Shown in pieces: positions 1-64,000 of a stretch of DNA of 64,000 nucleotides; position 1 is the first letter of the stretch; each line of letters opens with the position of its first letter. A program made the position numbers and the translations under genes. Source of the DNA: Macrostomum lignano (Eukaryota); assembly GCA_002269645.1 (NCBI GenBank), contig NIVC01000557.1, positions 1-64,000 on the forward strand. Reading direction: 5' to 3'. Below the pieces are notes generated by a model. The model was not told where the DNA came from. It made no database searches and worked only from the letters and a program-made list of their open reading frames with translations.

Positions 1-2997
1 CATAGACAGAGTTGTTGGCCAACTTAAAGAGGTTCTTGTCAAAGTCGTTGGTTGCTTTGGTCCTAAACTGGGTGTTCTTATCAATGTAGGGTTTCATCCA
101 CGCTTCCTCTGTAAATGTAAGAGCCCTGTGAACTTTGGTGACCCTGCAACCAAGTGAGATAAAATACTGAAGCAGTTTGTAATGGATTTTGTAACGTGTC
201 TTGTTGTTTAGATTCTGTGTTAGTTTCTCTGTATGTTCTTTTTCTGTTCCTGACAGGTGCCAAGTTCCATTATTATCATTGGGAGTTTCGATTATTTTCG
301 GGCACTTGATGTTCTCTGGGAAGGGTGGAAAGTCAGAGAAATAGTGTCGAAGCTCTGGTGGAATGTAAACATCAACTTCATAAATGGCAGCCAATGAAAA
401 GTCCCGTTTGAATTCTGATGAGGGTAACCATCGAAAATCTCTAACTGGAAGATCTTGACTCATCGCCCACCCGTAGAGATTATTAGCGTCCAAGTAAGTA
501 ATGTAGTTTGAGGGCTGCTCCTTATTGTAAGATTCAATGTAAATTGAGATCCCTCCTCGCTTTGACGATTCGACAAAATTGTACATGTCAATGTCTGTAA
601 GAAGTTCAATGTACCAATCTGGATCTTGATCCCATTTCATTTTAAGCAAAGATTCCCAGCTAGTGGCAGGCAGAGACACATAATGTGCTGGATCGAGGCC
701 ATATGCTGTGTACCAGGTGTATCTGAAGGTTTCAAACACATCAGCCAGCAGAAACACATCTGTGAAGAGGTAAAGCAGGTGATACTGGAAGAAGTTTTGA
801 CAATTAAAGTAATTATAGACATGCTTCGCGTGCTCATAGTCTTTGTCAGAGATTCCAGAGTCTGTTAGCTTTGAAAAGAACTTCTCCTGTGGTGGTAAAC
901 CTTCTTCAAATACGTGATACCCAGTAATATTTTCATAGGGGTAGAAGCCTTTCTTTCTTAAAAGTTTAAATGATTCATCACTGTTGTTAATTTTACTTGC
1001 AAACATCTTTGTATATGTACATTGTTCATCTTTTAGATTCTTGCTTAGTTCGTCTAGACTGGCAGCTAGAAATTGATATGAATCCTTCAGTCTTATTTTA
1101 CCTGTACCCGAATTATCCTGTTTAATATCAACACACTTAAACTTCTCCTTGTTCTCTGCGATGCAATCAAGGTGTATGTCTGGAATCATGCCGATTTTTT
1201 CAACTATTAAATGCATGTCATAGTTCTTTGCGTTGTGACAAAATATCGTTAGATCATGAATGTTCGATTTTAGCTTTAGATTACAGGTGTTATGCGCTGC
1301 ACCTCTAAATTTCCCAGTAAAGTGGCAGTGGTCCCTAACGGTGGGGTTTTTAATATTAGTGCAAGTTAATGTTTCCTGCAGATGTGGCAATGAGTTGCTG
1401 ATAGGAAATTGCTTTCATCCTCCTCAGTCATCATTATTGGAACAGGTTGAAGGGTGCTAATACTTTTGCAACTCTAACATTCTGGCAATAAACTGCTCCA
1501 CACACTGCTCTCCAAAGAAATAATTATACTCAACAAGTCCTTTTGTATTAATAAAGGCATATGCTACTGAATTGGGGACATGTTTTTGAGTTTGGAGGTG
1601 ATTGAGCATTCGAAATCAGCATATACAACAAATGGGAGCTTCTCCATCTTGTGATAGTTCTTAAACCGGAGATACTTCTCTTCAGCTGAAGGAAGAGAGC
1701 AGTTTGTCGGGTGATCCTCGCATGATAATTCATGCTCTGTTAGTTTTTCAAAGCGTTCAGGTCCACTGTAATGCTTAAGGCACAAGCGGCAGATGGCAAC
1801 AGCCTCGTGATGATTATTCAACTGCTTGTGAATGAGTCTTGAAAGATCTTTAATCCAAACATAGTGAGCCTCCTCTAGTAAATTACCAATCACTAGAAGA
1901 TCCACTTCAGTCCGCCTTTTCCCCTCAGGATCTAAAACGTCTTTGCTACATCTGACCGGTTGAACTTTCTCAGTTTTTTCACTCCACTCAAAGACTGTGA
2001 TTCTAATTTTGTTATTAAACACTTCTTCTAGCTTTGGGATCTGAGAGATCGCCAAGCCTCCTTTGTCAAACCTGATTCCCTTCTTTTCGCATTCGATGAG
2101 ATAGTAGTTGAAATAATTTTGATAATTTGAGGTTCTTTCGGGGTGGTGAGGACACTAAAAGTGCAGAAAGAACTGCCATAGAGCACAGCAATTGTCTTTA
2201 TTTTTAACATTTATGCAAGCTTTTTTGCCGGCTAGCTTATGCGGGAGCTCTATATAAGAGGAGGCTTTAAGTGGGTCATATTTCATGACCATGACAGTCG
2301 CTCTTTGAATCCCTCCTACGACCCATCCGGAACCTCTGGATGTAAACGCTTCAATTTTCTTAGTGACATCTTGAAGGAAAGGATCCAGTGTGTCTGTTGG
2401 GGTGAATGGCTTTGCCTTTGTTGTCATGTAATACTCGAGATGCTCAGTGGGTTTCGCAGGCATATAAAACGCAATCTTGAATGATATCTGTAGTTTAAAA
2501 GTCTTGCGTGTTTTGAGTGTGTGATCAACAACTGATTGGATGCTGTCTTTATAGTCGTAGATGTTTGCGGTGGTACCGTTGGTGTCGTTAATTGGGATTG
2601 TGTACTCTATGTAATGTTCTGTAAACTTCCTCTGTGCAAAATTAATCTCTTCAATGGCAAGCTCCGACTCTTTTAAATGGATTAATTGCTCTAATTTCTC
2701 TTGTTCCTGCTTATTTTGTGGGTACTTTGCTTTTTCACCAGTAAGAGTTTCATATTTGTTAACTAAGTTGCGACTCCTCTCTTGGTGTTCCTTTGCAGGA
2801 TTTTGCATAGGCGCATATTGGTTGGATTCTAATTGATTGATGATTTCCAACTGTTTTTCATAGCTTCCCAGGTGACCAGGGTCGGTGTTAAACTTTTGTT
2901 TACATGCTTCTCTTAGTAAATTACTTTTGTCTTGAAATGAGACGCCTTTTGAAAAATGTTTGTTGACTAAATCTTTTGCTGGATTAGCTTTTGGCAT
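1..2997 (-). pseudogene. polB: Protein-primed family B DNA polymerase (Polinton-type) with an endonuclease-VII-like zinc domain; frameshifted; C-terminus runs off the window
   Basis: Manual translation: GSGW, SSYIELP..KKACINVKNKDNCC, HYVWIKDLSRL, exonuclease YADFE, CHIC..VRDHCHFTGKFRGAAHNTCNL, HNAKNYD, RKKGFYPYE, motif A YLDANNLYGWAM (~450-500), motif B KLANNSVY(G) (1-24). Frame breaks near ~2170-2155, ~1590, ~1470 and ~1370; open from ~1350 to 1. Confidence 0.93.
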
Positions 2998-3122
2998 TTT
3001 TTTCTCTAAAATAAAAAAAAAATTTTGAGGGTGACCACCCTGATAGAAAAGTTGAACTGTTTCTACATTCTATAAGTAGCGCTAGGTTTATGAAGCTGGA
3101 TAAAGTGGGGTTTTAAACCTCA

Positions 3123-3578
3123 TCACATCCGCATTATTGTAAACCCAGCATTGTGCAGTGTCATGATAGCTTTGACAATGTCAGACTTGCTTATAGAATT
3201 TTCATGCTCACAATCATCACGATCATCACAATCGGGGCAGCCCTCTCCTGCCTTAATTGTTATACCTTTGTCTCTTGCAATCTTTTGCAATTCAAGCTGG
3301 TGGGCTCTATCATTACCAGCTTTAACAGCAGTTGCTACACCTCCAGCTACACCACCTGCGGCACTTACAGCGCCTGCAATAATCGGGATAAGAGCTGCTA
3401 ATGGTAGGATTCCTCCTAACTTTTCATCTGTGATGCTGTGTCTTTGCTCATTACACTGAACTATTTGCTGCACGGGATCGACTTTTACTTTGGCACCTTT
3501 TATTGATATAAGACCTGGTCTCTTTGATTCAATGATTTTATTGAGTTTATTGATGGTTCTGGTTTCAATCTTTGTCAT
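3123..3578 (-). CDS. Adenovirus pX-like small virion/membrane-active protein (putative)
   Basis: 151-aa intact ORF containing GG-ILPLAALIPIIAGAVSAAGGVAGGVATAV, similar to the adenovirus pX C-terminal segment (GG-ILPLLIPLIAAAIGAVPGIASVA); lies between polB and the integrase. Confidence 0.6.
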   Translation of the reverse strand: MTKIETRTINKLNKIIESKRPGLISIKGAKVKVDPVQQIVQCNEQRHSITDEKLGGILPLAALIPIIAGAVSAAGGVAGGVATAVKAGNDRAHQLELQKIARDKGITIKAGEGCPDCDDRDDCEHENSISKSDIVKAIMTLHNAGFTIMRM

Positions 3579-3595
3579 TTTTTTATTTTAATATT

Positions 3596-4633
3596 TTAAT
3601 TAATTTCTGTGTCAGCTGGTATCACTAGGAGTTCAGCTCTAGTGAATGACCGCGTGGGGGATTTAGGGTTAAAGGCTTGAGATAAAAAGTAATACTCTCC
3701 AGAGTCGGATGTAAAATGTCTGTCTATTTTATGTACATCAAGGCTGAAGTATGGATCTGTAGCTCTTCTTTTGGTGTCTTTCTCTAGCTCTCCAGGTAGA
3801 TATAAAAAGCGTAGAAACTCAGAGTTTGTCAGTATGTATGGTGATTCAACTCCTGGAAGCTGAGGGTAGTTCGAGGTGTGTTTTGTGTTGTGTGTGTTGT
3901 GTGGGGTTGTAGTATTGTTGTCTGTTCTTTGAGTTGCCTTAAGTTTGACAGTGTCTTGTTTAATTGCATGGGACGGTTTCAATCCAGTCATACGTGTGAC
4001 TTCATTGTTCAGTTGCTCTATAACAATGGGGAGTCTTTCTGTCCACTTGGTATAGTATTGCCCCGCACTCAGTTTGAGTTCTTGCGCTGTCTGTTTAGTG
4101 AATAGTCTCTTGGCTAGAGTTAGATTGAATCTTTCCACAAAAGCCTGGTCTCTGTGCAAGTTTGTTCTGCCATAGCGAATCTCTGTGTTTTTCTTTTCCA
4201 TAAGGGATTTCACTACACCCATGAATTCCTTACCCGGGTCGGTCATAAAGATTTGGGGGTATGTGAGCGGAGAGTTTTTATAAATATCTTGCAGTGCGCT
4301 GGCAACAACCTCTGACTTCTTCGTCTTGAGTGGGCGAGCTTCCTTATATCTGGAAGCAATGTCTATTACTGTGAGAGCATACTTGTAGCCTGAGTCATTG
4401 GGGAGAAACAAAAGATCTGCTTGGTGCGCTTCATTAGGTTTATAAATACTGAAATGGGGCCTTTCAAATTTTACTGGTGGGAAATAGACTTGAAAGACAG
4501 CCTGCTTAGAGAGCCATTTTTCTACTGTAGCTTTTGGTTCCTTACTCAGCTCCATGAGTTTACTAACGGCATTTTTGCCTACAAAGAAACCTTTGTCGCT
4601 GTAGTAGAGTTTTTTAAGTTTCTGATCTGTCAT
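3596..4633 (-). CDS. Retroviral-like (rve) DDE integrase of Polinton type
   Basis: 345-aa intact ORF: HQADLL (D), YALTVIDIASRY, MTDPGKEF (D), AFVERFNLTL (E; 34 residues between the second D and E), C-terminal PGELE..RRATDP; no chromodomain seen. Confidence 0.92.
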   Translation of the reverse strand: MTDQKLKKLYYSDKGFFVGKNAVSKLMELSKEPKATVEKWLSKQAVFQVYFPPVKFERPHFSIYKPNEAHQADLLFLPNDSGYKYALTVIDIASRYKEARPLKTKKSEVVASALQDIYKNSPLTYPQIFMTDPGKEFMGVVKSLMEKKNTEIRYGRTNLHRDQAFVERFNLTLAKRLFTKQTAQELKLSAGQYYTKWTERLPIVIEQLNNEVTRMTGLKPSHAIKQDTVKLKATQRTDNNTTTPHNTHNTKHTSNYPQLPGVESPYILTNSEFLRFLYLPGELEKDTKRRATDPYFSLDVHKIDRHFTSDSGEYYFLSQAFNPKSPTRSFTRAELLVIPADTEIN

Positions 4634-4663
4634 TTATTTAAAAAGAAAATTTTAAATAAAATA
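4633..4663. promoter_or_regulatory. Symmetric AT-rich spacer between divergent integrase and PLA2 start codons (candidate bidirectional promoter)
   Basis: 30 bp between the two ATGs; perfect 11-bp inverted repeat TTTATTTAAAA (4633-4643) / TTTTAAATAAA (4650-4660). Function is inferred. Confidence 0.4.
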
Positions 4664-5113
4664 ATGCAGCGCTCTGGTGGTAAGTTAGATTCACATGGAC
4701 TGATAGAAAAGCTTCCTCATCCGAACAAAGGCTGGACACTTCCCGGCTATAAATATTGCGGGCCTTTGAATCCACTTGAAATACAGCTAGATAAAAACAA
4801 TAATCCACATCCTGGGCATGAGCCTGTGAACGAGCTAGACTCTGTCTGCATGTGGCACGACGTTAAGTATAGAGATTTTCCTGAGGAGAAGAATCGCTGG
4901 GACAAAGAAATGCTTAAGAGACTAGACAATATAGGGGCTTCAAGCGGGTGGAAGGAATCGATCGCTCGGAAGCTAGTTAAAGCTGTTATTTTTAGTAAGG
5001 CAAAGTTGGGATTGGGAATGGACGTCGAGGGTGGGGTGGGTTTTGCATTGCACGCGCCAAGCAAAGAATTAGGAAGACTGCTGAAAGAGCTGGGGGTTGA
5101 GAGAGCAGAATGA
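4664..5113 (+). CDS. Parvovirus VP1u-type phospholipase A2 domain protein
   Basis: From ATG 4664 (149 aa): WTLPGYKYCGPLN (Ca-binding loop YxGP) and PVNELDSVCMWHDVKY (catalytic HDxxY). The 4421 start in the ORF track overlaps the integrase antisense and is unlikely. Confidence 0.85.
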   Translation: MQRSGGKLDSHGLIEKLPHPNKGWTLPGYKYCGPLNPLEIQLDKNNNPHPGHEPVNELDSVCMWHDVKYRDFPEEKNRWDKEMLKRLDNIGASSGWKESIARKLVKAVIFSKAKLGLGMDVEGGVGFALHAPSKELGRLLKELGVERAE

Positions 5114-5254
5114 TTCAAGTGGCTCTAGCGGTTGGAAAGAAAGCTTGTAAAGGGCGGCTATATTTTCCTTATGACATTTTGCCGTGTGGTGGGTGGGTGT
5201 TGAGCGGAACGGATATGGCAGCTGTTTATTGTCAACCATTATCCTATACTCAAT

Positions 5255-5335
5255 GTGCCGCAGATACTGCAGTATTCAATGTGAAAAGTATTCAATGTGA
5301 AAAGCAGCAGATACTGCAGTATTCAGTGTGAAAAG
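5255..5335. repeat. Short local duplication with two 12-bp palindromes ATACTGCAGTAT
   Basis: Palindrome at 5264-5275 and 5311-5322, plus repeated GTATTCA(A/G)TGTGAAAAG, in the convergent gap between PLA2 and the 211-aa ORF. Confidence 0.6.
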
Positions 5336-5394
5336 TTTTTTATGTGAAAAAGCAAGAGTCATAGCAGCAAGAATCATTAGTCACAGCAGATTAG

Positions 5395-6030
5395 TTAACC
5401 CAGGAGTGCACTGGCCTCTTCTTCTTCTAGCATCTTCAATGCCTCATCGGCATACTTAATTATTGAGCGCAGTCGATACAGCGAGATGCCACAACGATTT
5501 AGAATAGGGCGAGTGTTGCTGAGTCTTGCCACCCGGATTAAGAAATTCCCCCAAACCGGCTTAAATCGAAGCTTCATGGCAAACGCTCTATATTCCTCAG
5601 CAGACAGTACGAGCTTCATGCGGATCAGAATTTTTCCAGCCTTTATTCCGTATTGAAGTCCTTGATTTTGTAGTTCATTTATCATTTTTTCAATTTTGTT
5701 GAGCTCATTCACAACTTCTGCAATGTCGTGCCTCCCAGAGACAAATTCCACAGCCGGTTGTGGAATGACACGAGCAAGTGAATCACGGAGTAAGTTCGCA
5801 GCCTCATTGATGTGCTCCAACTTCTTTCGTTCGTCAATTCCTTCCACCCTACCAGTGATAGATGGTAGATTAATCACACACTTATTGAATCGCCTCGCAA
5901 CTTTGTTAAATTCCTCAATCCAATACTTCGATTGCTTCATGTCATCACTCTCGCACATCCTCCTTACTAAAGCAACCAAATCATCCTCAAATGTAGGCAT
6001 TGCTATGTCCATTGAAATTCTAAAACACAT
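5395..6030 (-). CDS. Hypothetical helical protein of the Polinton-like element
   Basis: 211-aa uninterrupted ORF of ordinary composition inside the element; the true start may be the second or third Met; no family recognised with confidence. Confidence 0.6.
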   Translation of the reverse strand: MCFRISMDIAMPTFEDDLVALVRRMCESDDMKQSKYWIEEFNKVARRFNKCVINLPSITGRVEGIDERKKLEHINEAANLLRDSLARVIPQPAVEFVSGRHDIAEVVNELNKIEKMINELQNQGLQYGIKAGKILIRMKLVLSAEEYRAFAMKLRFKPVWGNFLIRVARLSNTRPILNRCGISLYRLRSIIKYADEALKMLEEEEASALLG

Positions 6031-6386
6031 TGTAGGTGAAGTAAATGAAAAAAAAGCAGAACTAGTATAAGCAAATATATTAATAATTATTACCTTGCAG
6101 ATTTAAAAAATATTTAGCGCGTATATGGATACTGAATCGGGAATCAGTAGTTCTTTAGTAGGTAGAGCTCTGCTCAATACTAAGCTCTACTCTAAGATAT
6201 GGCTCTAAGAATTTTTCTCAGTGCATTATACAATAGATACAGTAGCTTCCGCGCGATCGACACTGACACGGTAACGTTGTTATCCCTGGGCGGCAAATGT
6301 GGCAGCAGCTGGTGGAACCGGTTAAAGACACAATACGCTCTCTTATACCCAGTAAGTATAAATCTATATTAACCCTGGAAGAACTC

Positions 6387-6637
6387 TGCCCTATACGATT
6401 TGCTGTACACGAAATGAGCGGGAGGAAAATCTATAGTTTACAACTCCAAGTCCAAGAGGCAAGGCCGTTCTAGCTTCTATTGTGCTACAATTGAGGCACT
6501 GGCAAGCAAGAGAGGGAGAGAGGGACGGGACGGGAGCCATGGACGGGACGGGGCTGCTAGAGTCTGGCAAGCGGGCAGAATTATAGGGCTATTGCCATAT
6601 ACAATTTGCTGTACACAAAATGAGCGGGAGGAAAATC
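6387..6637. repeat. Two 45-bp direct repeats (6387-6431, 6593-6637)
   Basis: TGCC(C/A)TATAC(G/A)ATTTGCTGTACAC(G/A)AAATGAGCGGGAGGAAAATC, 42/45 identical, in the non-coding gap between the two orphan ORFs. Confidence 0.8.
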
Positions 6638-6711
6638 AATATTCTTCTGGATCCGAATAATATCGATTTTGGATTGTGCGAGGATCTACAATATCTTGTT
6701 CTTCCTCTACC

Positions 6712-7107
6712 CTATTCATTTCCAACCGTGCAACTAGCTCGCACGTCGCGGAGGAAATTCTCGGGCGGATAGCCCTGCACACTCAGTGTCTGCTCTTTCC
6801 TCCTTATTTCCTCCTGTTTTATGTAAATATACTTGTGAATAAATGAACTTAGTATGTTTTTAGTAAACTTCAACTGCCTAATGATTTCTGCAAAGTTATA
6901 GTAGCTATCGTAATCTTTTACGTAGGTTACTCCATACTTATGAAACCAATGTCTTTGGAGAGCTTGATTAATATTAGGGACGATGATATCAACGCCGGGC
7001 CAATATTTTCTCATGTACTCGCTGCATTCCTTCTTGCATCGGTACTTACTCTTGTAATTAGGCTCGTGCGCTTTGTAATAAGAACCCGGAGAGACAACTG
7101 GAAACAT
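6712..7107 (-). CDS. Hypothetical protein (131 aa, Tyr/Lys-rich) of the Polinton-like element
   Basis: Intact ORF with the same A-rich ATG context (AAAA-ATG) as polB and the pX-like gene; no recognisable motif. Confidence 0.5.
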   Translation of the reverse strand: MFPVVSPGSYYKAHEPNYKSKYRCKKECSEYMRKYWPGVDIIVPNINQALQRHWFHKYGVTYVKDYDSYYNFAEIIRQLKFTKNILSSFIHKYIYIKQEEIRRKEQTLSVQGYPPENFLRDVRASCTVGNE

Positions 7108-7269
7108 TTTTAGAGAAAATTTAATTTTTTTTCAAAGGGTAAGGACCCTGGGTTAGGGGATTCAAAGTCTTTGGGATGCGTAGCGAATTGCGAATTGAAT
7201 GTGTGGAGAAGAATACAGATTGTTTTCTGATTGTTTCGAAGATGCTATGGGTGGATGTCAGTGGATTAT

Positions 7270-7660
7270 GTAGGACACCTGCTATGCTCTGATTCTGTCG
7301 TGGAGGAAGGAGGATAGGTTAGGAGGATTATGTTCGAAGTTTTGTAAGCGAGTGCGACACCTGTTATGCTCTGATTCAGGGATAATATGGATGGATTTAA
7401 TGGGATTATGTTCGAAGTTTTCGGAGCAACTAGGACACCTGTTATGCTCTGATTCTGTCAGGGATAATATGGATGGATTTAATGGGATTATGGAGGATGT
7501 TTTGTGAGCGAGTGCGACCCCCCTTTTTTCTGATTCTGTCGGGGATAATATGGATGGATTTAGGTGGATTATGGAGAACGTTTTCGGAGCGAGTGCGACC
7601 CCCCTTTTTTTCTGATTCTGTCAGGGATAATATGGATGGATTTAATGGGATTATGGAGGA
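7270..7660. repeat. Subterminal ~80-bp tandem repeats (about 5 copies), probably part of the Polinton terminal inverted repeat
   Basis: Core CTGATTCTGTCAGGGATAATATGGATGGATTTAATGGGATTATG starting at ~7289, 7371, 7449, 7530, 7612 (periods 78-82). Confidence 0.85.
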
Positions 7661-7702
7661 GGTGAAAAATTTTGTCCCAGAAGCCCCCTCATGCCTTCTA
7701 CT

Positions 7703-8270
7703 TGATTAGGTTACAGAGTTGAAACTTTACATTTTGACAGAGAATGAGTCAATGAAGAATTGTGTCAAGTTTGAAGTCAATCGATTTACGTAGAGCAAAC
7801 TTATGGCAGCTGAAAGTTAGTCAATTTTGAAACCCTTTTACACATCTGGGCCCAGATCGGGAAAGAGAGGCGGGCGGAGGTTGGGGTGGTTGCTAGGCTG
7901 AAAAAAACAGCCTAATTTTAAAAGTGCACAGCACCACTCAGGATTAACTTTGAGACTCGAAATTTTACATAATTGTGCCAAAATAGTTGAAGATTGTCTG
8001 TGTCAAATTTGAAGAGAATCGGTAAAAGTGGAGCGGCGCTATGGAGGATTTAGTGAAAAAATCGCGTATTTTGAGCAGTTTTTTGTACTTTTAGGTAGGA
8101 AGACTTGAGTCTAGGAAATTTAAAAGTAGCCTAAGACATTCTCCGTAGTAAGTTTAGGGTGGGTGTAAAGTTTGGTGTCATTTGGTTGAGCGGTTTGGGA
8201 GTCCATAGCGATCAAAATTGTCCACAGACAGACAGACACACAGACAGAGTTTTGATTTTTATAGTTAGAC
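7703..8270. mobile_element. Non-autonomous Helitron/Helentron-like (HINE/DINE-like) fragment
   Basis: Repeated TGTGTCAA(G/A)TTTGAAG..AATCG motifs, (ACAG)n near the end, and GCGGGCGGAGGTTGGGGTGG shared with the two downstream units. Classified by resemblance only. Confidence 0.35.
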
Positions 8271-9838
8271 GAGTGGAACTCCTCTGGAGGAGAAAGGGGA
8301 AGAACTCCCATCACCGGAATTCTGAAGGGGAAGAACTCCTATCAGCTGAAATTCCATGAATTGAATCCCATCTTCCAAATCATCTCCAAATCCTCTACAA
8401 TCTATCAACTCCCATCTCTCATCTCTTGCGCCCTGCGCTCTGATTTTTATTTTTACTCTCTTCTTTCTCCTCACTGATTACTCCTCTCTACACTTTAATC
8501 TCTCTCATCTCTGATCTTTCATCTCTCTTCTCCCTCCTCTCTCCCTTCTCTCGCTTCTCTCTCGCCTCTATTCCTACTCTTCTCGCTTATCTCTTCTCTC
8601 TCATATCTCATCTCTACTCCCTTATTTATCTCTTCTCCCTCGCCTTTCGTCTGTACCCTCTCCTGTCTACTCTCATATCTTCTCTCTTATCTCTCCCCTT
8701 TTCTCTCCTCTCTCATATCTCATCTCTACTCACTTATCTATCGTCTCCGCTCTACTTTCTCTCTTTCCTTTTCTCTCTTTCTGCTTTCATTTCTCGTATC
8801 TCTTATACGCTCTCACCCTCTCCTTTCTTATCTACCATCTTTCTTCCCTTTCTACTGCATCACCTGTCTCCTCTCCTCTCTTTTCTCTCCTCTCCATTCC
8901 CTCTTCTCTCCTCTTATCTCCCCTCATCTCTTCTCTAATCTCTCCTCTCTCCTCTCTCATATCTCTTCTCTACTCACTTATCTATTCTCTCTCCCCTTTT
9001 ACACTTTCCTATATGCTCTCACTCTCACTCTCTCCTTTCTTATATCCTGTTTTTTACACTCCTTTCTACCACCTGTCTCCTCTCGTTTCTCTCCTCTCTG
9101 CACTCTCATCTTTACCCTCTTCTTTCTCCTCACTACTTTCTTCTCTTGAATCTCTGATCTCTGATCTTTCATCTCTCTCCTCTCACCTCTCACCTCTCTT
9201 CTCTCTTTCCTCTCTTATCCCTCCTTTCTTTTCTCTCCTGTCTCCTCTCTGCTATCTCATATCTCCTCTCTCATATCCTCTCCCTTCATATCCTCTCCCT
9301 TCATCTCCTCTCTCCTCTTCTCTTTTCTCTTCCTTCGTTCCCGCCTTACTCCCCTCTTCTCTCCCATCTGTCATGTCTAATCTCTCGTCTCATTTCTACT
9401 CTGTTTTCTATCATCTCATCTCATCTCTCTTCTCTTTTCATTCTTCTCTTTACTCTCTTCTCTGACTGATTGAAGATGCCAAATCCATCAAGATCCTCTC
9501 CGCGAAGCAGAAAAATCCTGTCCGTGCAACTGAAAACCATCGAAATCCTCTCCGTGAAACTGGACTCCTTCGAAATCCTCTCCTTGAAACTTAAATCCAT
9601 CAAAATGGTCTCCATAAAACAGAAATCAATCATAAATTATCTCCGCGAAACAGAAATCCTCTCCGTGAAGCTGAACATCATCGAAATCCTCTCTTCGTAA
9701 AACTGAACACCATCGAAATCCTCTCCACGAAACAGAAATCCTCTCCGTCAAAATTAAAACATTGAAATCGTCTCTGCTAAACTGGACTCAATCGATCGAA
9801 TTTTTCCATCAAACAACTCAACTCTCCGGATTCATTGG

Positions 9839-9872
9839 TTAGGGTTAGGGTTAGGGTTAGAGTTAGGGTTAG
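9839..9872 (+). repeat. Interstitial telomere-type (TTAGGG)n, about 5 units
   Basis: TTAGGG x3, TTAGAG, TTAGGG, TTAG. Confidence 0.9.
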
Positions 9873-12800
9873 AACTACGCACAGGTTTGTGTTAAAAGGC
9901 ACTGATAAAAATATTGAACTAATTGAATCAATTCATTGCGCAACTGATTTCACAGTCAGTCAGTCAATCTAAATCAACCCTCCAATACACAGCAGCAGTG
10001 AGAAGTTGAACCCTCCCCCCAACTTTATCTATTACGTCTCGCAAAACTGATTACAATTTTTGCAAAAAGTTAAAAGTATGGGAATAGTTTTCCCAATGAA
10101 AAGCTTTTAGTTTTCATATATAAAGCAAACAACTTATATCCTCGAACTCTGCGTTGCAAGATCTTTCCAGCAATATAAGTTTCTCCTCTCAAAGTTTAAA
10201 ACTCGAGGAACAGTTAGCGTTTGAAATATACCGATTTCCCGACTGCTTGCTAGAGAAGCTCGCAATTCATTGAATTTCACTGCTAAGCTAATGCACAGGG
10301 ATGCCTATGGAGAAAAAAAGGCGCCAATAATAAAACCAATTGAATCTCGACACAGTCCTGATTCCTATCTATCTGTTTACACTGTACAACTGCTATGTAC
10401 ACTCAGCCCAAGCCCAACCCCCCGTTCTGGGGGAAGCATTAAATTTAACTGAACCCCCCCAACACGCGGGGGGTTTTATTTCCACTCGCACCCACCACCC
10501 CTCAATACACAGCGGCCCGCGGGCGGAGGTTGGGGTGGCTATTTTTACAAACTGGCTGCAGCCCCAGGCAGAGTGGCCAAAGAAGGTTATTGGGGGTTAA
10601 AAAAGCAGTTTTCTGCTTTTTTAGGGATGTTAAAATGTGAAAATTAAAAATTAAAATAGCCTAAAGCCTGCTCCGGAAAATTTGCAGTTTTCCCATATAA
10701 GTTTCGACGCTGACTTGGCAGAATTGTAGGAGTTCACTTACTACATACAGACAGAAACATCGCTAGAGTTTTAGTATATGTACGAGTGGAACTCCTCCTC
10801 CGGAGGAGAAAGGGGAAGAACTCCCATCACCGGAATTCCATTCCCTGAAATCCATCAGCTGAAACTCCATGACTTGAATCCCATCTTCCAAATCATCTCC
10901 AAATCCTCTGTAAAGCCTTTTTGCTCTCCTCTTTTCCCTCTCATCTCTACAGTGTAGTCTCTTATCTCTTCTCTCTAATCTGCTTTCCATCTCTAGTCTC
11001 TCATCTCTGCTCTCTCTTCTTTGCTATCTTATATCTAGTCTCTCCTCTCTCTCCTCTCATCTCTACTCCCTTATGTATCTCTTCTCCCTCGTCTTTCGTC
11101 TGTACCCTCTCCTGTCTCTTGTCTCCTCTCTTCTCTCATATCTCTCCTCTTCACTTCTGTCTTCTGTCTCCTCTCTTCACTCTTATCTCTCCCTCTTCTC
11201 TCCTCTCTCATATGTCATCTCTACTCACTTATCTATCATCTCTCTTTACCCTCTCTCTCCCCTCTGCTCTCATTTCTCATATATCATATACGCTCTCACA
11301 CTCTACTTTCTTGTCTCCTATCTTTCTTTCCTCCTTTCCACTATCCCCTGTCTCTTCTCTCTTTTCTCCTCTCCTTTTTCCTTTCATCTTCTCCCCTCTC
11401 TTCTCTAATCTCTAATCTCTTCTCTCTTATGTTCTCACGCATCTCTTCTCATCGCATCTCTCATCTCTCCTCTCCTCACTACTTTCCTCTCTTAACTCTC
11501 TCATCTCTGATCTTCCATTTCTCTCCTCTCTCCTCTCTCCTCTCTCCTCTCTCCTCTCGCTTCTCTCTCCTCTCTCTCATCTCATCTCTACTCCCTTATT
11601 TACCTCTTCTCCCTCGTCTTTCGTCTGTACCCTCTCCTGTCTCTTGTCTCTCCTCTCATACATGTATCTCTCCTCTTCACTTCTGTCTCCTGTCTCCTCT
11701 CTTCTTTCTTATCTCTCCCTTCTTCTCTCCTCTCTCATTTACTCTCTCATGTCTTTACTCTCTTATCTTTCTTCTCTAACCTCTATCTCTTCTTTTTCTC
11801 TCTCCTCTCTGCTCCTATTTTTCATATCTCCTATATGCTCTCGCCCTTTCCTTTCTTATCTCCAATCTTTCTTCCTTCCTTTCTACTATCTCTTATCTTC
11901 TCTCTTCTCTCTTTTCTATCCTTTCTATTCTCTCTTCTCTCCTCTCATTTTTACCTTCTCTAATCTCTAATCTCTTCTCTCCTATTTTCTCACTCTCTTT
12001 TCTCATCGCATCTCTCATCTCTCCTCTCTGCACTCTTATCTTTACCCTCTTCTTTCTCCTTACTGCTTATTTCTCATAACTCTCACCACATTTTTTCTGA
12101 TCTTTCTTCTCTCTCCCTTCTCCTCTCTCTTCTCTCTCCTCTCTCTCTTCTCATCTCTACTCCCTTTATCTATCTCTTCTCCCTCGTCTTTCGTCTCTAC
12201 TTTCTCCTCTCTCCTCTCCTCTCTCATCTCTCATCTGTACTCTTTTTCTTTCTTCTCTACTCTCTCCTCTTCTATTTCCTCTGTACGCTCTTATCCCTCC
12301 TCTCTTCTCTCTCCTCTTATCTCTCCTGTCTCCTCTTTGCTATCTCATATCTCCCCTCTCATCTCCTCTCTCCTCTTCTCTTCTCTCTCCTTCGTTCCCG
12401 CCTTACTCCCCTCTTCTCTCCGATCTGTCATGTCTAATCTCTCCACTCATTTCTACTCTCTTTTCTACCCACTCATCTCTCTACTCTTTTCATTCTTGTC
12501 TTTACTCTCTTCTCTGACTGATTGAAGATGCCAAATCCATCAAGATCCTCTCCGCGAAGCAGAAATCCTGTCCGTGCAACTGAAAACCATCGAAATCCTC
12601 TCCGTGAAACTGGACTCCTTCGAAATCCTCTTAAATCCATCAAAATCGTCTCCATAAAACAGAAATCAATCATAAATTATCTCCGCGAAACAGAAATCCT
12701 CTCCATGAAGCTGAACATCATCGAAATCCTCTCCGTGAAGCTGAACATCATCGAAATCCTCTCCGTGAAACTGAACATCATCGAAATCCTTTCCACGAAA

Positions 12801-12993
12801 CTGAACACCATCGAAATCCTCTCCACGAAACTGAACACCATCGAAATCCTCTCCACGAAACTGAACACCATCGAAATCCTCTCCACGAAACAGAAATCCT
12901 CTTCGTCAAAATTAAAACATTGAAATCGTCTCCACTAAACTGGACTCAATCGAATTTTTTCCGTCAAACAACTCAACTCTCCGGATTCATTGG

Positions 12994-13021
12994 TTAGGGT
13001 TAGGGTTAGGGTTAGGGTTAG
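12994..13021 (+). repeat. Interstitial telomere-type (TTAGGG)4, copy B
   Basis: TTAGGG x4 + TTAG at the homologous position of copy B. Confidence 0.9.
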
Positions 13022-14978
13022 AACTACGCACAGGTTTGTGTTAAAAGGCACTGATAAAAATATTGAACTAATTGAATCAATTCATTGCGCAACTGATTTC
13101 ACAGTCAGTCAGTCAATCTAAATCAACCCTCCAATACACAGCAGCAGTGAGAAGTTGAACCCTCACCCCAACTTTATCTATTACGTCTCGCAAAACTGAT
13201 TACAATTTTTGCAAAAAGTTAAAAGTATGGGAATAGTTTTCCCAATGAAAAGCTTTTAGTTTTCATATTTAAAGCATACAACTTATATCCTCGAACTCTG
13301 CGTTGCAAGATCTTTCCAGCAATATAAGTTTCTCCTCTCAAAGTTTAAAACTCGAGGAACAGTTAGCGTTTGAAATTTACCGATTTCCCGACTGCTTGCT
13401 AGAGAAGCTTGCAATTCATTGAATTTCACTGCTAAGCTAATACACAGGGCTGCCTATGGAGAAAAAAAGGCGCCAATAATAAAACCAATTGAATCTCGAC
13501 ACAGTCCTGATTCCTATCTATCTGTTTACACTGTACAACTGCTATGTACACTCAGCCCAAGCCCAACCCCCCGTTCTGGGGGAAGCATTAAATTTAACTG
13601 AACCCCCCCAACACGCGGGAGGTTTTATTTCCACTCGCACCCACCACCCCTCAATACACAGCGGCCCGCGGGCGGAGGTTGGGGTGGCTATTTTTACAAA
13701 CTGGCTGCAGCCCCAGGCAGAGTGGCCAAAGAAGGTTATTGGGGGTTAAAAAAGCAGTTTTCTGCTTTTTTAGGGATGTTAAAATTGGAAAATTAAAAAT
13801 TAAAATAGCCTAAAGCCTGCTCCGGAAAATTTGCAGTTTTCCCATATAAGTTTCAACGCTGACTTGGCAGAATTGTAGGAGTTCACTTGCTACATACAGA
13901 CAGACAGACAGACAGACAAACATCGCGTCGGTTTTAGTATTAGGAGAGATTAAGATTAGATATTGTGGTAGGGCGGTCTACCACTGGAATGAACAACAAC
14001 AGACCTGCAGCGCGGACAAGGTGGAGTCGTGGACTACCATTGTTCCAGTGATTTATGACTGATGTCAATTTTCTTCAATGTTTGTTCCTTTGCCTGTTCC
14101 CCCATTTGTCCCTGCCTTTGCTCCTTTGTCTGCACCCTTCGTTGCTCCCTCCTATGGTCTTTGCTGTTTTATCGCTTCTAGCGCCCAGGTTTTCCATTTT
14201 CCCATAGGGTGTCCCTTTCCTTGTCCCATCCATTGTCCCACCCCCTGGGTTAACTGTGCCATTTTATATATATTAACATTCGTCTATAACCAATTTTTTG
14301 TGTGTTTTTCCTTTCCTTCTACTTTGTTGTCATCATTGTTTTTGCGTTTTTGTTGCATTTGTTTGCTCTCCCCTTGACAGACAAGCTCTATTCCTTAATT
14401 TGTTTAACCTTATTGCTCTAGTGTTTGACGCATATTAATTTTCTTGCTCACCCTTGGCATGGCTGATTCGTCACACATTCCTCAGCCTAAAGTTTGACAA
14501 TAATCATCTAGTATTTGATTTGTAGTAATTAAATTTTCTGGTGCAAAATACTATAAATAATAACCAGTCAATTAATATCTTATTTAGTTGTTCTTAATCG
14601 AAGCATTTAGTCTCTATTGAGTCATTTGCCTGCAGGGCATAAAATAACCAATCAGTCTCAATTCAAAGAAAGCTCTGAGACCCTTAACGTTCCATAATAC
14701 AAAATTATAGTGGTGGCAGCGCTACTTTACTACTGATAGTAACAAACTGAACACATCAATAGATCACGACATTCACGGTGTCTAAGGACCCAATTTGAAT
14801 GACCATGCCATTAAAAGACTGCTCAACTACAATTACAATTACCCTCCCTCCGGAATTGAGGGCCTGGCAAATGGAGTATCAAGGAGAAGTTAAACATATC
14901 TGTTTACAAAATTTTCCGGCTTTACAAGTGCCGAGACAATGCAGGCGGCAATTCAAACATGAAATTTGCCCTACCTCA

Positions 14979-15468
14979 CCAGCATGGAATTCTTGCATCT
15001 GGCATATAAAATGGAAAATTGCGACTTTTTTTCAGCGCGCAATTCTATATTGAACCAAACGCAATTTTTATAATCTTAAACAAAATTTAATGGTATAATT
15101 TTCAGCATTACCAATTGTCAAAATAATGTTTTGCAATAGTCTCATACTCTCATTTTCAGACAACTTGTTACAATAAATAGAAGACTGATTATCTTTGTTT
15201 TTTAAAGTAAAAAATTTTAAATTTGAACAGTTTGTAAATAATAAACTATAAAATGTTACATTGTAACATTTTTGTAATAATTCTACATTTAATACTATAA
15301 AATCAGTAATTTAAACTGTGCTAACAGTTGCAAAAATATTTGCAATTTTTGTTGCATTTTTTGCAGCCTGTACAGGTACGCAATTTTTTTTGCATTGCGC
15401 AATTTTTTGCAATTTTTTTCCTAAATGCAAAAATGCGTTGCAATTTTTTAGCAAGAATTCTATCCCGG
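14979..15468. mobile_element. MITE copy 1 (490 bp; ~18-bp TIR; 8-bp TSD; hAT-like by TSD length)
   Basis: CCAGCATGGAATTCTTGC ... GCAAGAATTCTATCCCGG (15/18 inverted match); flanks CTACCTCA (14971-14978) / CCACCTCA (15469-15476). Confidence 0.8.
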
Positions 15469-15669
15469 CCACCTCATTGGTATTAGCAACATAATTTCAA
15501 AACACCCAATTTCTTCAAACTTTCTCTACCCCCACCTCAATATCTATTTCAACTTTTTATAATCAGGTAAGTCAGTCCTATGGATAATATATGTTATGCC
15601 ACATGTAGAGATACCACAGCTATCTATAATCTAAAAACTTATAGAAATAGTAGCTATGTCTCTAATATT

Positions 15670-16154
15670 CCAGCATGGAATTCTTGCATCTAGCATATAA
15701 AACAGAAAATTGCAACTTTTTTTGGCGCGCAATTCCATATTGAACCAAACCCAATTGTTACCATCTTAAACAAAATTTAGTGGCGCAATTTTTGGTATTA
15801 CCAATTGTCCAAATCATTTTTAGCAATAGTCTCATACTCTCATTTTCAGACGACTTGTTACAATAAATAGAAGACTGATTATCTTTGTTTTTTGAAGTAA
15901 AAATTTTTAAATTTGAACAGTTCGTAAATAACGAACTATAAAATGTTACGTTGTAATGTTTTGTAGTAATTCTACATTTAATACTGTAAAATCAGTAATT
16001 TAAACTGTGCGACAGTCGCAAAATAAATTGCAATTTTTGTCACATTTTTGCAGCCTATATAGGTGCGCAATTTTTTCGCATTGCACAATTTTTCGCAATT
16101 TTTTTCCCAAAATCAAAAACGCGTTGCAATTTTTGTGCAAGAATTCCATCTTGG
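15670..16154. mobile_element. MITE copy 2 (485 bp), same family and orientation
   Basis: CCAGCATGGAATTCTTGCA ... TGCAAGAATTCCATCTTGG (17/19); flanks CTAATATT (15662-15669) / CTAATACT (16155-16162); internal sequence alignable to copy 1. Confidence 0.82.
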
Positions 16155-18544
16155 CTAATACTGATTAGGTCCATACTAATACTAATAGATATGGCCAGGC
16201 CACCATGTCTATAATATTAGAGCTTATCATACATGTGCAACCTCCAAAATTCAGTCAGCCGTGCGACTTAGTTTTAACAAAAATGCGACATAGTTTTTGG
16301 CCAAAAATGTGACTTACATATAACAAAACCCGAAAGCAAAATTAATGCAACTTTGGGTAAATGGCAGGAGTAACTATGACTGTTTTATTAAGCTAAAATG
16401 CCTCATCAGCTACTTAGTACTACTACTTGGGTTATTTTTTGGGTGGGCATTTTTGCGACTTCCTTGGTTGGCTGCCAAATCGGTCGGCCAGATTGGCCAA
16501 CTTGGCCGACTGTTGCGCATGTATGGAGCTTATAGACATGGCAGCCATATCTATGCAATATAGAATGCATCTCACACTGGAGATAATGGCCATGTTGATG
16601 AAGTCTATATAGCACTAGTAGCCATGTCATATCATTATTGAATGAGTTTATACTTAGACATAGAAGGTAGCCATGTCCCCAATATAAATCTATTTGACAC
16701 TAAAGATGGTATATTTAAAGCAATGATACCATGTGTGCTCACATAGTGTATATGCCTATAAGCTTCAAAATTATAGACACAGCTAGGCCTACCATTTCTA
16801 TAAGCATAAGCATTCAATATATTTATCACAAAAAATTTAAAATTCAAATTGGAAGATAAAAAATTGAAAATCTAAGCCTATTATATTCTTTTTAATGAAA
16901 ATTAGGTAAATTTATTATATTTAAGAAAAGCCAGACTTTTAAATAAGAGTATTTAATATAATAAGAAAAAAGGCCCTACAGAAAAATGAGAAAATTCTGC
17001 AGCTGCTGTTTGTTGACTGCAACACCACAACATACTGGAAAATTCTAAAAATGCAACAGACAGTCATCTGCGATTGTCAAACTATTCCAATAGGGCATCT
17101 TAATAGCTGTCTAGACAATCCAGATATCTGAATGCGGCTAAGTCGGGACTCGTGACTGACTGACGTACAAACGAAAACGAAAATTGAGTTCTAAGAAACA
17201 TAAAAACTTAAAAGCTGTACAACGGAAAATAACTAAACTAACTAAACTAACTAAAGCTAGCACATCGACTATATTTGTCAAATTGAGTTAATGAGCTTAC
17301 ATTTAAACTGTAGCTCTATATGATTATTATAATATACTTACATGTAGCAACAATCAAAACTGCTACCCTACCGAGACATGCGACTTCTTTCTCACCTCAG
17401 GCACACAAGTGACGCAAATTGCGCCACGCAACGGAGGCTTGGAAGCGTCTGGGTCCCAGGCATAAACCCGATCGAAGAAATGTCTGGGGTTTCATAAAGC
17501 ACTGAATTCAGCACGAAAATCCCCCGAAAATGCCATCACAAGCTGCGCCAGGCAGCTGCCATTGCCGATGCGCTAGGCAGCGTCTTCCGCAGGATTTTCT
17601 ACGGCGCGCATTGTTCTGAGGATGCCTCGCTGAGTTGATAGAAATGATAGAATATGATAGAATACTTTCCTGATAGAAAAACCTTCTGAGTTCGCATTAG
17701 ACTAAACAATAACATTAATTGGGCATTAAAAACATACTTAATTAAGATCACTTCACTGTGCTGTATTGCTGCGCTGCACTGTAGTGCTGGCCTGTGCTGT
17801 GCTGTGCTGTTCGCAACAACGATTCGTCTAGCGACGAAACCGTAGAACAGCGACGCGCCTGTCATGCAGGCATCTTGCCACATGCACCCAGTACAAACGG
17901 TAACAAACTTCCGTGTATACATGTAGGCCGCAGTCGGCTTAAATTTCTGCCGAATAATTTTACAAAGAATTGATCAGGTGACTGGCAGAAGCTACAATTC
18001 CTATGGAACTCGATCCGACGCCCGGCGAAATCTTGTGAAACGATGGAAGACTCTGAAAGGTCAATTCGGCTGATGAGCTCCGATCAATTTGAGACAGCCG
18101 ATGAGCTTAAATTAGTACATGCATTCAACCATACAACGTTGACTCGGTACTGGCTCTGACCTTCATCGCCGACATGCAGTAATTAACATCAACTCACCCA
18201 ACTAACAGAAAGGTGTTAGTTAGTAAATAATATATTAATTGGTAACAGCTAGGAGCTCAGTGCGACCTGTACAACAAAGTCGTCGCATTCGACGATTCAA
18301 ACGGCTATGGAGAGGACAAATTAAGCGTGGAAGCCACGCTTATAGTGGTTTCAGCTGACCATATAGCCACGTGTTCAACATTGGTTACTATATGGCCACG
18401 TAGGGGTCAGCCAGTTCTCGGTAAGGTCTCGGTAAGGTCATTTCCAGCAGGAAGGAGCCCCTTAGGTACGCCAAAGCATCTGACATATCTGACAGAATGC
18501 AGTACACCGCGTGGTTTCCTATGGGGGACGGACCGGGTGACGGA

Positions 18545-18900
18545 TCAATCAATCAATATCAATCAACCAACCAATCAATCAATCCATCAACCAATATATC
18601 AATAAAGCAATATAAATCAATCAATCAATCAATAATACATACTGTGTCAATTATACTGTGTGATATCTGGTGACATGAGTAGACTCGAAGGCCGCATACC
18701 AGGTGGCCGATTAATACCCTGTCATCTGGTGATTTATGACCCTACAGGGACACACTCACATAGGAGTGTACAGCGGCCCTAACTTTGTTTATCGTTAGGC
18801 ATTTACACTTCACTGTGCCTTGGGAGCAGAGCCAAGCCGAGATTCCAATTTCGCCCCAAATGAATGTGACTGCACTTGGAATCGAGCCTGGGCCGCTGGC
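18545..18900 (-). mobile_element. Possible truncated SINE/LINE 3' fragment with (ATTG)n tail
   Basis: B-box-like GGCTCGATTCC on the minus strand (~18880) and (CAAT)n at 18545-18630; no A box found. Confidence 0.25.
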
Positions 18901-20039
18901 ACATTTAGGGGGGTGTTTCATAGAGCACTTGTCAGAGTTACAATTAGTGTGACAAATGAATAGTGAATAGCGATTTTTGTTATATGAGTTTTTGACAAGT
19001 GACAAGCGAGTATGACAAGTTCCAGGTACAATCGGTTTGTTTCAAAGACATAGATTCTTGAAGAGTAAGCAGCGCCTGATTTTCGACAAGCTTGAGTAGT
19101 CCCGCAAGATTTAATTGTCACACTTTTACCTATCAGATGTCGATTCACATGGCAACATGTTCGATTCGGACTCGGACTCCTCGGACGAAGGTATATCTTT
19201 ACCGTAAATATCTCGCTCTCTCTCTCTCTCTCGCTCTGACGAAGAATATTCAATATTCGAAAAATCGGCATATTTCACTAAACTGACTTTCATCTGTCCT
19301 TTTTACCGAGTCAGTGCCTGAGATTGGAGGTGCCCTCCTGATCTATCTCTCCCTCTCTCTCTCTCCCCGTCTCTCACCTGCTCGCTTTCGCATCGTTTCT
19401 CCACGAATAAAAAGCTCTAAAAACAATTCGCGTCCCGACAGAATTGCCCACGAAAATGATTGATGTATAATACTCGTAGTGTGGAGCGAATGCATCAACA
19501 AATTGCCTTTAATGATCAGCCATTGCAGTTTGACTTACAGTCTTCTAATCAAGTGGTGGACCCGTCGTCTAACTTTTTGGTTTTAGAGTAGCTTTTTCCT
19601 GATCCTTTCTGGCAGAGCAATATTGGTTGATTAACCCCCGCAGCCAATCCGCGCGCATTTACAAGAAAGACATTTTATAATGTAAGTCGATAACAAGGAC
19701 AACTCAAGTATATAGTAGGACGCAATACTCGCGAATCGTGTAATTTTTATTGGAGGCCTGCATGGTCTTCACATATATGTAATTCTCGACTAGTTGCACG
19801 TAGAAAGCTAATTCTTTCGGTGTTAGGTCCAGAATCCTAGGCTTATGTACGAAGAACTTTATACGGCTTACGGGCCTCCAAAAAAATTTCCACGAAAGCT
19901 TAGTGTCACGTCCTATATATAACGTAACTTCAGTTGTCCTTGGTCGATAAATAATAAAGATTGCTTCTGGGCGTAGGTTACCACAGCTACGGAGATCGAG
20001 GACCCAAGACAGAAGCAGTTTGCCCAAATCCAACTCCAG

Positions 20040-20586
20040 ATGTATTGCCAAAATGCTTCTCTAGCCCTTCTGCTGCTGCTGCTGCTGACCGCCAGTCCGC
20101 CAGCGGCTGGTATCACCGTCATAATTTTGAGATCCGAGAGCTCATCGACACCTGCCAGCATGAAGCCTGTGGCTGGCAGAAGCATCCTGGACTATTCTTT
20201 GAAGTGTGCTCAAACAGACGGCTGCATCGGATTCTCCTGGCTGCAGAGTCTGTGCCAGCTGTTCAACTTGAGCGCTTTCGCTGGCACCTGGCTGAGCTCG
20301 CCGCCCTGCGAGGTCTTCAAGCTGATGGAAGGGCCGGCAGCTGCCACCAGTAAGGACCGCTCCGGCTTTCGTGGCCTACCTCACCATCTACAACCGGATC
20401 ATGTATCCTGAATGGCTCAAAAAGTTCAACCTGCTGGTTGGTGGCGTTGAGTGCAACCGAGTGGACCTGACAGAGCCGTTCTCCATCGCCAACTTAACCT
20501 GCAACGCTTTCGGCAGCGCTGTTCGAGTTCTCTACCAGCAGAGCGATCTGCTTATTCTCAGCGAAGTTGAGATCTACGACTACTGA
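20040..20586 (+). pseudogene. Secreted PAN/apple-like + partial F-type-lectin-like protein, split over two frames
   Basis: Frame 1: hydrophobic signal peptide, then LKCAQTDGCIGFSWLQSLCQLF (PAN-like Cys pattern). Frame 2: FVAYLTIYNR..LKKFNLLVGGVEC...LILSEVEIY, like the C-terminal half of the fucolectin/FTP fold. No clean intron joins them. Confidence 0.55.
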
Positions 20587-20780
20587 GACGTCAAGCTCGA
20601 GTCGAATGAATAACTGATCGTTTTTCTCTCAAAGCTGCAAAACCTAACTTGGTTGTGTGATCCTCCACTTTGACTTACTTTGACTTAGCTGCAGGGCGGT
20701 CCGAAGACGCAGCGGGGAGGCGAGCGTCGCCCATTCCGCTAATCCCTGAAAGACCCGCACAGGCTAGGGCGCGGGGCCGG

Positions 20781-23700
20781 TCAGGGAGGTCTGCCGGTCC
20801 TGTCTGCAGCGTTGTCTTCGGTGGGGAAGACGGAGGCTCGCTTGGTGGCCCGGAGGAACCGGATGAGCCGTGGGATGTTCTCGGGCCGGCAAACATCGTC
20901 CAGGGACGGGTTGGGCCCGAGGTGGTTGAGCCGGTCTCGGTCTCGGTTGTGGCGGGGATGGGGGCCAGGGGCACGGGGCCAAGGGGCGAGCCGGAACAGC
21001 CTGCCTTAGCGAGGAAGTCGGCGAGCTCGTTACCTTTGAAGCCGGCGTGTCCTGGGATCCACGTAAGCCGGACGGTGTTCCTCCGAGCCAGCTTGTTGAG
21101 CTGCCCGATACAGTCGCGGACTGTTCGGGAGTTCGTAGTGGTGTGACACAGGGCCTGCAAAGCGGCCTGGCTGTCAGAGTAGAAGAAAATTCTGTTCTTG
21201 AAGTCCCTGCTGTGGAGCTCAGCTGCACAGGAGCTGATGGCAAGGACTTCGTTCTTGAAGACGCTGGAGAGTCTGCCAGTGTGTTGGGCGTGAGTAGCGA
21301 TCACGCGGCCGTTGATAAGGATACAGACTCCAAAGCCGGATAAACCGTCTTTGGAGGATCCGTCAGTAAAGCAGTGAACCTCCTAAGGGACCCAGCTGTC
21401 GTTGGCGTTCTCCCTAGAGATAGTGACCTTGAAGCGTTGGTAGAGATTGAGGGAGCGCGGCTCAGCGTCCGAAAGGACAGCCGCATTCCCACTCTCCTCC
21501 AGAACTTTAAGGCACAGGTCAGAGTGCGGCAGGAGCTTGCGCTTCGCCATCGCTCTTTGTGGCTTGAAGCTAACGCCAGCCTCGATGAGCCGGCGGGTGG
21601 TTTTTGCAGCCTCGCGACGGACAAAGACAACGACGGAGGCAAAGAAAGGCGTTGAGGCCGTCAAAGGGAGCAGAGAGCGGGGCATTCAGGATCATGCGGC
21701 ACGCACGTCCCTGCACCTTTTTGAGGGCTTTGTGGCAGGTTTTAATCTGCAAGGCGCTGGTCCAGACCAGGCCGGCGTAAGTGACGGCCGGTCGGACCAT
21801 TGCGGTATAGATCCACCAGAGCCACTTCGGGGTGAGGCCCCAGGTGGTGCCGACGGCTCTGCGCAGCTGCGCAAGAATCGCGAGGGCTTTTTTGGTTTTG
21901 GCCTGGACGTGGGTGGACCAGCTCAGCCGGTGGTCCAGCGTAACGCCAAGGCACTTTGTTTGCTTGCAGGATGGGATTTCCACCCCGTAAAGCTTTAGTG
22001 GGCGAATACGCCAGTTAACCCTGCTGGTGAACATGACCGCGACAGTTTTGGTCTCAGAGAGCCTGAGGCCGCACCTGTCCGCCCATTGTTCAGCAGAGCG
22101 AATAAAGTTTTGCAGAAGGTCCCTAAGGGTTTCAGTTGACGGACCGGATGCCACGGCTGTGACATCATCGGCGTAACCAACCTTAAGGATGGGGTCAAGA
22201 TGGCTGTCCTGGAGGAGCTCATCGATGACCATGTTCCAGAGAACTTGAGAGAGGACACCGCCCTGGGGGCTGCCTTTGCAGACGCTTACCGTCCGTTGGT
22301 GGCCCAACAGGTGTGCGGTGGCAGTACGGTGGCTGATCATATACATGATCCACCGGGTGAGGTGCGAGTGGGTTCCTCTAGCACGTAGAGCTCTGTCGAA
22401 AACCTCAAAGAGGACATTGTCGAAGGCTCCAACAATGTCGAGGAAGACAGCGAGAGCGTAGCCATTGCCAAGAACGGCTTTCTCCAGCATGTCGACCAAG
22501 ACATGAAGCGCGCTCTCCGTGGACCTGCCTGCCCGAAAGGCGTGCTGGTTCTCACTGAACGGCTTGTTCTTCAGTTCCACAGAGAGGAGGCGCCAGAGCA
22601 CCAGTCTCTCTAACAGCTTCACCAGTGAGGAGGTGAGGCTAATTGGTCTGAAGGATTTATGGACCGGTAGTCAGTCCTGTCGGCCGGGCTTGGGGATAAA
22701 AACCACCTTGGCCTCGGTCCAGGGTTTCGGAACAAAGCCGAGAGCAATGCAAGCTTTCAGAAGCCGGCAAAGGTTCCGCAGGAAACCGGTGCATTTCACC
22801 GCCTCTCGCAGGAAGGCTGGCACAACGCCGTCCGATCCTGGGGATTTGAAGGGTTTGAAGGAGGAGACTGCTTTAGTAACGCGGTCCTCCGTGATGATTG
22901 AGTCAGCCAGTACGTGTCCGCCCACTGAGTGGTCAGGGGGGTCGGGCCTGGCTGGTTCGTTCGGGAAAAACGCTGTTAGCATCGCTTCCAGTGTTTCTCC
23001 TGGGTTCTCAGTGAGCGAGCCGTCGGCTCTCTTGACTGAGGAGAGTTTGGACATTTTGTCCAGGGTGAGGGCTTTAACGATACTTGAGGTGGGGCGGGAG
23101 CCCTCAAGTTCCTCACAGTATTCGCGCCACTTGTTGGTTTTGGCGTTCCTAACCTGCCTCTTCAACTCGTGGATAGAGTTCAGGTAGGCGGTTTGGTCGG
23201 CCGGGTTTTTAGTTTTTGGGCCCTGCGGTGAAGCCTTTTGGCTCTGCGACGGAGGTCGCCAAGCTGCGGGTTCCACCATGGGGCCGACTGTTTGCCTTTA
23301 TATGCCTTTAGTGGGCATGAGGCTTCGAAGGCAGCAGTGAGCGAGTCCGTAAGTGCGGCCGCAAAATCATCTGCTTCCTCGCAGGTGTTGATGGAGACTG
23401 GAGCGCTAGTGCAACGATAGTTCTCCTCCAGGGCAAGCCTGAAGGCGGTCCAGTCGGTATTCCTAGCATTCCGTTTCCAGTAAAGCTAGCCTGCGTTTCG
23501 AGCGCTGGCCAGCGTGAAAGAGATGAATTACTTGTGATCGGAGAGGGACGCCTCAGGAAACACCCGCCACTCCCTAGTGCTCTGGAAGAGCCTGGGCGTG
23601 GCGAGGGTGGCATCCAACACCTCCGATCGGCGTCCGTTATTGAAGGTAGGGGTACTACCCGAGTTACAGAACTCAAGGGTTGTAGTAGCAATATAAGCCA

Positions 23701-24194
23701 GGAAGTCTTCACCTCTCTGGTTAATATCAGAACTGCCCCAGTGGGTATGGTGGGCGTTGATATCGCCTGCCACAAGCAGCTCATAATTTCTGGTGGAGCA
23801 GAGCTCGACCAGTGTGACAAGCTCCCCTGGGATCATCTCGCCGTCGCGCGGTAGGTAAACCGAGGCGATGAGGGTAGTCCTCCCAGGGAGTGTGTCTTCA
23901 GATTGGATGACGCAGATGTCCCTGGTGGACAGGTAGGTCCGATCTGAGCCATGCGTTAATAGAACTGGACACCATGATGCAGGATCTTGGAGTCAGGTTT
24001 CCCTCCCGGGTGCCAGCGGTTAAACACTGGTAGCCGGTGGGGACATGTTGGGGCCTGCCCCTTAGCGTCCAAGGTTCCTGGATAAGGATAATCCCTGGCG
24101 CGTATTGGTCAGTGTGCTTCAAGAGGTTGACCGAAGCAGCAATGCTGTGCTGCAGGTTGACCTGCAAGCAGTGGATGCCCTGGGAGACGGTCAT
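20781..24194 (-). pseudogene. LINE ORF2: AP endonuclease - reverse transcriptase - RNase H, multiply frameshifted
   Basis: APE: QVNLQH, LIQEPW, GDINAHH..WGS, PTF..GRRSEVLD. RT: KSPGSDG, QHAFRAGRSTE, FLDIVGAFDNV, PQGGVLS, YADD. RNase H: CFTDGS, NEVLAI, YSDSQAAL, WIPGH..GNELAD. Pieces lie in several frames. Confidence 0.92.
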
Positions 24195-24196
24195 GT

Positions 24197-25726
24197 CTAC
24201 TGTCCAGGGGAGGAGAAAAGCAACTCATTCTCAGCCTCATCGGTGAGAGTTGAGTCACCAGTTTCCATTGGCTCAAGCCCAGCCGCCTCCCCAGCCGCCG
24301 CGGAGGCGGACACGGCGCCCACGGCAGGTGAGTCACCTAGCCGCGCTACACCGCCCTCCTCCCCAGCGACTGGGGTACGGCTGCTGCCTTCGCCTTGCGC
24401 CCCGCCGTCGGGAGTCTGAGCTCGGCCGGCAGCGTCCTCCTGGTCGTAATCCCACCAGTTGGAAGGCTGAGCCATGCCGTCGTCCAGTTCCCTCGGCTGG
24501 CTTTCGGTGTTTTTGCGAGCAGCACGAGTCTGCTCGAGGTGAAGTCTCAGAGACTGAGCTTCGTCAAGTGCGCGCTGGATTAGCCCGGACCGCCGGTTAC
24601 TGCGGGCGGGTCTGCGTCCGCGCGAGGCGGACTCAGCAGCGCGAATAGCCTTGTTAGGCTCGGGATCAGGTTGCTGCTGCCGCTTGGCCGGCGGAGCCTG
24701 AGCCCCAGCTCCGGGAGCGGCGCGCTTCCCGTCGTTCTTGGTCTCCACCTTGCCCTCCTCACAGCGGAGGATGGTCAGTTGATGGAGACCAAGGTGGAGG
24801 TTTGTGCCGTGCGGTAGCCGCTTGGCCCATCCCTCCATCAGGCCGAGGATGACGGTGGCCCCGGTCGTGCCCTTGCGGACCGTGCTGTGGTACACAAGAC
24901 CACTGGCGTCGAGATCCAGGTGCCGCTTGAGCAGGAGCTGCCGCAGCTGCTCCCCGGACTTGATCGCACTGTCGGCCGGGACCCAAATCCGATGGCGGAT
25001 GGACTTCGGCCGCTCGCTCTCCAGGGCGAAGGTCAGCTGGCCCAGGTCGCTGTGCCAGTGGAACTTGGGCAGCTGATCCCGCAGGAGCTGGGTGCTCTCC
25101 TCGAATTTGCACCACAGTAGGATGCACCCGTTCGCCTTGGTGGACTTGACGATGTCCACGAAGACGCCCTTCAGGGTTAGGTTGAGCAAGCCCTCGTCGA
25201 TGGTGCGCCATGCGACGTCGAGCTGCTCGGGCGTCAGGTCAAAATCCCCGCCGAGGATCATCACGGCGGGTTGCAGCGGCTGCTTGACCTTGGAGGCGTA
25301 GGACTCGGAGGTCTTGAGCGGGGCCGCTTTTTCCTTGGAGAGCAGTAGGCCGGCAGGGTTGCCCCCCTGAGAGTCCGAGGACACGGCGGTTCCTGACGGC
25401 CCAGCCGCGCCACCGGACTCCCCAGAGGGCCTCCCCGCTGCGGTGGCTCCCGAAGGCCTCACCGCGGCTTGCCCGCCCTCCGCGGACGCAGCAGCAGCCC
25501 GCTTCTCCTGCCGCTTACGGTTGCGGCGGATATTTCGCTGCCGTCGGGACTCGGCCGTGCGCGGTCGGCTAGACTGGGGACCAGGTTGCTCGGCGGCAGC
25601 GTCAGCTGGCCCGGTTGGACCAGGTTGGGCGTTGGTGCTACCAGTGGTAGCTACCGGAGCGGCTGATCCCGGTGGGCCAGAGGCGACCGGGTCAGTTTAA
25701 TTGGTAAAATTGGCTTTAGTGGCCAT
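24197..25726 (-). pseudogene. LINE ORF1 (gag-like nucleic-acid-binding protein) with an in-frame TAA at codon 10
   Basis: ATG at 25726-25724, TAA at 25699-25697, then open to TAG at 24199-24197; basic RRQRNIRRNRKRQEKR patch; stop lies 2 nt before the ORF2 ATG. Resemblance to LOA-type ORF1 (DUF4780-like) is by eye. Confidence 0.75.
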
Positions 25727-26509
25727 AGCTGAAAAGCGGGGGAGGGCTACTCGTTACGCGAGTTGAGTACCCGACTGGCCGACACCCAAGCCAGCCGGTT
25801 TGAAAAAGGGACCGCTAGCGACCGTACTACTCCCCGGCCCTCCAGCCCATCGGCATGGTCAAACACCTTAGGCATTAGAGGGTACGTTAAGCAGCACCAC
25901 GGCCTGCAGGCTGGCGAGCCAGACCCGCATACCCTAATTCGGCCAAAGCCACTGGATGGGTCGCCAGCGCCGGAGCCCAGTCTGTCCAGCAGCCCTAGGG
26001 TCTGCCTTGAACACACGCGGGGACGGGTACCCCTGGGTCGACTTGCGAGACAGCGTGGGGGGGGGGGTCTGCGGCTGCCAGAGGCAAATAGAGAGTGCAG
26101 CCTTGACCTGCTGAAGATAGGGGCAGGCGTGAAGCATCGCAGACCTTAGCTCGTAGGCCTAGTCTGTCTCATACTTCACTGGCATGCTGAATACGCATTC
26201 GCGCGCGTGATCCTCCACAGTTTTAGTCCCCATGTTTTAGCTGGCCTGGTTTTATCTTGGCATTTGAGCCACCCAAAATTCGGAGTTGCAACTCTCGCCT
26301 AGGTAAGCGCGCTCTATAGCCTTGGTCCACCTGCTGTCTCCTCTGGTAGTCTCCCTGCTTTTTGTGTCTCGGCTCTCATCACTGACAGTAGTGGATTGGA
26401 GTCCTGGGGTTGATGTTCGTCCCGAATCGGGAAATACCGGAAATATCGGCTGAGTCCGGGTTCTTCTTGCTTCTTGTGCCCCTCTCCGACCCCTTGGTCT
26501 GGCCCTTAT

Positions 26510-26885
26510 ATAGAGCTGGATATCGAAAAAGCCTTGAGGCTTGCAGCCCTATAGGAGGTTCCACTTATGGCCGGTGTACCTGATAGGAAACTCGCCCATC
26601 GCAATAAGCTTCCAGACTCGCTCCAATATATAAGCCTTTCCGTAGACTAGGATATTTCCTCTCTCGGACCGCTTAAGCTTACTCCAATATTGTTTAGAGC
26701 TGGGTAGCAAAAAAGCCTTGAGGCTTGCAACCCTGCAGAATAATAGGTTTTCCGTTTTCTGGTGGCCCATCTGGTAGGAGACTCGCCCTTGGTAAATATG
26801 CTGCCCAGACTCGCTCCAAAATTAAGCCTTCTCCGTAGACTTCGAGGTCTCCCCGCTCTCGGACCATTTTTTAAACTCCGAGCTT
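26510..26885. repeat. Two diverged ~185-bp tandem repeats upstream of LINE ORF1
   Basis: Shared blocks AAAAAGCCTTGAGGCTTGCA, CCAGACTCGCTCCAA, CCGTAGACT, CTCTCGGACC at offsets of ~185-190. Confidence 0.7.
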
Positions 26886-28533
26886 TTTTTGCGCGCACAC
26901 TCGGGTTTTGTCGTTGGGGGTGGCCTGGGTCTTAGCACCGTCCCTGATTCCACTATGAGTTGGCGGTGTCTTAGTCCATAGGCTTGGGTTGGTAGCACCA
27001 ATAAGGTTTTATCCTGGCCATGACGTCAGGTCCCAATCTGGCCTGCGCGGGCTATATGCCCCTGGTAGATAAGCCCCTGTTTTCTAGCGGCAGAGCCCTT
27101 CCCTGGGCTGATCCGCGGGAGCCCCCTAGGCTACCTACCCTCGTTTAACAACAACAAGCTACTTTCAGTTCAGTAACTTAAGTTAAACAGAAGCATTTTA
27201 ATGTATTTTTAAAGACACGGGCAGGGCTCATTTATTGGCTTTTACCCCCGCTCCCCCCCCCCAGCTTAAACCCTCAAACTTCTCACAGAACCTACCCCTG
27301 CCCCGCCACCCAATTTTTATTACCTTCCTCGGTTGTTCCAGCCTAAATCTGCCATGTACGGTACATTTCAGTGGCTAATGCACATGTACATTATTGCTGA
27401 ACCAATTAGTAAGCTGTTTACGTCTGCAAGCTTGGGCTTCTAAACTTATCAAAGTCATCTAGTAAGCCTGCCTTTATTCTTATAAAATAGCTTAAGTATT
27501 CTTCTTTGCTACTGAACTGAAAGTAAAAAGCTGTGAGCTGGGAGCGACTGGAAGAGCAATGGCATGGAGCCAGGAAATGTTTACACACGACAACTTGATA
27601 AGGTTGTCAAGAGGCCGTACGCTACTATTTTGTATATAGGTGCCAATCTGTCACAACTACTTGATGCAAACGAAGTCTCAACTCTCAAGTCGATCGGGTC
27701 GACCAGCACCGGCCGCAGACCCCTGAGCTCGAACACACACAGATCGCACACGAACACACAACCCGGACTTTTCTTATGCGCTTAGCCGCTCTGCGACACT
27801 TCAAGGGTCAAACTTATGAAAGTACATGTAACTGTGAACAGGGATGCTGAATCGTGTCGTATGCAGAGGGGGGCCAAAGGGGGGCCGCGCCCGCTTATCG
27901 AATTGAACTCTAAATACAAAACCAATGACACGGACCCAATGTTTGTCACCCACCGGCCTAAGCGAGGGCCACTAGCATGAGTATACATACAGTATGTTTT
28001 TTATACTGCTGGTGGTCCTTGGCATTATGACACTGTGTAGAGTAGACGGCGCCGCTCTTAGTTAGCTTCTCTATACATATGCACGATGTATACTAGGGTA
28101 CTTTAACATGCATATGCATCTGCATGGTAATTAACCCGTCCGAGCAAGGAACTATACACTACTGCATTACTTTTTTAGTTGGCATACACACTGCATGTAT
28201 CTATATTCCAAAACGAAAACCCGAAATATAAACTCACTTTCTGGAAAAATCTGCGAATCAATCAGCTCTGTATAATGCATATAGACCCACGCGTACATGT
28301 TCGATCGTTGGAATTCCTTTAAACACTATGCATTATAAATATAGGATAAAAAATTGCAACATTGCATTTAAATTTATGCCTTTACACAATTTTTGCCTTT
28401 TGCATGCAAATTTAAATGTTTAATTCCAAATCATACTACTCTGAATACGTAGTAGTATAAACAGAATTACTTTAGCTTGTAAATAAAGTTGACAAAATAT
28501 TTTTTATAGTTTGTATAAAGCTGCATCTCCGAT

Positions 28534-28897
28534 CCAAAATGAGAGCCTGTGGGCCAAAATGAGAGCCTGTGGGGCCAAAATGAGAGCCTGTGGGGCCAAA
28601 ATGAGAGCCTGTGGGGCCAAAATGAGAGCCTGTGGGGCCAAAATGAGAGCTCGTGGGGCCAAAATGAGTGCCTGTGGGGCCAAAATGAGAGCTCGTGGGG
28701 CCAAAATGAGAGCCTGTGGGGCCAAAATGAGAGCCTGTGGGGCCAAAATGAGAGCCTGTGGGGCCAAAATGAGAGCCTGTGGGGCCAAAATGAGAGCCTG
28801 TGGGGCCAAAATGAGAGCCTGTGGGGCCAAAATGAGAGCCTGTGGGGCCAAAATGAGAGCCTGTGGGGCCAAAATGAATGCCTGTGGCGCTAAAATG
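28534..28897. repeat. 22-bp minisatellite (GGCCAAAATGAGAGCCTGTGGG)~16
   Basis: Direct reading; explains the four repetitive ORFs at 28.47-28.92 kb. Confidence 0.95.
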
Positions 28898-29923
28898 GAA
28901 AATAATGTACATGTATGAAATTAGTCATGTACATGTAGAATTCTTAACTTTATCCCCCCCCACCATAAATCCATGATGACGCCCCTGCTTACATTGTACA
29001 TGTACAGCCGATTTGAAAGAACCGCTCCCTTCTCAGCTTCCTTGTAATATAACATATATGCACTATCAGATACAACTCAGCAGAATGCATCTAACATGTA
29101 TACCCGCGCTTGCCTTGCCAGCACAAGCGCATAAACACGCGCATAAATACGCGCGTAAGCGTTGCGCAGTTATAAAACCGTCAAACACCAACAGCTATAT
29201 CGCTATAGCTAAATCGCTCTGCATGTATAGTAGGAGGACTAGCCTCCTGCCAAGATTAACAACCCTCCAAATTAACTGAAGCAAAGGCCAGCCGATCAAG
29301 GCCCAGTCGCTCGCCATGTTAATACACGGTGTAAAGTGAGGCTAGCTATTTGGAGAAAAAAATTTTACGACTCAAAACTGCATGCATATATAGCGCTCTT
29401 GTGCAGCGGGAGAATTTATGATTCTTTTTAGAATAATTACGCGCTCGTATATATTGTACAGCAGTGTGTGTGTGTGCTGTCTTACACTATACATGGCGCC
29501 CCAGCTCACTGCTTTACAGTTTTCTATACAATAGCTTACGTGTATGTATATATTTATATTTCTATACAGGGTTGCGCATAGAAAATTGGCGGCGGCTTCT
29601 TTGAACAATTTAAAAAAAAACTGTACTCGTAAATATAGTTACTTACCGCGCGCCAGTCCAACTCGAGCTGAATTTTAATATCATATGAGATATGTGCGGA
29701 AGATAAGAATAGAATTAGTATAACTGCTAGGCTGCACAGTAAGGGCTGGGTTAACAGCCACGCTCTGCAAGTGCTGCTTTTATTCACCATCAAGAGTTAG
29801 AGTAAAATTTTCGTTACATATCGCTTCTCTACAGTGGTTCTCCGATTCAGCTTAGCTTTGTATAAGCTCTAGGCGTTAGAAAATACAATTTGGCAAATGC
29901 GGAGTGGCTTCTGTTTAAAGCTG

Positions 29924-32120
29924 CTGATGAGTAGCATTTGGCGCCGATGATGAGTAGGATTTGGCGCTGATGAGTAGGATCTGGCGCTGATGAGTAGGAT
30001 TTGGCGCTGATGAGTAGGATTTGGCGCCGCTGATGAGTAGGATTTGGCGCTGATGAGTAGGATTTGGCGCCGCTGATGAGTAGGATTTGGCGCTGATGAG
30101 TAGGATTTGGCGCTGATGAGTAGGATTTAGCGCCGCTGATGAGTAGGATTTGGCGCCGCTGATGAGTAGGATTTGGCGCCGCTGATGAGTAGGATTTGGC
30201 GCCGCTGATGAGTAGGATTTGGCGCCGCTGATGAGTAGCATTTGGCGCCGGTGATGAGTAGCATTTGGCGCCGCTGAGTAGGATTTGGCGCCGACGATGA
30301 GTAGGATCTGGTGCCGGTGATGAGTAGGATCTGGCGTCGGTGATGAGTAGGATCTGGCGCCGGTGATGAGTAGGATCTGGCGCCGGTGATGAGTAGGATC
30401 TGGCGCCGGTGATGAGTAGGATCTGGTGCCGGTGATGAGTAGGATCTGGCGTCGGTGATGAGTAGGATCTGGCGCCGGTGATGAGTAGGATCTGGCGCCG
30501 GTGATGAGTAGGATCTGGCGCCGGTGATGAGTAGGATCTGGCACCGGTGATGAGTAGGATCTGGCGCCGGTGATGAGTAAGATCTGGCGCCGCTGATGAG
30601 TAGGATATGGCGCCGATGAGTAGGATTTGGTGCCGCCGATGAGTAAGATTTGGCGCCGAAGAGTAAGATTTGGAGCCGGTGATGAGTAGGATCTGGCGCC
30701 GACGATGAGTAGGATCTGGCGCCGACGATGAGTAGGATTTGGCGCCAAGAATGAGTAGGATTTGGCGTTGATGATGAGTAGGATTTGGCCTTGATGATGA
30801 TAGGATTTGGCGCCGCTGATGAGTAGGATCTGGCGCCGCTGATGAGTAGGATCTGGCGCCGCTGATGAGTAGGATCTGACGCCGCTGATGAGTAGGATCT
30901 GGCGCCAGTGAGTAGGATCTGGCGCCAGTGAGTAGGATCTGGCGCCAGTGAGTAGGATCTAACGCCGAAGAGTAGGATTTGGCGCCGCTGATGAGTAGGA
31001 TTTGGCGCCGATGATGAGTAGGATTTAGCGCCGCCGATGAGTAGGATTTAGCACCGCTGATGAGTAGAATTTAGCGCCGCCGAAGAGTAGGATATGGCGC
31101 CGATGAGTAGGATTTGGCGGCGCCGATGAGTAGGATTTGGCGCCGAAGAGTAGGATTTGGAGCCGATGAGTAGGATTTGGCGCCGCTGATGAGTATGATC
31201 TTTTGCCGGTGATGAGTAGGATCTGGCGCCGGTGATGAGTAGGATCTGGTGCCGGTGATGAGTAGGATCTGGCGCCGGTGATGAGTAGGATCTGGTGCCG
31301 GTGATGAGTAGAATCTGGCGCAGGTGATGAGTAGGATCTGGCGCCGGTGATGAGTAGAATCTGGCGCAGGTGATGAGTAGGATCTGGCGCCGGTGATGAG
31401 TAGGATCTGGCACCGGTGATGAGTAGGATCTGGCGCCGGTGATGAGTAAGATCTGGCGCCGCTGATGAGTAGGATATGGCGCCGATGAGTAGGATTTGGC
31501 GCCGCCGATGAGTAAGATTTGGCGCCGAAGAGCAGGATTTGGAGCCGGTGATGAGTAGGATCTGGCGCCGACGATGAGTAGGATCTGGCGCCGACGATGA
31601 GTAGGATTTGGCGCCAAGAATGAGTAGAGTAGGATTTGGCGCCAATAATGAGTAGGATTTGGCGTTGATGATGAGTAGGATTTGGCGTTGATGATGATAG
31701 GATTTGGCGCCGAGAATGAGTAGGATCTGGCGCCGCTGATGAGTAGGATCTGGCGCCAGTGAGTAGGATCTAACGCCGAAGAGTAGGATCTGGCGCCGCT
31801 GATGAGTAGGATTTGGCGCCGCTGATGAGTAGGATCTAGCGCCGACGATGAGTAGGATTTGGCGCCGATGAGTAGGATTTGGCGCCGATGAGTAGGATTT
31901 GGCGCCGATGAGTAGGATTTGGCGCCGATGAGTAGGATTTGGCGCCGACGATGAGTAGGATCTGGCGCCGACGATGAGTAGGATTTGGCGCCGATGAGTA
32001 GGATCTGGCGCCGACGATGAGTAGGATCTGGCGCCGACGATGAGTAGGATTTGGCGCCAAGAATGAGTAGAGTAGGATTTGGCGCCAATAATGAGTAGGA
32101 TTTGGCGTTGATGATGAGTA
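29924..32120. repeat. 20-23-bp minisatellite GATGAGTAGGAT(T/C)TGGCGCC(GCT/GGT/GAC), ~100 copies
   Basis: Direct reading; higher-order duplication of ~870 bp. Confidence 0.95.
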
Positions 32121-32589
32121 CTTGGTTGAAGCACTTCCATACAGTGTTATACCGCATATTGCATCGCGAGGCTCGCGGTTGCGCTCCGCATATTAACTCT
32201 TAGCATTTGGAATTACCCAGGGCAAGAGATTAATACTTTGCTCAAGCACACACGCGTCTGAGTACTTGCATTTGCCTTTTTTCTCTTCTGCTCTTAGTGA
32301 AGTGCGAATTTTATTGAGCATAAAGTTTTGCTTACATATGATGCATTTGTGCAGTCAGCAGTCTAATGGAAACATTAGCTGAACTGCAAATATGCAAATA
32401 TACGCTCGTACAAGCTAGACTGCGATAGATGCGAGAGAATTTAAATTAAGCAAAGTGAATGGTGTCTCGTGTGCACACTTTTCCTTACAAAAAGTTGACT
32501 TAAAGGCGCCCGTTGAATGATTACAAATACTGCATGTTAAACTCATCATTTTTTGCTTTGACAAACATGAAGCTTTGACTCTGAACTCA

Positions 32590-33640
32590 GACTCAGACAC
32601 AGAATCCATGCAGATGAGGACAGACACAGAATCCAGGTGAGGACAGACACAGAATGCAGGAGAGGACAGACAGAATCCAGGTGAGGACAGACACAGAATC
32701 CAGATTAGGGCAGACACAGAATCCAGGTGAGGACAGACACAGAATTCAGTTGAGGACAGACACAGAATGCAGGAGAGGACAGACAGAATCAAGGTGAGGA
32801 CAGATACAGAATCCAGGTGAGGACAGACACAGAATCCAGGTGAGGACAGACACAGAATCCAGGTGAGGACTGACACAGAATCCAGGTGAGGACAGACACA
32901 GAATCCAGGTGAGGACAGACACAGAATCCAGGTGAGGACAGACACAGAATCCAGTTTAAGTCAGACACAGAATGCAGGAGAGGACAGACAGAATCAAGGT
33001 GAGGACAGACACAGAATCCAGGTGAGGACAGACACAGAATGCAGGAGAGGACAGACACAGAATCCAGTTTAAGTCAGACACAGAATGCAGGAGAGGACAG
33101 ACAGAATCAAGGTGAGGACAGACACAGAATCCAGGTGAGGACAGACACAGAATGCAGGAGAGGACAGACACAGAATCCAGGTGAGGACAGACACAGAATC
33201 CAGGTGAGGACAGACACAGAATCCAGGTGAGGACAGACACAGAATCCAGGTAAGGACAGACACAGAATCCAGGTGAGGACAGACACAGAATCCAGTTTAA
33301 GTCAGACACAGAATGCAGGAGAGGACAGACAGAATCAAGGTGAGGACAGACACAGAATCCAGGTGAGGACAGACACGGAATCCAGGTGAGGACAGACACA
33401 GAATCCAGTTGAGGACAGACACAGAATGCAGGAGAGGACAGACACAGAATCCAGGTGAGGACAGACACAGAATCCAGGTGAGGACAGACACAGAATCCAG
33501 GTGAGGACAGACACAGAATCCAGGTAAGGACAGACACAGAATCCAGGTGAGGACAGACACAGAATCCAGTTGAGGACAGACACAGAATGCAGGAGAGGAC
33601 AGACAGAATCAAGGTGAGGACAGACACAGTGAGGACAGAA
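32590..33640. repeat. 23-bp minisatellite (GAGGACAGACACAGAATCCAGGT)n
   Basis: Direct reading. Confidence 0.95.
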
Positions 33641-34334
33641 GATTTTGGCTATTATTTAGAATATTAAACAAAATGCAAGGGTCTCATCTTTACAGAACTC
33701 GGCGCGTTTAAGTATTAAATCCTTTAAATTAATCCAGCGTTACTTGTATATGCAAATTTCAATTGCAGTCTAGACTTCAGAAGCTAAGCTATGTATCCAA
33801 TGGGTATAAACATTAAGACTTGGAAAGTGAGGAAATACTTAATGCTCCTTTATAACTACATGTATGCACACCAGAGGGCAAACCACACCGATCGTAAAAG
33901 TCATTTAACCGCGACTATGGAGGGTCGGAGGGGCGTATAAACCCGAACGGAAACTATAATATTTATGGCATAATTAAGCTCAGCTCAGCTTCATATTGAA
34001 AGCAAGTTTGGCGCATTGTATCGCTTTTGGGGCCAGTTTTGGAGTCTGAGGGGAGGGGAGGGGAGGGGGTTGCGGGTTGAGCCGGTGTTGTAAATCATCA
34101 CCCTACCCCCCCTCTCCCCTGTCTTCAGCAAACGGTCTGACGGTTTTTATTGTTTTCCGGGCGGCGGTCTCTTTGTCTTTTGTTTGTAGCTTCTAGATCG
34201 TTGTTATAATTGCGCAACGTGTCTCTTTGTGACTAGCTAGATTGAGTTCTAGCATATAAAGCTGTTTACATCGAGCTAACAATGGCAACTTTAAGTTATA
34301 AAACAAAGAGTCAAGTTTTAATCTTAAATTCCGT

Positions 34335-34870
34335 TTTGTGAAATTTAGGTTTTGTGAAGTTTAGGTCTTGTGAACTTTAGGTCTTGTGAAGTTTAGGTCT
34401 CGTGAAGTTTAAGTCCTGTGAATTTTAGGTCTTATGAAGTTTGGGTCTTCTGAAGTTTACGTCTCGTGAAGTTTAAGTCCTGTGAAGTTTTAGGTCTTCT
34501 GAAGTTTAGGTCCTGTAAAGCTTAGGTCTTGTGGAGTCTAGGTCTTGTAAAGCTTAGGTCTGGTGAGGTTTAGGTTTTGTGAAGTTTAGGTCTTGTGAAG
34601 TTTAGGTCTTGTGAACTTTAGGTCTCGTGAAGTTTAAGTCCTGTGAATTTTAGGTCTTATGAAGTTTGGGTCTTCTGAAGTTTACGTCTCGTGAAGTTTA
34701 AGTCCTGTGAAGTTTTAGGTCTTCTGAAGTTTAGGTCCTGTAAAGCTTAGGTCTTGTGGAGTCTAGGTCTTGTAAAGCTTAGGTCTGGTGAGGTTTAGGT
34801 CTTGTGAAATCGGTGTCTTGAGAAATTTAGGTCCTGTGATGAAGTTTAGGTCTTGTGAAGTTTAGGTCGT
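34335..34870. repeat. 16-bp minisatellite (TTTAGGTCTTGTGAAG)n
   Basis: Direct reading; lies 3' of the Frizzled gene. Confidence 0.93.
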
Positions 34871-35338
34871 GCAAAAGAAAATGACGCGAGAATCTGTTTC
34901 CAATTTGAAATTATAAGCTGATTGAATCTGTGCATTTAAGGGAACTACTTCACTTGTTGTGTAACTCGAACAATGGATGAAATATTATATACAGATGAAA
35001 CAGCAAAGAAGCCAACGCATTTGACAAGACTATAGCAAAATAAAAACAAGAATAATTCGCCAAAAAGTTTTAAAAAATCAGCAATAAATTAATCAAGTCA
35101 GGACTCAAAGGCGGCATGCACAATCACTAAACTACAAAGCATGTTTTTGTGTTCTTAGTTTCAGAAAAAATGCCAATTTTGAACGAGTTTAATAACTGTA
35201 CAACGCGTTTCTTTCGAAAGATTACAAAAACAAACAAAGCAAAACAGTGTTTCTATAACAAAGAGTTAAAAAACAAATCATTTGATCATGTTGCTGACTC
35301 ATTTTGTGTTATATATTAAAATATTTTTGCATATGTGC

Positions 35339-35485
35339 TCAGATTTCTGAGGTACCAATTCCATATATCTGAGGGTATTTACTCTGGCCTGAGCCAAGTA
35401 GCAACAGCTGCTGCTGCTGGGGCTGCTGACTGCCACTGACGCCAGTGCGGACAGGTGTGGCCAGTTTCTGATGCATCGGGTGCAC

Positions 35486-35531
<46 letters not shown>

Positions 35532-37405
35532 GGGCTTTGTTTGCACCGGAACAGACGAGTCAACTTCTGCTGCCAGGCTCTGAAAGACTTCCGGTTGAGC
35601 CACACAAACAGGCCAGCTGGCAGACCGGGCGCCAGCGACATGAAAATCTTCAACGCGTAGATGGACGGCGACGGTTGAGCATCGAGTCGACAGCCGTCAG
35701 CGGATGTTAGCAGGCCGCTAGAGTTGACGCAGTGAGCTCGAACCAGCAGCTTGTCGACGCTGGCCTGCCACTGGCCCCGCTCCATGAACTCGTAGACGTT
35801 GGCCGCCAGGACGCACGCAGTCGGCAAGGCGAACAGCCCGGAGAAGATGCTGATCTTCGTCATCAACGTCTCCAGGCGTCTGAAGCTGGGATTACCGTTG
35901 AATTTCAGCCGATGTCGGACGGATACGCTCGAGCAGAGCGCGCTGATTAGAAACAGAAAGCCGCAGAGCAGGCTGACAGCCGCAGGTGCGATTGAGAAGA
36001 TCAACAGGTTAGTCCGGTCCGACGCGTCAACTACGCACAGGTGCGTGAGCTCGTCCGCCTCGATTCGATGCAGCACTAACAGTACAACGCTCAGGACCAG
36101 CGGAACGCCCCAAGCGAACACGTGAAGCCACACGGAACGCTGCGCCAAAGCTTCGTGGGCCCATTTTCTCGCTGCGCACAAGTACCAGCAGACGGTCATG
36201 AGGAGCCACCAGAGACAGCCGGCAGTGGCAGAGAAGTACAACAGCAGGAAGATGACGGCGCACCAGTGGCCGGCGTGACGGCTCACCCGGTACAGAGACG
36301 GCCCTAGGGCCGCGTCGGTGCCGGACGCGTCGAACCGGTTGCAGGCGACCTGCGGGCCCAGGCCGGCGCGGAGCAGGTGACCCAGCGAGAAGAGCCCGTA
36401 GCAGGCGGCAATCCACACTATGGGCCGTTCGGGGAACAGAAGCCTTTCGCTGTCCATAGCAAATGTGAGCACAGCTAGCGAGGTGCATGCGAAGCAGAGT
36501 ATAGCGGAGATGAGCATCCAAATTTCGGCGAAGGCTTTGTCTTTTTTAGTAAACATGAAGTCGGCGTTGCAGCGCTGGGCGCAGCTGGCGCCGCTGAGAT
36601 CGGCGCCCAGTCGAACTTCGGCCGGCGTGCACGGCCCGCGAGCCGATCCCGGTGCCTCCGACGTTGGCGACGCTTCGGTAGGCGGCGTACTCTCGGCCGC
36701 TTCAGCTGGCACGAAGTGTCGAGGAGGCTGCGGCAGTTCGTGCTCGTTCATGCCGCCGACTTTGTACGAGTCGCCGCCAGGCTTGCGCAGCTCCGTCAGC
36801 TGCTGCTCAAATTCCTTGGCGTTCGGTCGCAGGCACAGATTCTTCTTGCCGGACTCGGCACTCTGCTCCGGTGGCAGGCCCTCGCACGCCAGCCCGGCCG
36901 GCCACTCGTGTCCGAATCGCAGCAGCATCGGAGTGCAGAGGTCGCGAATTCGTTCGCAGAACTCGCGACACGGCCGAACTAGCAGAGACTCCTGGCACAT
37001 CGGCAGGTGCATCGAGCAGACGAACAGGCGCATGAATGGCGCGCACGGAGCTCTGATGAGATCTTTGTACTGCTTCAGCACGTAGCCAACATCTACTCCG
37101 GATTGCTTGGTGAATACCTCAGCCGTGGTGCTGTAGTAATTGTTCTTACAGGTGGGCACCTCGATTTGGGCCGGCACGCAGGTTTGAGCTGTGCCGTCAA
37201 AACCAGAAACTGCGGGAGCCGCCGCCGCAGCTGCCGCCGCAGCCGCCGCAGCCGCAGCAGCCGCAGCCTCCGCGTTTTCGTCCGGAGCATTAGGAGAAGA
37301 ATCAGTAGCGGTAATCGCGTCAGTTGATAGTGTCAACAACAGTAAGATTGCTAAGCAGTTTAGACATTGCCGCCTATTTGGTGGCGAAGGCGTTGCCAAC
37401 TTCAT
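35339..37405 (-). CDS. fzd4: Frizzled family Wnt receptor, most like FZD4; intronless, 688 aa
   Basis: Signal peptide, 10-Cys CRD (CVPAQ..CKNN..PCAPF..VCSMHLPMC..PCREFCERIRDLC..WPAGLAC..LCL), 7TM with PERPIV, KWAHEAL, EADELTHLC (ADELT is typical of FZD4), KSFRAW (KTxxxW variant), PDZ-type C-terminus TSEI. Subfamily is less certain than family. Confidence 0.95.
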
Positions 37406-37844
37406 TAAACAACTTTATCTCTTAAAAATTGCAACTCTCCTTCTAGATCTTGTAGCGTCTTGAAGCTTGATTCTGGTTTGGCGTAGATTTTATTTTCAAA
37501 CAAGTCCGACTTTTTAAAACCCCTCCTCACCCTCTCGTTTAAAGGGGGACGAGAGAGAGAGAGAGGAGAGCAGACCAACGGTGGTTGGCTCGGGTCGCTC
37601 TTTGACTTCTCGCTGGTGGGTGGCCGGGGTTGACGTGACTGAACACTTCTTGAGCCTGTGGCCAATAAGGCCTCATTGAAAAGAGTTTATAAAATTCTTC
37701 TTTCTTATCTATTTTTACACACCACACACACACACATGGACCGCTTGCTTTAATTTTGGTGGGCACTAAAAGAGGCTTTTAATTTTTTCTAAACCAAGCT
37801 TAACTAGTTTTGTATGTTTATTGTAATGTTGGCTTAATTGCTCC

Positions 37845-38865
37845 GATTTTGGCGCCCGTTTTGATATAGATTTTTGGCGCCTGTTTTGAAACAGATTTGG
37901 CGCCAGTTTCGACACAAATTTGGCGCCTGTTTTGACACAGATTTTGGCGCCTGTTTTGACACAGATTTTGGTGCCTGCTTTGACACAGATTTGGCGCCTG
38001 TTTTGACATATAGATTTTGGCGCCTTTTCTGATACAGATTTTGGCGCCTTTTCTGATATAGCTTTTGGCACCTGATTTGAAAAAGAATTTGGCGCCTGTT
38101 TTGACACAGATGTTGGCGTCTGCTTTGACATAGATTTTAGTGTCGTGGTGTTGGCGTCTGCTTTGACATAGATTTTAGTGTCAGTGTTGAAAAAGAATTT
38201 GGCGCCTGATTTGAAATTGAAAAATAATTTTGCGCCTGTTTAGACACAGCTTTGGCGCCTGTTGTGACATACAGACTTTGGCGCCTGTTTTGACACAGAT
38301 TTGGTGACTGTTTTGACACAGATTTTGGCGCCTGTTTTGACACAGATTTGGCCCCTGTTTTGACACAGATTTGGCGCGTGTTTTGACACAGATTTGGCGC
38401 GTGTTTTGACACAGATTTTGGCGCCTGCTTTGACACAGATTTGGCGCCTGTTTTGACATATAGATTTTGGCGCCTTTTCTGATATAGCTTTTGGCACCTG
38501 ATTTGAAAAAGAATTTGGCGCCTGTTTTGACACAGATGTTGGCGTCTGCTTTGACATAGATTTTAGTGTCAGTGTTGAAAAAGAATTTGGCGCCTGATTT
38601 GAAATTGAAAAATAATTTTGCGCCTGTTTTGACACAGCTTTGGCGCCTGTTGTGACATACAGACTTTGGCGCCTGTTTTGACACAGATTTGGCGCCTGCT
38701 TTGACAGATTTTGGCGCCTGTTTTGACACAGATTTGGCGCCTGTTTTGACACAGATTTTGGCGCCTGTTTTGACACAGATTTGGCGCCTGTTTTGACACA
38801 GATTTGGCGCCTGCTTTGACAGATTTTGGCGCCTGTTTTGACACAGATTTGGCGCCTGTTTTGAC
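37845..38865. repeat. 22-23-bp minisatellite (TTTTGACACAGATTTGGCGCCTG)n with ~430-bp higher-order repeat
   Basis: Direct reading; begins ~440 bp upstream of the Frizzled ATG. Confidence 0.93.
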
Positions 38866-39399
38866 TTTGCAACTACTTTAACAAAAAGCTTTTGATTCGA
38901 TTAAACAAAACTCTTGGCACTATGAACAATGACTTGACTACATGCATGTAATTTCTATGAAATCGGAAGTTTGTAGTTTGATCCGCTTATTATATTACCC
39001 GGTTATTGTGGCGCTGATGAAGAACGGCCAGAAAAAAGAGAGAGCCAAAACAGTTTCAAGCTTGGCTTGGCTTCTAGCCGCGACAGAAATGGCTTTAACC
39101 TCCTTTCATCCACGGAGGGGGAGAGAGAGAGAGAAGGGCATCAAACGAATTTAAGTAAAAAAAAGGTTATAAGAAGCCACTTTGACGCGCGACACTGGGC
39201 CATCTATCACGGTGTCAGGCCAAGGCGGAGGGCCGGGCCAAAGGTAAGAATGCCAATATATTACCCGACCCGGCCCTGCACAAGGAGATCTGAAGTCACG
39301 AGTGCTTCGGAGAACGTTCTTTGACGTAACGGGCAGGAATCAGCTGATACTTTCCTCTGTCTGTCTGACAATTTTTCTTTTGCTTTCTTTAAAGTCGTG

Positions 39400-39970
39400 T
39401 CTAATCTCACCTTTAGAGTTGTGTCTAATCTCACCTTTAGAGTCGACTCTAATCTCACCTTTAGAGTCGTGTCTAATCTCACCTTTAGAGTCGTATCTAA
39501 TCTCACCTTAGATTTGTGTCTAATCTCACCTTAAAGTCGTGTCTAATCTCACATTTAGATTCCTGCATGTCTAATCTCAATTTTAGAATCGTGTCTAATC
39601 TCACCTTTAGATTCGTATCTAATCTCAAATTTAGAGTCGTGTCTAATCTCACCTTTAGATTCGTATCTAATCTCAAATTTAGAGTCGTGTCTAATCTCAC
39701 CTTAGATTTGTGTCTAATCTCACCTTAAAGTCGCGTCTAATCACACATCTAGATTCCTGTCTAATCTCAATTTTAGAATCGTGTCTAATCTCACCTTTAG
39801 ATTCGTATCTAATCTCAAATTTAGAGTCGTGTCTAATCTCAAATTTAGAGTCATGTCTAATCTCACTTTTAGAGTCGTGGCTAACCTCACCTTTAGATTC
39901 ATGTTGGATCTCAAATGTAGAGCTTTGCCTAATCTCACCCTTAGAGTTGTGTCTAATCTCACCTTAGAGT
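39400..39970. repeat. ~24-bp minisatellite (GTGTCTAATCTCACCTTTAGAGTC)n
   Basis: Direct reading. Confidence 0.92.
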
Positions 39971-40147
39971 CGTGCCTTATCTGGTAGTTGCGAGTACTCT
40001 AGCGTCTGACAATTTCAAAGAGAAATTTTACTATCAGAAATGTCTGACACTCTAGCAGCTGAAACTTGCTAAATTGTCTGACACTTCATTCGTCGTACAT
40101 TTTTAACCGTAACTTTCCATTCTAGAGTGTCTGGATGTGTGCGCAAG

Positions 40148-40168
40148 CTCTCTCTCTCTCTCTCTCTC

Positions 40169-40200
<32 letters not shown>
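40148..40200. repeat. (CT)n microsatellite
   Basis: Direct reading. Confidence 0.95.
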
Positions 40201-40204
<4 letters not shown>

Positions 40205-40494
40205 AGCCTACCTAGCTTAAGCCTTCTATTCTAACTCCTGTTTCCACTTTGGACACATAGCGCCACACGACTCCAAAGCACCCTCTCGGGGGGGGGGTAA
40301 TAAAACTGAGAAAATTTACAACTTCTATTCTACAGCAAATCCTAACTTATGCGTTTTTAGCATAGCCAGAAACACACAGCAGTACCAACCTGTGTTTCGG
40401 TTCTTTTTTGCCTCATTTTTCAGGCTTGCTATCGGCAAATGCTTTTCTTGCAGGTCAGCGGAGTGCTGAAAGTAATCAGCTGGGTGCTTGATCA

Positions 40495-40930
40495 AGTGTC
40501 AGATGCTAATAGTAAGTATCAGATTCTAAAAGTAAGTGTCAGATGCTAATAGTAAGTGTCAGATGCTAATAGTAAGTGTCAGATGCTAATAGTAAGTATC
40601 AGATTCTAATAGTAAGTGTCAGATGCTAATAGTAAGTATCAGATTCTAATAGTAAGTGTCAGATGCTAATAGTAAGTATCAGATTCTAAAAGTAAGTGTC
40701 AGATGCTAATAGTAAGTATCAGATTCTAAAAGTAAGTGTCAGATGCTAATAGTAAGTGTCAGATGCTAATAGTAAGTGTCAGATGCTAATAGTAAGTGTC
40801 AGATGCTAATAGTAAGTATCAGATTCTAAAAGTAAGTGTCAGATGCTAATAGTAAGTGTCAGATGCTAATAGTAAGTGTCAGATGCTAGTAGTAAGTGTC
40901 AGATTCTACGAGTATATTCAACGTCAGATG
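40495..40930. repeat. 20-bp minisatellite (GTAAGTGTCAGATGCTAATA)~21
   Basis: Direct reading. Confidence 0.95.
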
Positions 40931-41489
40931 ATGGAGTAAGTGTCAGATGAGATGACATCACATTGATGCCACTATACCTCATCCAGCAGTTGTCCAGCCT
41001 CGCGCCGTATTGTTGGAATCCGCCGATATGAATGAAACGGACCCACAGAATCCCTTAAATAAATCCCATGAATCCTTGTCTCCCTTTTCTCTCGGCCTCC
41101 GCTTCAGGCTCCTTCTTTATCTGAGTTTCGATGTCAAAGTTCACAGTGCAATATAGATGATATCTGCATGCTAGGAACAAATTCAAACACCCCGTGTCCG
41201 GCGCAGAATCGTGCAGCTATAGTCCCTTGACTTGCCCTCCGGCACTGACCCCCCTCCCAAACCCCAGGGATTATTAACCACACGGGTGGAACCCTGCCCA
41301 AGTCTATGATGTGTAGTAAGCAGATGGTCTTCGGAGGGGGGTTCAGAAGCAATGGGGTCGTGTGGTCGGGATAACGATATGTGTATATATTTATATAATT
41401 AACTGATGTATGATTCACCTTCAATTGCTAAAAGAAAATGGAGAAAATGGAAATCTGGACTGCATTGTCAAGCCAATTGTCTAATCAAC

Positions 41490-42490
41490 CCGTAGATTCG
41501 TGTCTAAATCTTTCTATAGATTTGTGCCTAATCTTCCTATAGATTCGTATCTCATTTTTTATGGATTCGTGTCTAATAATTTTATGGATTCGTGTCTAAT
41601 AATTTTATGGATTCGTGTCTAATAATTTTATGGATTCGTGTCTAATCTTTCTATAGATTCGTGTCTAATCTTTCTATAGATTCGTGCCTAATCTTTCTAT
41701 AGATTCGTGCCTAATCTTTCTATAGATTCGTGCCTAATCTTTCTATAGATTCGTGCCTAATCTTTCTATAGATTCGTGCCTAATCTTTCTATAGATTCGT
41801 GCCTAATCTTTCTATAGATTCGTGCCTAATCTTTCTATAGATTCGTGCCTAATCTTTCTATAGATTCGTGCCTAATCTTTCTATAGATTCGTGCCTAATC
41901 TTTCTATAGATTCGTGCCTAATCTTTCTATAGATTCGTGTTTAATATCTCTTTTTTGTGTGTCTAATCTGTCTTGATATTCGTGTCTGATCTCTCCAGAT
42001 ATTCGTGTCTAATCTCTCCAGATATTCGTGTCTAATCTCTCCAGATATTCGAATCTAATCTCTCTCTCTCTATATTCGTATCTAATCTCTCTCGATCTAT
42101 ATTCGTGTCTAATCTCCCTCAATCTATATTCGTGTCTAATCTCCCTCAATCTATATTCGTATCTAATCTCTCTCGATCTATATTCGTGTCTAATCTCCCT
42201 CAATCTATATTCGTGTCTAATCTCCCTCAATCTATATTCGTGTCTAATCTCTCTCGATCTATATTCGTGTCTAATCTCTCTCGATCTATATTCGTGTCTA
42301 ATCTCTCTCGATCTGTATTCGTGTCTAATCTCTCTCGATCTGTATTCGTGTCTAATCTCTCCTCTGTCTTTTAATTTGTGTCTACTCTATCTCCAAAGTC
42401 GTGTAAAATCTTTATCTATTCTCATATCTAATCTCCCTCTCGATATTCATGTCTAATCTCTCACTAAGATTTACATCTAATCTCGCTTTA
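41490..42490. repeat. 23-27-bp minisatellite family with a TTCGTG(T/C)CTAATCT core
   Basis: Unit changes along the array (..TTCTATAGA, ..CTCCAGATA, ..CCCTCAATCTATA); same core as the 39.4-kb array. Confidence 0.92.
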
Positions 42491-42912
42491 GACCCGTGTC
42501 CAGTCTTACGGGGTTTCTCCAGGGATTTTAGCGAGATTACCTTATGCTGAGTGCCGTTAATACTAGGTAGACCAGAGTTGGCTAGAGACTTATTAATTAG
42601 CCAGAAGCCAAGCACACGTGAGGCAGTGAAGATAAATTTACCAGCACAGCCTCCATCCAACGCCGGTTCATTCCGCGATTGGGGATCTAATCTCAGGGGG
42701 GGATGCGCACAGCTTCCTAGCTTGCATGCAGGCAAGGGTTCAAGGGATTTATTGCTGTTTGTGCATGTTGTGGGCACCGAGGAAGCCTAGAACGAACCCA
42801 ATCCCCCATAGGGACGGGCAACTTTAGGCTAACTGCATTTCTTCAATTTGCACGCGAAATACAATACAATAATTGTTTCAGAAAAAATTGCACTTACTCC
42901 GGGGGGGGCAGG

Positions 42913-43520
42913 TTTGTGATATTTCGGGTTTGTGATGTTTCGGGTTTGTGATGTTTCGGGTTTGTGACATTTCGGGTTTGTGATATTTCGGGTTTGTGAT
43001 ATTTCGGGTTTGTGATATTTCGGGTTTATGATATTTCGGGTTTGTGATATTTCGGGTTTATGATATTTCGGGTTTGTGATATTTCAGACTTGTGATATTT
43101 CGGGTTTGTGATATTTCGGGTTTGTGATATTTCGGGTTTGTGATGTTTCGGGTTTGTGATATTTCGGGTTTGTGACATTTCGGGTTTGTGATATTTCGGG
43201 TTTGTGATATTTCGGGTTTGTGATATTTCGGGTTTGTGATATTTCGGGTTTATGATATTTCGGGTTTGTGATATTTCGGGTTTGTGATATTTCGGGTTTA
43301 TGATATTTCGGGTTTATGATATTTCGGGTTTGTGATATTTCGGGTTTGTGATATTTCGGGTTTATGATATTTCGGGTTTATGATATTTCGGGTTTGTGAT
43401 ATTTCGGGTTTATGATATTTCGGGTTTATGATATTTCGGGTTTGTGATATTTCGGGTTTATGATATTTCGGGTTTGTGATATTTCGGGTTTATGATATTT
43501 CGGGTTTGTGATATTTCGGG
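42913..43520. repeat. 16-bp minisatellite (TTTCGGGTTTGTGATA)~38
   Basis: Direct reading. Confidence 0.96.
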
Positions 43521-43554
43521 TTGAAGCTTTGCAATGCGCTCCTAGGAATCAAGT

Positions 43555-43920
43555 TTGTGTCTCTTCTCTGTTCTCTTCTCTCCCCTCTCTCATCTCTCCT
43601 CTCGCCACTATCGTCTCTTCTCTTCTCTCCTCTCCCTTCTCTTATCTCTCCTTTCCTCTTCTCTCCTTTCTCGCAATTCTCCTCTCTCCATTCTCGTCTC
43701 TTTTCTCCTCTTCTTCCCTTCTCTTATCTCTCCCTCTCCTCTTCTCTCCCTTCTCTCATCTCTTCTCTCTTCTACTCTCGTCTCTTTTCTCCTCTCGTCT
43801 CCCCTCTCTCCACTCCCGTCTCTCCTCTTCACTCTTCTCCTCTCCTTTGCATTCTCTCCTCTCCTTTCTTTTCTCTTCTCTTCTATTTCCTCTTTTATTC
43901 CCTCTCCTCTCTCCCCTCGT
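43555..43920. repeat. CT-rich polypyrimidine low-complexity tract
   Basis: Direct reading; source of the L/S/P-rich ORFs. Confidence 0.9.
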
Positions 43921-44519
43921 GAAACTTACAGTCATGCGCTATAGATTCTCTATCTGTGGCCCTCTAGGTAAAAAAAATTATCGACTTGGAACAATATCAG
44001 GTCAGCCTACTGTTGTCTGAAACTTGATTTCGTGTTTCAGCGCTTGAGGCCGGGGGCGGAGGGGGTTGAGAGGGGGGGGGTTGAGGGAAGAGAGCGGTCA
44101 AGCGGGGCATAAAATTCTGGGGTTTTATTGCCACTTTCAACTGAAAGGGTCGCAGCAGAATTAGGAGATACGGTATAATAGAGGAGCCGCTGTATTACTG
44201 CATACTGGTAAGAAAAATTGGGTGTTGGATATTTCTTTGGGCAGTCAACAAAAGGATTTATTTGTATATTTTCTCTTACAAGAAATCCGGCTTTAGGGGC
44301 GTTTGGCACGGATTGGGTTCAAAATGATGATTCAATGGTCTGAATTTAATAGCTTGATTAAATTTGCTAGCGGTGTGCGCGTCCTTCTGAACACTTTCGC
44401 GGCATTAACAATAAAGAATGGTGACCATTAAATTGTTGATAGATCAATGAAAGAATATTTTATAACAGGGTAAATCAACACTGAGAATTCTCAATTGATA
44501 GGGGAATAAAGAGAGAAGT

Positions 44520-46010
44520 AATCTAGAGGAAAGGGAATCTAGAGGAAGAGAAGGAATCTAGAGAGAGGAATCTAGAGAGAGGAATCTAGAGAAAGGAAAC
44601 TAGAGAGAAGGAATCTAGAGAGAGGAATCTAGAGAGAGGAATCTAGAGAAAGGAAACTAGAGACAAGGAATCTAGAGAGTGGAATTTAGAGAGAGGAGTC
44701 TAGAGAAAAGGAATCTAGAGAGAGGAATCTAGAGAGAGGAATCTAGAGAGAGGAATCTAGAGAGAGGAATCTAGAGAGAGGAATCTAGGGAGAGGAATCT
44801 AGGGAGTAGAAATCTAGGGAGAGGAATCTAGGGAGTAGAAATCTAGGGAAAGGAATCTAGAGAGAGGAATCTAGAGAGAGGAATCTAGAGAGAGGAACCT
44901 AGAGAGAGGAATCTAGAGAGAGGAATCCAGAGAAGGAATCTAGAGAGAGGAATCTAGAGAGAGGAATCTAGGGAGTAGAAATCTAGGGAGAGGAATCTAG
45001 AGAGAGGAATCTAGAGAGAGGAATCTAGAGAGAGGATCTAGAGAGAGGAATCTAGAGAAAAGGAATCTAGAGAGAGGAATCCAGAGAAGGAATCTAGAGA
45101 GAGGAATCCAGAGAAAGGAATCTAGAGAGAGGAATCTAGAGAGAGGAATCTAGAGAGAGGAATCTAGAGAGAGGAATCTAGAGAGAGGAATCTAGAGAGA
45201 GGAATCTAGAGAGAGGAATCTAGAGAGAGGAATCTAGAGAGAGGAATCTAGAGAGAGGAATCTAGAGAGAGGAATCTAGAGAGAGGAATCTAGAGAGAGG
45301 AATCTAGAGAGTGGAATCTAGAGAGAGGAATCTAGAGAGAGGAATCTAGAGAGAGGAATCTAGAGAGAGGAATCTAGAGAGAGGAATCTAGAGAGAGGAT
45401 CTAGAGAGAGGAATCTAGAGAGAGGAATCTAGAGAAAAGGAATCTAGAGAGAGGAATCTAGAGAGAGGATCTAGAGAGAGGAATCTAGAGAGAGGAATCT
45501 AGAGAGAGGAATCTAGAGAGAGGAATCTAGAGAGAGGAATCTAGAGAGAGGAATCTAGAGAGAGGAATCTAGAGAGAGGAATCTAGGGAAAGGAAACTAG
45601 AGACAAGGAATCTAGAGAGAGGAATTTAGAGAGAGGAGTCTAGAGAAAAGGAATCTAGAGAGAGGAATTTAGAGAGAGGATCTAGAGAGAGGAATCTAGA
45701 GAGAGGAATCTAGAGAGAGGAACCTAGAGAGAGGAATCTAGGGAAATGGAATCTAGAGAGAGGAATCTAGAAAAAAGGAATCTAGAGAGAGGATCTAGAG
45801 AGAGGAATCTAGAGAGAGGAATCTAGAGAGAGGAATCTAGAGAGAGGAATCTAGAGAGAGGAATCTAGAGAGAGGAATCTAGAGAGAGGAATCTAGAGAG
45901 AGGAATCTAGAGAGAGGAATCTAGAGAGAGGAATCTAGAGAGAGGAATCTAGAGAGAGGAATCTAGAGAGAGGAATCTAGAGAGAGGAATCTAGGGAGAA
46001 CAAATCTAGA
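44520..46010. repeat. 14-bp minisatellite (TAGAGAGAGGAATC)n, ~1.5 kb
   Basis: Direct reading. Confidence 0.96.
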
Positions 46011-46549
46011 GCGACACGGTGAAGACATCTAGAGCCATCTAGACGAATTCAGAATCAGACAGTGGCTTGAATTCGCAAGTTTATGTGGTTGCTTTTGCGC
46101 TGCTGAAGATATTTGATGGTTAAACATAAAGATTCTTGCAAAGTCTGCGGAACCGCCGAGTTCATAAAGGATGAAATTTTCGCATAAAAATCTCTCAATC
46201 GCAGCGGATTGAAATTGTAAAATGCTTGCAGACCCTCCGTCATCATGGGTTCATGGCAGGGTATTTGGCGGGCCTCTTTCATCTTGCTGCAATACGCAGG
46301 CCCTAAAAGTTCGAATGATCAGAGTGATCCGAACTTGAAGCTTCTTGATTCAAAATGTTTTCAGTTGTTGCCAAAAAAGCATGCATTGACTGGGACCATT
46401 GTTTGGGGAGTTTTTATGACAAGATATGAAATATAGTATGGTGAAGCTGCGGAGATGAAGTGATGTTAATCTACAGCACCCCACCTCTAGTTCAACAGTT
46501 GTTACGGATGACAAGGAGATCCAGGAAAGAAGCCTTTGGAGTGTCAGTG

Positions 46550-47450
46550 GTCAGTAGTCACTGGTCACTGGTCACTGGGTCGCTAATCACTGGTCACTGG
46601 GGTCACTGATCACTGATCACTGGTCACTGGGTCGCTGGTCACTGGTCACTGGGTCAGGGGTCACTGAGTCACTGGTCACTGGGTAACTGGTCACTGGGTC
46701 ACTGGTCACTGAGTCATTGGTCACTGGGTCACTGGTCACTGGGTCACTGGTCACTGGGTCACTGGTCACTGGGTCACCAGTCACTGGGTCACTGGTCACA
46801 GGGTCACTGGTCACTGGTTACTGGGTCATTGGTCACTGGGTCACTGGTGACTGGGTCACCAGTCACTACTGGTCACTGGTCACTGGGTCACTGGGTCACT
46901 GGTCACTGGGTCACCAGTCACTGGGTCACTGGTCACAGGGTCACTGGTCACTGGTTACTGGGTCATTGGTCACTGGGTCACTGGTGACTGGGTCACCAGT
47001 CACTACTGGTCACTGGTCACAGGGTCACTGGTCACTGGTCACTGGGTCATTGGTCACTGGGTCACTGGTGACTGGGTCACTGGTGACTGGGTCATCAGTC
47101 ACTACTGGTCACTGGTCACTGGGTCACTGGGTCACTGGTCACTTGGTCACTGGTCACTGGGTCACTGGGTCACTAGATATCTAGGCCACTGGGTAACTGG
47201 TCACTGGTCACTGGTCACAGGGTCACTGGGTCACCAGTCACTACTGGTCACTGGGTCACCAGTCACTACTGGTCACTGGTCACTGGGTCACTGGTGACTG
47301 GGTCACTGGTCACTGGGTCAGGGGTCACTGAGTCACTGGTCACTGAGTCACTGGTCACTGGGTCACTGGGTCACTAGATAACTAGGCCACTGGGTAACTG
47401 GTCACTGGTCACTGGTCACTGGGTCACTGGGTCACAGGTCACAGGGTCAC
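46550..47450. repeat. 7-8-bp repeat (GGTCACT / GGGTCACT)n
   Basis: Direct reading. Confidence 0.95.
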
Positions 47451-47989
47451 CGGGGGCAGGCCACAGTGATCTAATACTGCTAGTGACTATCGACTTGATT
47501 TGAAGAGTCATGTGCAAAAGCCACGCTCACATTCGTGTGTCAAAAACTTGCTTTTAATGCGTCAACACTCCATATTTTGCATCTCAGAAGTCTTTGAATC
47601 TTCTAGGCCAACTAGAGGTCACTTCCGCAGAAGCTTTGGATAACAAACTCTAGCCAAAGCCCCCCCCCTGTTGTCAAATATTTTTACGATCTCGACTATG
47701 GTTCGAAGCCTGGCTATATTGAATTTTCAGTTTCCAAGGAAAAGTCCCCCCTTGGTCAAGAAAAGCAGCATTTGTGACTGGTTTTACGATTTCAACTACA
47801 AAGCCAGGAAGCCGAAAGCGCGCCTCTGTGGTTCTTATATAGAGGGCCAATTTATATTTTGTCTGAAGAGTTTCCTTCCATTTTTCCTATCCTCTGGGCT
47901 TGCTGGAGGAAAATATCAATTATTTTAGTGCTGCTTTAGTTCGAATAGTTAGCTTTGATGCCTTCCGTGTGAGATACGGGCAGGGCAGA

Positions 47990-48890
47990 GAATAGAGAGA
48001 CAGGAGGGTGAGAAATAGAGAAATAGAGAGACAGGAGGGTGAGAAATAGAGAAATAGAGAGACAGGAGGGTGAGAAATAAAGAGACAGGAGGGTAAGAAA
48101 TAGAGAGACAGGAGGGTGAGAAATAGAGAGACAGGAGGGTGAGAAATAGAGAGACAGGAGGGTGAGAAATAGAGAGACAGGAGGGTGAGAAATAAAGAGA
48201 CAAGAGGGTGAGAAATAGAGAGACAGGAGGGTGAGAAATAAAGAGACAAGAGGGTGAGAAATAGAGAGACAGGAGGGTGAGAAATAAAGAGACAAGAGGG
48301 TGAGAAATAGAGAGACAGGAGGGTGAGAAATAAAGAGACAGGAGGGTGAGAAATAAAGAGACAAGAGGGTGAGAAATAGAGAGACAGGAGGGTGAGAAAT
48401 AAAGAGACAAGAGGGTGAGAAATAGAGAGACAGGAGGGTGAGAAATAAAGAGACAAGAGGGTGAGAAATAGAGAGACAGGAGTGTGAGAAATAGAGAGAC
48501 AGGAGGGTGAGAAATAGAGAGACAGGAAGGTGAGAAATAAAGAGACAAGAGGGTGAGAAATAGAGAGACAGGAGGGTGAGAAATAGAGAGACAGGATGGT
48601 GAGAAATAGAGAGACAGGAGGGTGAGAAATAGAGAGACAAGAGGGTGAGAAATAGAGATACAGGAGGGTGAGAAATAGAGAGACAGGAGGGTGAGAAATA
48701 GAGAGACAGGAGGGTGAGAAATAGAGAGACAGGAGGGTGAGAAATAAAGAGACAGGAGGGTGAGAAATAGAGAGACAGGAGGGTGAGAAATAGAGAGACA
48801 GGAGTGTGAGAAATAGAGACAGGAGGATGAGAAATAGAGACAGGAGGGTAAGAAATAGAGAGACGGGAGGGTGAGAAATTGAGAAATAGA
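47990..48890. repeat. 23-bp purine-rich minisatellite (GAGAAATAGAGAGACAGGAGGGT)n
   Basis: Direct reading. Confidence 0.96.
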
Positions 48891-49329
48891 GGTAAGATAT
48901 ACAAAAAAGTTTTGAAAAGAAAAACCACCTTCTAATTTCTAGTTAGTTAAAAATCGATTTCACTTTCTATAATTATGAAGCACAGTTTCTTAACCAACAT
49001 ACGCAGCAGGCTTAATTGCTTACAATATTGCATACCCACCTATAGTCTGTAGTTTGCTTATTGCGTATTTGGTGCAACATCATGCTATAATATTAGAATT
49101 TCCCCGAAATTGCCTATACTTTTCAAGTGAACTTAAAAACATTTTTGAAGACACTTTTTCTCTCCTGCAATCAGAAATCGCTACTTTTTCTTAAAACCAG
49201 CGACCAACTGCAGATGCTCAGTTCAATTTTTAAGAATAAAGAATTACTTCACTGGAGGTCTGAAATGAGATGACTACTGTTCCTGAATTTTGATTGTTTG
49301 AATAATGAATTTGTCCAGCAAACTGATGT

Positions 49330-49745
49330 ACTGTTTGGCGCTAAAATGACAACAAAATGTTTGGCGCTAAAATGACACTAAATGTACTGTTTGGCGCTAA
49401 AATGACAACAAAATGTTTGGCGCTAAAATGACACTAAATGTACTGGTTGGCGCTAAAATGACACTGAATGTACTGTTTGGCGCTTAAATGACACTTAAAT
49501 GTACTGTTTGGCGCTTAAATGACACTGAATGTACTGTTTGGCGCTTAAATGACACTGAATGTACTGTTTGGCGCTTAAATGACACTGAATGTACTGTTTG
49601 GCGCTAAAATGACACTGAATGTACTGTTTGGCGCTTAAATGACACTGAATGTACTGTTTGGCGCTAAAATGACACTAAATGTACTGTTTGGCGCTTAAAT
49701 GACACTAAATGTACTGTTTGGCGCTAAAATGACACAGACTGTTTG
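49330..49745. repeat. 30-bp minisatellite (GTACTGTTTGGCGCT(A/T)AAATGACACTGAAT)n
   Basis: Direct reading. Confidence 0.94.
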
Positions 49746-50299
49746 GCCTTCAAATGACATCTATATCGATCAGTATGCATGGCTACTGGAATCTTTATGA
49801 ATCGAAATCTATAAGTCAGCTGTTTTAAACTTGTTTTGTAAATGTCCCGTCAGTTTAGCCCCGTGCAGCTGATCACAACAACAGCTTGCTTATCTACATA
49901 CGAGCTCGATAGCTGGTAGCTGGGATGATTACGTAACACCCCGCTCTCGCAGTTGCTGTGTAATCCTGTGTTGCAAAAGACAACAGAGAACAAAAGTCGA
50001 ATTCGTGCCTGTGTGCGCGCCAATGTGTGTAGAGCTGTCACAAATATGAAATACCTAGCCTCGATTATATGCAAGTATCTATATGAAAGATTTTTTTTCA
50101 ATAATAGTGAAGTCTGGGCACGAATCTCTTGGCCTGTTGCTATCATAACAGTATCATGTTTTTTTTATCATATACCAGATGATGGATTGCTGGATGCTCT
50201 AGTGCTAGATGGCGATCCTTCGCAACCATTTTGGTGGAAAGATAAATTGAGATTTGCCTTCAGTAATATTAAGGAGAGATGTGTTTTGTGGGCGCCACG

Positions 50300-51125
50300 C
50301 CAAAAAAGAGTTGTGAATGGGGGCGCCAAAACTAAGGGTTGTGATTGGGGGCGCCAAAAATAAGGGTTGTGATTGGGGGCGCCAAAAACAAGGGTTGTGA
50401 TTGGGGGGCGCCAAAAAAGGGTTGTGATGGGGGGCGCCAAAAAAGGGTTGTGATGGGGGGCGCCAAAAAAGGGTTGTGATTGGGGGCGCCAAAAAAGGGT
50501 TGTGATGGGGGGCGCCAAAAAAGGGTTGTGATGGGGGGCGCCAAAAAAGGGTTGTGATGGGGGGCGCCAAAAAAGGGTTGTGATTGGGGGGCGCCAAAAA
50601 AGGGTTGTGATGGGGGGCGCCAAAAAAGGGTTGTGATGGGGGGCGCCAAAAACAAGGGTTGTGATTAGCGGCGCCAAAAAAGGGTTGTGATTGGGGGCGC
50701 CAAAAAAGGGTTGTGATGGGGGGCGCCAAAAAAGGGTTGTAATTAGCGGCGCCAAAAATAAGGGTTGTGATTGGGGGGCGCCAAAAAAGGGTTGTGATTG
50801 GGGGGCGCCAAAAAGGGTTGTGATTGGGGGCGCCAAAAAGGGTTGTGATGGGGGGCGCCAAAAACAAGGGTTATGATTAGCGGCGCCAAAAAAGGGTTGT
50901 GATTGGGGGGCGCCAAAAAAGGGTTGTGATTAAGGGGCGCCAAGAAAGGGTTGTGATGGGGGCGCCAAAAAAGGGTTGTGATTAAGGGGCGCCTAGAAAG
51001 GGTTGTGATTGAGGGCGCCAAAAATAAGGGTTGTGAATCGTGATTAGGGGCACCAAAAACAAGGGTTGTAATTAGGGGTGCCAAAATAAGTGGTTGTGAG
51101 GGGTGCCAAAAACAAGGGTTGTGAG
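50300..51125. repeat. ~25-bp minisatellite (GGGGGCGCCAAAAAAGGGTTGTGAT)n
   Basis: Direct reading. Confidence 0.95.
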
Positions 51126-51584
51126 GCACGCCACTACTAAAACTGAGATTGTGTGAGATGTGTAAAGCTACTCTGAATATCGTATTGAAGCATAAGAATT
51201 ATTATTTATATTATCTAAATACAGCAAATTTACATGTATGAGACTAATATATATTATAATTCAGACTGTCTGAATAATAACTCATTTAGTACATGTACTT
51301 TACCTCTTGGCTTGGCTTTGAGAGAAAAAAGCATGATGCATCGTTCGGGTTGTCAAGAACAAAATACATGTAGATCTGCATTCGATGCAAATTAGCGTGT
51401 TTTGCATAATAATACATTTTGTTATATATAGTAAATGGCCTTGTGCAGTGGGCGTTAGCTATCTTTATATTAGAAGCCAATTGAGAAATACTGTCTGATT
51501 GATGATCGATATTTTTGAGGACGAATTGAATTCCAGTCTCCGACTCCAATTCGATGTGACAGCCTCTTGGTGGGTATAGGCGCT

Positions 51585-52115
51585 AAACCTAAGTCGGCGC
51601 TAAAACCATTTAACTAAATCGGCGCTAAAACCAACTGCCTAAATCGGCGCTAAAGCCAGTTTTCTAAACCGGCGCTAAAACTAGTTTTCTAAACCGGCGC
51701 TAAAACCAGTTGTCTAAAACGGCGCTAAAGCCATCTGTCTAAATTGGCGCTAAAACCAGTTATCTAAATCGGGGCCAAAAACTAGCTGTCTAAATGGGCA
51801 CTAAAACCAGTTGTCTCGGTCTTAATCGGCGCTAAAACCAGTTGTCTAAATCGGCGCTAAAACCAGTTGTCTAATCGGCGCTAAAACCAGTTGTCTTAAT
51901 CGGCGCTAAAACCAGTTGTCTTAATCGGCGCTAAAACCAGTTGTCTTAATCGGCGCTAAAACCAGTTGTCTAAATCGGCGCTAAAACCAGTTGTCTCGAT
52001 CTAAATCGGCGCTAAAACCAAATGTCTAAACCGGCGCTTAAACCATCTGTCTAAACCGGCGCTAAAACCATCTGTCTAAACCAGCGCTAAAACCATCTGC
52101 CTAAATCGGCGCTAA
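51585..52115. repeat. ~25-bp minisatellite (TCGGCGCTAAAACCAGTTGTCTAAA)n
   Basis: Direct reading. Confidence 0.93.
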
Positions 52116-52363
52116 AATCAGTTTCCACTCGTAAAACGGCCCACTGAATAAAGGAGGCAAACTATACGCATGATGCACAACAAAATAAAATGCTTAAAGT
52201 TTTACTGCAAGTAGCAATTTTGGAACGAGCAAGAAATATATACGAGATATATATATACTACAATTCAATGCAAGCCTAGCCGGTTCGCTTATCTTATCTG
52301 TGGCAATTGTGATAACAAAATTAACAGTTAGCTAATGAGACGGGTGTTTTTTATTATTGTCAG

Positions 52364-52412
52364 GTGTCGGGCGCTGGACGAATCAACGGCCCGCTTAAAT
52401 TGGCCCTGCAAG
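52364..52412 (+). other. Candidate 49-nt internal exon
   Basis: T-rich acceptor TTTTTTATTATTGTCAG, donor AAG/GTGAGC, GC-rich body open in two frames (VSGAGRINGPLKLALQ or CRALDESTARLNWPCK). No partner exons established. Confidence 0.3.
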
Positions 52413-52504
52413 GTGAGCAGCAGGACGTGCTGTAGAGGCTGGGGGCAGCAGCTCTCGCCCCGGTTCACGTGACCTGACACTTTCGTCAGCTAGGGAGAGA
52501 CAGC

Positions 52505-53140
52505 TAGGGAGAGAGAGAGAGAGACAGCCGGTGAGGGGAAAGGAAGAGACAGCGGGTGAAAGAGAGGAGAGACTGAGAGGGAGAGACATCGAGTGAGAGA
52601 GAGGAAGAGATTAAGAGGGAGAGAGACAGCTGGTGAGAGGGAGAGACAGCGGGTGAGAGGGAGGGAGACAGCGGGTGAGAGGGAGGGAGACAGCGGAGGA
52701 GAGAGGGAGGGAGAGACAGCGGGTGAGAGCGAGGGAGACAGAGGGTGAGAGGGAGGGAGACAGAGGGTGAAAGAGGGAGGGAGAGACTGAGAGAGGGAGA
52801 GACAGCGGGTGAGAAAGGGAGGGAGAGACTGAGAGAGGGAGAGACAGCGGGTGAGAAAGGGAGGGAGAGACTGAGAGAGGGAGAGACAGCGGGTGAGAAA
52901 GGGAGGGAGACAGCGGGTGAGAGAGGGAGGGAGAGACAGCGGGTGAGAGAGGGAGGGAGAGACAGCGGGTGAAAGAGGGAGGGAGAGACTGAGAGAGGGA
53001 GAGACAGCGGGTGAGAAAGGGAGGGAGAGACTGAGAGAGGGAGAGACAGCGGGTGAGAAAGGGAGGGAGAGACTGAGAGAGGGAGAGACAGCGGGTGAGA
53101 AAGGGAGGGAGAGACTGAGAGAGGGAGAGACAGCCGGGGA
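52505..53140. repeat. GA-rich ~42-bp repeat (GAGAAAGGGAGGGAGAGACTGAGAGAGGGAGAGACAGCGGGT)n
   Basis: Direct reading. Confidence 0.92.
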
Positions 53141-53629
53141 GTGAGAACAAGAAACACAGGCCTTGAATTGTAACTTTCAATTTAGATCACATTTCGCGGC
53201 GAGATTAATAAATTTTGTCCAAGCAAGCCGCAGTCCAGCTCTGCTCTTATTGGTCCACCAACCATGGAGTCTGCAGTGCCCCCGATAAGCGGCACAGGCA
53301 GTGCTTATATTTTTCCTTTTTACTCTGAAAAGCCTCTTGGAGACCACTTTTATTACTCTGAATTTTTCACTGACTCCTACCTACGTACCTTAATAACTCA
53401 ATCTCAAATCTGCAAAAGTAAGGTAAAGGTAAAGGTAAGTTGGCTTTATTTGTAACTGCCTGAAAATTAAGGCGACAGCGGAGAGAGGCAGGCTTTAAGT
53501 AAAGCTCACTGATTGCTGAGCACTGAGCACTCTTAACGCACACACTCGCGCAGGTGTACAGCGGCACTGAATTTCAGGGCATGTACGCACAACTGAGTCT
53601 TGTGGGGAGTGTTGGCTCTCGTGGGCCAG

Positions 53630-54385
53630 CGTAGCTACCTCATCAGCTACCTCACAAGCTAACTCACAGGCTACCTTACTAGCTGCCTCACAAACTACCT
53701 CATCAGCTACCTCACAAGCTAACTCACAGGCTACCTTACTAGCTGCCTCACAAACTACCTCATCAGCTACCTCACTAGCTACACCACAAGCTACCTCACC
53801 GGCTACCTCACAATTTACCTCACAAGCTACCTCACAATTTACCTTACCGGCTACCTTACAAGCTACCTCTTTGGCTACCTCACAAGCTAACTCACAGGCT
53901 ACCTTACTAGCTACCTCACAAGCTACCTCACCGGCTACCTCACAAGCTACCTCACAAGCTACCTCACCGGCTACCTTACAAGCTACCCCACAAGCTATCT
54001 CACCGGCTACCTCACCGGCTACCTTACAAGCTACCTCTTTGGCTACCTCACAAGCTAACTCACAGGCTACCTCACAAGCTACCTCACCGGCTACCTCACA
54101 AGCTACCTCACAAGCTACCTCACCGGCTACCTCACAGGCTACCTCACAAGCTACCTCACCGGCTACCTTACAAGCTACCCCACAAGCTATCTCACCGGCT
54201 ACCTCACCGGCTACCTTACAAGCTACCTCTTTGGCTACCTCACAAGCTAACTCACAGGCTACCTTACTAGCTACCTCACAAACTATCTCACAAGCTACCT
54301 CACAAGCTACCTCACCGGCTACCTCACAAGCTATCTCACAAACTACCCCACAAGCTATCTCACCGGCTACCTCACAAGCTACCTC
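53630..54385. repeat. 12-bp minisatellite GCTACCTCAC(AA/CG), ~60 copies
   Basis: Direct reading; produces the EVAC-repeat and ATSQ-repeat ORFs. Confidence 0.95.
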
Positions 54386-54824
54386 CATGACGCTTTAAAA
54401 GCTTTAAAAGAAAATTTCTATGCGCCATAAAGATTTCCATAGCCAGCCTCAAACAAAGCTCATCTCAAGTACCCCAATCGGACTGATTATATTTGCAAAT
54501 TTCATGACCATCTGTAGTTAAATCTTTAGGAAAGAATTCTACCGTCCGTCCATCAATGGAATTAATTTTTCAAGCCTTGTGAGGGAGCAGATGCAATGCC
54601 GGCTTAGAAATAAATAAATGAAATAAATAGAGAATATCCTAGAAGACACAGATAGGAGCTTAAAGCAACGAAGAAAGAGGGAGGGGTAGAGCAGTCTGAC
54701 ACTTGCGTGTGAGACTGGGCCACCTGCTGCCCATGCAGTGCTGCTTCACGCATTTGTGCTCGGGTCCCAGAATTTAGGCCACTGTGTTTTTGCAAATCTG
54801 CGGATATGAAAGCTATAAGCCTAA

Positions 54825-56101
<1,277 letters not shown>

Positions 56102-56841
56102 GTTCGCAAGGCACAATGCCCTATATCTATTAGAGCCAAAGCACTTAGCGGTTGAGAGCCCCTATCAAAGGGGTGTTTTGTCCCTAATGCTAGTTAATAC
56201 AGTAATAAACCCAGTTTCATTGATCTACATTCTGCGGCAACACTTCCGTCACCCTTGAGCCGTCAGAGCCGTGAACTGTAGCTGGATAGAGACTCAGCTG
56301 ATTTATGCTGCTCACGTCTTCTTTCACTATATTCTCTGACTTTTCCGGGTTTTTGTGTGACAGAACACAGAATAATCTGAGCTGATCCAGTGAGCAGAGG
56401 ACTAATCTTCATTCCCTGTTCAATAGGCCGAGGCTCTCTCTCTAAACCCTATTTCTCTAAACTCTAGATATGAAATCGATTTTGCTCAAACTATGGTCAT
56501 ATAAAGCTTTATTAGGTACAACACGAATTGAAAAAGTTGAAGTTGTTCAACAAAGGAAGGCTTTTCGAGGCATAATGAGACATTCGACAGACAGACAGAC
56601 AGACTAAAGTCTGTCATGAGACAGAATATAAAACGCAAAACGCAGAATGCAATTTAGGCACAGAATTTAGACAGCGTGTAAATTTTTCTGTTTAACTACG
56701 TGGATTTTACTCAAGCCAAGTTAACTTCGTGATCTAGTTTAGTTGGTTTTACCTATTAGAGGGTAACTGCCGCGAATCTAAAGGCGAAAGTCGACCCGCA
56801 GACAGCAAGGAGGTAACAAGCGTGCAGGCACATACTCATTC

Positions 56842-59120
56842 GATCTAGTATTAAGGCGCCAGATCTAGTATCGAGGCGCTAGATCTAGTATCGAGGCGCT
56901 AGATCTAGTATCGAGGCGCCAGATCTAGTATCGAAGCGCCAGACCTAGTATCCAGGCGCCAGATCTAGTATCAAGGCGCCAGATCTAATATCGAGGCACC
57001 AGATCTAGTATCGAGGCGCCAGATCTAGTATCGAGGCGCCAGATCTAGTATCGAGGCGCTAGATCTAGTATCGAGGCGCCAGATCTAGTATCGAGGCGCC
57101 CAATCTAGTATCGAGGCGCCAGATCTAGTATCGAGGCGCTAGATCCAGTATCGAGGCGCCAAATCCAGTATCGAGGCGTCAGATCTAGTATCGAGGCGCT
57201 AGATCTAGTATCGAGGCGCTAGATCTAGTATCGAGGCGCTAGATCTAGTATCGAAGCGCCAGACCTAGTATCCAGGCGCCAGATCTAGTATCGAGGCACC
57301 AGATCTAGTATCGAGGCGCCAGATCTAGTATCCAGGCGCCAGATCTAGTATCGAGGCGCCAGATCTAGTATCCAGGCGCCAGATCTAGTATCCAGGCGCC
57401 AGATCTAGTATCGAGGCGCACAGATCTAGTATCCAGGCGCCAGATATAGTATCGAGGCGCCAGATCTAGTATCGAGGCGCCAGATCTAGTACCGCTATCT
57501 CATTTCCATTGGTGCCGTACAAAAAACACTAGCTTCTGCTAAGGCATCAAATCTCGGACACTTCGCGAGCGTGAATCGCACGACAGTAGTTCTTCCCCTG
57601 CTGGCCAATGCACGAGAGCTGCATAATTAATGCGGCTATGGTCGCACGGAATCGAGCTCGGGTGCCTTCCTTCCTTATTGATTTTTAGCCAGCAGCAATG
57701 CATTCTCGAACCTCATTAAAATTTTTAATAAAAAAGTCGCCTTTCTCTCCAACAAGTGCAAGCGTCAGATTACCATCCATTGCATAGGCGCTGAACATGG
57801 ATTTTGTTTAAATGAACACGCCCATTTTCACTGCGCATTGCATTTTGAAACCGCAATTGCATTAGGAAATGTATAACTACCAAATTTTTAATAGAATTTC
57901 TAGACTTGGGAGTTAATCAGCTCTTCACTTACAATATAGACTGGGCCTTAACAATGTGCCTGGAGTTGCGTTGCAGTGGCTTGAATTAAAAATATGCTGA
58001 ATGCAGTTGAGATCGGTTCGAGTGCCTGCATCGGTTGGAGTGGATATCATGTGAATTTCTTTAAAAGGATTGTACCTCTCAGGGTAATTGAGAAATTCTA
58101 TGCTTTTTGGGGACGGATTTGTCTCCCAAATAAATATGAAAGATGCCAAATGAAACGATACTAGCTCTGGCTCTCTGATGCTGGGTCTGGCGCCCCTTGA
58201 TACTAGATTTAGCGCCTTCATGCTAGATCTGGAGCCTCGATACTAGATCTGGAGCCTTGATAGTAGATCTGGCGCTTCGATACTAAATCTGGAGCCTCGA
58301 TACTAGATCTAGCGCCTCGATACTAGATCTGGCGCCTCAATACTAGATCTAGCGCCTTGATACTAGATTGGGCGCCTTGATACTAGATCTGGCGCCTCGA
58401 TGCTAGATGTACGAGCTAGCGCCTCGATACTAGATCTAGCGCCTCGATGCTAGATGTAGCGCCTCAATACTAGATGTAGCGCCTCGATGCTAGATGTAGC
58501 GCCTCAATACTAGATGTAGCGCCTCGATACTAGATGTAGCGCCTTGATGCTAAATCTGGCGCCTCGATACTAGATCTGGCGCCTCGATGCTAGATCCAGC
58601 GCTTGGATGCTAGAACTAGCGCCTCGATGCTAGATCTGGCGCCTCGATACTACATCTGAGATCTAGCGCCTCGATGCTAGATCTAGCGTCTCGATTCTAG
58701 GTCTAGCGCCTTGATACTAAAGATCTAGCGCCTGGATTTTAGATCTGGCGCCTCAATACTCGATCTGGCTCCTCGATACTAGATCTAGCGCCTCAATACT
58801 AGATCTAGCGCCTTGATGCTAGATCTGGCGAATCGATACTAGATCTAGCGCCTCAATACTAGATCTAGCGCCTCGATAGTAGATCTAGCGCCTCGATAGT
58901 AGATCTAGCGCCTCGATAGTAGATCTAGCGCCTCGATAGTAGATCTAGCGCCTCGATAGTAGATCTAGCGCCTCGATAGTAGATCTAGCGTCTTGATGCT
59001 AGATCTAGCGACTTGATGCTAGATCTGGCGACTCGATACTAGATCTAGCGCCTTGATGCTAGATGTGGCGCCTCGATACTAGATCCAGCGCCTCGATTTT
59101 GGGTTTGGCGCTCCGATGCT
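56842..59120. mobile_element. Foldback-like structure: two inverted arrays of one 20-bp unit around a ~670-bp spacer
   Basis: 56842-57491 (AGATCTAGTATCGAGGCGCC)n on plus; ~58157-59100 is the reverse complement (GGCGCCTCGATACTAGATCT)n. Outer TIR and TSD not identified. Confidence 0.7.
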
Positions 59121-59299
59121 AGATTAGGTGTAAACTAGCACCGGCACTAGGTCTGGCGGTCTCAAATTAGAGCTTGCGCACTGAAACTAAAATTTAAAAT
59201 TATCTTTTATAAGTGCTTAAATACTTCTCTATCCGACCCCCGCCCAGCAGACAACAACACCTCGGTACACTTTAGCGCCATCGGACAAGATCCAAAAGC

Positions 59300-60634
59300 A
59301 TGAGCCCATTGTTGGACACGGCAACCACGGCAGCAACAACAGTCGATTGGGCATGGAAACGCAACTTCTACGAGCTGGTGTTCAACTATCTTCCTCCGGC
59401 ACTGTTGGCATTCGGTCTGGCATCGAATACCTGCGCTTTCCTGGTGCTTATGCGACCTAAGATGCGTTTTCTAGTTGTTCACCTGCCACTATTGGTTCTG
59501 TCTGTAGTTGACTCGATCGCTCTGCTCACCGGACTATTGCGTCATTGGTTACGGAAAGCGACGTATTTAGTAGCGGTGGGCGATTTAGATCCTCAAGCTA
59601 CGTCGCAGACTAGTTGCAAGCTGTTAGAGCTGCTGCTGTACCTCAGTCTGATGTATTCCTCCTGGCTAGTGACCCTGATCTCTGTTGAACGCTACGTAAC
59701 CGTCTGTGTACAGCAGCAGAGTCGAGTTCGAGCTTTCCTTATCTCCCGCCGGGGACTCTGTTGGACAATGTGCTCAGGATTTATCGCCTTGCTCGGCGTT
59801 AATCTGCACTTCTTGGCCACTAGAGGCCTAGTATTGCCAGGGCCGGACAATAACCAGACGTCCACAACAGAATCAGTCACCGTTGAAGATAAGGTCGTCA
59901 TTGAAGACGACAAGGATGCCGTCTGTAGAAATCTAGACCAGCACGAATTCTTTGTTGAAACAGTGTTCCCGATGTTAGACCTCACCTTTACCGCTTTCGT
60001 GCCGTTTCTAGTGATTGCGACTTGCAATATTAAAATAGTTTGCAAGCTGCGCGACGTTAGAAAGAATTCCGGTCTGAGCGCAAGTCAGAGCGCCTTTGGA
60101 GGCTATCGAACTACGGTGATGCTGCTGCTCACTACTTTTGTATTCATTGCATTAACGGCGCCTGTGAAGATCTACCTAACAGTGATTGGAGGCTCTCAAC
60201 CCAGCGGATTAGATGCCAAGTCGGATCCCAACAGGTTCTATTCCCATCGGGTAGTTTGGTCCATCATGATTGCGCTGCAGTTCGCCAATCATTGCTGCAA
60301 TTTCCTACTTTACTGCGCCAGCAATCCGAAGTTTCGCAGCGAAGCTGTTGGACTTTTCTCAACTTGCTGCTTCTGCTGCAGCGGCAGGCGTTGCAGTTGC
60401 TGCTTTTGCAGACTCAACGACGGTAGCAATTATCGGAATCAGCGAGCTCTAAGCTACTTGAGCCCGGATGGCTCTGCTGACGAACAACTGGAGGAGCAGC
60501 GTCAGAGACGGCGTCAAGACAGTCTGCAATTCCATGGACAAGAATTGTCGGCAACTTACTCTGGGCCAGCTTGTACCAACGACAACGACATGCCAATGCG
60601 ATCAAGGGCGCCCACTGTTCAGTCTGACCACTAA
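59300..60634 (+). CDS. Class A (rhodopsin-like) GPCR, peptide/FMRFamide-receptor-like; intronless, 444 aa
   Basis: Seven hydrophobic segments; TM1 GLASN, TM2 LSVVD, TM3 CK..SSWLVTLISVERY, TM5 VPF.VIATCN, TM6 VF..LTAP, TM7 NHCCNFLLY, Cys-rich tail. Ligand class is an inference. Confidence 0.93.
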   Translation: MSPLLDTATTAATTVDWAWKRNFYELVFNYLPPALLAFGLASNTCAFLVLMRPKMRFLVVHLPLLVLSVVDSIALLTGLLRHWLRKATYLVAVGDLDPQATSQTSCKLLELLLYLSLMYSSWLVTLISVERYVTVCVQQQSRVRAFLISRRGLCWTMCSGFIALLGVNLHFLATRGLVLPGPDNNQTSTTESVTVEDKVVIEDDKDAVCRNLDQHEFFVETVFPMLDLTFTAFVPFLVIATCNIKIVCKLRDVRKNSGLSASQSAFGGYRTTVMLLLTTFVFIALTAPVKIYLTVIGGSQPSGLDAKSDPNRFYSHRVVWSIMIALQFANHCCNFLLYCASNPKFRSEAVGLFSTCCFCCSGRRCSCCFCRLNDGSNYRNQRALSYLSPDGSADEQLEEQRQRRRQDSLQFHGQELSATYSGPACTNDNDMPMRSRAPTVQSDH

Positions 60635-60894
60635 AAACAATGTGGACATTGGCACCGATTATTTACACAATCGACGCTTTAATAGGCATCCTTTTTATGT
60701 TTACTTTGGTATCTACGAGCACTGCTTTTTTCGACAGTGTTGATATTATTTATCAGTCTAATTCTTTTCTGTTTTAGACACAGTTTGTTTGCTTATGAGT
60801 AACGTCTGCATAAACTCAGATCGAGTCTTTTTCTCTTTACCAAAATAATCAGTTCATTAGTTTTCTAGACATTTTTAGTTTTTGCTGTGATACT

Positions 60895-61460
60895 CTGCTG
60901 ACAATTTTCAGATCGCAGGCTCGTCTTTTCTGACAATTTCAGATTGTCAGGCCTGTCTTTTCTGAAATTCCAAATCGTTAGGTCTGTCTTTTCTGAGAAT
61001 TTCAGATCGTCAGACCCGTCTTTTCTGACAATTCCAAATCGTTAGGTCTGTCTTTTCTGACAATTCTTAGATCGTCAAGTCTGTCTTTTCTGACAATTTC
61101 AGATCGTCAGGCCTGTCTTTTCTGACAATTTCAGATCGTCAGGCCTGTCTTTTCTGACAATTTCAGATCGTCAGGCCTGTCTTTTCTGACAATTTCAGAT
61201 TGTCAGGCCTGTCTTTTCTGACAATTTCAGATCGTCAGGCCCGTCTTTTCTGACAATTCCAGATCCTCAGGTCTGTCTTTTCTAACAATTTAGATCGTCA
61301 GGTCTGTCTTTTCTGACAATTCCAGATCGTCAGGCCTGTCTTTTCTAACAATTTAGATCGTCAAGCCTGTCTTTTCTGACAATTTCAGATCGTGAGGTCT
61401 ATCTTTTCTGACATTCCAGATCGTCAGGCCCGTCTTTTCTGACAATTTTCAGTTTGTTAA
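60895..61460. repeat. ~32-bp minisatellite (TTTTCTGACAATTTCAGATCGTCAGGCCTGTC)n
   Basis: Direct reading. Confidence 0.94.
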
Positions 61461-61959
61461 GTCTATTTTTGTTGACGCTTCTCAGATAGTCAGGTCCCTG
61501 TTTGCTGATAACAGTTTAAGGCATTTCACTTCGAATAAACTATACGAGTAGAGGAAAAGCTGACCCCCCCCCAAGTTCCGTAAAGCAAAAATTCCCCCAA
61601 AATTACCATGCAATAAGATTTCCTCACTGGAAACCTTAGGCTTGTAAAGTACAGAAAAAAATTTATGGCACATATGGTCTCCTTTCTAGACAAATGATTC
61701 ATAATCCAGTTAAATTCCTTACTATAGCTCTATTTCGTTGGGTGACTCAAATAACCAGAGAATTTCATTGAAAATACCCCACTCATTCTCCTCAATAGTA
61801 AAACTTTCCTGTTGTTAACGTTCTATGAATTGGACTCAAGCGATTACATATACTGCACAAGTCCAACACAATCTACATTGTAAATAACCACCTTTCTCAG
61901 TGCATGAACACGACTTTCGTTATTCTTTGATTCAATTGAGAAGGCATTGAGAAGATGCC

Positions 61960-62490
61960 CCAACCTCAGAACCATGACAACCTAACTTCGAACCATGACA
62001 CCCTAACTTCGAACCATGACACCCTAACCTCGAACCATGATACTCCAACATCAGAACAAACATACATCACATCGAACCAAGACACCTGAACGCCCCAACC
62101 TCAGAACCAAGATGCCCCAACCTCAGAACCAAGACACCCCAACCTCAGAACCAAGACAACCCAACCTCAGAACCAAGATGCCCCAACCTCAGAACCAAGA
62201 CACCCCAACCTCAGAACCAAGACAACCCAACCTCAGAACCAAGATGCCCCAACCTCAGAACCAAGACACCCCAACCTCAGAACCAAGACAACCCAACCTC
62301 AGAACCAAGACACCCCAACCTCAGAACCAAGACAACCTAACCTCAGAAGCAAGAAACCCCAACCTCAGAACTAAGACCCCCCAACCTCAGAACCAAGATG
62401 CCCCAACCTCAGAACCAAGACACCCCAACCTCAGAACCAAGAAACCCCAACCTCAGAACCAAGAAACCCCAACCTCAGAACCAAGACATC
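61960..62490. repeat. 21-22-bp minisatellite (CCCCAACCTCAGAACCAAGACA)n
   Basis: Direct reading. Confidence 0.94.
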
Positions 62491-63394
62491 CACTGAACAA
62501 AGCTTTATAGTAAAACGCAGTAAAGCAATTAGATTCTAACGGAATTGATTTTTGATTTGATCAACAAGAAAAGCAGCGGAAAATATAAATATCAGATACT
62601 TTATTTAATAACCATTAGTAAAGTTATATATATATGCAACTAAAAACTGTAGCAAAAATAATTTGTTACGAGTACTAACATTTCTACTGTACTACTACGA
62701 GCGTATATACAGTAGTAATTTTAGTAAACCCTAAGCGCATTTTATAACAATAATATAATCGAAATTATCACACAATTTCACATACAGATACTGTATACGC
62801 AGTAAATATTAGACATCTTTAGTATAATTGTGATTAAGTAACACCTGGAATAAATTTGTCTACGCAAAAACATTACTCCATGCAGCTGAACTCTAATGGC
62901 AACACTTTCTTTGAAAAACATTTCATGTACACAGCACACTTTGTTACTGGTAGTAGCATATAGTAGTAAACGATCACTCTTTTTAGGTAAAACAGTAAAA
63001 AATTTATTTCTATAAACTTCTCTATGCACAAATAAGCATTTTGAGGGGCGGAAATATGATTTCAAAAAGACGGCTATTAATTTTGTTTTGGTTGATAAAG
63101 AAAGCTATTGGATAGAAAGAAAGTACGCTCGTAGTATAAAATTAAAGTACAAAATCAAATCAAATACACACTACTATACACTACTAAGTAATATAGGTGC
63201 AGTACAAAGTTAACATTAAATAACAGCTGTAAATTCAGAAGCGGGAACTATTTTAAACTATATAATATGAAAATATGACGCACGTAGCTGTTCATGTTTT
63301 TTAAGCACTAAGAATGCCTCCAAAACCTTCTATATTAAAATTAAATTATGAGTACCATGCATTGTGTACAGTGGAAGAAAGGACGAGTTAAAAA

Positions 63395-63770
63395 AACTTG
63401 TACACAGAATAGAGAGAGACAGTACCAGAAACCCTTGTACACAGAATAGAGAGAGACAGTACCAGAAACCCTTGTACACAGCATAGAGAGTGACAGTACC
63501 AGAAACCCTTGTACACAGCATAGAGAGTGACAGTACCAGAAAAACCTGTACAGAGCATAGAGAGTGACAGTACCAGAAACCCTTGTACACATTACAGAGT
63601 GACAGTACCAGAAACCCTTGTACACATTATAGAGTGACAGTACCAGAAACCCTTGTATACCATCACAGAGTGACAGTACCAGAAACCCTTGTACACATTA
63701 CAGAGTGACAGTACCAGAAACCCTTGTACACCATCACAGAGTGACAGTACCAGAAACCCTTGTACACAGT
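63395..63770. repeat. 35-37-bp minisatellite (CAGTACCAGAAACCCTTGTACACAGCATAGAGAGTGA)n
   Basis: Direct reading. Confidence 0.93.
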
Positions 63771-64000
63771 ATGAATAAATATGGCACAATACGAATATCA
63801 TGCTTATACTAGATAGAACCAACAGCCCCACAGTAAAGACTGATTATCATTACAAACAATGCCAGTGTAGACATAAATTACTGTTGTTACAAAGCTGGGT
63901 AGATAAACAATAGAATGCATTATGCATACATGCACAGACGGAAGAAAAGTAATTAAACTTTTTTACCTGGAACATCTGCTCTATGATCATTAAATGACAT

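Follow-up and report, generated by a model that had tools for sequence, protein, structure and literature searches.

Parvovirus-type phospholipase A2 (PLA2) and adenovirus pX-like domains are described accessory domains of adintoviruses, whose integrases carry a chromodomain (PMC8502044). In the Beta group the membrane-active genes are GasderminX and Cupiennin (Starrett et al. 2021, PMC8502044). The published end motif of Polintons is (ACT)2, and 96% of vertebrate Maverick loci are degraded (PMC8097293). Jeong et al. 2023 (PMC10748475) counted 748 copies of integrase-linked protein-primed polymerase (pPolB) among Platyhelminthes, spread over 8 of 73 genomes (Supplementary Table 2), and assigned these flatworm polymerases to pPolB1 of group 2.

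We analysed a window of 64,000 nucleotides, the first 7702 of which are very likely the right arm of an adintovirus-type Polinton provirus (class Polintoviricetes), integrated in an invertebrate germ line and now defective. The arm is a divergent addition to a well-known group that is widespread in animals, flatworms included, and not a new type of element. It encodes a protein-primed PolB, an adenovirus-pX-like protein, a DDE integrase, a parvovirus-type PLA2 and two further open reading frames (ORFs) (Table 1). The integrase, PLA2, pX and 211-aa frames are open and polB is broken. The initial annotation had proposed an integrated Polinton/adintovirus-like element, which the gene identities, their linkage in relatives and a family-type terminus support well, and the pX-like, integrase and PLA2 assignments made then were confirmed by matches to PF05829, PF00665 and PF08398. 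Three plus-strand ORFs (6853-7110, 5110-5331 and 5723-6070) had negative codon scores and were discarded as shadows, and an Rfam scan of the window gave no match.

Table 1. Features of the Polinton arm and the evidence for each.
Feature	Position	Strand	Evidence
pPolB third large piece, 471 aa, running off the window edge	1..1414 (open frame 1414-2)	-	PF03175, PF02945, phrog_423, motifs
pPolB broken zone	1415..1615	-	52-aa piece 1615-1460, then three in-frame stops
pPolB second piece, 196 aa	1567..2154	-	tblastn with intact relatives; motifs
pPolB N-terminal piece, 280 aa	2155..2997	-	ended by in-frame stop at 2157-2155
pX-like virion core precursor, 151 aa, intact	3123..3578	-	PF05829 Adeno_PX
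Retrovirus-like DDE integrase, 345 aa, intact	3596..4633	-	PF00665; alignment; tree
Stand-alone parvovirus-type phospholipase A2, 149 aa, intact	4664..5113	+	PF08398, E 3e-14
All-helical conserved protein, 211 aa; start likelier at 6012 (205 aa)	5395..6030	-	homologues; AlphaFold2
Non-coding 49-bp direct repeat, 92% identical	6387..6641 (copies 6387-6435, 6593-6641)		repeat search
131-aa ORF, candidate decayed Ulp1/adenain-family maturation protease	6712..7107	-	Atlas leads; alignment; motif
Subterminal array, about four to five degenerate 82-bp units	7271..7663		tandem-repeat core 7325-7660, reaching back to about 7271
Element terminus (very probable)	7663..7702		TCTACT end; register with related elements' ends

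The DDE triad of the integrase (D73, D132, E167) is invariant across 13 aligned integrases, and the protein falls in a seven-member clade with 99/100 support. It contains an in-frame, low-complexity, microsatellite-like insertion of about 17 residues. We fetched 14 related loci with the integrase. PolB of the window's class adjoins the integrase in seven of the 14, contrary to the refuting condition set initially, that polB and integrase would group with unrelated classes of element. Stand-alone PLA2 was present in three (L006-L008), which also carry a protease motif, so the set of genes is not peculiar to this arm; these three are not independent, because all come from one assembly. The protease of L007 matched ASFV pS273R (E 0.0013), and another locus, L001, carries an A32-type ATPase.

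The genes could in principle have come together by chance, as a host PLA2, the integrase of a separate transposon and a plasmid-type polB, or as a contaminant joined to host DNA. The arm indeed departs from the fetched relatives in gene order: there, PLA2 and integrase point the same way, with polB convergent to them. Module swaps do exist, as in L003, whose integrase is of the same class but whose PolB is only 26% identical. Against this, relatives carry these gene classes in linkage, codon usage is common to the element's genes and unlike that of the host frizzled and GPCR genes in the window, and the junction to host repeats lies exactly at the family-type end. The compact array described initially, with AT-rich spacers of 17-125 bp, also stands (125 bp, 67% AT; 17 bp, 100% AT; 30 bp, 97% AT). 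Chance juxtaposition is thus largely refuted and we regard it as highly improbable.

The polymerase gene had been read as a single ORF. It is a pseudogene, which was missed, split by stops and a frame change into four pieces (2997-2158, 2154-1567, 1615-1460 and 1414-2). The piece at the window edge matched PF03175 on the minus strand over 2-1414 (E 1.8e-18; 67 bits on a partial gene, above the cut-off), with further matches to PF02945 (E 0.018) and to the endonuclease VII family phrog_423 (E 9e-4). It holds an EndoVII/HNH-type insert, ExoII, ExoIII, PolA and the start of the PolB motifs; the C-terminus with motif C lies to the left of base 1, outside the window. The second piece has a putative vOTU His strand, a zinc-finger-like CxxC and ExoI, with a frame change near 1582-1603, and the broken zone has in-frame stops at 1459-1457, 1426-1424 and 1417-1415. 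Following the domain naming of PMC11161782, the N-terminal piece would contain the terminal-protein domain and the vOTU Cys motif. The putative vOTU Cys and His motifs at the PolB N-terminus are common to 89 and 99 of 120 homologues, respectively. The vOTU name would follow from the shape of the motifs together with PMC11161782 and PMC8502044.

PolB is 40-46% identical to its best 120 matches and at most 46% identical to any. It belongs to a widespread animal class of EndoVII-bearing polymerases, which is probably the Beta class of Starrett, or group I. The PolB tree gave no supported placement of the window sequence, which forms a long branch among EndoVII-bearing animal PolBs. An undescribed lineage had been suggested initially; this is right only in a weak sense, as the branch is divergent but has relatives by the thousand (PolB, 6628 of 8000 scored candidates; integrase, 639 of 2215).

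If the breaks in polB were sequencing or assembly errors, the provirus could be intact or even active. All ten of the pPolB motifs checked survive across the pieces (each is present in 84-117 of 120 homologues), the integrase, PLA2, pX and 211-aa ORF are all open, and the polB lesions cluster at 2157-1415, leaving 1414-2 open. However, there are at least three separate lesions, in-frame stops among them, and an 11-residue gap near 540 is seen against six of six intact homologues. The insertion in the integrase and a candidate protease with no Cys at the aligned site also speak for decay, and we consider an intact provirus quite unlikely.

No capsid, penton or ATPase was recognised in 1-7702 by Pfam and PHROGs scans, the remainder of the element being to the left of base 1. 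The initial annotation had counted the protease as absent from the window too, and this part of its claim is now doubtful given the 131-aa ORF described below. Since none of the capsid, penton and ATPase genes, the left TIR and the target-site duplication is present in the window, that this copy represents a virus is an assumption. The missing genes, and an intact integrase and terminus beside a broken polB, would also be expected of a capsid-less, non-autonomous derivative that kept its integrase and ends, was mobilised in trans and has no virion module further left. However, the virion-associated pX and PLA2 are still open frames, and relatives with the same integrase class have ATPase and protease genes. 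On a rough estimate, three lesions in 3 kb of polB with none in the other 2.5 kb is an outcome that chance does not make unlikely (about 8%). A derivative of this kind therefore seems unlikely, and a defective provirus remains our preferred reading.

The pX-like ORF matched PF05829 over residues 54-84 (E 8e-7; 29.2 bits against a curated cut-off of 25). The protein has a Gly-Gly followed by a hydrophobic helix, and a Cys-rich acidic tail; it aligned neither with the Gly-Gly ORF of L006 nor with any PDB sequence. In the PLA2 both the calcium-loop YxGP (31) and the catalytic HD (65-66) are present, and alignment to AAV VP1 was weak (E 0.014). No pX domain is fused to it, PF08398 being the only match of this ORF at E up to 1. 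A longer PLA2 frame starting at 4454 was rejected, as it runs into the integrase and shows homology only beyond 4664.

The two remaining ORFs had been called unrecognised orphans. They are coding-like, each being the only positive-scoring frame of six under a model of codon usage learned from the genes of the element itself, but orphans they are not: the 211-aa ORF has eight homologues (best E 1.5e-27), a small family, and the 131-aa ORF has a protease lead. A word-index homologue search with the 211-aa ORF gave no match, and scans of Pfam, PHROGs, NCBIfam and PDB sequences gave no convincing one, the best being phrog_6146 (unknown function; two of nine members). It had no phage match, and its Atlas matches were unnamed clusters. 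AlphaFold2 predicted an all-helical protein with a pLDDT of 80.7 from the alignment, whereas a single-sequence fold, at 39, was of no use. The alignment-based model had no Foldseek match at E <= 0.001 and no VIA match at Z >= 8; the best VIA values, Z 6.5 and 6.0, are within the noise range for helical models. Resemblances of the model to the Raf1 alpha domain (Z 5.9, rmsd 4.5, 92 aligned) and to Spo0J (Z 5.2, rmsd 5.4, 98 aligned) may serve as leads. No scan bore out a likeness to DUF3102 helix-turn-helix proteins.

The probable identity of the 131-aa ORF, as a lead only, is that of a decayed Ulp1/adenain-type protease; a core gene may therefore be inside the window. Its Atlas leads to PF02902 scored 0.86-0.87, under 0.9, with a recognition of 2294 against a threshold of 2300, and all ten of its best named matches were in one family or clan. 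A His-Trp and a Tyr-Asp-Ser motif are present and there is no Cys at the aligned catalytic position. The HW...YDS pattern occurred in 26 of 100,000 shuffles, a rate that overstates its significance because the pattern was written after the ORF had been seen. Local profiles made with the L006, L007, L008 and L013 proteases gave no significant match, 43/1000 and 91/1000 shuffles scoring as high, and searches of Pfam, PHROGs, the PDB and plasmids returned either nothing or spurious matches. An ORF of at least 131 aa appeared in 8 of 1000 simulations of the region.

Position 7702 is very probably the true terminus of the element. The end, TCTACT, matches (ACT)2 at five of six bases, and the bases just inside it line up with those of related elements' ends. 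A profile made from the ends of three related elements ranked 7702 first of 127,922 positions, with a score of 14.9 against 7.4 for the next; the adjoining offsets were all negative and each held-out end came first in its own locus. A four-end profile then found two more ends, in L002 and L008. Terminal-type repeats had been noted initially, and the 82-bp array beside this family-type end bears them out. The array is probably inside the TIR; it had no match at E < 0.01 in the rest of the window, and kinship with the host 30-bp repeats was not significant. The 49-bp direct repeat is possibly regulatory.

Elements with the window's PolB and integrase class have a subterminal motif at a fixed distance, with a G run at 16-18 and TTCTG at 21-25 from the end, in AGT-type and AC-type ends alike. 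It could be a core replication origin not yet described, comparable to the adenovirus core origin, or an integrase-binding site. The motif allows the ends of this Polinton class to be located from one arm, and points to a testable cis-element.

From what is known of the family, the integrase would insert a linear, TIR-bounded genome, which pPolB would copy by protein priming from its ends, making use of the end repeat and, probably, of conserved bases some 11-29 nt inward. The terminal protein, vOTU, exonuclease with its EndoVII/HNH insert and polymerase domains of pPolB would all belong to this proposed replication. Capsid and ATPase genes, presumably to the left of base 1, would supply the particles, cleavage by the Ulp1/adenain protease would fall at Gly-Gly sites of the pX-like core precursor, and PLA2 may help membrane escape during entry. 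The present copy is no longer able to make its own polymerase, and possibly not its protease either; it is therefore a fairly young fossil, or could be mobile only with the aid of a helper. A flatworm host, as proposed initially, is plausible. Should it be a laboratory species that has intact sister copies, it would be a tractable system in which to ask whether Polintons form particles.

Among the fetched loci, L006-L008 resemble the arm in the class of their PolB (about 40% identical) and of their integrase (about 50%) and in having a stand-alone PLA2 (40-43%); they also have a protease, for which the arm has a candidate. They differ in integrase clade and gene order. The Stylophora pistillata gene model P0129 combines PLA2, rve, chromo and EndoVII-PolB pieces in one model; its integrase is of another, chromodomain-bearing type and its gene order is different. 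The window's 211-aa and 131-aa ORFs were not found in L006-L008 or P0129.

The arm shares with Beta adintoviruses, or group-I Polintons, a divergent, probably OTU-bearing PolB with only a moderate PF03175 score, an rve integrase and an AGT/ACT-type end (PMC8502044, PMC8097293). Homologues of its PolB occur in cnidarians, molluscs, echinoderms, a sponge and snakes. In place of GasderminX and Cupiennin, neither of which was recognised in the half or so of the element that lies in the window, it has PLA2 and a separate pX-like gene, and its gene order differs too, integrase, pX and polB lying head to tail; the comparison with Beta is by description only. Like the Alpha adintoviruses (Mayetiola class), it has a parvovirus-type PLA2 and an adenovirus pX-like domain beside integrase and PolB. 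In Alpha, however, PLA2X is one protein, whereas here PLA2 and pX are separate and on opposite strands, with the integrase between them. A Pfam scan of the integrase found no chromodomain, unlike the adintovirus integrases of PMC8502044. The polymerase is probably of another group than the flatworm pPolB1 of Jeong et al., from which it is set apart by description.

Our tentative proposal, which is perhaps rather less likely to be right than wrong, is an undescribed genus-level branch of adintoviruses with a Beta-type polymerase, an Alpha-like entry kit split into separate PLA2 and pX genes, a small helical family of its own and the subterminal motif as a possible origin or integrase-binding site. 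A Beta polymerase with an Alpha-like kit would reverse the pattern of the chimeras that Starrett et al. give in their main text, and the split PLA2 and pX alongside this polymerase class suggest module shuffling beyond the Alpha/Beta scheme.

Bases 1-7702 of the window read, with high confidence, as a defective integrated Polinton arm. Only the right arm lies here; the capsid and ATPase genes, the left TIR and the target duplication would lie outside the window. Six-frame translation and Pfam searches recovered four of the genes named in the initial annotation (PolB, pX-like, integrase and PLA2). PolB, pX and integrase share the minus strand in a head-to-tail series, and PLA2 diverges from them on the plus strand. 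The spacers, originally described as AT-rich and 17-125 bp long, measure 125, 17 and 30 bp, with AT contents of 67, 100 and 97%, respectively. The integrase keeps residues D73, D132 and E167, and PLA2 keeps its YxGP and HD motifs. A codon model trained on the element's own genes chose the correct frame for each of its 6 training pieces when held out; it scored the two unnamed ORFs positively in their own frame only and the host frizzled and GPCR genes negatively.

Features of the Polinton arm and its flank (matches for PolB, pX-like ORF, integrase and PLA2 from six-frame translation and Pfam)
Feature	Position	Strand	Match or character
PolB piece	2-1414	-	PF03175, E 1.8e-18
pX-like ORF	3123-3578	-	PF05829, 29.2 bits against a cut-off of 25
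Integrase	3596-4633	-	PF00665
PLA2	4664-5113	+	PF08398, E 3e-14
211-aa ORF	5395-6030	-	alternative start 6012
131-aa ORF	6712-7107	-	
LINE	20678-25696	-	ORF1, endonuclease, reverse transcriptase, RNase H, across several frames
Frizzled receptor	35342-37414	-	single open frame, poly-Ala tract, GC3 0.71
Rhodopsin-family GPCR	59276-60631	+	single open frame, 7TM_GPCR_Srw match

If the element behaves as its family does, the DDE integrase would insert it and the genome would be copied from its ends by protein priming, while a protease would mature pX at Gly-Gly and PLA2 would assist entry. The integrase start (4631-4636, minus strand) reads TAAATG, the poxvirus late-promoter motif; the other starts are A-rich without it, and its occurrence is probably chance. 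A 74-nt intron-like stretch (GT...TTTTAG; 6020-6093, minus strand) precedes the 6012 start of the 211-aa ORF, and TTTTAG stands 8 nt upstream of the polB start (3004-3012, minus strand); either might mark a 5' intron or a trans-splice acceptor. Between PLA2 and the 211-aa ORF a 47-bp segment is duplicated, with a 16-bp repeat nested inside it (5260-5350).

The possibility that these genes had come together by chance, raised initially, does not survive comparison with 14 related loci (L001-L014), the matches from a scan of genome contigs with the integrase alignment. PolB of the window's class adjoins integrase in 7 of the 14 (L001, L002, L005, L006, L007, L008 and L014), and stand-alone PLA2 is present in three (L006-L008, all from one assembly). 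L006-L008 also encode a cysteine protease motif, the protease of L007 matching ASFV pS273R, and L001 carries an A32-type ATPase. PLA2, rve, chromo and EndoVII-PolB pieces also occur inside one Stylophora pistillata gene model (P0129). The linkage of PolB, integrase and PLA2 is neither chance nor unique to the window. L003 (10974-14807) shares its integrase class with L001 and has similar neighbouring genes, but its PolB and that of the window are only 26% identical, a polymerase swap. The record titles of all 14 loci are GTDB bacterial MAGs; as the content is eukaryotic mobile DNA, we take the Polinton-like sequences to be, most likely, host contamination.

Aligned to intact relatives, polB extends from 2997 to beyond base 1. 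It is interrupted by stop codons at 2157-2155 and at three places between 1459 and 1415, and its frame changes near 1582-1603; a gap of 11 residues lies near 540 relative to all six homologues compared. The breaks might instead, less probably, be assembly errors. As read from the sequence, polB is a pseudogene, and its decay looks recent. All ten polB motifs checked survive across the pieces, each found in 84-117 of 120 homologues, and they include Cys and His motifs and an EndoVII/HNH-type insert. The Cys and His motifs are presumably those of a vOTU domain. Such a domain has been described for Polinton pPolBs (PMC11161782).

The arm terminates in TCTACT, agreeing at 5 of 6 bases with (ACT)2, the end motif of vertebrate Mavericks (PMC8097293); as CTACT occurs about once per kb, this agreement alone is weak. 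A 40-base profile was built from the ends of L001, which has a TIR pair (275 and 19682), and of L014 (10992) and L004 (1905), with one end each. Position 7702 ranked first of 127,922 with this three-end profile (score 14.9, next best 7.4), and all 14 neighbouring offsets were negative. When held out, each of the four ends (window, L001, L014 and L004) was top-ranked in its own source. L001 and L014 share one assembly, and a profile from L001 and L004 alone still puts 7702 first. We regard 7702 as very probably a true element end. The four-end profile found apparent ends in L002 (6960) and L008 (6009) as well, with no clear match in the other nine loci. These six elements (7663-7702 in the window) have common subterminal bases at a fixed distance from the terminus, a G run near 16-19 and TTCTG near 21-25 from the end, constant in AGT-type and AC-type ends though the outermost repeat differs. 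They are a candidate core origin or integrase site; among the literature matches listed (12 of 496) none was relevant to this motif, which is weak evidence of absence.

The flank contains TTAGGG runs, and none of TTAGG or TTAGGC; 39% of it is tandem repeat. Together with the frizzled frame, the GPCR and the LINE, this agrees with an animal host outside the arthropods and nematodes. In Macrostomum lignano simple and tandem repeats are reported to make up 15% of the genome and trans-splicing to be frequent (PMC5730564), which is compatible with this species as host, not diagnostic. A host repeat (7703-8270) lies immediately outside the terminus, its GACA microsatellite and T-run end resembling copies at 10743 and 13892. 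The repeat resembles non-autonomous Helitron-type elements. A unit containing 30-bp repeats, an internal TTAGGG run and CT-rich tracts is duplicated at about 3.15 kb spacing (9354-10800 and 12406-13930; up to 99% identity over 300 bp). The ORF at 19977-20408 (plus strand) has a signal-peptide-like start and a Cys spacing that resembles a PAN/apple domain, with no Pfam match at E 0.1.

For the two ORFs first called orphans that label does not hold: a search of 1.84 billion cluster representatives found 8 homologues of the 211-aa ORF, and the 131-aa ORF has an Ulp1 lead. Modelled with its homologues, the 211-aa protein gave a confident all-helical fold (pLDDT 80.7), for which four fold searches returned no match above noise. 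Weak Spo0J and Raf1-alpha matches at residues 97-210 hint that it might be a DNA-binding regulator of helix-turn-helix type, our best guess though a doubtful one. For the 131-aa ORF, Ulp1 (Peptidase_C48) clusters appeared in the Atlas at 0.86-0.87, as a lead only. Its His-Trp followed by Tyr-Asp-Ser can be aligned to the L006, L007 and L013 proteases. Composed after the ORF was inspected, this pattern matched a single one of 76 window segments; the four protease ORFs were its only matches in 943 other sequences. Profile tests fell short of significance, 43 and 91 of 1000 shuffles scoring as high, and Cys is absent at the aligned catalytic position. We lean slightly towards reading this ORF as a maturation protease of the element that has decayed.

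Of 2215 integrase candidates, 639 are homologues; among the 120 matches listed the top one is 68% identical, five more 58-62% and the rest 44-49%. A tree was built from 27 of 131 sequences after removal of near-copies at ≥80%; in it the window and these top six matches form a clade (support 99/100). Of 8000 candidates scored, 6628 match the PolB piece, with 46% identity in the best case; those listed have a median identity to each other of 55%, and the named ones come from corals, an anemone, a crinoid, molluscs, a sponge and snakes. A quick PolB tree (19 of 124 sequences) put the window on a long branch, without supported placement, and decay of polB may lengthen that branch.

Among the adintovirus classes of Starrett et al. 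(PMC8502044), PLA2X, a fusion of PLA2 to pX, is typical of Alpha virion modules, and Alpha PolB combined with Beta modules is reported. The window, in contrast to Alpha PLA2X, has PLA2 and pX as separate genes. Its PolB is probably of Beta class, so that separate PLA2 and pX probably stand beside a Beta-class PolB; the supplement to that paper may already hold such cases. Our literature search found nothing on topic for Polintons or Mavericks in Macrostomum. Polintons in flatworms are already known, with 748 integrase-linked pPolB1 reported in 8 of 73 flatworm genomes (Jeong et al., PMC10748475), and the element is a new, divergent relative within a known kind.
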